Below, in pieces: positions 1 to 64,000 of a DNA stretch of 64,000 bases; position 1 is the stretch's first letter; each line of letters opens with the position of its first letter. The notes below the pieces were generated by a model. It saw only the letters and a program-made list of their open reading frames with translations. It had not been told where the DNA came from and made no database searches. Source of the stretch: Rebecca billardiae RCC1528. Its lineage: Eukaryota; Protista; Haptophyta. Where the stretch lies: NCBI GenBank assembly GCA_965240325.2, contig OZ251223.1, positions 3,658,001-3,722,000 of the forward strand, given 5' to 3'. The position numbers were made by a program, and so were the translations under genes.

Positions 1-500
1 GCGCGCGCCGTCGACGCATCGCGAGGCGAGCGCGCTGCGGACACGCGGCTGTGGGTGCCTGGCGCGCGTCGACCTGCCGATGCCGGTCGCGCACTGCGCA
101 TCTCTGCTGAGCCGTGGCACGTTGGCGGGTGGTCAGCGGCGGGCAGCGGCAGCCATCCCGGGCGCGAAACGGCAAGGCCAAGCGAGCAGAGCGAACGGCC
201 GTCACTCTGTACTGCAAGCGCCACGCGCACTCCGTGCATCACTGATCACTGATGGCGCGCGATACATGCAGACAGCACGTCTGTCACGATGGACGAGTGT
301 GGCTGCCGCCAATGGGGTCCTACTCGCAGTACCGTACGGGCGGCAGCTGACGGCACTCCCGCTGCCACGGCGCGCCCACGCCGACCGACCTCCTCCTCGG
401 GACCGGCGTCGCGGTCACGGCGGCGTGCAATGGTGCATTGCTACCCCGTAGTATGCTCATTGGTGTGGAAGCACAGATCGCGCCCCGAGCGTCACGCGCG

Positions 501-1901
501 TCACTCGGGATTCGAGTCGCGGCAGCGGGCCGGGCCGGCATCCGGGTCGACGGCGGCCGTGGGCACCGGGCGGGTGGCAAAGTCGGTCGGCGTGGCCATG
601 GTGCGCGCGCGCCTGCGCGCGTCGTGCGCCTCGTTCTGCATCACCGAGCCGTGCAGGATGTCGCAGTACTGCCACAGTGGCAGCGAGTCGAACGGCTGCT
701 CGATGCGCGAGCCGATGTCCTCGATCCCGAGCATGAAGAAGCTGAGCACGAGCGCGACCGGCGTCGTGCCCGCCGGCCCGACAATCGGGTAAAGGCACGC
801 GGGCAGCATGGTGCACCAGAGCAGCAGGAAGCGGGAGAGGTGGTGCGTGTACGGCGTGTAGATCGGCGTGCGCACGATCCGCTCGCACCCGCCCAGCACG
901 TGGCTCAGCGCGAGCAGCCGCTCGTCCAGCGTGGCGCACGTGATCCGGTCGACCACGCCGGAGTCACGCATGCGGCCAACGAGCGAGCCCAGCTCGTGCA
1001 GCACGTGCAGCGGCCGGCCGTTGGGCGGGCACTCGATGAGCTCGCGCACGAACTCCTCGCCCGCGTCCGCCTCGCCCAGCCCGTCCGCCCACAGCAGCCG
1101 CACCTCGTCCCTCAGCGCGCCGTCGATGTCCCTCCGCACCTCTGCGGCCGTGCGGCCCTCGTACACGATGTGCTGATTGCCGCCGTCGGGCGTCACCTGG
1201 TACTTGAGGGTGAGGGCGAAGGAGGAGAGCAGGCGGATGGCGCGCGCGCGCTCGCGGCGCAGCGCCGGCGTGTCTGGCGGGATCGACACGAGGAAGCGGC
1301 TCGACAGGTCGCGGCAGAGGTTGAGCTGCGCGCCCCACAGCTGGCGCGCCTCGACGTACCGGCCGTGGCACGACTGCATGCGGAAGGTGACGAGCAGGCC
1401 GAGCGCGAAGCCGGAGAGCGAGAAGGGCTCGGTGGGCAGCGTGACCATGTCCGGGTGGAGCAGCAGGTCCCAGCCCGGCTGCTCCACGTACTGCGCCTTC
1501 GGGTCCTGCCCGAACTTGACGTTGTGCCAGACGAGCGCCTGCGAGCACGCCGCGATCAGGACGAGGTCGGGCATCAGCAGCCGGCGGAGGGTCTGCGAGA
1601 CGAGCAGCCCGGGGCCCCAGAGGCTGAGGTGCCGCGAGGCGCGCTCGTGCACGGTCCACTCGCCGAAGCTGTAGTTCACGTCAATCGGCACGCCACGCCA
1701 GTAGCGGCCGATGACCCGGCTGAAGAAGGATTCGCCGTCCAGGCCGGCGCGGCCGATGAAGCGCGAGCCGTCCGCGTTCACCTTCGGGCGGCGCGCGAGA
1801 ACCACCTCGCGCGACACCTTCTGCGACAGCCCACGGTGCGCGACACCGCCGAGCGGCCGCCATGCCACCGCGCGCGCCGCCGACGAGCCCAGCAGGCGCA
1901 T
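501..1901 (-). CDS. Bestrophin-family (UPF0187/YneE/VCCN-like) anion channel
   Basis: Single long ORF with first ATG at 1901. Motifs LGLLVTFRxxxxxxRYxEARxLWG, GGCERIVRTPI..Y..HLSRFLLLW and GIEDIGSRIEQPF are typical of the family. Confidence 0.85.
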   Translation of the reverse strand: MRLLGSSAARAVAWRPLGGVAHRGLSQKVSREVVLARRPKVNADGSRFIGRAGLDGESFFSRVIGRYWRGVPIDVNYSFGEWTVHERASRHLSLWGPGLLVSQTLRRLLMPDLVLIAACSQALVWHNVKFGQDPKAQYVEQPGWDLLLHPDMVTLPTEPFSLSGFALGLLVTFRMQSCHGRYVEARQLWGAQLNLCRDLSSRFLVSIPPDTPALRRERARAIRLLSSFALTLKYQVTPDGGNQHIVYEGRTAAEVRRDIDGALRDEVRLLWADGLGEADAGEEFVRELIECPPNGRPLHVLHELGSLVGRMRDSGVVDRITCATLDERLLALSHVLGGCERIVRTPIYTPYTHHLSRFLLLWCTMLPACLYPIVGPAGTTPVALVLSFFMLGIEDIGSRIEQPFDSLPLWQYCDILHGSVMQNEAHDARRRARTMATPTDFATRPVPTAAVDPDAGPARCRDSNPE

Positions 1902-2316
1902 TCGTGAATGCGCGAGGCGCCGGCTTCTCCTGTCGCGCAATGGCGGCGGTCTAGGTCGCGGGAGGAATCGTCTGCTTGCCGATCAGCATCATCTTATTAG
2001 CTGGAGGCATCATCGACTGTCAAATCGTACAGTGTAGTCTGGACGAGGTGCATCAATAATCTAACCTTGGCTGACGACAACCGCCCGCCCGTTGCTGAGC
2101 CGCGTCTTGCCGTCTTGGGCCGTACGTAAACTGCGGGGGCCTGGCGGCCTTGTCCCCGTAGGGCTGGTTGAACGCAGCGCCGGCAGGCCCGTCGACTCTC
2201 GATGAAAGTGCGAAATAGACTGAGCCGTTCAGCGCTGGTAAGGAAGACTACCAGCAGTCACTGATCTGGTGAGCGGCGCCGCAGCGCCCGCCGACGCGCG
2301 CGGCGTAGCAGCGCAT

Positions 2317-2806
2317 GCATCGATGCAGCTGTCGCTGCGCCCAGCCTCGGACACGACGTGGTACGAGCGGATCGCGTTGGTGTGACATCAGTTGTGTTGT
2401 GTGGCAGCTCGGCTCTTGCCAGTGGAGACGCCGCGGCGCGGGTGGCGACTCGGCTGCGCGTGTTGATGACGATTCAGTGCGCGTTGGGAGTATGAATCTG
2501 CCAGCGGGTGGCTTATGCCTATGATGGTATGAGCGTCTCATGCGTGTGCACTCAGTGTGCGGCGTCGCCCATGAGGCTGTTCGTGCACGTTGAGGTGCGC
2601 GCCGCGGCGCGCGCGCGGCGCGGCAGCTGGCACGCACCGCGGAAGGCCCACCCGGGTGTGCGGGCGCGCGGCCAGCCGCGCAGCGCACGACCTGAACGCA
2701 TCGATGCAGCTGTCGCGCCGCGCCCGGCCTCGGACACGGCATGGTAGCTTACGAGCGGCTCGTGTACAGTCAATCGGTGTGACACTGTTGTGCTGTGAGG
2801 CACAGC
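2317..2806 (+). repeat. Diverged ~95-110 bp direct repeat pair (2317-2410 and 2698-2806)
   Basis: Shared blocks gcatcgatgcagctgtcgc, gcctcggacacg, tacgagcgg and ggtgtgaca..gttgtg occur in the same order. Confidence 0.6.
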
Positions 2807-3033
2807 GCATCGGGCGCCGGCTCGGAGATCGGTTCATCGCCGCGCACGTGTGTGCGAGCCGTGCCGGCGGCGTCGTCGAGCCACGTCGGCTGAGCGCCAT
2901 TCGGCAGTCGCGCCGAACGAGTGCACCCCACGCCCTTGGTTTGGGAGTATATAAATTCCCCTTTATAATAACGGGCTCCGGGTGATCAGACTGGCGGCCG
3001 AAGCCTCCAGCCCTACCCTGGCCAGCCCCCAAC

Positions 3034-4142
3034 CAAGGGAGTCAAGGGTGCCCGCGCCCCAGTGGCGCGCTCGGCGGATGTTGGGATACACCTTTTTGCC
3101 CGCGGCCCTGCGGCGGCGGCGGCGGTGGCGTGCTCCGCTGGCGGGGCGAGCGCACGGGGCACGGCGCTGCGGGCGCGGATGTGCCCGCGAAGCCGGCGCG
3201 TGCGGACGGGCTGTTGCGGGAGAGTATCAGGCGCCCTCCTGCGACGCGCGACTTGCGCCACGCCTCTTTCGCCTCGGCTCAGAGCAGCGCGCACGCACGC
3301 GCCGCCTCAAGGCCAGCCTTGCCGCGCCGCAGCCGACCGCGCGCGCGCCGTGCGCGGCGTGGTCGGGAAGGAACGGGCGCTGCTGCCGGGCGAGATGGCG
3401 ACATCATGGGCGCACGCCATGCCGCCCCGCGGCGCCGCGAAAGAGCACGAGAACGGATCCGCACAGCTGTTGACGAGTGCTGATTTCTTGCCGTGCCTGA
3501 AGCCAGACCTGAGCTCGAAGAAGATGATGAAAGAGCATCAGCGCGAGGAAAGCGTCGCACCCAGCACTTCTACATGACCACGCGGTGATGAACATTCATG
3601 TAAGAGTAGCCCGCGTGCCCGTCTGGCACTGTTCTGTGTCTCAATGATCGTCCCGACAACGGTCACGACCGCGAGGCAGTGCACACCATTTGTGACAAGT
3701 CGAAAAGGCGTGCAAACGGACCGACGACACTCTCGTCAAGGCGTGGCGGGGCGGCATGGCGTGCGCCTATGATGTCGCCATCTCGCCCGGCAGCAGCGCC
3801 CGTTCCTTCCCGACCACGCCGCGCACGGCGCGCGCGCGGTCGGCTGCGGCGCGGCAAGGCTGGCCTTGAGGCGGCGCGTGCGTGCGCGCTGCTCTGAGCC
3901 GAGGCGAAAGAGGCGTGGCGCAAGTCGCGCGTCGCAGGAGGGCGCCAGATGCTCTCCCGCAACAGCCCGTCCGCACGCGCCGGCTTCGCGGGCACATCCG
4001 CGCCCGCAGCGCCGTGCCCCGTGCGCTCGCCCCGCCAGCGGAGCACGCCACCGCCGCCGCCGCCGCAGGGCCGCGGGCAAAAAGGTGTATCCCAACATCC
4101 GCCGAGCGCGCCACTGGGGCGCGGGCACCCTTGACTCCCTTG
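3034..4142. mobile_element. Non-autonomous foldback/TIR DNA transposon with 397-bp TIRs and 7-bp TSD (P- or hAT-like termini)
   Basis: 3034-3430 is a near-perfect inverse of 3746-4142. Termini are CAAGG...CCTTG. CCCCAAC lies directly on both sides (3027-3033 and 4143-4149). Confidence 0.85.
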
Positions 4143-4341
4143 CCCCAACCAACCACCACCCTCACCCAACCTCAAACCACTGACCGATACACCAAGTGCC
4201 TGTCATAGAAAAATAAGCGTCAATAATCGCGGTTCGACCCTCATCATTTGTTCAGTGTAGCTGACTTCAACAGCTACTTTAGAATTCGTCTTAGGCATTA
4301 TAATCATTCGTAGTAAGCTGGTAGTGGCAGGTTCAGGTGCC

Positions 4342-6512
4342 ATGTCTGGCTGCGTGGGCTGCCTGCGTCTGCCGGGGGAGCAGCCGCTGGTCGAGGAGGG
4401 CCGCGTGCGCAGCGACAGCGCACGCATCGAGCAGCAGCAGCCGACGCAGCCTGGGCATTCGGCGCGCGGCTTGGGGTCCATCGACGTGACGGCTGCCATC
4501 TCCGCGGGCAAGGTGTACGCGTGGCGTGTCGTGAGCTCGCACGAGGTGGTGGCAGAGCACGGCAAGATCTTCCAGATCGAGAGGACGAAGGAGAAGGAGA
4601 CTGGTTCGAGCCTTGCGGACGCCTTCATCTTGGCGAGGGACCGCCTGACGGGGACGAACGACCCCTCCGACGAAGGCGCTGTCGACGACACGAAGTTGCG
4701 GAGCACCAAGACGGTCGGCGGCGGCCTGACCAAAGGCGAGGCACGAGAGCTCTTCGGCAAGTCGCACCCGGGTGCCGTGCTTGGCTGTTACGCCTTCATC
4801 TCTCACTCGTAAGCGCCGATGTCCCATGCGCGTCGCAAGCCATGCCTCGTCTCTCACCCGCACCCATCCCCTGTGCTGCTCGCCTCATGCGTGCGTCCTC
4901 ACGTGACATACATGCGTTGCGTCGTCGTCATCATCAGGTGGTCGGCGTCGCGGGCTCTGAAGACTCTCGCCATCAACTTTGCCTTCAATGGCACCGCTGC
5001 TCTCATAGCCGCACTGCTTGTGGCGCTGGTCGCCTTGGCGCTCATGTTGACATGGCGGGTGAAGCATGGTGCGATGCTCCCCCCACAGGCCTACCTCTTG
5101 GTCGCGGTGCCGCCACTCCTCGCGTACGTCTATGTCCTCCTACATGGGCAGAGGCTGCTACCATGGATCAGGCGCTTCGTCTTCCTCGAGTACGCCGGGC
5201 CCCTGCGCGCGCGATGCCTCGCGCGAGCCGCACGCGTGCAGATCGGTCGAGTAAACGATTTGCCTGCCTCCTCTCACGTCTGACTAGTGACTACTGACTT
5301 CTGTTTGCTGTCGCGCGCGCACACGTGCCTACCCGGGCCGATGCTGGCTATCGGTGTTGTTGCTGTGGCCCCACGCTGCCGCCCCGCCCCGCACTACAGC
5401 CGGCTCTGCGTGCACCAGGCCAACGATAGCCTCAAGCAGGCAGGTATTCAGACACTCGGCGACGTGGTTCTTGCGTCGCAAAACCTTCTCGTGCTGCTCT
5501 CCACTGACTACCTCGAGCGCTTGTGGTGAGTGCCGCACGAATGCGCGCTCGCGCGCGCGATGACGGATATGAGCACATGCCGCTAGTCCGCCAGCAGCCC
5601 GCCAGCAGGCGGTTCGCCCGTTCACGCGCGTTGAGCGCCGTGCCCCACAGGTGCATCTTTGAGCTCGCGACTTTCACCGCATCGCACGACGAGGACGCAA
5701 TCGTGGCTGTGCCGCTGTGGCTTCCGCCCATTCTGTTCGCGTTTTCGAGCGTCTTCGCTTCTTCTGGCATCGCATGGTACGTGTTCGGCCCCGTGACTCT
5801 CGCCTACGTCTCCTTGTGGTTGTGTTGGCTGGGGCCAGTGTGGGGTCAAGTCGCTGTCTGGACGACTGGATTTCTGATGCACGCAAGCTTGATATCGTAC
5901 GCGCTGCTCAAGAAGGTCTCGTACCATCTCGAGCTCGACGAGCGGCTCGCACACTTCTCGCTGGCTGATGCCAAGGTGACAGTGGAGTCAGACAGGGCGA
6001 TCGTCATGCACGAGATCACACAGCTGCATGGCTCCCCCGAAAACTTCGAAGACCTCGTGCGCAACAGGATGCGGCAGAAACTGCGCAAGGCTCTCGGGCC
6101 GCCTGGGCGCATGCTGTATTCTCATACAATGCTCATTGCCACGCCCATCGCGACCTGGGCACTCAAGGACGCCACCGCCGTCGAGGAACAGCAGGAATTG
6201 GAGATTGTGGGCTGCCGCGCCTCGGACGGGACCCCGTACGGACAGGTGGAGCGCACGCTGGCCGGCCTTTGGTTCTACGGCGCGATGGCCTTCATCTGCA
6301 TCCCCATTGCCTTCACTGTGTGCGGCTCTGTCGCAGAGCTCTTGCTGCGCAAGCACTACGAGGCGCCCAGCAAGCTGCGTTTCAGGGTGTGCTGGCTTTG
6401 CTGCGTGATGTCTTTTGCCATGACCTCTGGCTCCAGCTTCTTGCTCGTCTTATTGCTGCAACACCACGTCCTATTTCGAACTGGCCCATGTCACGCCGCA
6501 GCTGACAGATAA
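4342..6512 (+). CDS. Multi-pass membrane protein with TIR-like domain; join(4342..4808,4938..5189,5400..5525,5651..6512), ~568 aa
   Basis: Three GT-AG introns keep frame (1707 nt) and restore the motifs AFISHSW, FLDRLCVHQ and LLVLLSTDYLERLWCIFEL. Several hydrophobic segments are present. Confidence 0.75.
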
Positions 6513-7865
6513 CGCCGCCGTCCTTGCGGTTGGGGGATCGGTCCAGATGGTGGCGCCCACTTTGCCGTCTGGCGTCTTTACTCTTTGGCAGTGGCTGGCC
6601 AGGGAGTGCGGCAGATCCGTGACCTCTGGACGGGGCATTGAGCGGCGGCGAGGTCGCCAAATCGCGTGACGTGGTCCGAGAGAAGGTTGTTGCTAGCCCT
6701 GATCATCTCGCTAGCTATGTCGGTCGATGATCGCCCCGCTGTTGACAGGCGCACACAAGCCAAACGTGTTCCGCAAGCTGCGGTTAGAGCCGACAGCCGT
6801 GTCGGGCGGTGTTAGACGGTCGGCGGTGCGACGGCGGTGACACTGCGACTACCGCGCAGTCCGAACCTTGCTCGTCAGACCTACGGCTTGCAGGCGGGTC
6901 AGGTGGAACACTACCAGGCATGCACCGTCGTAATGCATGCCAAAGAGGTCAGCAAGGCCGTGATAAGGGTGATGATCCTGGCCCCTACTTGCCCCATCCT
7001 TCCGTTCCCATGTGCAGCGTCACCGGCGCGCCGGTCGTACGGGGACGTGGACGTGGACGTGAGAGTGGTCATTTAGCCCCCCCCCCCCCCTGGCGTCCGG
7101 GAGGCCGTGACCAGTGTCGTCGCTGAGTCCGGGCGGCGTCGCCAAGCGGCGGCTGGAGGAGCGACGTTCAAATGCTCACGAAGCTGGCTCGCGGCGCTTG
7201 TGGCAGTGCCTAGCGTGCAAGAAGCTGCTACAAGTGGTGCCATAGCACTCAAGACCCGGCCGTCACGCATGGGGCTAGTCGTGTAGGCTAATCTGTGTTA
7301 TGGGCGACCAGAAAAGCACCTCGATCAGTGATCCGTGACTCTGGAAATGTCGTGCGGCACACACCGTTTGAAACGCGAGAGCGCGGCGCGTGCCTAACGT
7401 GACCTCTTTCAGGCGGCGTGCGGGGTCGGAAGTCCAGCGCGCGTGTACGTATACATTGTGCATACATACCCCCACCTCCCCGAGCCATCTCATCGCGCCC
7501 AGGCTCCCCACATGTCGAGTCGGCTGGCAGGAAGTGACCGCTCGGCACAAGCTCAAGCCCGCAAGTGGTTGCGCGCGCCAACCACAAGGGCGACGAGCGA
7601 GGAGAGACATCAGCGGGGTGCTTTGTCGACGTTCCCCTACGTCTTGGGGCCCGCCCCGCCCAACATGCCGCCACGGAACGCCCCGCAATCGACCGCTAGG
7701 ACGCTCGGCGAGCACGCACCCACCGCTTGCCACGGCAGCCGTCCCCGAGCCAGGGGTGTACAGTAGGGACGTTTGCACTCTCGGCACCGGGTCAGCTACT
7801 CAGCTTCGTAGGCCGGCTCATCACGCCGATCACTTGTGAAGCGCCGCCCGCGGCCGACGAGGAGA

Positions 7866-9245
7866 ATGGACGAATGGTCGGACGAATGGTCGGACGACGA
7901 CGGCTCTGACACCCTTGGCTCTGAGCTCGACGACGCTGCCGACCCAAGAGTAATCGCCGAGCCGGCTCCGAACAACTCCCGCCGCGCCGGTCCCGCCATC
8001 ACGTGGAAGTCGATTGTTGTCGAGGAGCCACCGACCCGCGCGCCGCCAGCTCTGCCACCGCCACGCGAGCCCCTTCGGGTGGACCTCTCCGATCTGCTCG
8101 CGCGGGCTGAGGAGCTCCACGCAGACGCATCCATCCCGCACGCCGGCCCGCGCGGTGTCCCCCTGCGCGTGCATCGCTGCATCATCAGCCGCGACGAGGA
8201 GCTGATTGCGCGCGTCGATGCTGGCGATCAAGGCTGCACGACTCAGGAGGGCGCGGGGCCGGGGCTGCGCGTACGCGCTCTGTACGGCGGGGACGAGTCG
8301 GAATGGGAGGCTACGCGCGAGCACATGCTCAGCCTCGCACGCGCCCTCGGCGAGCCCAGCGCACACTCCGATGTCCAGCTCGCCTTGGACCCGGCAGCGG
8401 CCGAGGGACCGGACGGCGCCGCGCGGTACTACGCGCACAAGTGCGTGCTGGCGTGGCGCAGCGAGTGGTTCCGCGCCGCGATCGACCACGCCGCGCGCGC
8501 CGGCGCCGGCCTCCAGCCGCTGATCCAGCTGCCCGCCGAGTGCACGCGCGCGCTCACGCCGCCGCTGCTTGCCTACCTCTACGGCGCCGAGCACGAGGTC
8601 GAGCGCGAGGCGCTGCTCACGCCCGAGCTGGTCGTGCCGTGCGCGCGCGCGGCGAACGTGCTGCTGCTCGCCGAGCTCAAGCGCCACGCGGTGCAGCTCA
8701 TGCGGGCCTCGATCGACGACGCGAACGCGCCCTCGCTGCTGCAGGAGGCGAGCGTCCTCGCCGAGCCCTCGCTGCAGCGCGCGTGCGTCGAGCACATGGT
8801 CGCGCGGCTGGACGCGGTGAGCTCGGGCGAGTACTTCGGCGAGCTGCCGCAGAGCACGCGCGAGATGCTGGCCAAGCTGCGCCACGCGTCGAGGTGCAAC
8901 CCGCTCTGCCGCGGCGCGCGGCTGGGCGACGCGCGCGAGCTGCTCGCCATGCTGCGCGAGTCACTCGATGCGCAGCGCGCCGTGCACGAGCAGGCGGTGC
9001 AGCGGCAGCGCGAGGAGGTGCACGCAGCGAGCGCGCAGTGCGAGCAGATGAGCTCGAGCTGGTGGTCGTGGGCCGAGCCCCGGCACGACGCGCCCAAGGC
9101 GCGCTGGGAGCGCATCCGCGAGGTCGACGAGCGGATCGCCCGGCAGGGCGCGCAGATCGACGCGCTCCGCCACTTCATCCGCGCGCAGGAGGATGCCCTC
9201 GCAGACTACTCGCTCCACTCGACGCGACAGCCGTCTCATCACTGA
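7866..9245 (+). CDS. BTB/POZ domain protein with C-terminal coiled coil
   Basis: Long ORF. SDVQL...YYAHKCVLAWRSEWFRAAI...LLAYLYG matches BTB, followed by BACK-like helices. Confidence 0.8.
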   Translation: MDEWSDEWSDDDGSDTLGSELDDAADPRVIAEPAPNNSRRAGPAITWKSIVVEEPPTRAPPALPPPREPLRVDLSDLLARAEELHADASIPHAGPRGVPLRVHRCIISRDEELIARVDAGDQGCTTQEGAGPGLRVRALYGGDESEWEATREHMLSLARALGEPSAHSDVQLALDPAAAEGPDGAARYYAHKCVLAWRSEWFRAAIDHAARAGAGLQPLIQLPAECTRALTPPLLAYLYGAEHEVEREALLTPELVVPCARAANVLLLAELKRHAVQLMRASIDDANAPSLLQEASVLAEPSLQRACVEHMVARLDAVSSGEYFGELPQSTREMLAKLRHASRCNPLCRGARLGDARELLAMLRESLDAQRAVHEQAVQRQREEVHAASAQCEQMSSSWWSWAEPRHDAPKARWERIREVDERIARQGAQIDALRHFIRAQEDALADYSLHSTRQPSHH

Positions 9246-9589
9246 TTGTCAGATCAGCGGCGGGCGCCATGCCCATGACTACATAGTTTCCTAAGCTGCA
9301 TCTAGCGACGACATATCAGGCTTCAGCAGCGCAGCCGAATTGCGTAGTAATCATCAGCTTCACTAATCACTATGCTCGGGGTCACTCACACTATGACTGC
9401 TGCTGATCATGATGCTATTCAGAGTATTGATATATCGCGACGCCAATGGCAATGGCGGGCGCGGCCAATGCGACGGCATATCATCCGCAATGCGACGAGA
9501 GTGACACCACTGGGTAGCTAGCTAGCCTGCGCTCATCATGCTGACATGCAGCGCTGCCGCTGAGCTCGGTATAAGCTCGGATACCTTAC

Positions 9590-10567
9590 TCATCCGTCAT
9601 CGGCAAAGTTCATCCAGGCGGGCTTGTCGCGGCTGAGCACATGCATGCCTCGCCTGCAGCACTCGTTGGCGATGCCGTCGAGGTGCGCGGCGCCGCAGAT
9701 CACGAGCACCGCACCACCCGTCACGCCCCCCTCGCCGGCATCCCGCTCCGCCTGCGCGCTGCTGACGCCCGGCACAGCTGCACATAGCTCCAAGACCGCC
9801 GCGGCCATGTGCGCATCGCGCTTGCGCACCGTCGCCTCGAACCATTCTGGTGCGTGGCGCCGCCTGGTCACGAGCACGTCTTCCAGCGTGAGCGTGCCCC
9901 AGCGCGCGAAGAAGCGCGCGCGCAGCTCCAGCTCGGTCCCAACGTACGCCAGCGCCTCCCGCCAGTGCAGCAGCCCCTTGGGCGCTTCAGCCGCGGCGCC
10001 CGGAGAGCGTTGGCCTGGGGGCATGTCGATGCAGCGCACCGGTACGCCGGCGCGTTCCGCGGCCTCGGCCGCTTCGGCCATCTCGCGCGAGTACAGCTTG
10101 CCGCGGTACAGCCACTTCAGCAGGTCGACAGGCAACACGACTTGCTCGGGTGAGGTGAGCGAGTGCTCCTCGCCGCCCGCTGCGTGTCGGCGCGCGCGCT
10201 CCTCATCAAACAGGACGGAGCGCAGCGTGGCAGCGCCGTCATGGCGGAGGGTGAAGGGGTCCATGTCGCGCACGGCCGCGTACGCGACCCGTATGCGTCG
10301 CAGTGTATCGACGTCTGTCTCCAGTGCGACAGCATCCCACTGGCGCGCCTCGACGGCGCGGCGGGCTTCGCGGGCGGAATCGTCTGACGTGTGCGCGACG
10401 CCGAGGACCGTCACCGTGGCGTCGCCTCGCGGGGAGGAGAGCGACAGGCATCGCTGCTCGGGTAGGCTAGGCTCTGGCAGCGGCCAAAGGAACACGAACC
10501 CGCTCGCCGCCGTCGCGGCGACCGACCCGGCGACGTTGCGGATGAGGCGGAAGTGCTGCGCCGCCAT
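9590..10567 (-). CDS. TraB/PrgY-family domain protein
   Basis: Motifs VLGVAH, DAVALE, EMAEA..A...GVPVRCID, VRKRDAHMA and VICGAAHLDGI. ATG at 10567. Confidence 0.8.
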   Translation of the reverse strand: MAAQHFRLIRNVAGSVAATAASGFVFLWPLPEPSLPEQRCLSLSSPRGDATVTVLGVAHTSDDSAREARRAVEARQWDAVALETDVDTLRRIRVAYAAVRDMDPFTLRHDGAATLRSVLFDEERARRHAAGGEEHSLTSPEQVVLPVDLLKWLYRGKLYSREMAEAAEAAERAGVPVRCIDMPPGQRSPGAAAEAPKGLLHWREALAYVGTELELRARFFARWGTLTLEDVLVTRRRHAPEWFEATVRKRDAHMAAAVLELCAAVPGVSSAQAERDAGEGGVTGGAVLVICGAAHLDGIANECCRRGMHVLSRDKPAWMNFADDG

Positions 10568-11984
10568 CGTTGCCGTGTGGCGTCGCGTGGCGAGCGCGCC
10601 CACTCCGCCCAGGCTGTCCCGTCGAGGTACGATGGCGGCGCAGTCCGGAGGAGAGTACCAGACAGCTCACACGGGTGACGGGGTGACCCGTGGGGATCAA
10701 TCTAGCACACGGTGACACGCAGCACCGGCACGGCACGGTCCGACGGGCGAGCGCTCAACACGAGTCTCAAGGGCGTTGATGAGTGACGTTGACGGCCCGC
10801 TGACTAGTCAACTGAGGTCGTGGCAGCCGCAGTGCCAGTGCCAGTGGGCCACGTGACCGCATGCCGCAGTCCTGTGATGCCACTCCTTCTAAACTGGGAC
10901 TCTGAACCAGGCCGAGTAGTTAGTAATATCCGACTCAGCCGACAGGCAGTGACCCGAGTCCCGACTCACGGCAGCGCCGTCGCCAACTCTACCACAGTGG
11001 CTGAGGCTCCGTGTCCGCACAGTCAGACTCGTAGTCGTAAGTGAACTGGCACTCAGTTTACTCAGTCTCAGGCCGCCGACTGGCCGCCGCTGCTGATGAT
11101 GACAGACTGAGACAGCAGTGGCACCGCCGACTGGCCGGTGGGCCTGACAGGCTCGGGCGGCGCGGCGGGCCAGACCGCCGCCGCCGACCGCGCGGCGCCC
11201 AACGGCTCGGCGGGCCAACGCGGCCGACGCCGGGCCGCGGCGACGACGGACAAAGGTCAGTGGTCACTGATGGCGGGTTATTGAGCAGTCCGCAGGCGCG
11301 GCTCTGCACTTAGTTATTGAGACAGTCTGAGTGACACACTAGGCCGGACTGCCGCCGCCGGTCGGTCCGCCGACGAATGGCCGAGTCATGCGTGTCATCG
11401 ACATCGATCTCATTGTAATCGTCAGTCAGCAGTAGACTAGAGTGAGTAGAGATGACTCTCTAGCTTGATAATGTAGTAGTAGAACTTTGATGTAGTAAGC
11501 AGTATAGTTAGCAGTCGGGCCGTCGGAATGCCGGCCTGCCAGACTGCCAGTGCCTGTGCACGGCTGTGCCGCGCTGAGTGCTGCCTGGCGAGCCTCTCAC
11601 AGGCGGCGCCTGCGGCCTGAATCACTCCCTGAACTCGTCTGCTGGCCTCCGGCTCCGGCCCCGTCCGGCAGGATCAGGATGACGTTATTCGTCATGCATG
11701 ACTTCTAATGATGATGACTCGGATATGATACGTAACGACGACACTGAGTCTGCTGATGATGGGCTCCATCCTTGATGATGAGACCTTTCAAAAGACACTA
11801 GAATTTATTGTGTCTGTCGACAGGCGGGCCTCGGGCTCGGCAGCGGCAAAACGATGACCAGTGAGAGGCCACTGTGACTGATCCAGAAGGACTTGAAGGC
11901 CCATAGGCCAGAGCATCGTCGATGCCAAGAATGTCATAATGATTGTGCCGCTGAGCTCGAGCGAGCGCGCGACTCATCGAACCA

Positions 11985-12431
11985 TCACATGTACCCCAGC
12001 CCGAGCTCCGTAACGCTCTCGCCGGTCACGACCACCTCACCGCTGTCCTGGAGCTTCTGCAATCGCGGCCGGAACTTGAGGAAGTGGCGCGTCGACTTGT
12101 GGTAGTCGAGGTAGTCCGCCTTTGTGCGGTACCGCTCGACGAGTGTGATGCTGAGCGGGTCCTTATCGGACTGGCACGCCTCGTACGACAGCGTCCCCGC
12201 CTCGTGATCGCGTACTGCAGCGGCCATCGGCGCAAAGTCGCGCAGGAAAGTCTGAAGTGATGCCTCTGAGGTGAACGTGAGCTTGACGATGAGCATCCAG
12301 GCGCGGTCAGCAGTGCGATTCGTTGCTAGGCGCTGCCGTGCCCACTGCCCAAACGACCACTGCAACGTCGCCCCCAGAAGTACCAGCAGCACTTCCTTTA
12401 CGCCAAGGCGCAGGCCGAGGCCCGCCGCCAT
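11985..12431 (-). CDS. ABM (antibiotic biosynthesis monooxygenase-like) domain protein
   Basis: VRDHEAGTLSYE..QSDKDP..ITLVERY.....YLDYHKSTRHF pattern, with an N-terminal hydrophobic segment. ATG at 12431. Confidence 0.8.
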   Translation of the reverse strand: MAAGLGLRLGVKEVLLVLLGATLQWSFGQWARQRLATNRTADRAWMLIVKLTFTSEASLQTFLRDFAPMAAAVRDHEAGTLSYEACQSDKDPLSITLVERYRTKADYLDYHKSTRHFLKFRPRLQKLQDSGEVVVTGESVTELGLGYM

Positions 12432-12463
12432 GGCCGAAATCGCCCGGAGATTTTGCAAGCGTA

Positions 12464-13257
12464 TAGGGACCCACAAATTTAGTTGCCGGCTGCAGCAGGC
12501 ACGACTTTGTCTCAGCCCGCACGCCCGCTACGCGCCGACCCGGGCAGAGCCCATCCGCCCGCGCATGCACCAGGCCCAGCCGCGTCAGTACATACCCACC
12601 CGGCCGCGGCACCCGCGCTCTGTGCGCCACGGTGTCGATGCGCCCGGCAGTCGGTGCGCATGCACGAGCCAGCCGGCGGGCAGCTACGGGCTGGTTTTCG
12701 GCGTGGAGCGCGGTCGTGTGAGCTGCATTAATTCAGCTGACCCCCGGCTTTTGTGCATTCGGGAGTCGTGCTGCTACGGTGGGCGTGCCACGCGCCAACT
12801 CGACGCTGGCAAAATTAGGCGACGAAAGTGCACGCGCAGCCACACGCAGCCCATATTGATGCTCTCGGAGCAGGCTCGGGCATGCACTCGATCGGCTCTG
12901 GCTGACGGCAGCGCCAAGCTGGCGGCGCGGCGCGAGGGTGCATGCGTGGCGTGGGCGGAGCTACGTCGCACACGCACCGCGCGGCGCGCGGCTCAGCGCA
13001 CGGAGGCTGCCGACAGCCGGCGGCACGCAGGCAGGTCTGCTCGCCGCCAGTCGAGCTCGCCGGCCGCCGGGTACCAAACGTCAACCCAGGATGCACAGCC
13101 ACGCCTATTTGCGAGGACTCGAGCAATCGGGTCCGGGCGCACCTCATGTGCACGGCAGTGGAGTGGGCCAAGTACGCCCCTGGTATGGTGGCGCGCCGCT
13201 GCTTTGCTGCGCTGATATGGCGAACAATGTCGGGAGGCTTAAACTTGTGAGGGACTA
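12464..13257. repeat. Terminal direct repeat A, left copy (794 bp) with imperfect 18-bp inverted ends
   Basis: Matches 24869-25662 by eye and by identical six-frame translations. A partial third copy lies at 18969-19201. Confidence 0.92.
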
Positions 13258-13268
13258 AGTGAGCAGCC

Positions 13269-16200
13269 TCGGCTGAGGCCGTGAGCTGCCGTAGGCTGAT
13301 CTGACCCGACAAAAGTCGGCGCGCGAGCGCGCGCGCGCGCGGCGCGGCGCCGCCCCGCTGGCACGTGGGCTCGGTGTGCCTGGGCCGCGCCGAGTGCCCC
13401 GCACCCGGATCTCGCCCAGCTAGCTCGTCCTCGCCGCGCTCTGAGGCCCCCGTAGCAGTCGTAGCTGCTCGCCGCCGCCGCAGATCGTGAAGACCAGCTG
13501 CTGTCAGCTGCTCGCTCTGAGCCGGGACATGGGGCCGCGTGGAGGAGGCGCCGTGCGGCCGGGCGCGCGCGTGCGCGTCGAGCGGCCCCTGGGCGCACTG
13601 CTCACGCGTCGGCGCGCCCGCCCGGCGCGCGCATCATCGCTCAGTCGCGCCGCTCTGCTGAGCTAGCCGCCGCTGGTCGCAGCCGTCGGCTGAGGCCGTG
13701 AGCTGCCGTAGGCTGATCTGACCCGACAAAAGTCGGCGCGCGAGCGCGCGCGCGCGCGGCGCGGCGCCGCCCCGCTGGCACGTGGGCTCGGTGCGCCTGG
13801 GCCGCGCCGAGTGCCCCGCACCCCGATCTCGCCCAGCTAGCTCGTCCTCGCCGCGCTCTGAGGCCCCCGTAGCAGTCGTAGCTGCTCGCCGCCGCCGCAG
13901 ATCGTGAAGACCAGCTGCTGTCAGCTGCTCGCTCTGAGCCGGGACATGGGGCCGCGAGGAGGAGGCGCCGTGCGGCCGGGCGCGCGCGTGCGCGTCGAGC
14001 GGCCCCGGGGCGCACTGCTCACGCGTCGGCGTGCCCGCCCGGCGCGCGCATCATCGCTCAGTCGCGCCGCTCTGCTGAGCTAGCCGCCGCTGGTCGCAGC
14101 CGTCGGCTGAGGCCGTGAGCTGCCGTCAGCTGATCTGACCCGACAAAAGTCGGCGCGCGAGCGCGCGCGCGCGCGCGGCGCCGCGCCGCCCCGCTGGCAC
14201 GTGGGCTCGGTGTGCCTGGGCCACGCAGAGCACCCCGCACCCGGATCTCGCCCAGCTAGCTCGTCCTCGCCGCGCTCTGAGGCCCCCGTAGCAGTCGTAG
14301 CTGCTCGCCGCCGCCGCAGATCGTGAAGACCAGCTGCTGTCAGCTGCTCGCTCTGAGCCGGGACATGGGGCCGCGAGGAGGAGGCGCCGTGCGGCCGGGC
14401 GCGCGCGTGCGCGTCGAGCGGCCCCGGGGCGCACTGCTCACGCGTCGGCGTGCCCGCCCGGCGCGCGCATCATCGCTCAGTCGCGCCGCTCTGCTGAGCT
14501 AGCCGCCGCTGGTCGCAGCCGTCGGCTGAGGCCGTGAGCTGCCGTCAGCTGATCTGACCCGACAAAAGTCGGCGCGCGAGCGCGCGCGCGCGCGCGGCGC
14601 CGCGCCGCCCCGCTGGCACGTGGGCTCGGTGTGCCTGGGCCACGCAGAGCACCCCGCACCCGGATCTCGCCCAGCTAGCTCGTCCTCGCCGCGCTCTGAG
14701 GCCCCCGTAGCAGTCGTAGCTGCTCGCCGCCGCCGCAGATCGTGAAGACCAGCTGCTGTCAGCTGCTCGCTCTGAGCCGGGACATGGGGCCGCGTGGAGG
14801 AGGCGCCGTGCGGCCGGGCGCGCGCGTGCGCGTCGAGCGGCCCCGGGGCGCACTGCTCACGCGTCGGCGTGCCCGCCCGGCGCGCGCATCATCGCTCAGT
14901 CGCGCCGCTCTGCTGAGCTAGCCGCCGCTGGTCGCAGCCGTCGGCTGAGGCCGTGAGCTGCCGTCAGCTGATCTGACCCGACAAAAGTCGGCGCGCGAGC
15001 GCGCGCGCGCGGCGCGCCGCGCCACCTCGCTGGCACGTGGGCTCGGTGCGCCTGGGCCGCGCCGAGCACCCCGCACCCGGATCTCGCCCAGCTAGCTCGT
15101 CCTCGCCGCGCTCTGAGGCCCCCGTAGCAGTCGTAGCTGCTCGCCGCCGCCGCAGATCGTGAAGACCAGCTGCTGTCAGCTGCTCGCTCTGAGCCGGGAC
15201 ATGGGGCCGCGTGGAGGAGACGCCGTGCGGCCGGGCGCGCGCGTGCGCGTCGAGCGGCACCCGGGCGCACTGCTCACGTGTCGGCGCGCCCGCCCGGCGC
15301 GCGCATCATCGCTCAGTCGCGCCGCTCTGCTGAGCTAGCCGCCGCTGGTCGCAGCCGTCGGCTGAGGCCGTGAGCTGCCGTAAGCTGATCTGACCCGACA
15401 AAAGTCGGCGCGCGAGCGCGCGCGCGCGGCGCGCCGCGCCACCTCGCTGGCACGTGGGCTCGGTGCGCCTGGGCCGCGCCGAGCGTCCCGCACCCCGATC
15501 GCGCCCAGCCCGCGCGTCCTCGCCGCGCTCTGAGGTCCCCGTAGCAGTCGTAGCTGCTCGCCGCCGCCGCAGATCGTGAAGACCAGTTGCTGTCAGCTGC
15601 TCGCTCTGAGCCGGGACATGGGGCCGCGAGGAGGAGGCGCCGTGCGGCCGGGCGCGCGCGTGCGCGTCGAGCGGCCCCGGGGCGCACTGCTCACGCGTCG
15701 GCGTGCCCGCCCGGCGCGCGCATCATCGCTCAGTCGCGCCGCTCTGCTGAGCTAGCCGCCGCTGGTCGCAGCCGTCGGCTGAGGCCGTGAGCTGCCGTCA
15801 GCTGATCTGACCCGACAAAAGTCGGCGCGAGCGCGCGCGCGCGCGCGGCGCCGCGCCGCCCCGCTGGCACGTGGGCTCGGTGTGCCTGGGCCACGCAGAG
15901 CACCCCGCACCCGGATCTCGCCCAGCTAGCTCGTCCTCGCCGCGCTCTGAGGCCCCCGTAGCAGTCGTAGCTGCTCGCCGCCGCCGCAGATCGTGAAGAC
16001 CAGCTGCTGTCAGCTGCTCGCTCTGAGCCGGGACATGGGGCCGCGAGGAGGAGGCGCCGTGCGGCCGGGCGCGCGCGTGCGCGTCGAGCGGCCCCGGGGC
16101 GCACTGCTCACGCGTCGGCGTGCCCGCCCGGCGCGCGCATCATCGCTCAGTCGCGCCGCTCTGCTGAGCTAGCCGCCGCTGGTCGCAGCCGTCGGCTGAG

Positions 16201-17028
16201 GCCGTGAGCTGCCGTCAGCTGATCTGACCCGACAAAAGTCGGCGCGCGAGCGCGCGCGCGCGGCGCGCCGCGCCACCTCGCTGGCACGTGGGCTCGGTGC
16301 GCCTGGGCCGCGCCGAGCACCCCGCACCCGGATCTCGCCCAGCTAGCTCGTCCTCGCCGCGCTCTGAGGCCCCCGTAGCAGTCGTAGCTGCTCGCCGCCG
16401 CCGCAGATCGTGAAGACCAGCTGCTGTCAGCTGCTCGCTCTGAGCCGGGACATGGGGCCGCGTGGAGGAGACGCCGTGCGGCCGGGCGCGCGCGTGCGCG
16501 TCGAGCGGCACCCGGGCGCACTGCTCACGTGTCGGCGCGCCCGCCCGGCGCGCGCATCATCGCTCAGTCGCGCCGCTCTGCTGAGCTAGCCGCCGCTGGT
16601 CGCAGCCGTCGGCTGAGGCCGTGAGCTGCCGTAAGCTGATCTGACCCGACAAAAGTCGGCGCGCGAGCGCGCGCGCGCGGCGCGCCGCGCCACCTCGCTG
16701 GCACGTGGGCTCGGTGCGCCTGGGCCGCGCCGAGCGTCCCGCACCCCGATCGCGCCCAGCCCGCGCGTCCTCGCCGCGCTCTGAGGTCCCCGTAGCAGTC
16801 GTAGCTGCTCGCCGCCGCCGCAGATCGTGAAGACCAGTTGCTGTCAGCTGCTCGCTCTGAGCCGGGACATGGGGCCGCGTGGAGGAGGCGCCGTGCGGCC
16901 GGGCGCGCGCGCGCGCGTCGAGCGGCCCCGGGGCGCACTGCTCACGCGTCGGCGTGCCCGCCCGGCGCGCACATCATCGCTCAGTCGCGCCGCTCTGCTG
17001 AGCTAGCCGCCGCTCGTCGCAGCCGTCG
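13269..17028. repeat. Tandem array of 9 x 417-419 bp units inside the transposon (copy 1)
   Basis: cggctgaggccgtgagctg recurs at 13270, 13687, 14104, 14523, 14942, 15359, 15776, 16193 and 16610. The array ends at about 17028. Confidence 0.97.
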
Positions 17029-17144
17029 TGAGACGTGACGTTAGACGTAGAGTAAGCTATAGCCTATAGGCTGATATGATATGACTCGAGATCTACTATA
17101 CTGAGCAGCTAATAAACTATACCATCATTGTCCGACACTGCTCT

Positions 17145-18446
17145 TCAGCGCACGCGCTGCTCACCCTTGGTCTCGACGCAGTCCTGCAGCCGACGCCGAT
17201 AGGATTTGAACAGCGCCTGGATGAACTTCTTGTCGTTCCGTACCTCCTCGAACTTAGCCTTCACCACCTCCTCGAACTCCTTGAAGGTTGGCCGCTGCTT
17301 GCTCGGGTTGTCGGTGCACCACTTGTGCTTCCATGCGTTGAGAAGCTGCTCCACGCGCGCCCAGACATGCTCAATGAGCGACAAGTCGGCGCTGTTCGGC
17401 GGCCAGCTACGGCCCGGCTGACCCTCGGTCGACTTGGGGCCAAGGTGTCCCTCGGGGCCAAACCGCTCGTCGAGCCATTGGCGCACAGCCAGCGCCGTGT
17501 GGGGTGAGGCACTGTCCTGCTGGAAGATCATCTGGCTGATGAAGTTGCCGAAGAGCGCCTGGGCCTCCTTGTCCAGGAAAGGCAGCACGTCGTTCAGGTA
17601 CTCCTTCCAGCACACGCCACGGCACTGCTTGCCGCGACCATTCTCATGCGTGCGGCCGTGAGTGCCCGTGGCAAAATAGAGCGGCGTGATGCCGCGAGAG
17701 CAGGCGCCGGCGTAGCCATGGATCACGCAGTCACCTGCCTGGACCTGGTTCAGCTTGCGCTTGGGCTCGTCACGCAGCGTCCACGACATCACCGTGCTCC
17801 GGTTCGTGACGTCGAACTTGAAGTACTTCGAGTCGGTGAAGAACAGCCTGTCAACCATCGCCTTGACTCTCTGCAGCCACCGTGCGAACGCCACCCGCTT
17901 CTTCGCCTGCTGAGCCGTGATCTGCTTCCTCACCTTGAGCGGCTCCCAATCCATCTTCTTCCGCGCCGCGCGGCGTAGCGTCTCGTCGGAGACGTCGAGC
18001 GCGGACGCATCGAGCGATCCAGCACCGACGGCGCGGCACGCAGCCTTCCGCACACTCTGACCAGCCGGCCCGGCGCTGAGCTCGGACGTAAGCGCCGCCT
18101 GCGCCTTGGCACTGAGGCGTGGGCGTGGACCGCGCTTCGGCTTCCCGTCAGCATCGATGTGCCAGCCCTCCGTGTGCCAGTCCATGAACCACTTCTTCAT
18201 CGTCTTCTCGGTGACCTCGGCCGACCGCGCCGCCCTCTGGAAAGCTGAGGCCAACGGAGAGCCTTCATTGAGGCACAGCACGCACGCGCCGATCGCATGG
18301 TGAAACCTCTCCGCAGGGCCCAGGGCCTTCGGGTTGTAATCCAGAGCAATACACTCCCGCGATACCCGCCTGTTCGGAGCGTAGCCGACGCGGTGGGCGC
18401 CTTTGCGCCCGCGCCGATCTTTGGGCGCGGTCGGCGCGCGGCCCAT
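17145..18446 (-). CDS. IS630/Tc1/mariner-superfamily DDE transposase (433 aa), copy 1
   Basis: HTH-like N-terminus, GPRPRL (GRPR-like), VSDETLRR and KKRVAFA. Catalytic motifs FFTDSK, FQQDSASPH and WPPNSADLSLIEHVW. Intact and intronless. Confidence 0.93.
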   Translation of the reverse strand: MGRAPTAPKDRRGRKGAHRVGYAPNRRVSRECIALDYNPKALGPAERFHHAIGACVLCLNEGSPLASAFQRAARSAEVTEKTMKKWFMDWHTEGWHIDADGKPKRGPRPRLSAKAQAALTSELSAGPAGQSVRKAACRAVGAGSLDASALDVSDETLRRAARKKMDWEPLKVRKQITAQQAKKRVAFARWLQRVKAMVDRLFFTDSKYFKFDVTNRSTVMSWTLRDEPKRKLNQVQAGDCVIHGYAGACSRGITPLYFATGTHGRTHENGRGKQCRGVCWKEYLNDVLPFLDKEAQALFGNFISQMIFQQDSASPHTALAVRQWLDERFGPEGHLGPKSTEGQPGRSWPPNSADLSLIEHVWARVEQLLNAWKHKWCTDNPSKQRPTFKEFEEVVKAKFEEVRNDKKFIQALFKSYRRRLQDCVETKGEQRVR

Positions 18447-18768
18447 CAGCCGCCGCCGGCTGCTTGGCCACGACCGAAGATGAGTGCACGTTACGTCCCG
18501 AGCCGCCCAAAGTTGATCTTACAGCTGACGAAGCGGTGTGGCCTCTATTCGAACTCGTTCCGTCCATGGCGAGCGCCCCAGCGACGCAGCCGCCGCGTGC
18601 GCTGGGGCCGCACGCCCTCGCGGATGTGCGCTGGGCACGAGCTCGGCGCCACGGGTTGAGCTCGTCGAGCTATGACAAGCGGCGTGGCGCAAGTCCAACC
18701 CAGTGGAGGCCCCAACTGCCGGCCCCGCCGCCGCGCGGGAGCGTCCGATTAACCTCAGCTGCTCTGCG

Positions 18769-18968
18769 NNNNNNNNNNNNNNNNNNNNNNNNNNNNNNNN
18801 NNNNNNNNNNNNNNNNNNNNNNNNNNNNNNNNNNNNNNNNNNNNNNNNNNNNNNNNNNNNNNNNNNNNNNNNNNNNNNNNNNNNNNNNNNNNNNNNNNNN
18901 NNNNNNNNNNNNNNNNNNNNNNNNNNNNNNNNNNNNNNNNNNNNNNNNNNNNNNNNNNNNNNNNNNNN
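18769..18968. other. Assembly gap (200 N)
   Basis: Run of exactly 200 n characters. Confidence 0.99.
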
Positions 18969-19212
18969 ACGCAGGCAGGTCTGCTCGCCGCCAGTCGAGC
19001 TCGCCGGCCGCCGGGTACCAAACGTCAACCCAGGATGCACAGCCACGCCTATTTGCGAGGACTCGAGCAATCGGGTCCGGGCGCACCTCATGTGCACGGC
19101 AGTGGAGTGGGCCAAGTACGCCCCTGGTATGGTGGCGCGCCGCTGCTTTGCTGCGCTGATATGGCGAACAATGTCGGGAGGCTTAAACTTGTGAGGGACT
19201 AAGTGAGCAGCC

Positions 19213-22200
19213 TCGGCTGAGGCCGTGAGCTGCCGTAGGCTGATCTGACCCGACAAAAGTCGGCGCGCGAGCGCGCGCGCGCGCGGCGCGGCGCCGCCCC
19301 GCTGGCACGTGGGCTCGGTGTGCCTGGGCCGCGCCGAGTGCCCCGCACCCGGATCTCGCCCAGCTAGCTCGTCCTCGCCGCGCTCTGAGGCCCCCGTAGC
19401 AGTCGTAGCTGCTCGCCGCCGCCGCAGATCGTGAAGACCAGCTGCTGTCAGCTGCTCGCTCTGAGCCGGGACATGGGGCCGCGTGGAGGAGGCGCCGTGC
19501 GGCCGGGCGCGCGCGTGCGCGTCGAGCGGCCCCTGGGCGCACTGCTCACGCGTCGGCGCGCCCGCCCGGCGCGCGCATCATCGCTCAGTCGCGCCGCTCT
19601 GCTGAGCTAGCCGCCGCTGGTCGCAGCCGTCGGCTGAGGCCGTGAGCTGCCGTAGGCTGATCTGACCCGACAAAAGTCGGCGCGCGAGCGCGCGCGCGCG
19701 CGGCGCGGCGCCGCCCCGCTGGCACGTGGGCTCGGTGCGCCTGGGCCGCGCCGAGTGCCCCGCACCCCGATCTCGCCCAGCTAGCTCGTCCTCGCCGCGC
19801 TCTGAGGCCCCCGTAGCAGTCGTAGCTGCTCGCCGCCGCCGCAGATCGTGAAGACCAGCTGCTGTCAGCTGCTCGCTCTGAGCCGGGACATGGGGCCGCG
19901 AGGAGGAGGCGCCGTGCGGCCGGGCGCGCGCGTGCGCGTCGAGCGGCCCCGGGGCGCACTGCTCACGCGTCGGCGTGCCCGCCCGGCGCGCGCATCATCG
20001 CTCAGTCGCGCCGCTCTGCTGAGCTAGCCGCCGCTGGTCGCAGCCGTCGGCTGAGGCCGTGAGCTGCCGTCAGCTGATCTGACCCGACAAAAGTCGGCGC
20101 GCGAGCGCGCGCGCGCGCGCGGCGCCGCGCCGCCCCGCTGGCACGTGGGCTCGGTGTGCCTGGGCCACGCAGAGCACCCCGCACCCGGATCTCGCCCAGC
20201 TAGCTCGTCCTCGCCGCGCTCTGAGGCCCCCGTAGCAGTCGTAGCTGCTCGCCGCCGCCGCAGATCGTGAAGACCAGCTGCTGTCAGCTGCTCGCTCTGA
20301 GCCGGGACATGGGGCCGCGAGGAGGAGGCGCCGTGCGGCCGGGCGCGCGCGTGCGCGTCGAGCGGCCCCGGGGCGCACTGCTCACGCGTCGGCGTGCCCG
20401 CCCGGCGCGCGCATCATCGCTCAGTCGCGCCGCTCTGCTGAGCTAGCCGCCGCTGGTCGCAGCCGTCGGCTGAGGCCGTGAGCTGCCGTCAGCTGATCTG
20501 ACCCGACAAAAGTCGGCGCGCGAGCGCGCGCGCGCGCGCGGCGCCGCGCCGCCCCGCTGGCACGTGGGCTCGGTGTGCCTGGGCCACGCAGAGCACCCCG
20601 CACCCGGATCTCGCCCAGCTAGCTCGTCCTCGCCGCGCTCTGAGGCCCCCGTAGCAGTCGTAGCTGCTCGCCGCCGCCGCAGATCGTGAAGACCAGCTGC
20701 TGTCAGCTGCTCGCTCTGAGCCGGGACATGGGGCCGCGTGGAGGAGGCGCCGTGCGGCCGGGCGCGCGCGTGCGCGTCGAGCGGCCCCGGGGCGCACTGC
20801 TCACGCGTCGGCGTGCCCGCCCGGCGCGCGCATCATCGCTCAGTCGCGCCGCTCTGCTGAGCTAGCCGCCGCTGGTCGCAGCCGTCGGCTGAGGCCGTGA
20901 GCTGCCGTCAGCTGATCTGACCCGACAAAAGTCGGCGCGCGAGCGCGCGCGCGCGGCGCGCCGCGCCACCTCGCTGGCACGTGGGCTCGGTGCGCCTGGG
21001 CCGCGCCGAGCACCCCGCACCCGGATCTCGCCCAGCTAGCTCGTCCTCGCCGCGCTCTGAGGCCCCCGTAGCAGTCGTAGCTGCTCGCCGCCGCCGCAGA
21101 TCGTGAAGACCAGCTGCTGTCAGCTGCTCGCTCTGAGCCGGGACATGGGGCCGCGTGGAGGAGACGCCGTGCGGCCGGGCGCGCGCGTGCGCGTCGAGCG
21201 GCACCCGGGCGCACTGCTCACGTGTCGGCGCGCCCGCCCGGCGCGCGCATCATCGCTCAGTCGCGCCGCTCTGCTGAGCTAGCCGCCGCTGGTCGCAGCC
21301 GTCGGCTGAGGCCGTGAGCTGCCGTAAGCTGATCTGACCCGACAAAAGTCGGCGCGCGAGCGCGCGCGCGCGGCGCGCCGCGCCACCTCGCTGGCACGTG
21401 GGCTCGGTGCGCCTGGGCCGCGCCGAGCGTCCCGCACCCCGATCGCGCCCAGCCCGCGCGTCCTCGCCGCGCTCTGAGGTCCCCGTAGCAGTCGTAGCTG
21501 CTCGCCGCCGCCGCAGATCGTGAAGACCAGTTGCTGTCAGCTGCTCGCTCTGAGCCGGGACATGGGGCCGCGAGGAGGAGGCGCCGTGCGGCCGGGCGCG
21601 CGCGTGCGCGTCGAGCGGCCCCGGGGCGCACTGCTCACGCGTCGGCGTGCCCGCCCGGCGCGCGCATCATCGCTCAGTCGCGCCGCTCTGCTGAGCTAGC
21701 CGCCGCTGGTCGCAGCCGTCGGCTGAGGCCGTGAGCTGCCGTCAGCTGATCTGACCCGACAAAAGTCGGCGCGAGCGCGCGCGCGCGCGCGGCGCCGCGC
21801 CGCCCCGCTGGCACGTGGGCTCGGTGTGCCTGGGCCACGCAGAGCACCCCGCACCCGGATCTCGCCCAGCTAGCTCGTCCTCGCCGCGCTCTGAGGCCCC
21901 CGTAGCAGTCGTAGCTGCTCGCCGCCGCCGCAGATCGTGAAGACCAGCTGCTGTCAGCTGCTCGCTCTGAGCCGGGACATGGGGCCGCGAGGAGGAGGCG
22001 CCGTGCGGCCGGGCGCGCGCGTGCGCGTCGAGCGGCCCCGGGGCGCACTGCTCACGCGTCGGCGTGCCCGCCCGGCGCGCGCATCATCGCTCAGTCGCGC
22101 CGCTCTGCTGAGCTAGCCGCCGCTGGTCGCAGCCGTCGGCTGAGGCCGTGAGCTGCCGTCAGCTGATCTGACCCGACAAAAGTCGGCGCGCGAGCGCGCG

Positions 22201-22972
22201 CGCGCGGCGCGCCGCGCCACCTCGCTGGCACGTGGGCTCGGTGCGCCTGGGCCGCGCCGAGCACCCCGCACCCGGATCTCGCCCAGCTAGCTCGTCCTCG
22301 CCGCGCTCTGAGGCCCCCGTAGCAGTCGTAGCTGCTCGCCGCCGCCGCAGATCGTGAAGACCAGCTGCTGTCAGCTGCTCGCTCTGAGCCGGGACATGGG
22401 GCCGCGTGGAGGAGACGCCGTGCGGCCGGGCGCGCGCGTGCGCGTCGAGCGGCACCCGGGCGCACTGCTCACGTGTCGGCGCGCCCGCCCGGCGCGCGCA
22501 TCATCGCTCAGTCGCGCCGCTCTGCTGAGCTAGCCGCCGCTGGTCGCAGCCGTCGGCTGAGGCCGTGAGCTGCCGTAAGCTGATCTGACCCGACAAAAGT
22601 CGGCGCGCGAGCGCGCGCGCGCGGCGCGCCGCGCCACCTCGCTGGCACGTGGGCTCGGTGCGCCTGGGCCGCGCCGAGCGTCCCGCACCCCGATCGCGCC
22701 CAGCCCGCGCGTCCTCGCCGCGCTCTGAGGTCCCCGTAGCAGTCGTAGCTGCTCGCCGCCGCCGCAGATCGTGAAGACCAGTTGCTGTCAGCTGCTCGCT
22801 CTGAGCCGGGACATGGGGCCGCGTGGAGGAGGCGCCGTGCGGCCGGGCGCGCGCGCGCGCGTCGAGCGGCCCCGGGGCGCACTGCTCACGCGTCGGCGTG
22901 CCCGCCCGGCGCGCACATCATCGCTCAGTCGCGCCGCTCTGCTGAGCTAGCCGCCGCTCGTCGCAGCCGTCG
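19213..22972. repeat. Tandem array of 9 x 417-419 bp units (copy 2, same variant order as copy 1)
   Basis: Offset of 5944 from copy 1, with identical ORF translations in the same order. Confidence 0.95.
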
Positions 22973-23088
22973 TGAGACGTGACGTTAGACGTAGAGTAAG
23001 CTATAGCCTATAGGCTGATATGATATGACTCGAGATCTACTATACTGAGCAGCTAATAAACTATACCATCATTGTCCGACACTGCTCT

Positions 23089-24390
23089 TCAGCGCACGCG
23101 CTGCTCACCCTTGGTCTCGACGCAGTCCTGCAGCCGACGCCGATAGGATTTGAACAGCGCCTGGATGAACTTCTTGTCGTTCCGTACCTCCTCGAACTTA
23201 GCCTTCACCACCTCCTCGAACTCCTTGAAGGTTGGCCGCTGCTTGCTCGGGTTGTCGGTGCACCACTTGTGCTTCCATGCGTTGAGAAGCTGCTCCACGC
23301 GCGCCCAGACATGCTCAATGAGCGACAAGTCGGCGCTGTTCGGCGGCCAGCTACGGCCCGGCTGACCCTCGGTCGACTTGGGGCCAAGGTGTCCCTCGGG
23401 GCCAAACCGCTCGTCGAGCCATTGGCGCACAGCCAGCGCCGTGTGGGGTGAGGCACTGTCCTGCTGGAAGATCATCTGGCTGATGAAGTTGCCGAAGAGC
23501 GCCTGGGCCTCCTTGTCCAGGAAAGGCAGCACGTCGTTCAGGTACTCCTTCCAGCACACGCCACGGCACTGCTTGCCGCGACCATTCTCATGCGTGCGGC
23601 CGTGAGTGCCCGTGGCAAAATAGAGCGGCGTGATGCCGCGAGAGCAGGCGCCGGCGTAGCCATGGATCACGCAGTCACCTGCCTGGACCTGGTTCAGCTT
23701 GCGCTTGGGCTCGTCACGCAGCGTCCACGACATCACCGTGCTCCGGTTCGTGACGTCGAACTTGAAGTACTTCGAGTCGGTGAAGAACAGCCTGTCAACC
23801 ATCGCCTTGACTCTCTGCAGCCACCGTGCGAACGCCACCCGCTTCTTCGCCTGCTGAGCCGTGATCTGCTTCCTCACCTTGAGCGGCTCCCAATCCATCT
23901 TCTTCCGCGCCGCGCGGCGTAGCGTCTCGTCGGAGACGTCGAGCGCGGACGCATCGAGCGATCCAGCACCGACGGCGCGGCACGCAGCCTTCCGCACACT
24001 CTGACCAGCCGGCCCGGCGCTGAGCTCGGACGTAAGCGCCGCCTGCGCCTTGGCACTGAGGCGTGGGCGTGGACCGCGCTTCGGCTTCCCGTCAGCATCG
24101 ATGTGCCAGCCCTCCGTGTGCCAGTCCATGAACCACTTCTTCATCGTCTTCTCGGTGACCTCGGCCGACCGCGCCGCCCTCTGGAAAGCTGAGGCCAACG
24201 GAGAGCCTTCATTGAGGCACAGCACGCACGCGCCGATCGCATGGTGAAACCTCTCCGCAGGGCCCAGGGCCTTCGGGTTGTAATCCAGAGCAATACACTC
24301 CCGCGATACCCGCCTGTTCGGAGCGTAGCCGACGCGGTGGGCGCCTTTGCGCCCGCGCCGATCTTTGGGCGCGGTCGGCGCGCGGCCCAT
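23089..24390 (-). CDS. IS630/Tc1/mariner-superfamily DDE transposase (433 aa), copy 2 (possibly an assembly duplicate)
   Basis: Translation identical to 17145-18446. Confidence 0.9.
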   Translation of the reverse strand: MGRAPTAPKDRRGRKGAHRVGYAPNRRVSRECIALDYNPKALGPAERFHHAIGACVLCLNEGSPLASAFQRAARSAEVTEKTMKKWFMDWHTEGWHIDADGKPKRGPRPRLSAKAQAALTSELSAGPAGQSVRKAACRAVGAGSLDASALDVSDETLRRAARKKMDWEPLKVRKQITAQQAKKRVAFARWLQRVKAMVDRLFFTDSKYFKFDVTNRSTVMSWTLRDEPKRKLNQVQAGDCVIHGYAGACSRGITPLYFATGTHGRTHENGRGKQCRGVCWKEYLNDVLPFLDKEAQALFGNFISQMIFQQDSASPHTALAVRQWLDERFGPEGHLGPKSTEGQPGRSWPPNSADLSLIEHVWARVEQLLNAWKHKWCTDNPSKQRPTFKEFEEVVKAKFEEVRNDKKFIQALFKSYRRRLQDCVETKGEQRVR

Positions 24391-24868
24391 CAGCCGCCGC
24401 CGGCTGCTTGGCCACGACCGAAGATGAGTGCACGTTACGTCCCGAGCCGCCCAAAGTTGATCTTACAGCTGACGAAGCGGTGTGGCCTCTATTCGAACTC
24501 GTTCCGTCCATGGCGAGCGCCCCAGCGACGCAGCCGCCGCGTGCGCTGGGGCCGCACGCCCTCGCGGATGTGCGCTGGGCACGAGCTCGGCGCCACGGGT
24601 TGAGCTCGTCGAGCTATGACAAGCGGCGTGGCGCAAGTCCAACCCAGTGGAGGCCCCAACTGCCGGCCCCGCCGCCGCGCGGGAGCGTCCGATTAACCTC
24701 AGCTGCTCTGCGCAAGATGTGGGCTCCTGTGCCCCACCAACTCGCCGGAGGCGGACGACGCGCTGGGATCGCTGCACGGCGGGAATATCCCCGACCCATG
24801 TGGACCGACGCCGGCCTCGCTCGCCGTCGCCCTCGCCCTCGTTCCGACTTTTCTACTACCTGCTCACT

Positions 24869-25662
24869 TAGGGACCCACAAATTTAGTTGCCGGCTGCAG
24901 CAGGCACGACTTTGTCTCAGCCCGCACGCCCGCTACGCGCCGACCCGGGCAGAGCCCATCCGCCCGCGCATGCACCAGGCCCAGCCGCGTCAGTACATAC
25001 CCACCCGGCCGCGGCACCCGCGCTCTGTGCGCCACGGTGTCGATGCGCCCGGCAGTCGGTGCGCATGCACGAGCCAGCCGGCGGGCAGCTACGGGCTGGT
25101 TTTCGGCGTGGAGCGCGGTCGTGTGAGCTGCATTAATTCAGCTGACCCCCGGCTTTTGTGCATTCGGGAGTCGTGCTGCTACGGTGGGCGTGCCACGCGC
25201 CAACTCGACGCTGGCAAAATTAGGCGACGAAAGTGCACGCGCAGCCACACGCAGCCCATATTGATGCTCTCGGAGCAGGCTCGGGCATGCACTCGATCGG
25301 CTCTGGCTGACGGCAGCGCCAAGCTGGCGGCGCGGCGCGAGGGTGCATGCGTGGCGTGGGCGGAGCTACGTCGCACACGCACCGCGCGGCGCGCGGCTCA
25401 GCGCACGGAGGCTGCCGACAGCCGGCGGCACGCAGGCAGGTCTGCTCGCCGCCAGTCGAGCTCGCCGGCCGCCGGGTACCAAACGTCAACCCAGGATGCA
25501 CAGCCACGCCTATTTGCGAGGACTCGAGCAATCGGGTCCGGGCGCACCTCATGTGCACGGCAGTGGAGTGGGCCAAGTACGCCCCTGGTATGGTGGCGCG
25601 CCGCTGCTTTGCTGCGCTGATATGGCGAACAATGTCGGGAGGCTTAAACTTGTGAGGGACTA
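24869..25662. repeat. Terminal direct repeat A, right copy (794 bp)
   Basis: Begins TAGGGACCCACAAATTTA, ends TAAACTTGTGAGGGACTA and is followed by TA. Confidence 0.92.
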
Positions 25663-25876
25663 TAATCACGCCTTAACCAAGTGTGCACGTTAAATCATAG
25701 TACAGTTTATTCCTTTACGTTTTGAAAAGGCTTTCGACCGTGTCTTGGAGTGTCACGTGCTCACGGCCAGGAGTCACGACCGCGACCGCCATCGTCGCCA
25801 CGTTGCCCGGGCGGCCCTGGGCACACGCGATCGCACTCGTCGCGTGCACATGCGCGATCGACACGGCGCTGGCGAC

Positions 25877-28439
25877 ATGCGCGAGAAGAAGGAGAAGAAA
25901 TCGGGGCTGAAGCGTGCACGACGCGCTTCAGAGCGCTCGGATGAGGACGGAGAGGACGGCGGGCGCCCTGACGCCGCGGTCGATGGCGCTGGCGCGCGGC
26001 CACGGCAGCCGGTCGGTACAGCCGTGGCAGTGCACTCGGCAGCAGCTCGGGATCGCGCCGAGGCCGCCGACGAGCCCGCCGCGGCGGAGGTCGATGCGGC
26101 GGCGGAGGAGTCGGACTCGGACGACGATGGCGTGCGCAACACGATCGGCGACGTGCCGATCGAGTGGTACGACGACTACGACCACATCGGGTACACACTC
26201 GACGGGAAGCGCTTTGCGCGCCCGCCGCAGCGCGACGAGCTGGACGCGCTGATCGAGCGGTACGACAAGGGCTCGGCGCGCACGGTGTACGACGCGTTGC
26301 ATGGCGAGTACGTCACGCTCACCGACGACGACGTCAACCTCATCCGGCGCATCCAGGCCGGGCAGTACCCGGACCCGCACTTTGATCCGTTCCCTGCGCC
26401 GGTCGAGCTGGCGCCCGTGCAGACTGAGCCGATGTGGAGCCGTCCGGCGCCCAAGTCGCGCTTCCTGCCGTCGAAGTGGGAGCGGAAGCGCGTCGTCCGC
26501 CTCGTGCGCGCGATGCGCTCCGAGGCGTACCAAAAGTCCATCGCCGCGCAGCGCGCGCAGAAGGAGGCGCAGCGGCCCGACTACAACTACGCGATCTGGG
26601 ACGAGACGCTCGAGGACCTGACGCGCGAGCAGCGGCGGATGCACAAGCGGCTGCTGGCGCCGAAGCTGCCGCCGCCGACGAACGCCGAGTCGTACAACCC
26701 GCCGGCGGAGTACCTCTTCACGCCCGAGGAGGAGGAGGAGTGGCGCAACACCGACCCGTCCGACCGCACGCTCGGGTTTGTGCCGCGCAAGTTCGACTCC
26801 CTCCGGCGCGTGCCCGCGTACGAGCAGCTGGCGAGCGAGCGGTTCCAGCGCTGCCTCGACCTGTACCTGTGCCCGCGCACGCAGCGCACGCGGCTGCAGA
26901 TCGAGCCGGACTCGCTGCTGCCGCAGCTCCCCGACCTCTCGCAGCTCGAGCCCTACCCGAAGCGGCTCACCACGACGTACCGCGGGCACGAGGGCCGCGT
27001 GCGCACGCTCTCGGTGCACCCGGCGGGCGAGTGGCTCGCGTCGGGCGGCGACGACGGCACCGTGCGGCTGTGGGAGGTGGCGACGGGGCGGTGCGTGGGC
27101 GAGTGGGCGCTCGCGCGCGCGGCCGACGCGGCCGACGTCGACGCCGGCGCTGCCGACGCGCCCGATGCCATCCACCGCGTCGCCTTCGCCCCGGACTCTG
27201 CGCGCTACCTGCTGGCCGTCTCGGTCGGATCGCGCGTGCTGCTGCTGTCGGCGGCCGGCCTCGCGCCCGCGCGCGCGGGGATGGACGCGGCCGCGGACGA
27301 CGCGGCGGTGGGCGAGGCGCCGGCGGCGGCCGGGCCGAGCGTGCTCGCGTGGCGGCACGAGTCGGTGCCCACGCCGCGCCTGCGCGTCGGGCGCGCCGGG
27401 GCCAACGGCCAGGGGGCGGCCGGCGGCGGCACGACCCACGCGCTGTGCATTCCGCACGCCAAGCCGGCGCGCGTGCTCGCCTGGCACCCCCGGTGCGACT
27501 ACCTCGCGACGGTGGTGCCAGAGGGCGGCGCGAAGGCCGTGCTGCTCTCGCAGGTCTCGCGCCGCGTGACGCAGCAGCCGTTCGGCAAGAGCAAGGGACG
27601 CGTCGAGTCAGGTGCGCGCGCCGCGCCCGAGCCCCGTCCTGGAGAGCACTGCAGAGCGGGGAGCGGATGAATCACGCTTCACACACACGCGCGCGCGCAC
27701 ACACACGCACGCACACGCGCCGCGCGATCGCGCGCGCCGCTCGGCCTCGCGCGCGCGCCTGGCCCTGACGGTGCCGCCCCCGCTCCGCGCCCTCGCGCGT
27801 CGCGCGTGCGCAGTGCTCTTCCACCCGAGCAAGCCGCACCTCTTCGTCGCGACGCAGCGGCAGGTGCGGCTGTACGACTTGGTCAAGCAGCAGCTGATCA
27901 AGAAGCTGAGCGTTGGCGTGCAGTGGGTGTCGACGATGGCGCTGCACCCGGGCGGGGACAACCTGCTGGTCGGCTCGTACGACAAGCGCGTCGCCTGGTT
28001 CGACCTCGACCTCTCGACCACGCCGTACAAAACGCTGCGGTGCGGGCGCGCGCGAGACGCAACGAGCCCAGCGCCGCGCCCCCGCGGCGTGCTCGGCTGA
28101 GATGCGCGCCCGCGACTTATGGCTCCCGCGCGCTGCGCCCACGCCGTCCCGCGCTGCGCACACGTCCTCGTCAGGCCGCACACGCTCGCAGTGCGCGCGG
28201 TCGCGTTCCACCCCACTCTGCCGCTCTTCGCCTCCTCGTCGGACGACCTCGGCGTGCAGGTGTACCACGGGCAGGTCTTCAACGACCTCGACTCGAACGC
28301 GATGCTCGTGCCGCTCAAGCGCATCGAGGCGCACCAGAGCTCGGCCTCGGGCCTGGGCGCCCTCGATTGCGCGTTCCACCCGCATCAGCCGTGGCTCTTC
28401 AGCTGCGGCGCAGATGGGACTGTGCGACTGTACACATAA
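25877..28439 (+). CDS. BOP1: Ribosome biogenesis protein BOP1/ERB1; join(25877..27611,27814..28039,28175..28439)
   Basis: [54 protein letters not shown] and WD40 repeats. Two GT-AG introns keep frame. Alternative start at 25850. Confidence 0.93.
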
Positions 28440-28805
28440 CTCATAAACTGGATCTAGCTGGCAGCAGACGCCAGCAGAGACTGTGTCAGAGCCGTAATCC
28501 GTATCCCGGTTAATGAGACTGATGATCGAGTCATCAGCAATGACAATCATCATTCGTAAATATGACGACGACGACATCAGCATAATACTTCGTCCTAATT
28601 AAATGTTACCGGTACCATCAATATATGCCGATGAGTCAATTATTATTATGAGTGAGCCCGCGCGCCAGGCTGACCAGGGCCGCGCGCCTGCGTAGTTAGC
28701 CTGCGGCCGAACCAGATCACACTTCACTGATGAACTACCTGACGACTGACTGCCGCGCTGACCGGGCAGGAACTAATATAACGACTTGCCTCGGCTAGTT
28801 ACTCT

Positions 28806-28840
28806 AGAGAGAGAGAGGGAGAGAGAGAGAGAGAGAGAGA
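28806..28840. repeat. (GA)n microsatellite
   Basis: Near-perfect GA run. Confidence 0.85.
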
Positions 28841-29706
28841 TCGAGTGTTTATACGTTAGTCATCAATAATCGTAGTCGCTGTCGAGTCACGACCTCGCGG
28901 CCCTCGGTCGCGCGGGTCGGAACTTAGTAGTCGGAACTGACCGATCACGGTCACTGGATCATCAGCCATCAGCTGCTAGTTCAGTAGCTACTAGTACTAG
29001 GCACTAGCTAGGCGCGGGGTCATCCATAACTGGCATAAGGCCCGACCGACTAGCTAGCCCACCAAACTCACATCAGTCACTCACAGTGATCAGATGTTGA
29101 CTATGACGCGGCTCTCGGACTCGGTCTCGGACAGTGCGCGTGCATTAAGGTCTTGCCGAAGCGCGCAGTCGTCTGCTTCAGTGATTGACGATTGAGTGTC
29201 TGACGGTGCCGATATGCATGCGCCCAATGGCACTCTGACGCGGGCGTCCTTGAACTCTCCAACTCCAACTTCCAAGGCCCGGAAGGCCAGATCGCCCCCG
29301 CGGTCGCGGGACTCCGGACTGCGCGCCCGTCCCCGACCCCGTGCCAGGGGTGGGTGGTTTGGGCATCAGTTGAGGCCACCCATAACTAGCCGCCCATCCC
29401 CGCCCATATTCAAATACAGTCAAGTGCGGAGTGCTGAATACTGCATCCGCCGACTCAAATACTCATTGATGAGTGATTTCAGTGAAGCGTGGTGCCCACA
29501 GCAGGCCACAGCTCGCCGCCGGGGCAGCCGTGCTCGGGCTCTCCTTGTTTGCCAGTGCCTGGCGGCAGGCGATGCGATGAGATGAATCGCCACCTCTTCT
29601 CACGCGCAAGACCTGGCGTGAAACCTGGGCTGCTTGCACGGGAACGTGGCCTTCCATGATGGGCGCTCATGCCGATTGTGTGCTGCGCCGCCAGGGACAC
29701 GCGACG

Positions 29707-30087
29707 TCAACTCGACGGTGGGTCCTTCTTGTATGTGTTGGCATATGCGTACACGACGTAGTTGCTGATCGCGCGCATCGCCGCCTCCTTCTGCTCGACG
29801 ATCTTTGCCGGGTCCTTCTCGCCCGCGTTCTTCCGAAACTCCGCTCGTGCGATCGCCCGCATGGCGTCACCCTTGGCACTGCGTGCCGCAATGTGGTACG
29901 TCAGCCGCATCACGTCGCGGTAAAGGCGCTTCGTCGGCGGCTGCTGAGCCGCCCGTGTGGCGAGGTCGTCGTCTGTCGATGCGTCGCTTGTGCTCAGACG
30001 TCGCGATAACGCGCCCACCGCGTGCCGCTGAGCAGCAGAGAGCGCTCTCCGACACGTGGTCCACGATCGGTATGGTTGGAGTGCCAT
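29707..30087 (-). CDS. LYR-motif (Complex1_LYR) mitochondrial protein
   Basis: Arg/Ser-rich presequence-like N-terminus followed by KRLYRDVMR.....IARAEFRKN..EKDP.KI. Confidence 0.8.
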   Translation of the reverse strand: MALQPYRSWTTCRRALSAAQRHAVGALSRRLSTSDASTDDDLATRAAQQPPTKRLYRDVMRLTYHIAARSAKGDAMRAIARAEFRKNAGEKDPAKIVEQKEAAMRAISNYVVYAYANTYKKDPPSS

Positions 30088-30233
30088 CGTGACGCGGTGC
30101 TGATTATTTTCGGCGCGCATTTTGAAAATAATCCCGACGCGAAATGACGCCGCCGGCTGGCCTCGTGCCTTCCCGCGCGACCGTCCAGGAGACGAAGCAG
30201 CGGTGCCAGCCGACCCGGCGCGGGCAGGTAGCG

Positions 30234-31199
30234 ATGGGGTACCTGCTCGGCGTGTGCCTTACGGCCATGTGCTCGAGCGCGCAGGCGCTCGCCCATGGGC
30301 CCATCGTGCGCTCGCGCTGGCCGGTGGCACTGTGCACGCATCCGGCCGCCGCATGCCGCGTGCAGCCTACGCTTATGCTGGCCGACAGGCCCCCATCGAA
30401 CGCTGGGGCTCGCGCACCGAGGCGAGCTCCACGTGGACAGTCCTCCTCGCGCGCGGGCTCGGGCGCGCCGGCCGCAGGGCGTGCCCCGCGTCGCGGGCGC
30501 CCACCGCGGGCGGCCGGCCCTGGGGCAGCTGGGCGAGGCCGGAGGCGACAGGACCAAAGGGTACGGGAGCCCGAGTTCTCGGTGACGGCGGACACGCTGC
30601 CCTCGAATCTGAGCTACGTCCCCGAGAGCGAGATGAACGCCCTCTTCAGAGAGGCCGCGCTGCGTGCTGGGCACGACGAGCAAACGGCGGCTGTGCTCAC
30701 ACGTGCGCGCACGCGCTGTGCGCATCGCATTGGCGCGCGGCACCACCACACGCGGCTCACCGTCCGCCATCGTCCGTGCGCCTGGATCCGCGGTGCAGGC
30801 TGCGCGCTCAACATGTACTCGCTCGGCTGCGGCTACCACCCCTCCGTGATGAAGCGCATCGGCGCGGTGCTGGAGCCACACGTGGGCTCGTCCGAGCGCT
30901 GGGCAGTTGTGCTCTGGAAGGTGCGCGGGATCGGAGGCCGCGGGGCGTGGGCGGGCTGCGGGGGGGCGGGGGCGGTGGGCACGGCGCTCACGCGTGTCTG
31001 GAGCATGCGGCGGGACTGACGCACCCGCTCCACGCCGCGCCCTGCTCAGGTCATCCAGCGCGAGCTGCCCAAGCTGCGCGGCAACTGCCTTCCCATCGTG
31101 CCAGTCGGCGCGGGCCTCGGCGGCGAGGCGGATGGCTCGGCGCCCTCGCCTGCCGCGGTCAAGCCTGACGCGGCGGAGGAGAACCAGGCCAATGCATAG
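30234..31199 (+). CDS. Hypothetical protein with signal peptide; join(30234..30702,30799..30920,31050..31199)
   Basis: Hydrophobic N-terminus. Two GTGCGC...CAG introns of the style seen elsewhere in the window keep frame. No family recognised. Confidence 0.55.
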
Positions 31200-31928
31200 G
31201 CGCTCGCAGCGCCGACGGAGCGCAATGCGGCTCTGGCGGGAGATCCGCGGGCCGTGTGCTCTGCAGGCTGTGTCGTGCATACATTGCGCGGAGCGGAGGC
31301 CAAAGACTCATGGATCCATTGCATTGGCCATGCATCATTATGATGCATTGAGGCTCCCAACGCCCCGCGCTGCCTGCCAACGCCCGCCTCAGGGTGACCA
31401 CGACCTCGGGGCGGGCAACCGCGTGGCGGCCGATGGCCACGTCGTGATCATGCTCCTCCCACGCAGTCTGCTCTGGCTCCGCGCATTATAATATTACTGC
31501 GCCGGCGCCGACAGACTGCGGCATAAGACAGGCGTCACACTCGTAACTCACAGTCACACTCGGCGTGACAGCGTCAGCGTCGCCGGTCTCGCCGGACATC
31601 GTCACTCGGTCGTCAGGCTTTGAGACTGATGAGGACATCGTCGTCCGAAAAAGATGTGTTGTCTGCCATCGTCACTCATCACCGGCACTAACCGTCGAAC
31701 ACGGTCGACCGTCGACTCGGTCGAGTGTGGCAGTACCGTGATGCCGTGACGTCGTCGATCGCAGCCGGTACCGGGTGTCGTGAGGAGACGGGTTCGTCAC
31801 TTCGTCGACGAAATGTCAAATGTGCGCCTCGCGAGCGTTGGCCCCTCGCCCCGGCCGGGCTGCACCGGAGACCATCACTGCAAGGCGGCCGGCCGCGCGC
31901 GGGAAAACCTCGGCGCCCTCCAATCGCG

Positions 31929-33602
31929 ATGCGTGCCACGCCGTCGGCGCTCGCGGTCATTGCCTGGCTCGCCGTGAGGGCGCGGGGCGTGGCGGTGCCC
32001 GTCCGTAGCCCTAGATCCTCGCCCGCTCGCGGTCCCAGATCCTCGTACCAGAGCTTCGACTGGCGCGCGCAGTGGTACCCTGTTGCGTGGGCGCGCGACT
32101 GCCCGGCAGACGCGCCCTTCAAGGCGACGCTGCTGGACGAGGACTACGCCGTGGTGCTCCGGAGCGGCGGGGACGCTTTTGCCGTGCGCGACCGCTGCCC
32201 CCATCGGCTGGCGGCGCTCTCCGAAGGGCGCCTGACTGCGCAGGGTTGGCTCCAATGCTCGTACCACGGCTTTGCATTCGACGGCAACACAGGCGCATGC
32301 AGGGCGATCCCACAGCTGCCGGGCGCACCCTCGGCCAAGGGCATGTGCGCGGACGCCGTTGCCTGCGCGCTCGTGGACGGGCTGGTGTGGATCAACCCGA
32401 GTGCCGACCCGGCGCGGCCGCCGCCCGTCCCGTGTGACGTGCCCGAGCTGCGAGACCCGTCCTTCTCCGTCACACAGACGGTGCGCGACATTCCGGTCGA
32501 CTACACGCTGCTGAGCGAGAACATCATGTGCGCCGACCACGGCAAGTGGTGCCACCACCTGGCGGCGTTTGACATGTACGCCGCCACGTCAAAGCGGCCG
32601 CAGCACGTATGCGTGGAGGAGCGGCCTCGGCTCTCATTCACCGCGCGCGTCGACGCACAGCTCGGTGGCTCGGCAGGCGCGGGCACGGCGAGCGCACCCG
32701 CGCTGACGGCACAGACACGCTTCACGCCGCCGTGTGCCATCGTCACGGGCCGTCGCGACGGTGCAGGGCGCGCGGCGTTTGTGCAGGCCTTCTTCGTCGT
32801 GCCCGTGGGAGTCGGGCGCAGCCGACTGATCAGCGCGCAGCTGGCGCATGGCGGTGGGGCCGCCGCGCCGCGCGTGCCACCTTGGCGGCCGCGGCGGTGG
32901 CTTCAGCAGCACGCGCTCTCGCGCCGCTGGGTGCGCCAGTGCCTCCAGAACGACTTTCTCGACGAGGACTCTTACCTCATTGCTACGCAGCAGCCCGCCG
33001 TTCTCTCGGCCGAGCTCGGCGCGCGCGAGGCGCAGTTGGCTGCCAGCGCGCACGGCGCTGCACAGGCTACCCCGATCGGCGCGGCGGAAGCAGCCGAGCA
33101 CATTGAAGCAGCGGTGGGCACGAGCAGCGGTGGGCATGGGCCGACGTTCAGGCGGCGCCAGCTCTTCAAGTACCGCACGCCCTCAGAGCCGCTCCTCATC
33201 GAGATCGGCCGCTTCTTCGACGACGCGGTGCCGCGCATGCCGAATCGCTACGCGAGGCCGGAGATCATGCGCGCGCCGTGCCCGCCGCGCGAGCGGGTCC
33301 TCGACCGGTGGGCGCAGCACACTGCCATCTGCCCCGAGTCCCGAGCCGTTGCGGTGCGTGCGGACGCGACGGCCTCGATGTGCCGCGGGCTTCTCGGCGC
33401 ATGTGCCATGGTACTCGCGACGACACGCGCGCGCATCGGGCTGCGGGCCATCGCCGTGGCTGCCCTTCTCGCAAGCGGTTGGTGGCGTGCCGCACGCGTG
33501 CGCGCACGCTTTGGCTTCGTGCACACCGAGGCCCGGCACCGCGAGCATGTGGACCGCATCGCAACGGTCTTCCCCGACGAGCGGCTCACGGACCCTGCAT
33601 GA
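31929..33602 (+). CDS. Rieske [2Fe-2S] oxygenase, pheophorbide a oxygenase/TIC55-like
   Basis: FDW..QWYPV, DRCPHRLAALSEGR, LQCSYHGFAFDG, ENIMCADH....HH and LDRW.QHT..CP. Confidence 0.88.
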   Translation: MRATPSALAVIAWLAVRARGVAVPVRSPRSSPARGPRSSYQSFDWRAQWYPVAWARDCPADAPFKATLLDEDYAVVLRSGGDAFAVRDRCPHRLAALSEGRLTAQGWLQCSYHGFAFDGNTGACRAIPQLPGAPSAKGMCADAVACALVDGLVWINPSADPARPPPVPCDVPELRDPSFSVTQTVRDIPVDYTLLSENIMCADHGKWCHHLAAFDMYAATSKRPQHVCVEERPRLSFTARVDAQLGGSAGAGTASAPALTAQTRFTPPCAIVTGRRDGAGRAAFVQAFFVVPVGVGRSRLISAQLAHGGGAAAPRVPPWRPRRWLQQHALSRRWVRQCLQNDFLDEDSYLIATQQPAVLSAELGAREAQLAASAHGAAQATPIGAAEAAEHIEAAVGTSSGGHGPTFRRRQLFKYRTPSEPLLIEIGRFFDDAVPRMPNRYARPEIMRAPCPPRERVLDRWAQHTAICPESRAVAVRADATASMCRGLLGACAMVLATTRARIGLRAIAVAALLASGWWRAARVRARFGFVHTEARHREHVDRIATVFPDERLTDPA

Positions 33603-34116
33603 CAGCATGCCTGCGGGCATCATGGTGACCAAAGGGCTCCCGTCTGCCGGCCGCGGGCCGCTGGGCGTGACCCGCTCGGCGCCGCGGGCCCGGGGCCCCG
33701 GCGCCGGCGGCGCCCCAGTGGCAGTGGGGCCGCAGTGGCCAGTCCGTCTGTCCCGGTCCGCGCCGTGGCCGCGCCAGCGGACGACGGCGTCTGAGACGAG
33801 AATCAATCGGACGACACTGGTGAGAGCATCACTGAGCAGAGCAGTGAAAATACTATCGTCAGATTCGGATGCAGTCCCGGGACGGTTAGAAGCGTCGGGC
33901 CGGTCGATGCAGGCGATGGACTGCCGGGAGTACCCGCGGATCGCATTCCGAGACTCGCGACACCGGCACCGTGCTTGCAGATGCGTCGGAGGTCCGGGCC
34001 TGAGTCGAGATGTGCTGGTTGGTCTGCTGAACGCCTCCGCAGTGATGGGCTCGAGTCGCCTAACCGTGGCACGTCGATCCCATGCCCAGATGTCCGCAGC
34101 CGTACGGTCGGAAGGG

Positions 34117-34428
34117 TTAGGGCACGGCCATGGACGGCTGCAGGGAGGGGAAGCCGAGCTGAGTCGACTTTGCGCTGGCGGCGAGCTCGGACATTCTGAT
34201 GAGCGCGGTATCTCGGCTCTGCGCCGCGCGCTTGCGGTCAGCCATCGCCTGCTCGCGCACCGAGTCGTCCTCCGCCATGACCCGTTGGTCGCACTCGAGG
34301 ACCACGGCTTCGTATACAGCGATGGCCTTCGTCACAAAGTCGAGGCGCTTCTGCACGGCGAGGTCCTCGTGCGTAGACAGCTGCATGTGCGCATGCCCTG
34401 CGCTCAGCGCCGCCTGGATGTTGATCAT
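34117..34428 (-). other. Possible short ORF or gene remnant (helical, ~103 aa)
   Basis: Protein-like composition unlike the surrounding shadow ORFs. No recognisable motif. Confidence 0.25.
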
Positions 34429-34938
34429 GTCTTGCTCGCGTGTGTTGGCGCAAGGTTGAGGGAGATCCGTGGGCGAGATGAGGCGGCAACCTGTTGTGAA
34501 CGCGAGGCAGCGGCCTTGCGCGGCCGACGACGAGCGACGAGCTTTTTAGAGTGGTGCACATCCATCCGGTCATCAACACGGCCCTGAACCGGTACGAATG
34601 GCGAATGCCTGGGAAGTGAAGCGGTATGGGTATTTCTGCACACCGCCGTGGGTGAACTTTTAACCACAGCAACCTCACCAGATTTTCAAATGGTCATCAA
34701 CCATTCCAAGATCATAATATGGCGATCAGGCTTCGGGATTCAAAGTGAGCTACCCACGTCGATATGAGTATCGCAAATGCTTGAGGAAAACCGTTCGCTC
34801 CCACCTTTGATTATTGAAATCTTTGATTATTGAAAACGTTTGGGCCAAAACGTTTCGCCATTCGCCGATTCTCAATTCGTGAAATTGTATTATTTTAAAA
34901 ATAGACGCGGGGAAGCAGATTATTCGCGCGCGATCAGC

Positions 34939-35985
34939 ATGGCGCAGCAGCTCGAGCTTGCGCGGCCTGATGACTTCCACATGCACCTGCGCGACGGCGA
35001 GGACGTGCTCCGCTGCATGGTGCCCGCCGCGGCGCGGCAGTTCCGCCGCGCGATCTGCATGCCCAACCTCAAGCCGCCGGTGACGACGACCGCGATGGCG
35101 CTCGCGTACCGCGAGCGCATCCTCGCGGCGCTGCCCGCGGAGCAGCGCGGGACGTTCGAGCCGATGATGACGCTGTACCTGACGGAGCAGACGCCTCCCG
35201 AGGAGATCAAGCTCGCTGCTGAGAGCGGTGTTCGCGCAGTCAAGCTCTACCCCGCGGGCGCGACCACCAACTCGGCCAGCGGCGTGCGCGACGTCTCCAA
35301 GCTGACGGCGACGCTGCAGGCGATGGCCACGCACGGGATGCCGCTGCTCGTGCACGGCGAGATGCCCGAGGACGACGTGGACATCTTCGACCGCGAGCGC
35401 GAGTTCATCGAGCGCGTCATGCCGCAGGTGCTCGACGCCGCGCCGGGGCTCAAGGTCGTGCTCGAGCACATCACGACCTCGGAGGCCGTCAAGTTTGTCC
35501 TCGGCGCGCCCGACAACGTGGCCGCGACCGTGACGGCGCACCACCTGCTGATCAACCGGAACGCGCTGCTCGCCGGGCGGCTCAACCCGCACCACTACTG
35601 CATGCCCATCGTGAAGCGCGAGGCGCACCGCCGCGCGCTGCTGGACGCGGTCACCAGCGGCTCCCCCAAGTTCTTCCTCGGGACGGACTCGGCGCCGCAT
35701 CCGAAGGGCGACAAGCTCTCCGCCTGCGGGTGCGCGGGCGTGTACACGGCGCACGCCGCGCTCGAGCTGTACGCCGAGGCCTTCGAGCAGGCGGGCGCGC
35801 TGCACCACCTCGAGGCATTCGCCTCGCGCAACGGCGCCGCGTTCTACGGCCTCGAGCCCAACGCCGAGCGCGTGCGCCTCGTGCGCGAGGAGGTGGCCGT
35901 GCCGGAGGAGCTGCCGTTCGGGGGCACCGTCGTCGTCCCTTTCCGCGCCGGGGCGACCGTGCACTGGCGCCTCGAGAAGGCGTGA
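34939..35985 (+). CDS. pyrC: Dihydroorotase, homodimeric (E. coli PyrC-like) type
   Basis: PDDFHMHLRDG, MPNL.PP, KLYPAGATTNS, LLVHGE, EHITT and FFLGTDSAPH. Confidence 0.96.
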   Translation: MAQQLELARPDDFHMHLRDGEDVLRCMVPAAARQFRRAICMPNLKPPVTTTAMALAYRERILAALPAEQRGTFEPMMTLYLTEQTPPEEIKLAAESGVRAVKLYPAGATTNSASGVRDVSKLTATLQAMATHGMPLLVHGEMPEDDVDIFDREREFIERVMPQVLDAAPGLKVVLEHITTSEAVKFVLGAPDNVAATVTAHHLLINRNALLAGRLNPHHYCMPIVKREAHRRALLDAVTSGSPKFFLGTDSAPHPKGDKLSACGCAGVYTAHAALELYAEAFEQAGALHHLEAFASRNGAAFYGLEPNAERVRLVREEVAVPEELPFGGTVVVPFRAGATVHWRLEKA

Positions 35986-36793
35986 GGCGGCGATGGCGGC
36001 TGCGTCAGCTCATGCCCCGTGGGCGTGTCGCACGCTCGAGGAGGCGAGACGTCGCCAATTCCAATCACCGCCGAGCGTGACGTCGTGGCCAGCCCACAGC
36101 TTCGAGATCGTCTCCGGGGGGCTCCCCGCGGCCCAGCGCGGCCCGCCACTTCTGGCAGCATCGGAATCGGGATCGAGCGACCAGCGCCTACGACGGGCAC
36201 GCGGTGCCTTGGCAACCGTATTCGTCTCGCCTCTGGTCCGGGTCGGGTGCGGCTGCCCCTTGCTATCACGCTCGCTCGCCTACGGTCGCCTACCCTTAGA
36301 GAGAATAGAGGCTGACTCTGAGCCACCGCAGCGCCCCGCACCTCAGTCACAGTGTCTGCTAAGTGCTCAGTCGGTCGCCCCGTCGGCCCCGCTTGAGGCC
36401 CGCTTCGGCGCTTCGGACGGCGACGGTTCAGACGTACTCTAGAGTCTAGTGCGACTACGGCCGGCCGTGGGCGTGGCTGGTCCTGCACCAGGTCAGTGCA
36501 CCACGGACGCAAAGCCAAACTCTCCAAACGGGCTAGAGGAGCTTCGCCTCAGTCTGCAGCCAAGCCGTTGCACGGCACCCTCCGCCTCCGGCCGGCACGG
36601 CGGTGGGTGCCGTGTAACGAGACTGAGCTTCGCCTTCGGGTCGGAGCAGTGTTCTGTGTTTCACCAGCCAGGAGCTCGCGCAACGCTTGTCCGGCAGAAA
36701 ACTAGAAAAGCCGCCACTTCGCGGATGTTTCGGTCTCCGCTCTATTTGTGCGGGTACTACTACACTTACTAATGATTCTACTAGTAGTATTAG

Positions 36794-37755
<962 letters not shown>

Positions 37756-38293
37756 GCCCACAGCATCACGGCAGTCTCAGCCGACCTGCCGACTCGCCTC
37801 CCTGTTTCGGAAAGCTGCTGAGACGTACTCACCAGACGGTGCCGGCACGGAAGCGGCGACCCGGGGGCCGTCCTGCTCGTGCTAGTGCCTGCGGCTTTCA
37901 GCGTTCTGCGTCGTGTATGCTGTCACACGGAACGCGGACGCTCGGTCGACAGGTCACCCGCTGCTGGCAGCGCGGCTCGGGCGCGGCTGCCAGTCGGGCC
38001 CGCGCGGGGCCCGCGAACGAACCGGCGAACCGGTCAGGCCGCGGGGCACTCGGGCCACAGCCGCCTGACCGCAGGGCGACACGGCCACGGGCCGCAGCGG
38101 CCTTCGCGACTTGCGGACCGGGAGTGTGACAGGACGTCTCCGGTACTCGGCGTAGTCGTTATCGTACGACAGACTCGGTTATTAATTAACTGGGCGTCGT
38201 TGTATTTGCTCGAGTATAGCGCGGCGGCAGTCATTCAGTCAACTACTGGTACTGTTAGTACTACTGTAACCGTAGTGGACGGCAGCCAATACC

Positions 38294-40092
38294 TAGGGGG
38301 TCCAAGCCGCGGAATTTAAAATCGAAAATCGACTGACCGATTTCGCGCTGAGCATTTCCGAACATTTTGGCCTCGAATTGCGGCAAGCACGGCCGCGGCC
38401 GTTCAGAGCACGGTCGAGCCCGAGATCGGGCGAGCAGCACGCCTGGGCGGTGGACTTCATCGTCGCGTCGGCGCGGCGGAGCGCGCTCTGGCGTCAGAGG
38501 CGCGCGGGCGGGCGAGTCAGGGTAGCCACCATGGCAGCGTTCGGCCAAATGATCGCTGGCAGCTCGCTCTCACCGGACATCTTGAACCTCACAGCCCCGC
38601 TCTGCGCGCCGTTCGAACTCTCATCCGGATGAGCGCGGACAACGCAGCCCCGGTTCCAGGTGAACCGTGCACGCTGCGCCCTGGTTCCCTACTGGTTCCA
38701 TCAGTTCATGAGGAGAATGAGTCAGCCCCCGACGCTTGGCCCGGTGCGTGCAGTGCTCACCTCCCCACGCGCTGCGCATGCACTCGCGTGATCGCTGGCT
38801 GCTCGTGCGCAAACGGGAGCGCGCGGCAGTCGTGGGTGGTAAGCAAGCTCGGCGACCCTGTGTACGTGCGGGGCCTGTCTTCCAGCCCACAGTAGTACCG
38901 CCAGAAGCTCCAGCTGGCACGCGTCGGCTTGTTTGTTGTGCCACTTGGCGTGCCGCTTGGCTGCATGCAGCAGCCGAGCTGCCCTGAGGCGAAGAGCGTG
39001 CACCTTGTCACGAACGTCAAGCTTGCTGCGGAGCAGACGCGCGCCGCAAAGCTCCGCTATGGCCGCTGCCACACCTGTACACCGTGTCTTCGTCTCGGGA
39101 GTGCCGGCGCCACTGTTGGCGGCCGTCTTGGAGCAGCGCGCGGACTGCATGGTGCTCGGGGCAGGCGTGCGCGCTGGGCGCGGCAGCTGAGGTAGAGAGC
39201 TCAACGCTCGCCACCGAGCAGCTCGCCGAGTCAGGGGTAACCTGGAGCAGCCTCGACTACAAGCGCTGTAGCCGCAGCAGAGGTGGACCGGTGGCGGCCT
39301 CGCGTGGGCTGGTGTACGACGAACGGCGACGGTGCCGGTGACACCTGAGACCGGGCAAGGAAGCCGCCACACATGGCGAGCTATCTGCGCACGCCAGCCT
39401 CGACGGCGGAGAGGCCTCTCATACGGGGATGGTGGCATGTTCAGTGGCGGAGTTGGCCGTGTGCCGCAGCACGTGCAGCCCGCCACCGGCATCAGGCCCG
39501 CGTTCGCGGGCCGGCGCTCACTGATGTGAGTCCAGTGGCAGCATGAGCCGTCTCGGCGCCGCCGTATTCCGTATTCGGATGACCCAGCAAATAGTGAGCA
39601 AGGTACCCATGTATAGGCACGTACTTGAATACATATTATAAAAGTAACCACATTTATACAAAGTGGGTAAACATGCTCTTATATGCGGGTACATTTATAT
39701 AATAAAATGGGTAATGTACTCGATCTTGGAGTAGTTTTTCATGGACGTCTACGCGCACAGCATAGTGCCCCACTTTTTCGGTATTTTCACCATAAAATCC
39801 TTCGGATAGGGGGCAGCGCTTGTCAATAAGTAAGTCCGACCGCGTATCGTCATCTAGCTGCAATGACAAGTAGGTAACATTCGGCTGAATCTCTATGTGA
39901 CACAGCGGGCGCCGCTGAGCGCGCGCACGACCGCGCGACGACACGCGGAGTCGGTTTTTAGTGCTTCTGACGGCTGGGCTGGGCTGTGGGACATATTTGA
40001 GGGGGACTCCGCAAGCGCCACGCTCAGCAGACGCCTACATGGCATGGTTGTCATATATCACAAATCAGTGGGCTGCTGGCTTGGACCCCCTA
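38294..40092. mobile_element. Non-autonomous TIR DNA transposon (15-bp TIR, 7-bp TSD), hAT/P-like
   Basis: TAGGGGGTCCAAGCC (38294-38308) is the inverse of GGCTTGGACCCCCTA (40078-40092). CAATACC lies on both flanks (38287-38293 and 40093-40099). No intact ORF inside. Confidence 0.85.
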
Positions 40093-40584
40093 CAATACCG
40101 AGCCACCGTTCCACTTCCACCACTACGCGAGATGATCATCAGCGCGGAGAGTGCCGAGTTACAACTAGACTCGGCGCGAGATGACAGTCAGCCTCAGGCG
40201 GTCCGCAGGTGACAGGGAGAGGGACTGCGACGGGTGCTGGTCGGAGTCATCTCATCAGACTCAGTCCGGCGACGGGCCCGCGACCGCTGCGCGTGACAGT
40301 GAGCGTGACGCGGCGTATGCGTCAGTGACTACTCACTCGGAGTCTCGGACCCGGTTTGTCAGGCGGAACGCGCGGTTCCGACCGACGGTTGGCAGAGACT
40401 GAGCCGAGGCGCCTCGGGCCGGCCCTCGGGCGCCGCGACCTTAAATCGTCCCTACTATGATGATCGATATGGTCTAACATTGGCGGGCGCCGAGCACCAT
40501 CATGTCCGTGTCAGTGTGCCCGGACCCGCCGGCCGGCCGGCGACCGCGTGCCCGCCGCGCGTGAGTGACGTCCGCGCACGTACG

Positions 40585-40774
<190 letters not shown>

Positions 40775-41165
40775 TCCGGGCCACGGGCACGGGCCACGGC
40801 CGCACGCCGGCACGGGCCGGCACGGCGCGGCTGCCGGGGTTATCACCAGGGACGTAGTATCTGTCTGTATCAGTGTATGTGCCACCAGCAGACCGGGTGA
40901 GACCGTACCGGATCGAGTCGGTCACCGGCTTGTACATGAGGCCCATCACGAGTAGTGGCGTCGTCGACGTCCGGTCATCTCGTCGTTTGGCGCCGACTGG
41001 TGCCAGTCACAGCAGCCTGTCGAGTGTCGCGGAGCTTCCTCGCCCTAGGCCCAGCGCTGGCAACGCCAGCAGTGAGCAAGGAGCGACTGCATGACGACAC
41101 AACTGAACGTTGCCCACCGGGACTCTTCGTCTCAAAATCTTCTGCTCTCCCGATGATTTCGGCCA

Positions 41166-42062
41166 TCAGCGCGTAATCGAGCGCGGCGGCAAGTGACCCG
41201 CGTCTCCAAAAGAGCGCAACGAGACCCGGCCGTTCGGCTGGATGACAAGCGACGTGATCGAGCAGTGCGCAAGCGACATGCGCAGCCACGCCTCGGGCGG
41301 CAGCTGCAGCGCGCGGCAAACAAAGTAGCGGATGACGTTTGCGTGGCACACGACCACGATTGTTTCGTCCTCCGCGACAGTCTCCGAGGCTCGGCGCACG
41401 AGGGCACGGAAGCCACGCTCGATGCGCGGCCCATCCGCCTCTAGCTGCTCCGCCGACCACTTGCGCGCCGAGCGCGACGGCTCAGGGACGCACGGCCGTC
41501 CCTCAGCGAGCTCAGGCATGCATGTGTGCTCGTGCCCTCGCAGATGCGTGCCGATCGCCTCGGTCGTCTGGACCGCGCGTGGCATGTCACTGTGGATGAT
41601 CTTGGAGACGGCGAAGGGCGTCTCCGCGCTGAGCCGCGCAAGCCGCTCGCCGACCTGCCTTGCCTGCTCGTGGCCGAGCTCGGTGAGTGTCCCCTTGTCA
41701 GCATCGGCGAGGTGGTACTGGCCGTGGCGCACGAGCAGCAGAGTGCGGCGTGACGTCGGGCGGGTGTCGTGGCGGCCGTCCCAGTTAGGCTCCCACGCGT
41801 TGCAGCGGCGGTACGCCATGTCCAAGCCCGTCGTCCCCTTCGCCACAGTCGGCGATCCTTCTGTGTTGAGCACCATGCGAGAGCCGGTCGACGAGCGCGC
41901 CACAGTCACATCACCACGGGCCCACAGCACCTGCGACAGCCCTCGGCCATCGGTGGCGCTCGGCTCCGCATCGCAATGTGCGTACAACGAAGCGCGGGCG
42001 TGACCGGCCGCCACTGCCACCGCCGCGGCGCACGACGCTCGCCTCGCCGTGATGGACCACAT
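41166..42062 (-). CDS. PGAM5: PGAM5-like histidine phosphatase
   Basis: WEPNWD (WDxNWD motif), LLLVRHGQY, LTELGHEQA and VCHANVIRYFVCRALQLPPEAWLRMSL. Confidence 0.92.
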   Translation of the reverse strand: MWSITARRASCAAAVAVAAGHARASLYAHCDAEPSATDGRGLSQVLWARGDVTVARSSTGSRMVLNTEGSPTVAKGTTGLDMAYRRCNAWEPNWDGRHDTRPTSRRTLLLVRHGQYHLADADKGTLTELGHEQARQVGERLARLSAETPFAVSKIIHSDMPRAVQTTEAIGTHLRGHEHTCMPELAEGRPCVPEPSRSARKWSAEQLEADGPRIERGFRALVRRASETVAEDETIVVVCHANVIRYFVCRALQLPPEAWLRMSLAHCSITSLVIQPNGRVSLRSFGDAGHLPPRSITR

Positions 42063-42716
42063 CCGTCCCCGCGATGACGCCTGCGCAAACAACCGGTGTT
42101 CTGATCGATCGTCGGCTCGTCGCTGTAATTCTGACCCCTGAAATGAAAACGCGAGCAGACTCCGGGTGAACCTCCGGACGTGGCAAAGATGCTCCCCAAG
42201 GGGCTCACTGGACTTTGGCGGAGGGGGGGGCGGGTGCACCGAAGCCGGAGCCACGTGCGCAGCCACTGGCAGTGTCACTTTCGTCAGCCTCGTCTCAGAT
42301 GTCGGTCGGCGTCGTGCCGACGTTGTTGGACTTGAAGCGCGCGGGGGCCCGCGTTGACGTGTTGTCGCCCGTTGGGCCGTCACGTCCGATTGTTGTGAGC
42401 AGGTTGGCCTACAGCTTGGTTGCTGCGCGAGATCCGCTGCGTGTGCAGTAGGACCGATCGTACGTATGTGCGGCAGGCGCCCAGGGAGATCAGGCAGGCT
42501 GCAGCGGGCATGTCGCCCTGCTTTCTGCAGCCGCCATCATGGAGGGCCTTCGTGCGGAGGCCGATGCTCCAGGCGTGAGCGCACGGCGGCGAGGTGCTCT
42601 CGCGCGCCGTGGTCCGTAGCCTGGGCAGCGGCCTGCGCACAAGGGCACGGCCTGGGGACGCCTGCCGCATCAGATGAGTCGCGTCTCGCGGCTGCCGGGG
42701 AGGCAGCCGCTTACTG

Positions 42717-43055
42717 TCAGCATGGGGGTTTGCCATTGCCGCAGGTGGCTGTGGGCGGCGGTGGCATCGTGCCTCCGCGCGAATCGGAGGCGAATTTGAC
42801 GCTCGCGCCCAGCGGTTGCGCAAGTCCCATCATGCCACCATTCCCCCCAGCTGTGAGCATGCCAAGCATGCGGTGCTGCTGCGCATCCAGCTTGGGCAGA
42901 GCGCTGAGGGCGGTCGGAGCAGCAGATGCCCCGCTGCCCTTGGGCGCTGCTTCCGAGCTGGGCGAGTCGGTGAGCCACCGCGAGAAGCTGCGATAGGCGA
43001 CCACAGCGACACACGCCGTCGCGCCCAGTCCTAAAGCGGCGTTCTGCAGGAGCAT
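42717..43055 (-). CDS. Small hypothetical protein with N-terminal TM segment (3' end uncertain)
   Basis: ATG at 43055 followed by a hydrophobic anchor (AALGLGATACVAVVAYR). Divergent from PCYT2. Confidence 0.35.
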   Translation of the reverse strand: MLLQNAALGLGATACVAVVAYRSFSRWLTDSPSSEAAPKGSGASAAPTALSALPKLDAQQHRMLGMLTAGGNGGMMGLAQPLGASVKFASDSRGGTMPPPPTATCGNGKPPC

Positions 43056-43170
43056 CACGATCCCAGCACGCCGACGCAAGGGGGCGGTGCACCACCTCGA
43101 CCACCTCCTCGCGAGCGGGCAGGGGTCCAACAGGATGCTGCGCGATGCAGGACTCCAGCTCACCGCAGCC

Positions 43171-44562
43171 ATGCTGATCGGCCGCGGCGTCGTCGCGGCG
43201 GCGGCAGCTGCTTGCGTCGTGGCCGCAATCGCGCGAAGGCGATGGCGACGGCGGTCAGCCAGCGCGCAGCAGCCCCGACGCGAGGTGCGTGTGTGGATGG
43301 ACGGCGCATTCGACCTGACGCACTTTGGCCACGCCAACGCCTTTCGGCAGGCGCGCGCCTGCGGCACGCACCTCGTCGTCGGCGTGAACGACAGCGCGTC
43401 CATCACCAAGTGCAAGGGCGCACCGCTGATGAGCGACGCCGAGCGGCTCGCCGCCGTCCGCGGCTGCCGCTTCGTCGACGAGGTCGTCGAGGCCGTCCCG
43501 TACGTCATGGACGACGAGTACGTGCGACACATCGTGGAAGCGCATCGCATCGACCTGATCGTGCATGGAGACGACCCGTGCGTTGTGGACGGGCGCGACG
43601 TGTACGAAGCGGCGCAGCGGCTTGGCAAGTACCGCACGATCCCGCGCACCGAGGGCATCTCGACCACCGAGATCATCGGCCGCGTGCTCGGCGCCTCGAG
43701 CACGAGCGGCGCGCAGCCGCAGCCGCAGCAGCAGCCCAAGCACAACGGCTCGCCGCCGCCGAAGCCATCGGCGGCCGCGGCGGAGGCCGCGGCGGACGCG
43801 GCTCGGCGCTCGCACTTCTGGATGACGACGAGCGCCCTGCAGCTCTTCGCTGGCACCGCCCCACCCGCCCGCGGCCCGCAGCCGCAGCTCGCCTCGGCCT
43901 CGAGCCCGTGTGCTGCGGCGGCGGCCACGAGCCCGGAGGGCGCGGCCGCGGCCGCGGCACACGGCAGCGTTCGGGTCGTGTACGTCGACGGCAGCTTCGA
44001 CATGTTCCATGCGGGCCACGTGTCCGTGCTGCGCCAGGCGCGCGCTCTGGGCGATCGCCTGCTCGTCGGCGTGCACGCCGACGCGACCGTGCGCGCGCTC
44101 CACGGCCCCGCGCGGCCGATCATGTGCCGCGACGAGCGCGTGCTCTCAGTGCTCGCGTGCGGCGCGGTCGACGACGTGCTGCTCGACCCTCCGTGGCAGA
44201 TCGACCGGGAGATGATCACGGCCCTCGGGCTCGCCGTGGTGGTGCGCCCGCTCGTTGAGGATGAGTTCAACACCGCCGGCCCAGCTGCGGGCGCGCGCCC
44301 AGGCAGCGGCACGGCGCACGCACCGCCGCCGCTGCCAGCCGATGTGGACGAGCGGTACGTGGTCGCGCGCGCGCTTGACGTCTACACGGAGCTGCGGCCC
44401 GAGCCCGGGCTGCGCGAGCTCGGCGCGTCGCGCGTCGTGGGTCGCATCCGCGAGCGGCAGCCGCAGATGGCAAGCCGCTACGCGGCAAAAGCGGCTGCCG
44501 AGCGCGCGCATGCTGAGGCGCGCATGAGGCAGCGTGACGAGACACGACTGTCGGCGTCATGA
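43171..44562 (+). CDS. PCYT2: Ethanolamine-phosphate cytidylyltransferase
   Basis: Two cytidylyltransferase domains (DGAFDLTHFGHANA and DGSFDMFHAGH), RTEGISTT, and an N-terminal TM segment. Confidence 0.9.
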   Translation: MLIGRGVVAAAAAACVVAAIARRRWRRRSASAQQPRREVRVWMDGAFDLTHFGHANAFRQARACGTHLVVGVNDSASITKCKGAPLMSDAERLAAVRGCRFVDEVVEAVPYVMDDEYVRHIVEAHRIDLIVHGDDPCVVDGRDVYEAAQRLGKYRTIPRTEGISTTEIIGRVLGASSTSGAQPQPQQQPKHNGSPPPKPSAAAAEAAADAARRSHFWMTTSALQLFAGTAPPARGPQPQLASASSPCAAAAATSPEGAAAAAAHGSVRVVYVDGSFDMFHAGHVSVLRQARALGDRLLVGVHADATVRALHGPARPIMCRDERVLSVLACGAVDDVLLDPPWQIDREMITALGLAVVVRPLVEDEFNTAGPAAGARPGSGTAHAPPPLPADVDERYVVARALDVYTELRPEPGLRELGASRVVGRIRERQPQMASRYAAKAAAERAHAEARMRQRDETRLSAS

Positions 44563-45019
44563 GACCTCAGGGGCGCCGGCACGTGAGGTCGACCGTCAGT
44601 GCGGCACTCGCCGCATGAATTCCGAGGCCGCGGTCGCTGGTCGGCCAACCTGCCTGGCCTGCGGTGCCGCGCGGAGCCTGGGCCGTCCGCATTCGCGGGT
44701 TCGTTGTGCCATGCATACTTGGTCGGAGCCCGAGTCGTGCGTCAGCTTTCTTGTCGCTTGACATGCCCGTTGCAGGCGCTGCTGTGGACCGTACGTAGAC
44801 CTATGTACTGCGTAGTAGTAGTACTGTAGTAGTACTACTACATACTAAGACAGCCGACCGTGTGACTGGCGCCGGCGGGTGCCGCGTGGGTAAAAGTAGA
44901 TCTATTTTTACCCACGCGGCACCCGTGCCGCCGTGCGTCGCGCTGCGGCGCGCGGTGCTCGCCCAGCGCGGAGCCGCTAACCCCCAGCTCGACCGCTACG
45001 GGCAAGCGGGGGTGCGGCC

Positions 45020-46007
45020 ATGTCGGGCCGCGGCAGCGGAGGGAGCGGATGGGCGGATGACGAGGTCGCCGAGGCGTTGGTGGAGCAGCCAGCCGTGGAG
45101 ACGATCTTCGCCGCGTTCGCCGTGGGCATGTGGCTTGTCATCGCCGCCCTGTGCCGCCGCCAGACACGCCGGCTGCTCGGCGCCGGCGCAGCCTACCACT
45201 CGCCTACGTGCGCGGCGGCCGGCCCGTCCAGCCCGTCCGCCGGGCCTATGGAGGCGACCTGGCTGCGTGCGGACAACTGGGGCGAGCAGCTGCACCCGGG
45301 CACACCGGCGAGCAGGTCACAGGCCTCGCTCACGGCCGAGCGCGTGCGAATCGCGTGGCGGTACCTGCCGGTGTACGCGCTGGGGACGCTGGGTGACTGG
45401 ATGCAGGGTGGGCACCTGTACGCGCTGTACCACGCGCACGGGTACTCCATCACCGGGATCGCGCACATCTTCGCCGTCGGCTACTCCTCGGCCGCGCTGC
45501 TCGGCACCTACGCCGCCGCGTTTGGCGACCGCGTGGGGTACAGGCGGTGCGTGGTCGTGTACGGCGCGTGCTACTCGCTCGTGTGCGTGTCGATGAACTA
45601 CAGCTCACTCGGCGTGCTGCTGCTCGGGCGCGTGTGCGGCGGCGTGGCCTACTCGCTCCTGTACGTCTCGTTCGAGTCGTGGCTCGTCGCCGAGTGCCAC
45701 GCGCGCTCGCTGCCAGACGATCAGCTCGGCGAGCTCTTCGCGGTCGCGACGACGACCAACGCGGCCTGTGCGGTGCTGGGCGGCGGGCTCGCGCACGTGG
45801 CGCTCGAGGTGCACCGGCTGCGCCGCGTGAGGCACGGCGTGCCCGACGACGTGGGAACCGTCGGCGCGTACGCCGCCCCCTTCAACGCCGCCATCGTGCC
45901 GCTGCTCGGCTGCTCCCTGCTCGCCGCCCTGCTGTGGGACGAGCGGTACGCGCGCGAGCTCTCCGCGCAGGACAAGGACAAGTGGTCGGACGATGGCGAC
46001 GACGCGG

Positions 46008-46051
<44 letters not shown>

Positions 46052-46954
46052 GCGGGCGGCGGCGGCGCGGGCGGCAGCGTCGCGAGCATCAACGGGGTGG
46101 CGGGGGGCGGCGGCGCGAGCGGCGGCGGCGGCGGCGGCGATGGCGGCCGGAGCGGCGGAGCGGCGCCGGCCGCCCCGACCCTCTCGACCACGGGCGCGCT
46201 GCTGCGCTCATTGCGCCGGCTGCGCGGCGAGCCCGTGCTGTGCCACGTGGGCCTGCTCTCCTCGCTGTACGAGGCGACGCTCTACGCCTTCGTCTTCCTC
46301 TGGACCCCCGCGCTCGAGGCGCGCGCGCAGCTGAGCGGCGCCGCTGAGATCCCGCACGGCAAGGTGTTCGCGCTGCTGATGCTCTTCAAGGCGGTGGGCT
46401 CGCGCCTCTTCGCCGCCGGGCTCGAGCTGCAGTCGGCGGGCGCGAGCCGGCCGGCTGGCGCGGCGGCGCGGGCCATGGCGGCCGAGCGGCAGCGCCGCTT
46501 CGCCGTGCGCGCGCTGCAGTTCACCTTTGGCGCGTCGGCGCTCACGCTCGCACTGCCGGTGCTGAGCAGCTCGTACGCGGTCGTGCTGGGCGGCTTCTGC
46601 GGCTTCGAGCTGCTGCTCGGCTTCTACTGGCCCGCGGTGGCGATCCTGCGCACGGAGTACGTGGTCGAGGGGCGCTCGTCGATGATGAGCGTCTTCCGCG
46701 TGCTGCTCAACCTGTGCGTGATCGCCGTGCTCGAGCTGAGCGGGCTGCTCAGCGAGAGCGCCATGTTTGGCGTCGCGGCGTGCATGCTGCTGCTCGCGCT
46801 CCACTCGACGTGGCGCGTGCAATCGGCGGGCGGGAGGCGGCGCGCGAGCGTCGACGTCGCGCGCGGCCGCGAAGGCGCGCCGCTGCTCGGCGGTCGCAGC
46901 GCGAAGGGCGGCGGTGTCGATGAGCGACGCCTGTCGGCGTCAGACGAGCTGTGA
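45020..46954 (+). CDS. MFSD5: MFS molybdate-anion transporter (MOT2/MFSD5 family)
   Basis: YLPVY.L...GDWMQG.HLY.LY, SFESWLVAE, LYEA.LY.FVFLWTP and MSVFRV.LN. Poly-Gly central loop. Confidence 0.88.
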
Positions 46955-47842
46955 GCGTCAGCGCTGCTGCGCTGACTGGCTGGCTCAGTGACTGCTGAGC
47001 CAGTCTCAATGACGACTGCAGCACTGCGAGTGTCGCGTGGCCGGCTACAATGCATGATGCGCCGACGAAACTAGACGACTAGTGCTGTCATTATCATCAT
47101 CATCGATCACTAGAGAGAGACGGAGCAGGTACCGTAGACTGCGCGCGAGCAGACTAGCACTCTTATCAGTAGTCTTGGGACTCTTGTGAGTCTTGCCTCT
47201 TGGCGGGGCCGGCGCCGGCGCGCGGACGCTGAGGGAACCGAGTACTGTATCACAATGACCGCCGTCAGTATAACGGCCAGGGCCGCGCGCGCGCGCATCG
47301 GAGACGTGAGATGACATACAGCATATACGGGCGCGCGCATGCATATGTCTCATGTCTGACGACGACGAATAATATAATACTTAAGAGTAGTTAAGGACGA
47401 CTCTGGCTGAATAAATTTAACTATACTGCTACTCTGATAATAAAAAATAAAGACTGACGATGACGAAAAATCGGCGCGGTGGCGGGTCACAGACTCACAG
47501 ACACAGTGCTGGCACCATTGCCCGAGGCTGCCAGCGACGATTTAGCTGGCACCAGTGGCAGTGGCACCGCCCGGACGGGCGGAGTGACCGTATATATATA
47601 TATATATAGTATCATTGGAGTAATGTAGACGACGTTCACTACGGCTGCGGCCGGCACCGCAGCATGACCCGCCGAACTTGAGAGTCGGGCCGGGCTGTGA
47701 CACGCCGCCCGCCAGGCTCCGTACTCTCTCAGCCGTCGAGCCGAGCGGCGCGACTATGTTGTCCGGTTGCTGTCCGCCGTTGTCCGTGTGACTCCGTGTC
47801 GTGAAAAGTATCAGACGACTGCTCTCTGCTGCAGATACGACT

Positions 47843-50134
47843 CTACTGAGACTGCAGCTCGACCTCGGCCGCGCGCTCCATCAGCTCGAGCCAGCGCTCC
47901 TCGCGCGCCTCCACTTCGAGGGCGAGCTCGGCGGCGCGCGCCGAGAGCTCGCTCACCTGGTCGTACGCGCCGTCCGCCGTGCACGCCGCCTCCACCGCCG
48001 CCTCGGCCGCCTCGAGCTCGGCGCGCAGCCGCTCGACGTCCGCCTCGATGCTCTCGTACTCACGCGCCTCGTTGAAGCTCAGCTTCTTCTTGGACGTGCG
48101 CACCCGCCCCGCCCTCTTGGCCGCGCCGGGCGGTGCGCTCGCGGGCGCGGCGGAGCCGTCGCCGCCGCCGCCGGGGGCCGGCGCGGCCGTCGCGTCGGCG
48201 AGGCGCGCGGCCTCGTCGCGCGCGCGCACCGCGGCCACGTACTCGGCGTAGCCGCCGCCCATCTGGCGCACGGAGCCGTCCCCCAGCAGGGCGAGCACGC
48301 CATCGGTGCACGTGCGCTCGACGAAGGCGCGGTCGTGCGAGACGCAGAGCAGCACGCCGTCGAACTCCTCGTGCAGGAACTGCTCGAGCGCGGAGATGGT
48401 CGGCAGGTCGATGTCGTTGGTCGGCTCGTCGAGCACGAGCACGTTGGGCGCGCGCGCGAGCACGCGCAGCAGCTGCAGCCGCCGCCGCTCGCCGCCGCTG
48501 AGCCGGCCGACGAGTGCGCCCCACTGCGCGCGCGGGAAGCCGAGGAGGTCGAGCAGCCGGCGCGCGGCCGCCTCGGCGCCGCCCGCGCCGAGCGGCGTCT
48601 CGCTCACGCCGCCGTGCCCGCTGCCGTCCGTGCGCGCCTCGTCCACCGCCCGCTGCACAAACTCGAGCACGCGCATGCTCAGCGGGTCGGCTGCGGGCAC
48701 GCCCGCGGGCGCGGAGGCGGCCGCGCCGCTGCCGCCGCCGCCGCCCGCCGCGCGCGCGGGCGGCGCCGCGCCGTCTCCGCCGGTCGGCGAAGCGTCGAGC
48801 ATCTCGGCCTCGAGGCCGCGCTGGTCGTAGTACCCGAAGCGCACGGTCTCGCCAACGGCCCGCGCGCCCGCCGCGAGCGGCTCGGTGCCGACGATGGCGC
48901 GCAGGAGCGTGCTCTTGCCGCAGCCGTTGGCGCCCACCACGCCCCAGCGCGCGCGCGGCTCGAGCACGAGGTCCACGTCGGAGAGGAGCGGGGCGCCGTC
49001 GGCGCGGCGCGCGGGGTGCGCGAGCGCGGCGCCGGAGAGCTCGAGCACTTTCGTCCCCAGCCGCGCCATCCCCTCCCCCAGCCGGGAGAGCTCCGCCGCG
49101 CGCCGGCCGCCGGCCGCGCCCGCCGCGGTCGCCTCGAGGTCGAAGTAGCGGTCGATGCGCGCGCGCGACTTGGTCTCGCGCGCCTGCGGCTGGCGGCTCA
49201 TCCAGTCGCGCTCGCGGCGCAGCAGCGTGCGCGCGCGCTCGGCCACGTTCGCCTGCGCGGCGAGCCGCTCCTCCTTCAGCTCCAGGTACCGCCCGTACTC
49301 ACCGCGCCACTCGTACGCGTGCAGCGCGCCGCCCTCGAGCTCGAGCAGCCCGTCCGCGCACACGGCCTCGAGGAAGAAGCGGTCGTGCGAGACGCAGACG
49401 ACGGCGGGCTGCGCGCGGTTGGGGGCGGGTTTGGTGAGCAGCTCGATCAGGTAGTCCACGGCGCGCGCGTCCAGGTGGTTCGTCGGCTCGTCCAGCAGCA
49501 GCACGTCCGGCTCGCGCGCGAGCGCCGCCGCGAGCCCCGCGCGCTTGCGCTCGCCGCCCGAGCACGTGCCCACGTCCTTGTCGAGGATGGGCGTGAGGCC
49601 GAGCAGCTCGCACACGGCGCCGAGCCGCGCGTCGTCCTCCCAGCAGCCCTCCGCGGCGCTGGCCGCGCGGGCGAGCGCGTCAGCGTCCGTCTCCGACCGC
49701 GTGCTCGCCTCGTGGTACTCGAAGGCCGCGCGCAGGCTGGCGTCGACCGTCGACGACGCGTCCGGCGCAATGCCCGTGTACACGTGCTCGCGCACGGTGC
49801 GCCCGCGCAGCGGCGGCTCCTGCTCGACGTAGAGGATGCGCGTGCCGCGCGCGCTCTCGACCACCCCGTCGTCCGCGCGCTCGACGCCCGCGAGCGCCTT
49901 GAGAAGCGTGCTCTTGCCCGAGCCGTTTGCGCCGACAAGCCCGACGCGCGAGCCCGCGCCGATGCTCACGCTGACGTCCTTGAACTGGTGGACCTTGCCG
50001 TCGTTGGCGCGCGTGAGCCGCTCAGACCAGAGCACGCGCGCCGCCGGCGACGTCGACGTCGAGCCGCTCGACGTGCCCAGATGAGACAGCAGATGCAGGG
50101 CCAGCAGCAGGAGCCTCGAGGGCGCCGCCGCCAT
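47843..50134 (-). CDS. ABC-F family ATPase (Uup-like) with N-terminal signal peptide
   Basis: Two NBDs ([24 protein letters not shown] and [25 protein letters not shown]), linker PQARETKS, and C-terminal KLSFNE...RWLEL coiled coil. Confidence 0.92.
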
Positions 50135-50247
50135 CGTGGACTCGTGCCCCCCCGCCGATGGCCGGATCTTCCGGATCTGAGATCGCCACCCCCGGACCGC
50201 CTTTTGCCCAGCAGCTGTGGCCGCTGTGCGCGCCGACGCTCAGCGCC

Positions 50248-51392
50248 ATGTCGGAGGGAGCGTACTCCTTCTCGCTCACGACCTTCAGCCCGTCGGGCAA
50301 GCTCGTGCAGATCGAGTATGCCCTCAACGCAGTCGCTGCAGGCAGCACATCGCTCGGCATCCGCGGTGCGCGCACACGCGCGCACGCGCCCGCGCGCGCG
50401 CGTGCGCACTGTGTGGCGCGCGTCTGACAGAGCAGAGCGGCCAGGAGCTCATGCGTGTGCGCGCGCACGACCCGGGCGCCGCGCCGTTCGCAGCCAAGAA
50501 TGGCGTGGTGATCGCGACGGAGAAGAAGGCGCCGACGATCCTCATCGACGAGACTTCGCTGCAGAAGATTTGCATGCTCACAGACAGCATCGGCGCTGTG
50601 TATTCTGGGATGGGTGCGCGCACCGGCGCACGCCACGCACCGCGTGCTCGCTGAGCGGCCGCCGGGCGTGTACCGCCGGCCGACGAGTGGGCGCGCCCAC
50701 ACATGTCCCTCTCTCGCCGAGGAGAGCCCGCGCGCACGCCGCTGGCTGCGTCCTCTGCGGCGTCCCTCACTCGCGCACGCGCGTGTGCGCCTGCCCCGCC
50801 CGCCGCCTCCTTCCCGGCGTGCAGGCCCGGATTTCCGCGTGCTGATCGCGAAGGGGCGCAAGGCGGCGCAGGCGTACTACCGCGTGTACCGGGAAGAGAT
50901 CCCCGTGCTGCAGCTCGTGCGCGAGCTCGCGATGGTGATGCAGGAGTTCACGCAGTCCGGCGGCGTCCGCCCGTTTGGCATCTCGCTGCTGCTCGCCGGC
51001 TTCGACCACGGCGGGCCACACCTCTACCAGATCGACCCGAGCGGCTCGTTCATCGCGTGGAAGGCGAACGCCATCGGGAAGAACTTCGTGAACGCGAAGT
51101 CGTTCCTCGAGAAGAGGTGCGCGCGCCGCCGCGCCGACCCGCCGCCCGTGCGCGCGAGCGCCGCTCACAGCCCGTCCCACGGCGGGCGCGCGCGTGGGCG
51201 GGTGGCGCGCGCAGGTTCAACGACGAGATGGAGCTGGAGGACGCGATCCACACGGCGCTGCTCACGCTCAAGGAGGGCTTCGACGGGCTGGTGGACGAGC
51301 ACAACATCGAGATCGGCATCGTGACCGACGACAAGAAGTTCAAAGTGCTCACACCAGCGGAGATCAAGGACTATCTCGCCGAGGTCGACTGA
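50248..51392 (+). CDS. PSMA2: 20S proteasome subunit alpha type-2; join(50248..50365,50494..50613,50825..51116,51215..51392)
   Basis: [34 protein letters not shown] and ELEDAIHTA. Three GT-AG introns give 708 nt (235 aa). Confidence 0.96.
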
Positions 51393-52153
51393 GATGCCGG
51401 GGTCGTGACGCTGGGCCGGTGCCACGCAGACTCGCAGAGTTGCGGCACGGCGGGGCAGGCAGGTGCTCAGACCCTGCGGGTGTCGCCGCCTCGCGGTCAG
51501 ATGGCCCTGGCGTGATAAAGCCGGCGTGGTGGACGCTTGGCCTCCTACGGAAGGCGGCCAGGCGCTGCTGTCGTTTCACGGCGCCCGGCGGGACTCTTTC
51601 AGCAACAGCAGCTGCCTCTCGGACTCGGTCTCGGACTCCCTGACCAGTGACTTGTCGGCTCACCGAAGCGGCATCGCGCCGGGATGGGAGAGACTGGAGA
51701 GCGTTGCCGTTAGTAGCTTACAAGAACCGGATGTAGCTAGCAGTACCGTGCTGCTAGGACCGCTCAAACTGTTGGCCGTGCTGTCACTGCTGACACTGAG
51801 ACTGTCAGAGTCGCCTGAGAGTGAGAGTCTGAGAGCAGAGTGAGACTACGCTGTCGCTGAGTCCGGGCGCTCGGCGGGGAGAAATAGCGCAGGAAAAACA
51901 AAAAAGAACTACGACGCGCAAGATTCAGGCAAGAATGTCCTTGCTGCGGGTAAGTAATTCGGACTGCCGCATCACTGATGAGCAAGGCGGACAAGCGCCG
52001 TTCCGCGGTTGAAGGTGGTAATAGTGGCAGTAGTAGTCCCGACCACGGCGGGACAGCCGGGGCCGTTCACAGAGGGAAAAACAACCCGCTTGTGGGGGGC
52101 CATCAGCGTTACGCCCCGAGTTCTGGCCGAGGCCTCAAGGAGTAGCCGGCGGC

Positions 52154-53422
52154 ATGGGGACGGGGCAGTCCAAGAACGGGAGTGGCAAGAAGACAAAGGA
52201 AAACAACGCACAGCCCGCTTCGAACCCCGCCGGAGGGTCGCCCGAGCCAGCAGGCGGCGCACCCGGCGGACCGAGCTCGGACGCAAGCGGATCGGCTCCG
52301 AGGGGTGGCTTGGCCGAGGGTGGCGGCGAGGCGCGGGCAGCAGCGGCAGAGCCGGACTCGGTCAAGCGAAAAGCCTCGACCGGCGCCGCCCACACGCTCC
52401 CGCAGGCGACCGATGACGTGACCATGGCCAGAGAGGAGCAGGCCACGCAGCCACCGGAGGATCCATTCCGCTCACGCAAGCCAGCGGATCCGGTGTCGAC
52501 GCCGGCCGCAGCGGACGGAGCGCAGGGTGCCGCGGGCAGTTCGACCGCCCCTCCGGCGGCCGCCGAGCCCACCCAACCCGAAGAGCACCGCCCAACTGAC
52601 GAGCTCCACGAGGTAAACGCAACCGACACAACCGCCCCGTTGCGAGAGCCGGCGCCGAGCAAGCCGGAGCAGCTGGCGCCAGAGCCTGCGCCGCCCCCGA
52701 GCAAGCCGGAGCAGCCGGCACCAGTCCCGCCTTTGGTGGCCGAGGCTGCGCACACGACGAACGCCGGCCCCGACGCCGTCATGGCCTTGTCGCCGAGAGA
52801 GACACGGGCAGACGAGCCTTTGAGCCCTCGGCCCGACGGGCGCTCGCGCTCGCCGCTGGCGGCCAGCGCCTCACCCCGGCCCCCGCCTGAGGTGCTGGCG
52901 GCGAGGAGCGGCGGCGGTGCGTGGGGCGGAAGCGGAGGCGGCGATGCCAACGGGGCTGGCCCCGGAGATAAGGCCGTCCTCAACGGGACGCACGAGGGTG
53001 CGGACCGCCAGTCGGAGGTCCAACAGTTGGAGCAGCTCGTGCAGTCCCCGCAGCAGTCGCGCAAGCCAAAAGGCGGCATGGGCGCTGACGACGTGCAGCC
53101 GATTGAGGCGGATGGGGCAGGCGAGCCGGACTCGCCCACGGGCTTGACGCCGACAGCGTCGGATGCGTTCCTCTCGGCGTTCCAGCGTGAGCACCCGCTC
53201 CTCGCGGACGACGGCCCCGTCTCCGCGCCGACCGCGCCCAAACGGAATGGCTGGTCGGATGGCGCGACCGCCCTCACGACCACGCCCGCGAGCACCGCGC
53301 TCAGCTCGGCGCTGCAAACCGCCCCGAGCGCCGGCAAGGGCGCAGATCTGTACAAGTCCGCGCTCGACGACGCCGACGAGATGCTCATCCACGACATCGA
53401 GGACGAGCTCTCGCTGCTTTGA
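52154..53422 (+). CDS. Hypothetical disordered Pro/Ala-rich protein with possible N-myristoylation motif
   Basis: 422-aa ORF starting MGTGQSK (MGxxxS) with an acidic C-terminal helix. Confidence 0.6.
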   Translation: MGTGQSKNGSGKKTKENNAQPASNPAGGSPEPAGGAPGGPSSDASGSAPRGGLAEGGGEARAAAAEPDSVKRKASTGAAHTLPQATDDVTMAREEQATQPPEDPFRSRKPADPVSTPAAADGAQGAAGSSTAPPAAAEPTQPEEHRPTDELHEVNATDTTAPLREPAPSKPEQLAPEPAPPPSKPEQPAPVPPLVAEAAHTTNAGPDAVMALSPRETRADEPLSPRPDGRSRSPLAASASPRPPPEVLAARSGGGAWGGSGGGDANGAGPGDKAVLNGTHEGADRQSEVQQLEQLVQSPQQSRKPKGGMGADDVQPIEADGAGEPDSPTGLTPTASDAFLSAFQREHPLLADDGPVSAPTAPKRNGWSDGATALTTTPASTALSSALQTAPSAGKGADLYKSALDDADEMLIHDIEDELSLL

Positions 53423-54031
53423 CGCCGAGCGGACAGGTAGACCGCACCCGTGCATCGGCTGGCGGCCGTGCCAGGCGGCAGGTGATCTGCCGACCCTTCC
53501 TACGCATCAGCTTGTCGGTGCAGGCCACCACTGCAGGCCGGGGCTGCCACTTGCACCGGCGCTGCATGCGTGAGACGGCACGCCGCAGGGCCGCTAGCCC
53601 GATGAGTGTGGCGCGCAGCGCTGCTGGCCGATCACGGCGCGCGTCGCGGCTGCCCGGGCCGGCGGACTTGAATCTTGATGCGGGCCGCGGCTATTGAGTA
53701 TTGGCCTAATACTACTATATTCACATTGCCGCCAGTGATTGCGGCGCGGCCGCGGACCGTCGGAGACCGACGGTCTGACGGAGCGCCGAGCGGCCGTGGC
53801 ACGGTGCCCGCCCCGTACTCTACTAGTACTACGTTTATTGAGTTGACTAGTAGTAGTTTCAGTATAGACTATTTACTAGCCTGCCCTACGCGGATAATTT
53901 GTCGCGGACGCGGTCGGCGACGCGGATTAACCGCTCCGAGTATTTTAATAGTAACTACCGGCGCCGTCCGGCGCGACGCCGTCGGCCGAGTAATAGTATG
54001 CTAACGTATACTAGCTCTATTATTAATATTA

Positions 54032-55594
54032 TATGACCGCGTTCCGCGGTCCTTTTCTGCATCTAGAATCAACGCAGTTTGGGGCCCGCGGTGGCCGTGC
54101 AATCGCGGCTCTCCGCCGTAGTGGCAGTTCGCCAGTTGAAGTCGGTTCTGAGATGACTGAAGCTATTAGTCCGACCGTCGCCCTGCCTGCGCGACCGCGA
54201 GACTCATTCACACTTCACACAATCACAGCAGCGGACCTGAGACCGCACCCGGCACCGGTCGTCAAATCGGACCGTCCGTCTGACAACTAGCTGCCAAATG
54301 TCCAACTGGCTGATCAGCTCGGATCCGCAACCCGTCCGCGATCGTGTCATCGGCATCGGAATTACTACTAGTAGCTGCCAAACTGTCCAACTCTGGCTGA
54401 TCAGCTCGGATCCGACCCGTCCGCGATCGTGCCGAGTGAGTCGTGCCGCGGAGCTCGGAGTACTGAAGGAGTATTCACACTTCACACAATCGGCACAGCA
54501 GCGGACCTGAGACCGCACCCGGCACCGGTCGTCAAATCGGACGTCCGTCTGACAACTAGCTGCCAAATGTCCAACTGGCTGATCAGCTCGGATCCGACCC
54601 GTCCGCGATCGTGCCATCGGCATCGGAATTACTACCAGTAGCTGCCAAACTGTCCGCAACTCTGGCTGATCAGCTCGGATCCGACCCGTCCGCGATCGTG
54701 CCGAGTGAGTCGTGCCGCGGAGCTCGGAGTACTGAAGGAGTCGGGTGTGACAGCAGGGTGCTTTAGCGCTGCGGCCCGTGCCAGCCAACGACCAGACGTA
54801 CTCTGGCCACTTGACCCGCGTTGCACGGGTGCCGTGACCGTGACGCCCTGCCTACCCGCTACCGCGCGCGCCGCGCGACTCGGGGTGATGGAGAGCGGAT
54901 GGCGCCGACAGCAGCAGCAGTCCTCATGAAGACGATGAAACTGGCGGCACGGGTGCACGAGGTGGCAGGCGAAAGCGCGCCGACGAGACCGCATTTGACA
55001 CACCTGAGCCGCACGCGCGTGCCGTCGCCGAGCGGCGAGCGCTGCAAACAAACGCGCACTACTGCTACCGCGCGCGCCACGACGTCGACGGCGCGGCACT
55101 AGCTGATGCAGGCCGTACTGCCGGCACTGCTTCTGCGATCATGCGCCACGGTCGCAGCTGACTGCGTGAGCAGCAAGCGGGAGGCGGGTCCGGAGGCACG
55201 TGCAGGCGCCGTCCCGCATCCGCCATCGTGCCGGGCCCGGGGCACGTCACCTCCGACGAATAAACGATCCGGATGTGGCCCAGTCCGGACGTCACGCGAT
55301 CCGGGAGGACGAATACGATTCGCTCGTAACGAACCGTTACGTTAAAGTCACGTCCGGCTGACGTCCAGATCGCACTTTACTTAGGGAATATCGTGGACGC
55401 GGTGTTTTTCGGCCTAATAGACCTCTCTATGCGATCATCCGTCTGAAAAAAAAACTCGAATGACTCGGTCTCCGCCGCCAGCCCTAAAAATCGCCCCCCG
55501 TCCCTTTTTTCTTGATCAAAGATCTTTTTGAAACGTGGTTCGGGCCCGCTGGTGCGGGCTCCACGCTGCGCGCTCCGCCCTGCACCGCGGGCCA
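54032..55594 (-). mobile_element. Non-autonomous Helentron/HINE-like element, copy 1
   Basis: Sub-terminal inverted 11-mers GGCCCGCGGTG (54083) and CACCGCGGGCC (55583), terminal hairpin 54035-54051, and internal tandem repeats. Both ends are homologous to 60989-62596 in inverse orientation. Confidence 0.7.
54205..54741. repeat. Two ~268-bp tandem repeats with internal sub-repeats
   Basis: attcacacttcacacaatc at 54205 and 54473. The sub-unit ctggctgatcagctcggatccg occurs four times. Confidence 0.9.
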
Positions 55595-55752
55595 TAATCT
55601 GAAATATGCCTATGGGGCGCACGGACGACAGTGCTGACGACAGCCTGACTCGCAGTCCGGTATTTAAGACGTCATTCGTCGTTATTTATTAATTAATTCT
55701 GCACGGTACTACGGCGTACGCCATTCAAAACCGGCAGTGGCCATCCGAGTTG

Positions 55753-55873
<121 letters not shown>

Positions 55874-56463
55874 ATGACTAGTGTGTTAGGCACAGAGTGT
55901 CAGCGGAACCGTCTACTGTAACTGATTATTTCACGGCGGCTCAGTCAGAGCCGAGGGCTCAGCCGAGCCGCGCGTGCTGATCCGCGATCGGCCGCGGGCC
56001 GGTCGGCTGATCCGATGATGCCCGGCTGATGATGGCATGCAGATGGGCCAGCGCGGGTGAATAGCAGACGAGCCTACTGCGCGCGCTGAGCTGGCGCTGC
56101 CGCCGACTCGGGCCGCCAGTGACACTGACAGGCCACGCCGGCGCCGCAGCGGTCGCGCAGCCCGCGGGGCGCGCATGCCACCATGTCGTCCATGAGTCTT
56201 CAGAATGTTCCCGCTGTCCCGCGTCGACCGTCGGGTCCGCGGGAAGAGCCCAGCCCACCGATGACGATGCGATCATGGCGTAGGCTTCGTCCAACAAAAG
56301 CAGCACTCGCGACTGGATGATGCTTCGGCGAACGGCAGCGCCCTTCCGAAGGGTCGCTGTCCGTCCGCCAGCTGCCCGGGCGCGCAGAGCTGTGGGCCTG
56401 CAGCCCGACTGCCGTATTCAGGCAGTCGTATTCAGCACCGACCTCGAGCTCGGTATCACGAAG

Positions 56464-57129
56464 TCATGCACCGCCGAGAGGGGTATCTCCGCCAACAGGA
56501 CGGCTGAGCGTGCCAAACCGAGCGCGCAGGCGCTCGGCTCGCCGCTGGGCGCGCGCGAGTCGCTCCGTGTCCTGCGCAGCGGCCAGGCGCTCCTGTTCGA
56601 TGGCCGCCAGCAGCAGCCGCGTGCCCTCGCGCTGCGAGCCCGGGTCCGTGCGTGACATGCAGCGGAGGCCGTCCCAACGAAGTGCGTCCGCTTTGCGGAG
56701 CTTCATCTTGCGGATGCTGTCCGCCGGCGTGGGTGACGCGGGTGCGCTGTTTGCCTCGGCTTGCGTGTTGCCAGCTAGGGTGGCAAGCACCGCCTCGCAC
56801 TGCTGCGGCGTGTTCACCTCACTCACCAGCGTCGTCACGCTCTGCCTCTGAGCGTCCGTCGTGGCGATTTGGACCACTGGCGCGTGCTCGCACTGGCTGC
56901 AGCACCCCCCACATGCGATCCGCACCCTGTGGCCCGGCGTGCGCAGCTCGTGCTCCAAGAGGAGCTCCTCGATCTCAAGGCATGCAGCGTCCCCTCCGAG
57001 CCTACGGCATCGTTCTCCGCCGCAGATATGCACGCGCGTATCGTGCACGATTGGGGGAGGCTTGTCCGCGGTGTGGATCTTCGTGCGCCGTCCTAACAAT
57101 TCGCGGAGGAGCACATCGCCCGAGGGCAT
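56464..57129 (-). CDS. Thioredoxin-like [2Fe-2S] ferredoxin domain protein
   Basis: VHICGGERCRRLGG ... GCCSQCEHAPVVQI cysteine pattern. ATG at 57129. Confidence 0.7.
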   Translation of the reverse strand: MPSGDVLLRELLGRRTKIHTADKPPPIVHDTRVHICGGERCRRLGGDAACLEIEELLLEHELRTPGHRVRIACGGCCSQCEHAPVVQIATTDAQRQSVTTLVSEVNTPQQCEAVLATLAGNTQAEANSAPASPTPADSIRKMKLRKADALRWDGLRCMSRTDPGSQREGTRLLLAAIEQERLAAAQDTERLARAQRRAERLRARFGTLSRPVGGDTPLGGA

Positions 57130-57500
57130 GGCGGAGTGCACGGACGGATAGATGGACGAGTTTGGAGTTGACGAGCCGGGACCGCGCACGCACGGTTTAC
57201 CCCCATACACTGGAAGTTTGGGGCGACAGAAACTACCGAGAAAGCTGCCGTCGTCGTCGTCTTGTTGTTCCGCAAATAAGGTCCAGAAAAAGAGACGAAT
57301 AAAATGCGCGCCGCCGCGGCGGCGGCGGCTCGCTCCTTCTCACCGTCTCACCAAACTGAAAAACGGCCCGCCATAACATCAGCAATAAACCCTGCAGCCA
57401 CTCAGCCAGTGCTTCCTTTGCGGCTGACTCGGAAGTGGCCCGCCGCCACCTGACTTGTGCGGCGGGAGGCGCCGGCGGGCGCGAGTGCCTGACGAGGTCA

Positions 57501-58496
57501 ATGTTGCAATCTCGCTACTCGGACGAGGCCGAGCAGCCACTGCCGCTGGGCTGGGAAGAGCACGTCGACTCGTCGAGCGGCTACCGGTACTACTTTGACC
57601 GCGATCGCAACATCACGACATGGGATGACCCGCGATTGGCGAGGCCAGCAGATGCGCCGGATGGTGGCACAGCGAAGGAGGACGAGGGGGCAGCGCAGGG
57701 TTCGCCGAGCCTAGACGCGCGCCAGGCGTCCTCGTCCTCTGCCACGGCCACGGAAACACCCGACAGACAGCCGACCCCGATGTGGGCGCCTGGTGGTGGC
57801 GCTGATGACGGTGAGCCGCAGCTGGCGGCCGCGCTCGAGCAGCGTGCAAGTCGCCTGAGTGAGCTTGAGAGGCAGCTCGTGGTGGAGAGACACGCGAGGC
57901 GCGCCGCCGAGCTGCTCGCCAAGGGCGAGACGCGCGCCGCCATCCGCATCCAATCGGCGTGGTGGCAGTTCCGCGTGCTCATGCTGAGGCGGCGCGCGGA
58001 TGCCGAGGCGGCAGCGGTGCGAGAGGCAAGCGCTGACGAGGAGCGTGCGCAGCGCGAGCTCGCGTCGCGCGAGGAGTTTGCGATGGCGAAGCCCGTGCTC
58101 AAGATGGCGCGCTCGCTGCCCATCGGCTTCCAGCCCAAGCAGATGAAGCTCGAGCCGAGCGAAGGGCTGCTGTACTACTGGAAGCTCGATGAGCATCGCA
58201 AGGCACAGGCCAAGGGCATTCCGCTCGACGCGATACGCACAATCGAGCCACGGGACGAGCCGGGGAAGGTGCCGGCGCTCGTGCTCGACGTGCGGCGCAC
58301 GCCGAGTGTGAAGGGAGGGAAGCTGCAGCTGCGCATGGAGGACGAGCTCGCGCGCGACGTGTGGGTCAAGCACCTGCGCCAGGCGTGCAAGCACGCAACG
58401 TACATCGAGCCGTTGGCGGTGGCTCAGCCCGCGCCACAACCGGGGCTGCAGTACGGGCAGCCGCCGCCGCCGCCGCCGCGCGCGGGCTCGGAGTAG
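57501..58496 (+). CDS. WW domain + IQ-like motif + coiled coil + PH-like domain protein
   Basis: LPLGWEEHVD...RYYFD....TTWDDPR (WW), AAIRIQSAW (IQ-like), and LYYWK...RDVWVKHL (PH-like). Confidence 0.8.
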   Translation: MLQSRYSDEAEQPLPLGWEEHVDSSSGYRYYFDRDRNITTWDDPRLARPADAPDGGTAKEDEGAAQGSPSLDARQASSSSATATETPDRQPTPMWAPGGGADDGEPQLAAALEQRASRLSELERQLVVERHARRAAELLAKGETRAAIRIQSAWWQFRVLMLRRRADAEAAAVREASADEERAQRELASREEFAMAKPVLKMARSLPIGFQPKQMKLEPSEGLLYYWKLDEHRKAQAKGIPLDAIRTIEPRDEPGKVPALVLDVRRTPSVKGGKLQLRMEDELARDVWVKHLRQACKHATYIEPLAVAQPAPQPGLQYGQPPPPPPRAGSE

Positions 58497-59394
58497 GCGC
58501 GGAGCCCTGCGGCCGCGCCGTGCGGCGCAGCGCCGGGCAGTGCCCGCCACGGCCCGTGCGCGTCCGAGCGGTTCGGCATGATGCTTACCGGGCACCGCGA
58601 GTTCGAATCGTCCGAGTAAATACTATGTATTATAACTGAGCAGGCTGCACGCCGTGCGACTGCCTGTCAAGTCAGCTAGAATAGCGGCACGCAGGCGGCG
58701 ACGACGGGCCTGAACGCAGAACGGTGTGCGAGCTCTTGAATGGCAACCGGGTCGTCCGCCTCGGAAACGCCGAACCGTACCAATAATTATAACCATAAAT
58801 AACCATGTCCGTGACAGATCAGACTCTGTAGTCTGTCTCTGACTTCTGAGACTAGTGTGAGTAGTGAGAGTTCATCCCGGACACAGTAGTTTTAAGTTAC
58901 TACTATGAACAGTACGCCACTACGCCTGAGTACGTACTCAGCCTCTGCTGAGTACTGCTGTTATTCATCAAGTGTTGACCGAGTCCGGCGGCAATAATCT
59001 GCGCGATTGTAGCGCGCGGCCAATAAATTCAAAATTGCCGCGCGGCTTGCATCATTGCGGCTTTCTGATTCAGGTGCCAGTGGCATTGGCATTATTCGGT
59101 TATAATCCGAGCCCGTGACCCGTCGTCAGCACGGCCAGGCGCCCGACAGGCGGGTCTCGGCGTGAGTTATAGCATAGGTAATAACTTATTAATTTGGGAT
59201 CCTATTATAATAATAACTAGTCACCGTTCGATATATTGGGTTATATTGGTATTTACAGTTTTATAATTAAATATTTAAACCCCGCCGTGACTCCGAGCCG
59301 GCCAGCACAGCTGTTAAATTGAGTCTCAGCAGACGACTGAGGGTGACGATAATAGCTAGTAGACAGAAATTATATAGCCGCCCATAACTGTTAA

Positions 59395-60783
59395 TCATCG
59401 GACGAATCTGTCGCCATCTGAAGATGTGTCGTCGCCACCAATCAGATTATCAGCATCGGCGGCAGCAACAGTTGTCGCCCTAGACGCGGCGGATAACGAG
59501 GCGTACGAGACGTTGCGCTTCCAGCTCGGCTTAGCGGCACCAGCTGGCGATTCGACGGTGCCAGAGAGGTGCTGCCGGCGCTGCGCCTCCACGAGCAGCT
59601 GCACGCCCCGCGCGACGACCTCCTCCGCCTCTGCATTCGTGAGAGGCGCAACCATGCGGAGGTGCGCGGCCGCGCGCACGAGGTACGCCACCTGCAGAGC
59701 GGCCGTGATCGTCTCGATGGTGCAGGCGCTCGTGGCGAGGTGAGGGTACCGCGCACTCACGATCGCCCACGCCAACAGCTGCGCCCACGCCTCCTCGTCC
59801 ATCGCGCCGCACGAGACAGCGCGGCCGATGGCCGTCGCAATGCTCGCTGGGACAGCGACGGAAAGGTGGGCCTCCGCATCGACCCACAGCCGCACGGCGG
59901 CGTCGACGAGGCACGACGGGTCGGCGACCAGCTCGGGCACCTCTGAGAGGGGCTCGTCGCCCACCCACGCGGCGAGTGGCACACGGGCCGCCGGCCGCTG
60001 CTCCTCTTCGTGATGGCTCTTGCCCCGTGGTGGTGGCGGGACGGCGGCGACCTGAGCGAGGCAGGCGGCGATCACCTGGCGCGACATGGGCACCAGCTTG
60101 GGCAGCGAGGGCTTGTGCACCTTTGGGGGCAGCTCCGCCTCAGCCATGCGAAGCCCTGCTTGAATACTAGCCGTCGTCATCAGGATGTCGATCCCGTAGG
60201 TGGCCGCCTCCGCGGGCCAGCTGGCAGCGGCTTCGCAGAAGAGGCGCGCTGCGGCTGCGGAGAAGGCAAAGTCGCCCCCGATCGGCTGGCGGATGTTGAT
60301 GGCATGCACAGCCGCAATGATCGGGTGGCACACCAGGTTCGTGATCGTCCCGTCGAAGCGGTGGCGCCGGTAGCGCGGCGCGACGAACTGGGCATCCGCC
60401 AGGAGCGCAGCCGCAAACGTGCCGATCCACGCGGGCGTGATGGTCTCGAGGTCGGTGTCGAGCGTGATGCAGTAGCGCGCACCGGAGGCGACGACGTGCT
60501 CGAACACGGCGCTCAGCGCTACGCCCTTGCCCGCGGCTGGCAGGGCCGTCGTGATGGAGCGCTTGTCTGCGCGCGTGCGCGTCGCTGCAAAGGCGTCCCG
60601 GGTGCCGTCATTCGAGAGGCAGTCCGCGTTGAGGAGTAGGCAGCGAAGGCCAGCGAAATACGTCGCGGCGCCCTCGTCGGCAGCCTGCGTCACGCGCGCG
60701 ATGGAGTCGGCCTCGTTGAACGAGGGAAGGCCGATCACCACGTCGTACTGCTGCCTGTCGGCGTCTTGCGCGCACGTGATCAT
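59395..60783 (-). CDS. GT-A glycosyltransferase, glucosyl-/mannosylglycerate synthase-like
   Basis: IGLPSFNEADSI, GKG.A, DTD motif, PRYRRHRFDGTITN, IRQPIGGDF, YGIDILMT and KVHK. Intronless. Confidence 0.8.
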   Translation of the reverse strand: MITCAQDADRQQYDVVIGLPSFNEADSIARVTQAADEGAATYFAGLRCLLLNADCLSNDGTRDAFAATRTRADKRSITTALPAAGKGVALSAVFEHVVASGARYCITLDTDLETITPAWIGTFAAALLADAQFVAPRYRRHRFDGTITNLVCHPIIAAVHAINIRQPIGGDFAFSAAAARLFCEAAASWPAEAATYGIDILMTTASIQAGLRMAEAELPPKVHKPSLPKLVPMSRQVIAACLAQVAAVPPPPRGKSHHEEEQRPAARVPLAAWVGDEPLSEVPELVADPSCLVDAAVRLWVDAEAHLSVAVPASIATAIGRAVSCGAMDEEAWAQLLAWAIVSARYPHLATSACTIETITAALQVAYLVRAAAHLRMVAPLTNAEAEEVVARGVQLLVEAQRRQHLSGTVESPAGAAKPSWKRNVSYASLSAASRATTVAAADADNLIGGDDTSSDGDRFVR

Positions 60784-60988
60784 GATTGACGCGCAGATTT
60801 AGATTCACCGGCGCCGGCGGTGGACAGCTCCTGGGCGTGCCCGGAGGGATCCGGCCATCCGGGATGATTAAGACTGTAATAAAGTACACTATGGGGGTAC
60901 GGCAACAAATGATAGTACAAAGTATGATAGATACGGTAGGACAATAGCACAGTAGTCCTCTAGATAGCAGCTTGCGTACTACTCTTAT

Positions 60989-62596
60989 TGGCCCGCGGTG
61001 CAGGGCGGAGCGCGTAGCGTGGAGCCCCGCCGGGGGCCCTCACTACGTTGTCAAAAAGATCTTTTGATCAAAGAAAAGGGGACGGGGGACGATTTTGAGG
61101 GCTGTTGGAGGGTGAGTTTTCGCTTTTTCGAGGGGTACATTGGCCCATTGCTTTGCATTAGCAAGACTCGATTGACGAAATAGCCGCGCCCGCTCCAATT
61201 CCGTATCTACGGACGGACGTGAGCCTGTGGTCTGTGGACGTGCATTTGTCAGTATATCTGGGTGAACGAATCTGCGATTTGTTGTAAATCTTCATACGAC
61301 CATAATGTTGCCAAATAGGACGAGGACCCAAGCGCGTGCGATGGAGGTCCTGGGCTCCTGGCAAAAAGTCTCGTCAAGTACTCAACTTTACTAACGACGA
61401 ACCTTTGCGCGCTGCCAAATTACTCAACTTTACTAACGACGAACCTTTGCGCGCTGCCAAATGGGACGAGACCCAAGCGCAGTGATGCATGGAGGTCCTA
61501 CCAAAAATCCGTCAAGTACTCAACTTTACTGACGACGAACCTTTGCGCTCCCGGCGAGTATGATGCGTCGCATCCGATTACCGATTGGCCGAGTCTGAAC
61601 TATGACGAACGGCACCCCAAGGGAGGACCTCCCTTGGGCACCCGGTATTGGATGGCGGCCCGAGGGCCGAGGCCGAACACAGCAGGTTTTTTACCCGGGC
61701 GCGGGCCCTGCCCGCGCGGGCGCGTTCGTCCTCGAGGAGGAGCGCGCAAGGGCGAGCCGAGTCCGGAGCACTACGCGTAAGCTCGTTCGTTGCTAGAGGA
61801 GGAGCGCGCCGCGAGCACGCAACGGATGCGCCCGGAGCTAGCGCGGCTGAAGGGCGAGCTCGAGCACGCGAGCTCGCTCCTCGTGACGTCGAGCGCGAGC
61901 TCCTCCTTAGCAACTCGGTCGACGGCGGCGTGGAGGTGCAGCAGCGTGAGGACAAGCAGGAGCAGTGACAGTCGTGGAACGCGCGCCGGTTCCCGTTCGG
62001 TCGCGCAGCCGGGCGCCCAGCTGACTCGGGCCGTGCATCGGAGCACGTGCGCGCGCAGGCGCTGGGCGCCGAGCTGGCCCGGAAGCGCGGCGCCGAGCTC
62101 GACGCGCTGCGCCGTGCGCGACGCGGCGACGGACGCGCTGGCTGGGCGCGCGCGGCGCCCTCGTCGCGACGCCCCGTGCAGCAGCTCGAGCAGCCAGCTG
62201 TGGAGTAGACGGCCGTCGACTCGAGGGCGCCACCGCGCCGGGTGAGTGAGCACGCACGGGCTCAGCCTCGGTCGGCTGGCTGGCCGCCGCTGCTTCGAGG
62301 CCGACGCGGCGGAGGAGGCGGCGGGCGAGCACGCTGCACGGTGGCGCGGTGGAGCAGGCGCGCACGCGCGGCGGCAGGCGCGACCCGCCGCTCGCCTCGT
62401 TCCACCCCGAGCTCCGCGCTCGGTCTCGCCTCTCGGTGCGCGGCTGCGCAGCGCCGTGAGTGAGCGCACGGGCCCGGGGGGCGGGGCCGCAGCAGTGGCG
62501 CGCGCTCTCGCTCTGCCGGCACGAGGCGCAACGGAGGGTGCACCGCGGGCCTCTAACTACGTTGGTTCTACGGAAGGACCGCGGAACGCGGTCATA
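60989..62596 (+). mobile_element. Non-autonomous Helentron/HINE-like element, copy 2
   Basis: GGCCCGCGGTG at 60990, CACCGCGGGCC at 62541, hairpin GACCGCGGAACGCGGTC at 62577-62593. The first ~120 bp are the inverse of ~55475-55594. Confidence 0.7.
61311..61548. repeat. Nested short tandem repeats (42-bp unit)
   Basis: tactcaactttactaacgacgaacctttgcgc at 61379, 61421 and, as a variant, 61517. Confidence 0.85.
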
Positions 62597-62781
62597 GTCA
62601 TCGTCCCCAAATATGGATGATGATGATGACTAATTATAGTTGGACCCTATTTCTTAAATCATAGAATTAATCTATGGTTCAGAAGACGGCGCAGGTCTCC
62701 TGATTCGTCGGCGGCAGTGCTTCGAACCCCGATCTCCCGATATCATAGTCAGATCGTTGCCAGCGTTTGCAGTGGCGTACG

Positions 62782-64000
62782 ATGGCCGATGCCCGAAAAA
62801 GCGAGGGTCCGGCTCGGCCGACCGGGGCGCTCTCGCTAGCGTACGCAGGCCTGGGCGCGGGCTTTGCGTACAACCCGTACATGCAGGTTTGGATGCGCGT
62901 AGACCTTGGCCTCCCTCCCGCAGCTCTCGGCGCGCTCACGGCAAGCACGTTCGCAACGAATGCGCTCGTCGTGCCAGCGATGGGGATGGCGTTTGACCGC
63001 GTGCGCTCTGCCGCGGGCAAGCGCGCGCTCTTCGCCGCGCTCATCTGCGGCGCCGGTGGCGTGCACGTGCTATACACCGCCTTTCTTGGTCCGCGCACGC
63101 CGCGGCCCGCCGTGTACGCCCTCGTGCTGCTGGGCGAGGCGCTCGCCTACTCAGCGCAGGCGCAGTTTGACGCGCTTGTGCTGCTGCAGCTCGGCGCGGA
63201 CAAGCTGCGGTTCGGACGGGTCCGGCTGTGGTTCGCACTGAGCTTGGGCCTCGCGGTGGCCGCCGTCGGCCTCGCCCGCCCCGCGCGCATGCCACTCGGC
63301 CGGCTGCTCTTTCCCGCCAACGCTGCCATCTTTTGTACCCTCGGGCTGTGCATGTGGGCCGGCCCGCCCACGCGCGCGTGCTGCGTTGCGCGCGCAGCAC
63401 GCCGCTCGGGGTACTGGACGCGGCAGTCGGACGAGGAGGTGGCGCACACCGAGGCAACAATAGCTGCGGCCACGGCCACCAAGGCCGCGCCGTGGGGCGC
63501 CGCTGCACCGGAGGCGGAGGGAGCTCCGGCAGGCGCCACGCAGTCAGCGGGTGCCGCGCGCGTGCAGCCCTCGACGCCCCTCTCGACCCGCCTCAGCCAC
63601 CTCGCGCGCGCGGCCGGCTGGCGCGGTGTGGGCACGTGTGCGGTGGTGTGCGCGCTCGGCATCTCCGCCAAGAGCCTCAACGCGTTTGTGTTCCTGCGCA
63701 TCCGCAGCCTGGGCGGCAGCACGCGGACGATGGGGCTGGCCACGCTGATCAACGTGCTCGCCGAGCTGCCCTTTTTCTACCAGTCTAAGGCCATCATCCA
63801 GACGCTGGGCCCGCAGCGCGTGCTGTACCTCGGGCTCTGCTGCTACGTGGTCCGGGCGCTGTGGTACGCAGCCGTGCGCACGCCCTGGCTCGTCCTCGTG
63901 GTCGAGCCTCTGCACGGGGTCACGTTTGCGCTGGTCTGGGCGACCCTCGTGTCGATCTTTGCGCACGCGGCGCCCGGGCTGGAGGGCACTGCGCAGGGTG
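62782..64000 (+). CDS. MFS transporter, MFSD6/MFS_1_like (3' truncated by window end)
   Basis: Frame read by hand from ATG 62782 to the window end. Motifs PYMQVWM...LG, FGRVRLW, AELPFF and VEPLHGVTFAL. Absent from the ORF track because it has no stop. Confidence 0.85.
   Translation, partial: MADARKSEGPARPTGALSLAYAGLGAGFAYNPYMQVWMRVDLGLPPAALGALTASTFATNALVVPAMGMAFDRVRSAAGKRALFAALICGAGGVHVLYTAFLGPRTPRPAVYALVLLGEALAYSAQAQFDALVLLQLGADKLRFGRVRLWFALSLGLAVAAVGLARPARMPLGRLLFPANAAIFCTLGLCMWAGPPTRACCVARAARRSGYWTRQSDEEVAHTEATIAAATATKAAPWGAAAPEAEGAPAGATQSAGAARVQPSTPLSTRLSHLARAAGWRGVGTCAVVCALGISAKSLNAFVFLRIRSLGGSTRTMGLATLINVLAELPFFYQSKAIIQTLGPQRVLYLGLCCYVVRALWYAAVRTPWLVLVVEPLHGVTFALVWATLVSIFAHAAPGLEGTAQG

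Follow-up and report, generated by a model that had tools for sequence, protein, structure and literature searches.

A putative composite-like Tc1/mariner transposon with identical 794-bp long terminal direct repeats in the alga Rebecca billardiae

An internal part (INT) coding for a transposase and enclosed by long terminal direct repeats (LTDRs) has been described so far only for the KolobokP transposons of animals, an unrelated group presented by its authors as "unlike any other DNA transposons" (Kojima and Bao 2022, Mob DNA 13:24, PMC9587614). The original prediction for the DNA presented here had held its architecture to be undescribed; this has to be corrected, KolobokP already having the LTDR-INT-LTDR layout. 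For the Tc1/mariner superfamily no published report of a long-direct-repeat layout was found in the literature. Canonical Tc1/mariner transposons are 1.3-2.4 kb long with simple TIRs and without long direct repeats. The element of Rebecca billardiae shares with them TA at both flanks and a single intronless transposase gene, but it has long direct repeats and its termini themselves read TA. We consider it likely to be a composite-like Tc1/mariner (ITm) transposon in which INT, named B, lies between two identical, non-coding 794-bp LTDRs, named A. The element is young and probably still active.

The window, which is the whole 64,000-nt stretch of DNA analysed, covers positions 3,658,001-3,722,000 (forward strand) of contig OZ251223.1 in assembly GCA_965240325.2 of R. 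billardiae RCC1528, an alga with a GC-rich genome of 72 Mb. The features of the locus are listed in Table 1. The two outer copies of A are identical over 794 bp (0 mismatches), the identity stopping exactly at both ends, and each outer end adjoins TA, a dinucleotide with a frequency of 0.021 in the window. Counted inwards from its two termini, A has inverted repeats that agree at 13/18 positions (chance ~1e-4), and the ends of the mobile unit thus carry TIRs as in the ITm superfamily. B starts with AGTGAGCAG, ends with CTGCTCACT, has perfect 9-bp inverted ends adjoining TA (chance ~4e-6) and contains an intact minus-strand ORF of 433 aa together with nine copies of a 417-bp satellite. In outline these traits had been correctly read in the original prediction, as had the absence of reverse transcriptase, gag and tyrosine recombinase: the transposase ORF takes up 1302 of the 1896 bp of non-satellite B. 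Neither A nor the satellite has an ORF that matches Pfam, and no homologues were found for the longest ORF of A or for the satellite ORFs. A conserved protein encoded by the repeats was ruled out, as the repeats compared from three families have unrelated ORFs. Likewise ruled out were a recurrence of the A or B ends as transposase-site-like repeats, either within the satellite or in unique B sequence, and tRNA genes at the insertion sites.

The A-B-A structure first proposed for the locus stands for the outer A pair and for the parts of B, which are real, but the stretch between the outer A copies is not a single B. As assembled, the locus reads A, B (1-5511 of 5667 bp), a 200-N gap, A (562-794), B, A. 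The pieces around the gap (B 1-5511, A 562-794 and the full B) have 100% identity to their counterparts, and the 5744 bp before the gap are identical to the 5744 bp after it. The length of 7255 bp given for A-B-A is correct for the collapsed form, but the assembled locus is doubled around the gap. Two true structures fit this: A-B-A (7255 bp), assembled twice, or an A-B-A-B-A dimer. If the dimer is real, the gap stands for 717 missing bp (B 5512-5667 and A 1-561); if not, it marks a 5744-bp contig overlap left unmerged. The gap falls in non-coding DNA, 322 bp past the start codon of the first transposase ORF, and no reading frame crosses the 200 N, a 245-aa ORF listed there being spurious.

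Table 1. Coordinates of the element and its surroundings within the window.
Feature	Position	Strand	Remarks
TA, left outer flank, putative target-site duplication	12462..12463	.	TA on both outer flanks in 12/12 fully read insertions
Left long terminal direct repeat A, 794 bp	12464..13257	+	begins TAGGGACC, ends GGGACTA; imperfect 13/18 TIRs
Internal part B, copy 1, interrupted by the gap at 5511/5667 bp	13258..18768	-	ORF and satellite identical to copy 2
Satellite in B copy 1	13263-17028	.	identical to satellite of copy 2
Transposase ORF in B copy 1, intact	17145-18446	-	identical to ORF of copy 2
Assembly gap, 200 N	18769..18968	.	
A copy, last 233 bp (A 562-794), abutting the gap	18969..19201	+	100% identity
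Internal part B, copy 2, complete, 5667 bp	19202..24868	-	9-bp inverted ends AGTGAGCAG / CTGCTCACT
417-bp satellite, 9.0 copies, 97% matches, GC 0.76	19207..22972	.	in B copy 2
Transposase gene, 433 aa, single exon	23089..24390	-	D205 D311 E359; N-terminal helix-turn-helix pair
Right long terminal direct repeat A, 794 bp	24869..25662	+	identical to left repeat
TA, right outer flank	25663..25664	.	TA outside outer end

Profile comparison and predicted fold lead to assignment of the B-encoded protein as a DDE enzyme of the Tc1/mariner superfamily with catalytic residues D205, D311 and E359. The query protein alone gave nothing at E <= 0.01 in Pfam (its DDE_3 hit, E = 0.013, is below the Pfam cut-off) and no phmmer match in the PDB, while a word-based protein search returned only the query itself. 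Exhaustive search yielded 409 homologues, 52 of which were aligned with the query. The three catalytic residues are invariant or nearly so in the 53 aligned sequences; 49/53 match Pfam DDE_3 and 26/53 have HTH_Tnp_Tc3_2. The family profile matches Sleeping Beauty (5cr4) at 1.4e-39 and Mos1 at 1e-14, as well as the DNA-binding domain of Tc3 (1u78, 7.6e-7) and paired boxes. A bipartite (paired-like) HTH domain is present at the N-terminus, with helices of the model at 44-93 and 113-162. The AF2 model obtained with the alignment (pLDDT 84.8; the single-sequence run, at pLDDT 41, was useless) has its best Foldseek matches to Mos1 transpososomes (E 3e-11), Sleeping Beauty being matched also. The Tc1/IS630-type identity proposed at the outset is therefore borne out by profile, by Pfam matches on relatives and by fold. 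The catalytic spacing is D-105-D-47-E (41-46 in four relatives of the clade), which differs from that of the Tc1 family proper (DD34E) and of mariner (DD34D). To our knowledge, 47E is unlike the known spacings 34E, 34D, 37D, 39D and so on. Genome-wide, 23/23 transposase ORFs are open and 99-100% identical. A paralogue with 37% identity is found on contig C11 (C11:82759-84006).

Four to five metagenomic relatives with 29-34% identity have a TIR-bounded module of 754-797 bp adjoining the transposase part and fall in one clade with the query (SH-aLRT 94). Their modules are unrelated in sequence to A and form a direct repeat in three of them. Loci L053/L054 read flank-TA/X(796)-T-TA-T-X-T, in L055 a 797-bp TIR module belongs to a tandem unit of 3217 bp, L060 has the order flank-TA/LTDR of ~775 bp, INT, LTDR, and L059 and L061 have the same joints or module. 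TA is thus present on the outer flanks of L053 and L060 too. The TIRs of the relatives match at 17-21/24 positions; mononucleotide shuffles of the 17 scanned sequences gave one hit together. Inverted ends are absent from the relatives' internal parts. L079, with 835-bp direct repeats (89%) and a 28%-identical transposase, was not counted, its TA/TIR bounds not being clear. P0002, P0003 and P0072 (contigs too short) and P0017 (without DNA) were left out of the context comparison.

The R. billardiae genome carries at least 11 arrays of the element, each with different flanks. A-B-A monomers lie on contigs C39, C35, C10, C33 and C17 and at two places on C1. Arrays with several B copies are A-(B)3-A on C30, A-(B)4-A on C7 and a run on C1, B-A-B-A-B-A-B-A-B-B-A, that begins at a 200-N gap so that its left part is incomplete; two of the genome's gaps fall inside these elements. 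Every readable outer flank is TA, and fully read insertions have the form TA/TA..TA/TA (12/12). Right ends of B (n=22) join A in 16 cases and B in 6, left ends (n=21) join A in 15 and B in 6, with a single TA each time, and none of the 43 ends in the genome joins anything else. A-B-A was predicted to behave as one mobile unit, and it does recur at different sites with TA flanks, never B without A; the counter-example envisaged then, B occurring elsewhere without A and A-B-A unique to this locus, was not found. Solo A copies with TA flanks are present as expected, and several further A copies are solo or partial. Diverged A-like copies (83-84%) exist elsewhere in the genome (C11:554068, C3:716219).

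The inner ends of A had been thought dead for want of TA, which is too strong a statement: the terminal dinucleotide of A is TA, and every joint carries TA because A itself ends in it. B-TA-B joints arose at least three times (C7, C30, C1), relative L053 has the counterpart INT-TA-INT joint, and there is one case of an A-TA-A joint in the genome; since such joints occur, occasional use seems to be made of the inner ends. In 2/2 cases (C17, C33) a private LTDR variant is present in both repeats of its element. Two subfamilies of B, set apart by 9 events in 1896 bp, have identical A, while ~3.8 differences would be expected in its 794 bp (P ~0.02), an identity that plain unit-wise cut-and-paste does not predict. 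The monomers of C39 and C33, inserted at different sites, belong to one B subfamily and both have a satellite of 6 units. Satellite copy number per B varies from 5 to 22 across the genome and is equal among tandem B copies within one array (5,5,5,5 and 7,7,7). A satellite living outside the element was ruled out: the units listed (150 of ~240) are all inside arrays, and their total agrees with the arrays' summed count.

We privilege the reading of A-B-A as the mobile unit. The transposase would bind the two outermost LTDR ends (left end of the left copy, right end of the right copy), and the whole unit would be cut out and pasted into a TA that becomes duplicated. The duplication could be TA, with repeats ending in TA, or the target could be TATATA, with repeats reduced to 790-bp cores. 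Solo LTDRs would result from LTDR-LTDR recombination or from transposition of one LTDR, (LTDR-INT)n-LTDR multimers from unequal crossover between LTDRs, and INT-TA-INT joints from excision of an internal LTDR. A Tc1-type cut two bases inside the TA end would leave self-complementary TA overhangs on both donor flanks, whose ligation gives a single TA. If monomers are mobilised from multimers, this would also account for private variants common to both LTDRs. For the lone A-TA-A dimer the staggered-cut model needs an extra repair step. Both this layout and the model of recombination and excision have their precedent in KolobokP (PMC9587614).

The multimers are common and TA-flanked solo A copies exist, as they would if A-B-A were not a mobile unit and a circular A-B with one repeat, arising from A-A recombination or through the transposase, integrated into resident solo A or full elements. 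Solo A would then spread first and contribute the TA flanks, composites and multimers would be built in place, and the identity of A across two B subfamilies would look like that of parts with separate histories. Such a scheme resembles the IS26 'translocatable unit' model, which is taken up by Kojima and Bao too (PMC9587614). We find both the circle and this order of events improbable: a foreign circle entering a variant solo A by simple homologous integration should leave the private variant in only one repeat, whereas C17 and C33 carry it in both, and C39 and C33 agree in satellite count and B subfamily as expected of copies of a unit. Tc1/mariner enzymes, moreover, are not known to use such a pathway. 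The inverted ends of B beside TA, and the single TA at all joints (A-TA-B, B-TA-A, B-TA-B, A-TA-A), could instead mean that A, as a 790-bp core, and B are independent TA-targeting transposons that insert preferentially at the TA beside resident modules, whereby arrays would grow. This would explain the A-TA-A dimer with no extra step, and the double TA at the outer ends would reflect a preferred TATATA target, a strict form of the AT-repeat preference of Sleeping Beauty. Both this independence and this target preference are, in our judgement, very unlikely: B is alone at 0/43 ends, monomers of equal satellite count recur at different sites, the equal counts within arrays fit in-place duplication better than repeated hits, and the relatives' internal parts are without inverted ends.

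The doubling of the window locus around its 200-N gap, and the position of the gap on C1 at an inverted junction inside the satellite, would suit an assembly artefact or a one-off nesting at the window locus. This is hardly credible, as 8 other contigs show the same architecture uninterrupted by gaps, each time between unique flanks, and the layout is found also in unrelated metagenome assemblies. Public sequencing (one sample, three runs kept as contigs) adds a run with the B-TA-B joint and A/B contigs, though the run may be the assembly's own sample; the public contigs include A and the unique part of B, and not the element's unique flank, and neither an empty site nor evidence of RNA came from them, nor anything that bears on the gap. 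The artefact or one-off reading is already refuted as far as the architecture is concerned.

A bolder and rather unlikely idea goes beyond the A-B-A mobile unit. The long direct repeats could be an adaptation rather than an accident of nesting, reached independently by Kolobok and Tc1/mariner, that offers a cut-and-paste enzyme a replicative cycle of which the conserved repeat length of ~0.8 kb would reflect a structural need. The element would multimerise in place or via a TA-joined one-repeat circle, and monomers would then be cut out. Were this true, copy number would rise while the donor is retained, and the identity of the two repeats would be maintained.

A second, unrelated superfamily with the same layout, multimers and one-motif joints would mean a recurrent solution and not a curiosity. 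Tc1/mariner enzymes function in vitro without host factors; because of this, and with 23 intact near-identical copies in an assembled alga, the propagation of LTDR-type transposons becomes directly testable, including the ends used, circle formation, the origin of multimers and the fixed repeat length. For annotation, structure-based finders see such elements as LTR elements, and assemblies break at them.

Comparison with known systems places KolobokP closest in layout. Both (PMC9587614 for KolobokP) have LTDR-INT-LTDR with the transposase in INT, and every LTDR bears short imperfect TIRs (11-18 bp in KolobokP, 13/18 in A). Common to both are also solo LTDRs (with TSDs in KolobokP, with TA flanks here), multimers of the type (LTDR-INT)n-LTDR, arrays LTDR-(INT)n-LTDR of as many as four INT, a single short TSD-like motif at INT-INT joints (TATA versus TA) and an LTDR length constrained within the lineage (~450 or 660 bp versus 754-797 bp). 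They differ in the transposase, a Kolobok DDD/E enzyme there while all matches here are Tc1/mariner, in the gene for a His-Me finger (I-PpoI-like) nuclease downstream of the KolobokP transposase, absent here, in the flanks (3-5 bp TSD versus TA), in the termini (RR..YY versus TA..TA) and in the hosts (animals versus an alga and uncultured microbes). INT has here in addition a 417-bp satellite and 9-bp inverted ends, and LTDR-INT or INT-LTDR half forms, known from KolobokP, were not seen among the copies. Sleeping Beauty, Mos1 and Tc3 share the homologous DDE domain and the paired-like HTH N-terminus. LTR retrotransposons and TRIM arrays are alike in their identical direct repeats, solo repeats and repeat-sharing tandem arrays, and in LTR elements both repeats of one copy also have the same private variants. 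Unlike them, the present element has no reverse transcriptase, integrase, gag, PBS/PPT or TG..CA; its repeats end TA..TA with inverted termini, and it is flanked by TA instead of 4-6 bp. Bacterial composites (Tn9) and the IS26 pseudo-compound resemble it in that direct, TIR-bounded modules mobilise what lies between them, with solo modules and tandem arrays possible. However, their flanking modules are autonomous IS that encode the transposase, whereas here the modules are non-coding and the transposase is central, and bacterial composites are opportunistic while the layout described here is conserved in a clade at ~30% protein identity.

The two copies of A, the long terminal direct repeat (LTDR) of the element, are identical over 794 bp and their identity stops precisely at both borders. 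A begins TAGGGACC and terminates GGGACTA, and its ends match as inverted repeats at 13/18 positions, with a probability of ~1e-4 of arising by chance in a single comparison anchored at the ends. An extra TA is found outside each outer end, the frequency of this dinucleotide in the window being 0.021. Window comparison bears out the original prediction on the A copies, their ends and the outer TA. Immediately right of the insertion, 40 bp (window positions 25664-25704) recur in contigs of the public sequencing run X1 with different neighbouring sequence on either side, indicating that this short stretch is itself repeated.

The internal part (INT), B, begins AGTGAGCAG, terminates CTGCTCACT and is composed of 5 bp at its left end, a satellite and a unique part of 1896 bp that holds one ORF. 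The original prediction placed a single B between the A copies. Its 7255 bp are the size of one A-B-A, but the interval holds an incomplete B, a gap, an A fragment and a full B. All segments are 100% identical to their counterparts and the 5744 bp before the gap thus equal the 5744 bp after it. The A-B-A observation is real but the assembled locus is doubled around the gap. Either it is one A-B-A in which two overlapping contigs were scaffolded and not merged, or it is a true dimer A-B-A-B-A with 717 bp hidden by the gap, a reading that is plausible because gap-free multimers occur elsewhere in the genome. No reading frame crosses the gap.

Features of the element at the window locus (window positions)
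Feature	Position	Strand	Remarks
A, left copy	12464-13257		794 bp; identical to right copy
B positions 1-5511	13258-18768		100% identical to counterpart
Transposase ORF, first copy	17145-18446	minus	wholly before gap; equals second copy
200-N gap	18769-18968
A, last 233 bp	18969-19201		100% identical to counterpart
B, complete	19202-24868		5667 bp; 100% identical to counterpart
Satellite in complete B	19207-22972		nine 417-bp units
Transposase ORF, second copy	23089-24390	minus	433 aa; in 1896-bp unique part of B
A, right copy	24869-25662		794 bp; identical to left copy

The frame of the transposase is open in 23/23 genomic copies. The query protein alone reaches only E = 0.013 against Pfam DDE_3. 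An exhaustive HMMER search yielded 409 homologues, and 49 of 53 aligned sequences (the query and 52 relatives) match DDE_3, with Tc3-type HTH domains in many. The family profile gives hits to the Sleeping Beauty catalytic domain (1.4e-39) and to Mos1 (1e-14), as well as to the Tc3 DNA-binding domain and paired boxes. Foldseek with the AF2 model derived from the alignment (pLDDT 84.8) finds full-length Mos1 transpososomes as best match, followed by Sleeping Beauty and SETMAR. Together with the conservation of D205, D311 and E359 in the alignment, these domain, profile and fold matches identify a Tc1/mariner-superfamily transposase, in line with the Tc1-type enzyme originally proposed. The D-105-D-47-E spacing led us to reject membership of the DD34E or DD34D families. 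The genome also encodes an intact Tc1-like paralogue (C11:82759-84006) that is 37% identical over residues 20-430, and intact Tc1-like ORFs at C29:738919-739698 and C20:1683511-1684290 that are 33% identical over residues 174-428.

The GC-rich (~68%) assembly of 72 Mb in 41 contigs, in which the window corresponds to C3:3658001-3722000, has at least 41 matches to A, mostly 100% identical and in same-orientation pairs, and 23 copies of the unique part of B at 99-100% identity. Array structures were read in nine regions beyond the window. A-B-A monomers are found on contigs C39, C35, C10, C33, C17 and C1 (4.10 Mb), and another was deduced from match coordinates at C1:2422054-2431806. C30 carries A-(B)3-A and C7 A-(B)4-A, while a C1 run following a 200-N gap reads B-A-B-A-B-A-B-A-B-B-A, with an A-A dimer in the same 120-kb region. 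The satellite has 5 to 22 units per B and is uniform in the C7 (5,5,5,5) and C30 (7,7,7) arrays; genome-wide, the units listed (150 of ~240) all lie within arrays of the element and the total agrees with the summed unit count of those arrays. All 12 fully read insertions have differing flanks and the form TA/TA..TA/TA. In a genome-wide pattern census, the right ends of B (n=22) lead to TA and an A start in 16 cases and to TA and a B start in 6, its left ends (n=21) follow A in 15 cases and B-TA in 6, and no B end is joined to anything else. The original prediction had named a B alone somewhere and an A-B-A unique to the window locus as outcomes against it; neither was found genome-wide. A also occurs about ten times as a solo or fragmentary copy, and at least two of these that are complete are flanked TA/TA.

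The 120-kb block C1:2318313-2431806 (loci L043-L050, L015, L029), which groups the A-A dimer, the long run of mixed A and B and another monomer, has a minus-strand A-B array left of the 200-N gap, which lies within the satellite at an inverted junction. Its two outer flanks are inverted copies (first 1028 bp identical, 99.4% over 1574 bp), which means that the inverted duplication is genuine or that the block was wrongly scaffolded. Copies resembling A at 83-84% identity over A positions 7-690 only (C11:554068-554812, C3:716219-716936) suggest that the repeat has an older relative. One A copy of C35 is split after position 405 by ~1.7 kb (669270-669679 / 671367-671769), with positions 399-405 on both sides, as if another element had inserted there and caused a 7-bp duplication. 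Three independent 2-bp insertions, each TA, occur in unique B at ~72 and ~90 (C17; C10/C30/C33/C39) and at position 334 of a solo A on C8 (L030). In one case TATA becomes TATATA, in another a TA is split into TTAA, and the third site has no TA; slippage or transposon footprints could account for them.

In a quick tree the transposase groups with P0002 (37% identical, the same figure as for the C11 paralogue), P0004, P0005 and P0072 (SH-aLRT 94), and across the clade 41-47 residues lie between the second and third acidic positions. The P0004 contigs (L053 and L054, ENA metagenome) carry a 796-bp module X whose ends, TAGGGGAGG.. and ..CCACCCCTA, match as inverted repeats at 18/24 positions. The first reads flank-TA/X/T-TA-T/X/T, where T is 2200 bp with the transposase, and the second T/X/T. 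The P0005 contig (L055, JGI) has ends identical over 70 bp, indicating a tandem unit of 3217 bp, and a TIR-bounded 797-bp module (17/24) adjoins its transposase part. L060 has flank..TA, an LTDR of ~775 bp (21/24), an INT of ~2 kb and a second copy of that LTDR; L059 has a repeat-TA-INT joint of the L055 type, and L061 a 754-bp TIR module upstream of the transposase. Between families the repeats resemble each other neither in nucleotide sequence nor in ORFs, but have in common their length (754-797 bp); 4/5 start TAGG(G), and that of L061 starts TA-TGG. Since relatives carry the same layout, it is a trait of the lineage at ~30% protein identity and not an accident in one genome. Metagenome contig L079, where a 28%-identical transposase lies between 835-bp direct repeats (74-918, 2510-3354; 89% identical) that show neither a clear TA nor clear inverted ends, may be an older or different member.

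The proposal that A-B-A moves as one unit holds, as A-B-A is found repeatedly between TA flanks and the genome census shows no B on its own. The transposase would act on the outer ends of the two repeats. In Tc1/Tc3 chemistry, cleavage occurs two bases inside the element end. We favour a reading in which the repeat itself ends in TA..TA and the 2-bp TA is the duplication; after the cut both donor flanks would keep TA overhangs that are complementary to each other, and their direct ligation would give precisely the INT-TA-INT joint, for which there are at least three origins in Rebecca billardiae and one in L053. Alternatively, the repeats are 790-bp cores and each joint comes from insertion into a flanking TA, with TATATA as target. 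This gives a simpler account of the single A-TA-A dimer but leaves the absence of solo B unexplained. On the favoured reading, unequal crossover would then account for the (A-B)n arrays and for the uniformity of tandem B copies, a process already suggested for the KolobokP transposons of animals (PMC9587614). Private variants are common to both repeats of one element (C17 4G>T, C33 649C>T), and two B subfamilies separated by 9 events in 1896 bp carry an identical A, where that rate predicts ~3.8 changes in 794 bp (none seen, P ~0.02). Both observations go beyond simple unit-wise cut-and-paste. A monomer mobilised out of a crossover-made multimer could homogenise both repeats; a one-repeat circle or gene conversion would be another possible route. 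The element is young and probably active in Rebecca billardiae.

The architecture, first thought to be undescribed, has been published for KolobokP, found in seven animal phyla and termed by its authors "unlike any other DNA transposons" (Kojima and Bao 2022, PMC9587614). In the account given there, the layout is LTDR-INT-LTDR, with 11-18 bp TIRs in each LTDR and constrained LTDR lengths; solo LTDRs, (LTDR-INT)n-LTDR and LTDR-(INT)n-LTDR with n up to 4 occur, and INT-INT joints keep only one copy of the terminal TATA. A full-text literature search, whose coverage left out many subscription journals and Repbase Reports, returned no Tc1/mariner case. By this search it is the first Tc1/mariner-superfamily lineage found with KolobokP-like long terminal direct repeats, an earlier description being possible. 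The Rebecca billardiae element matches all structural features of KolobokP, but differs in transposase superfamily, TA flank and host, and does not have its His-Me nuclease gene.
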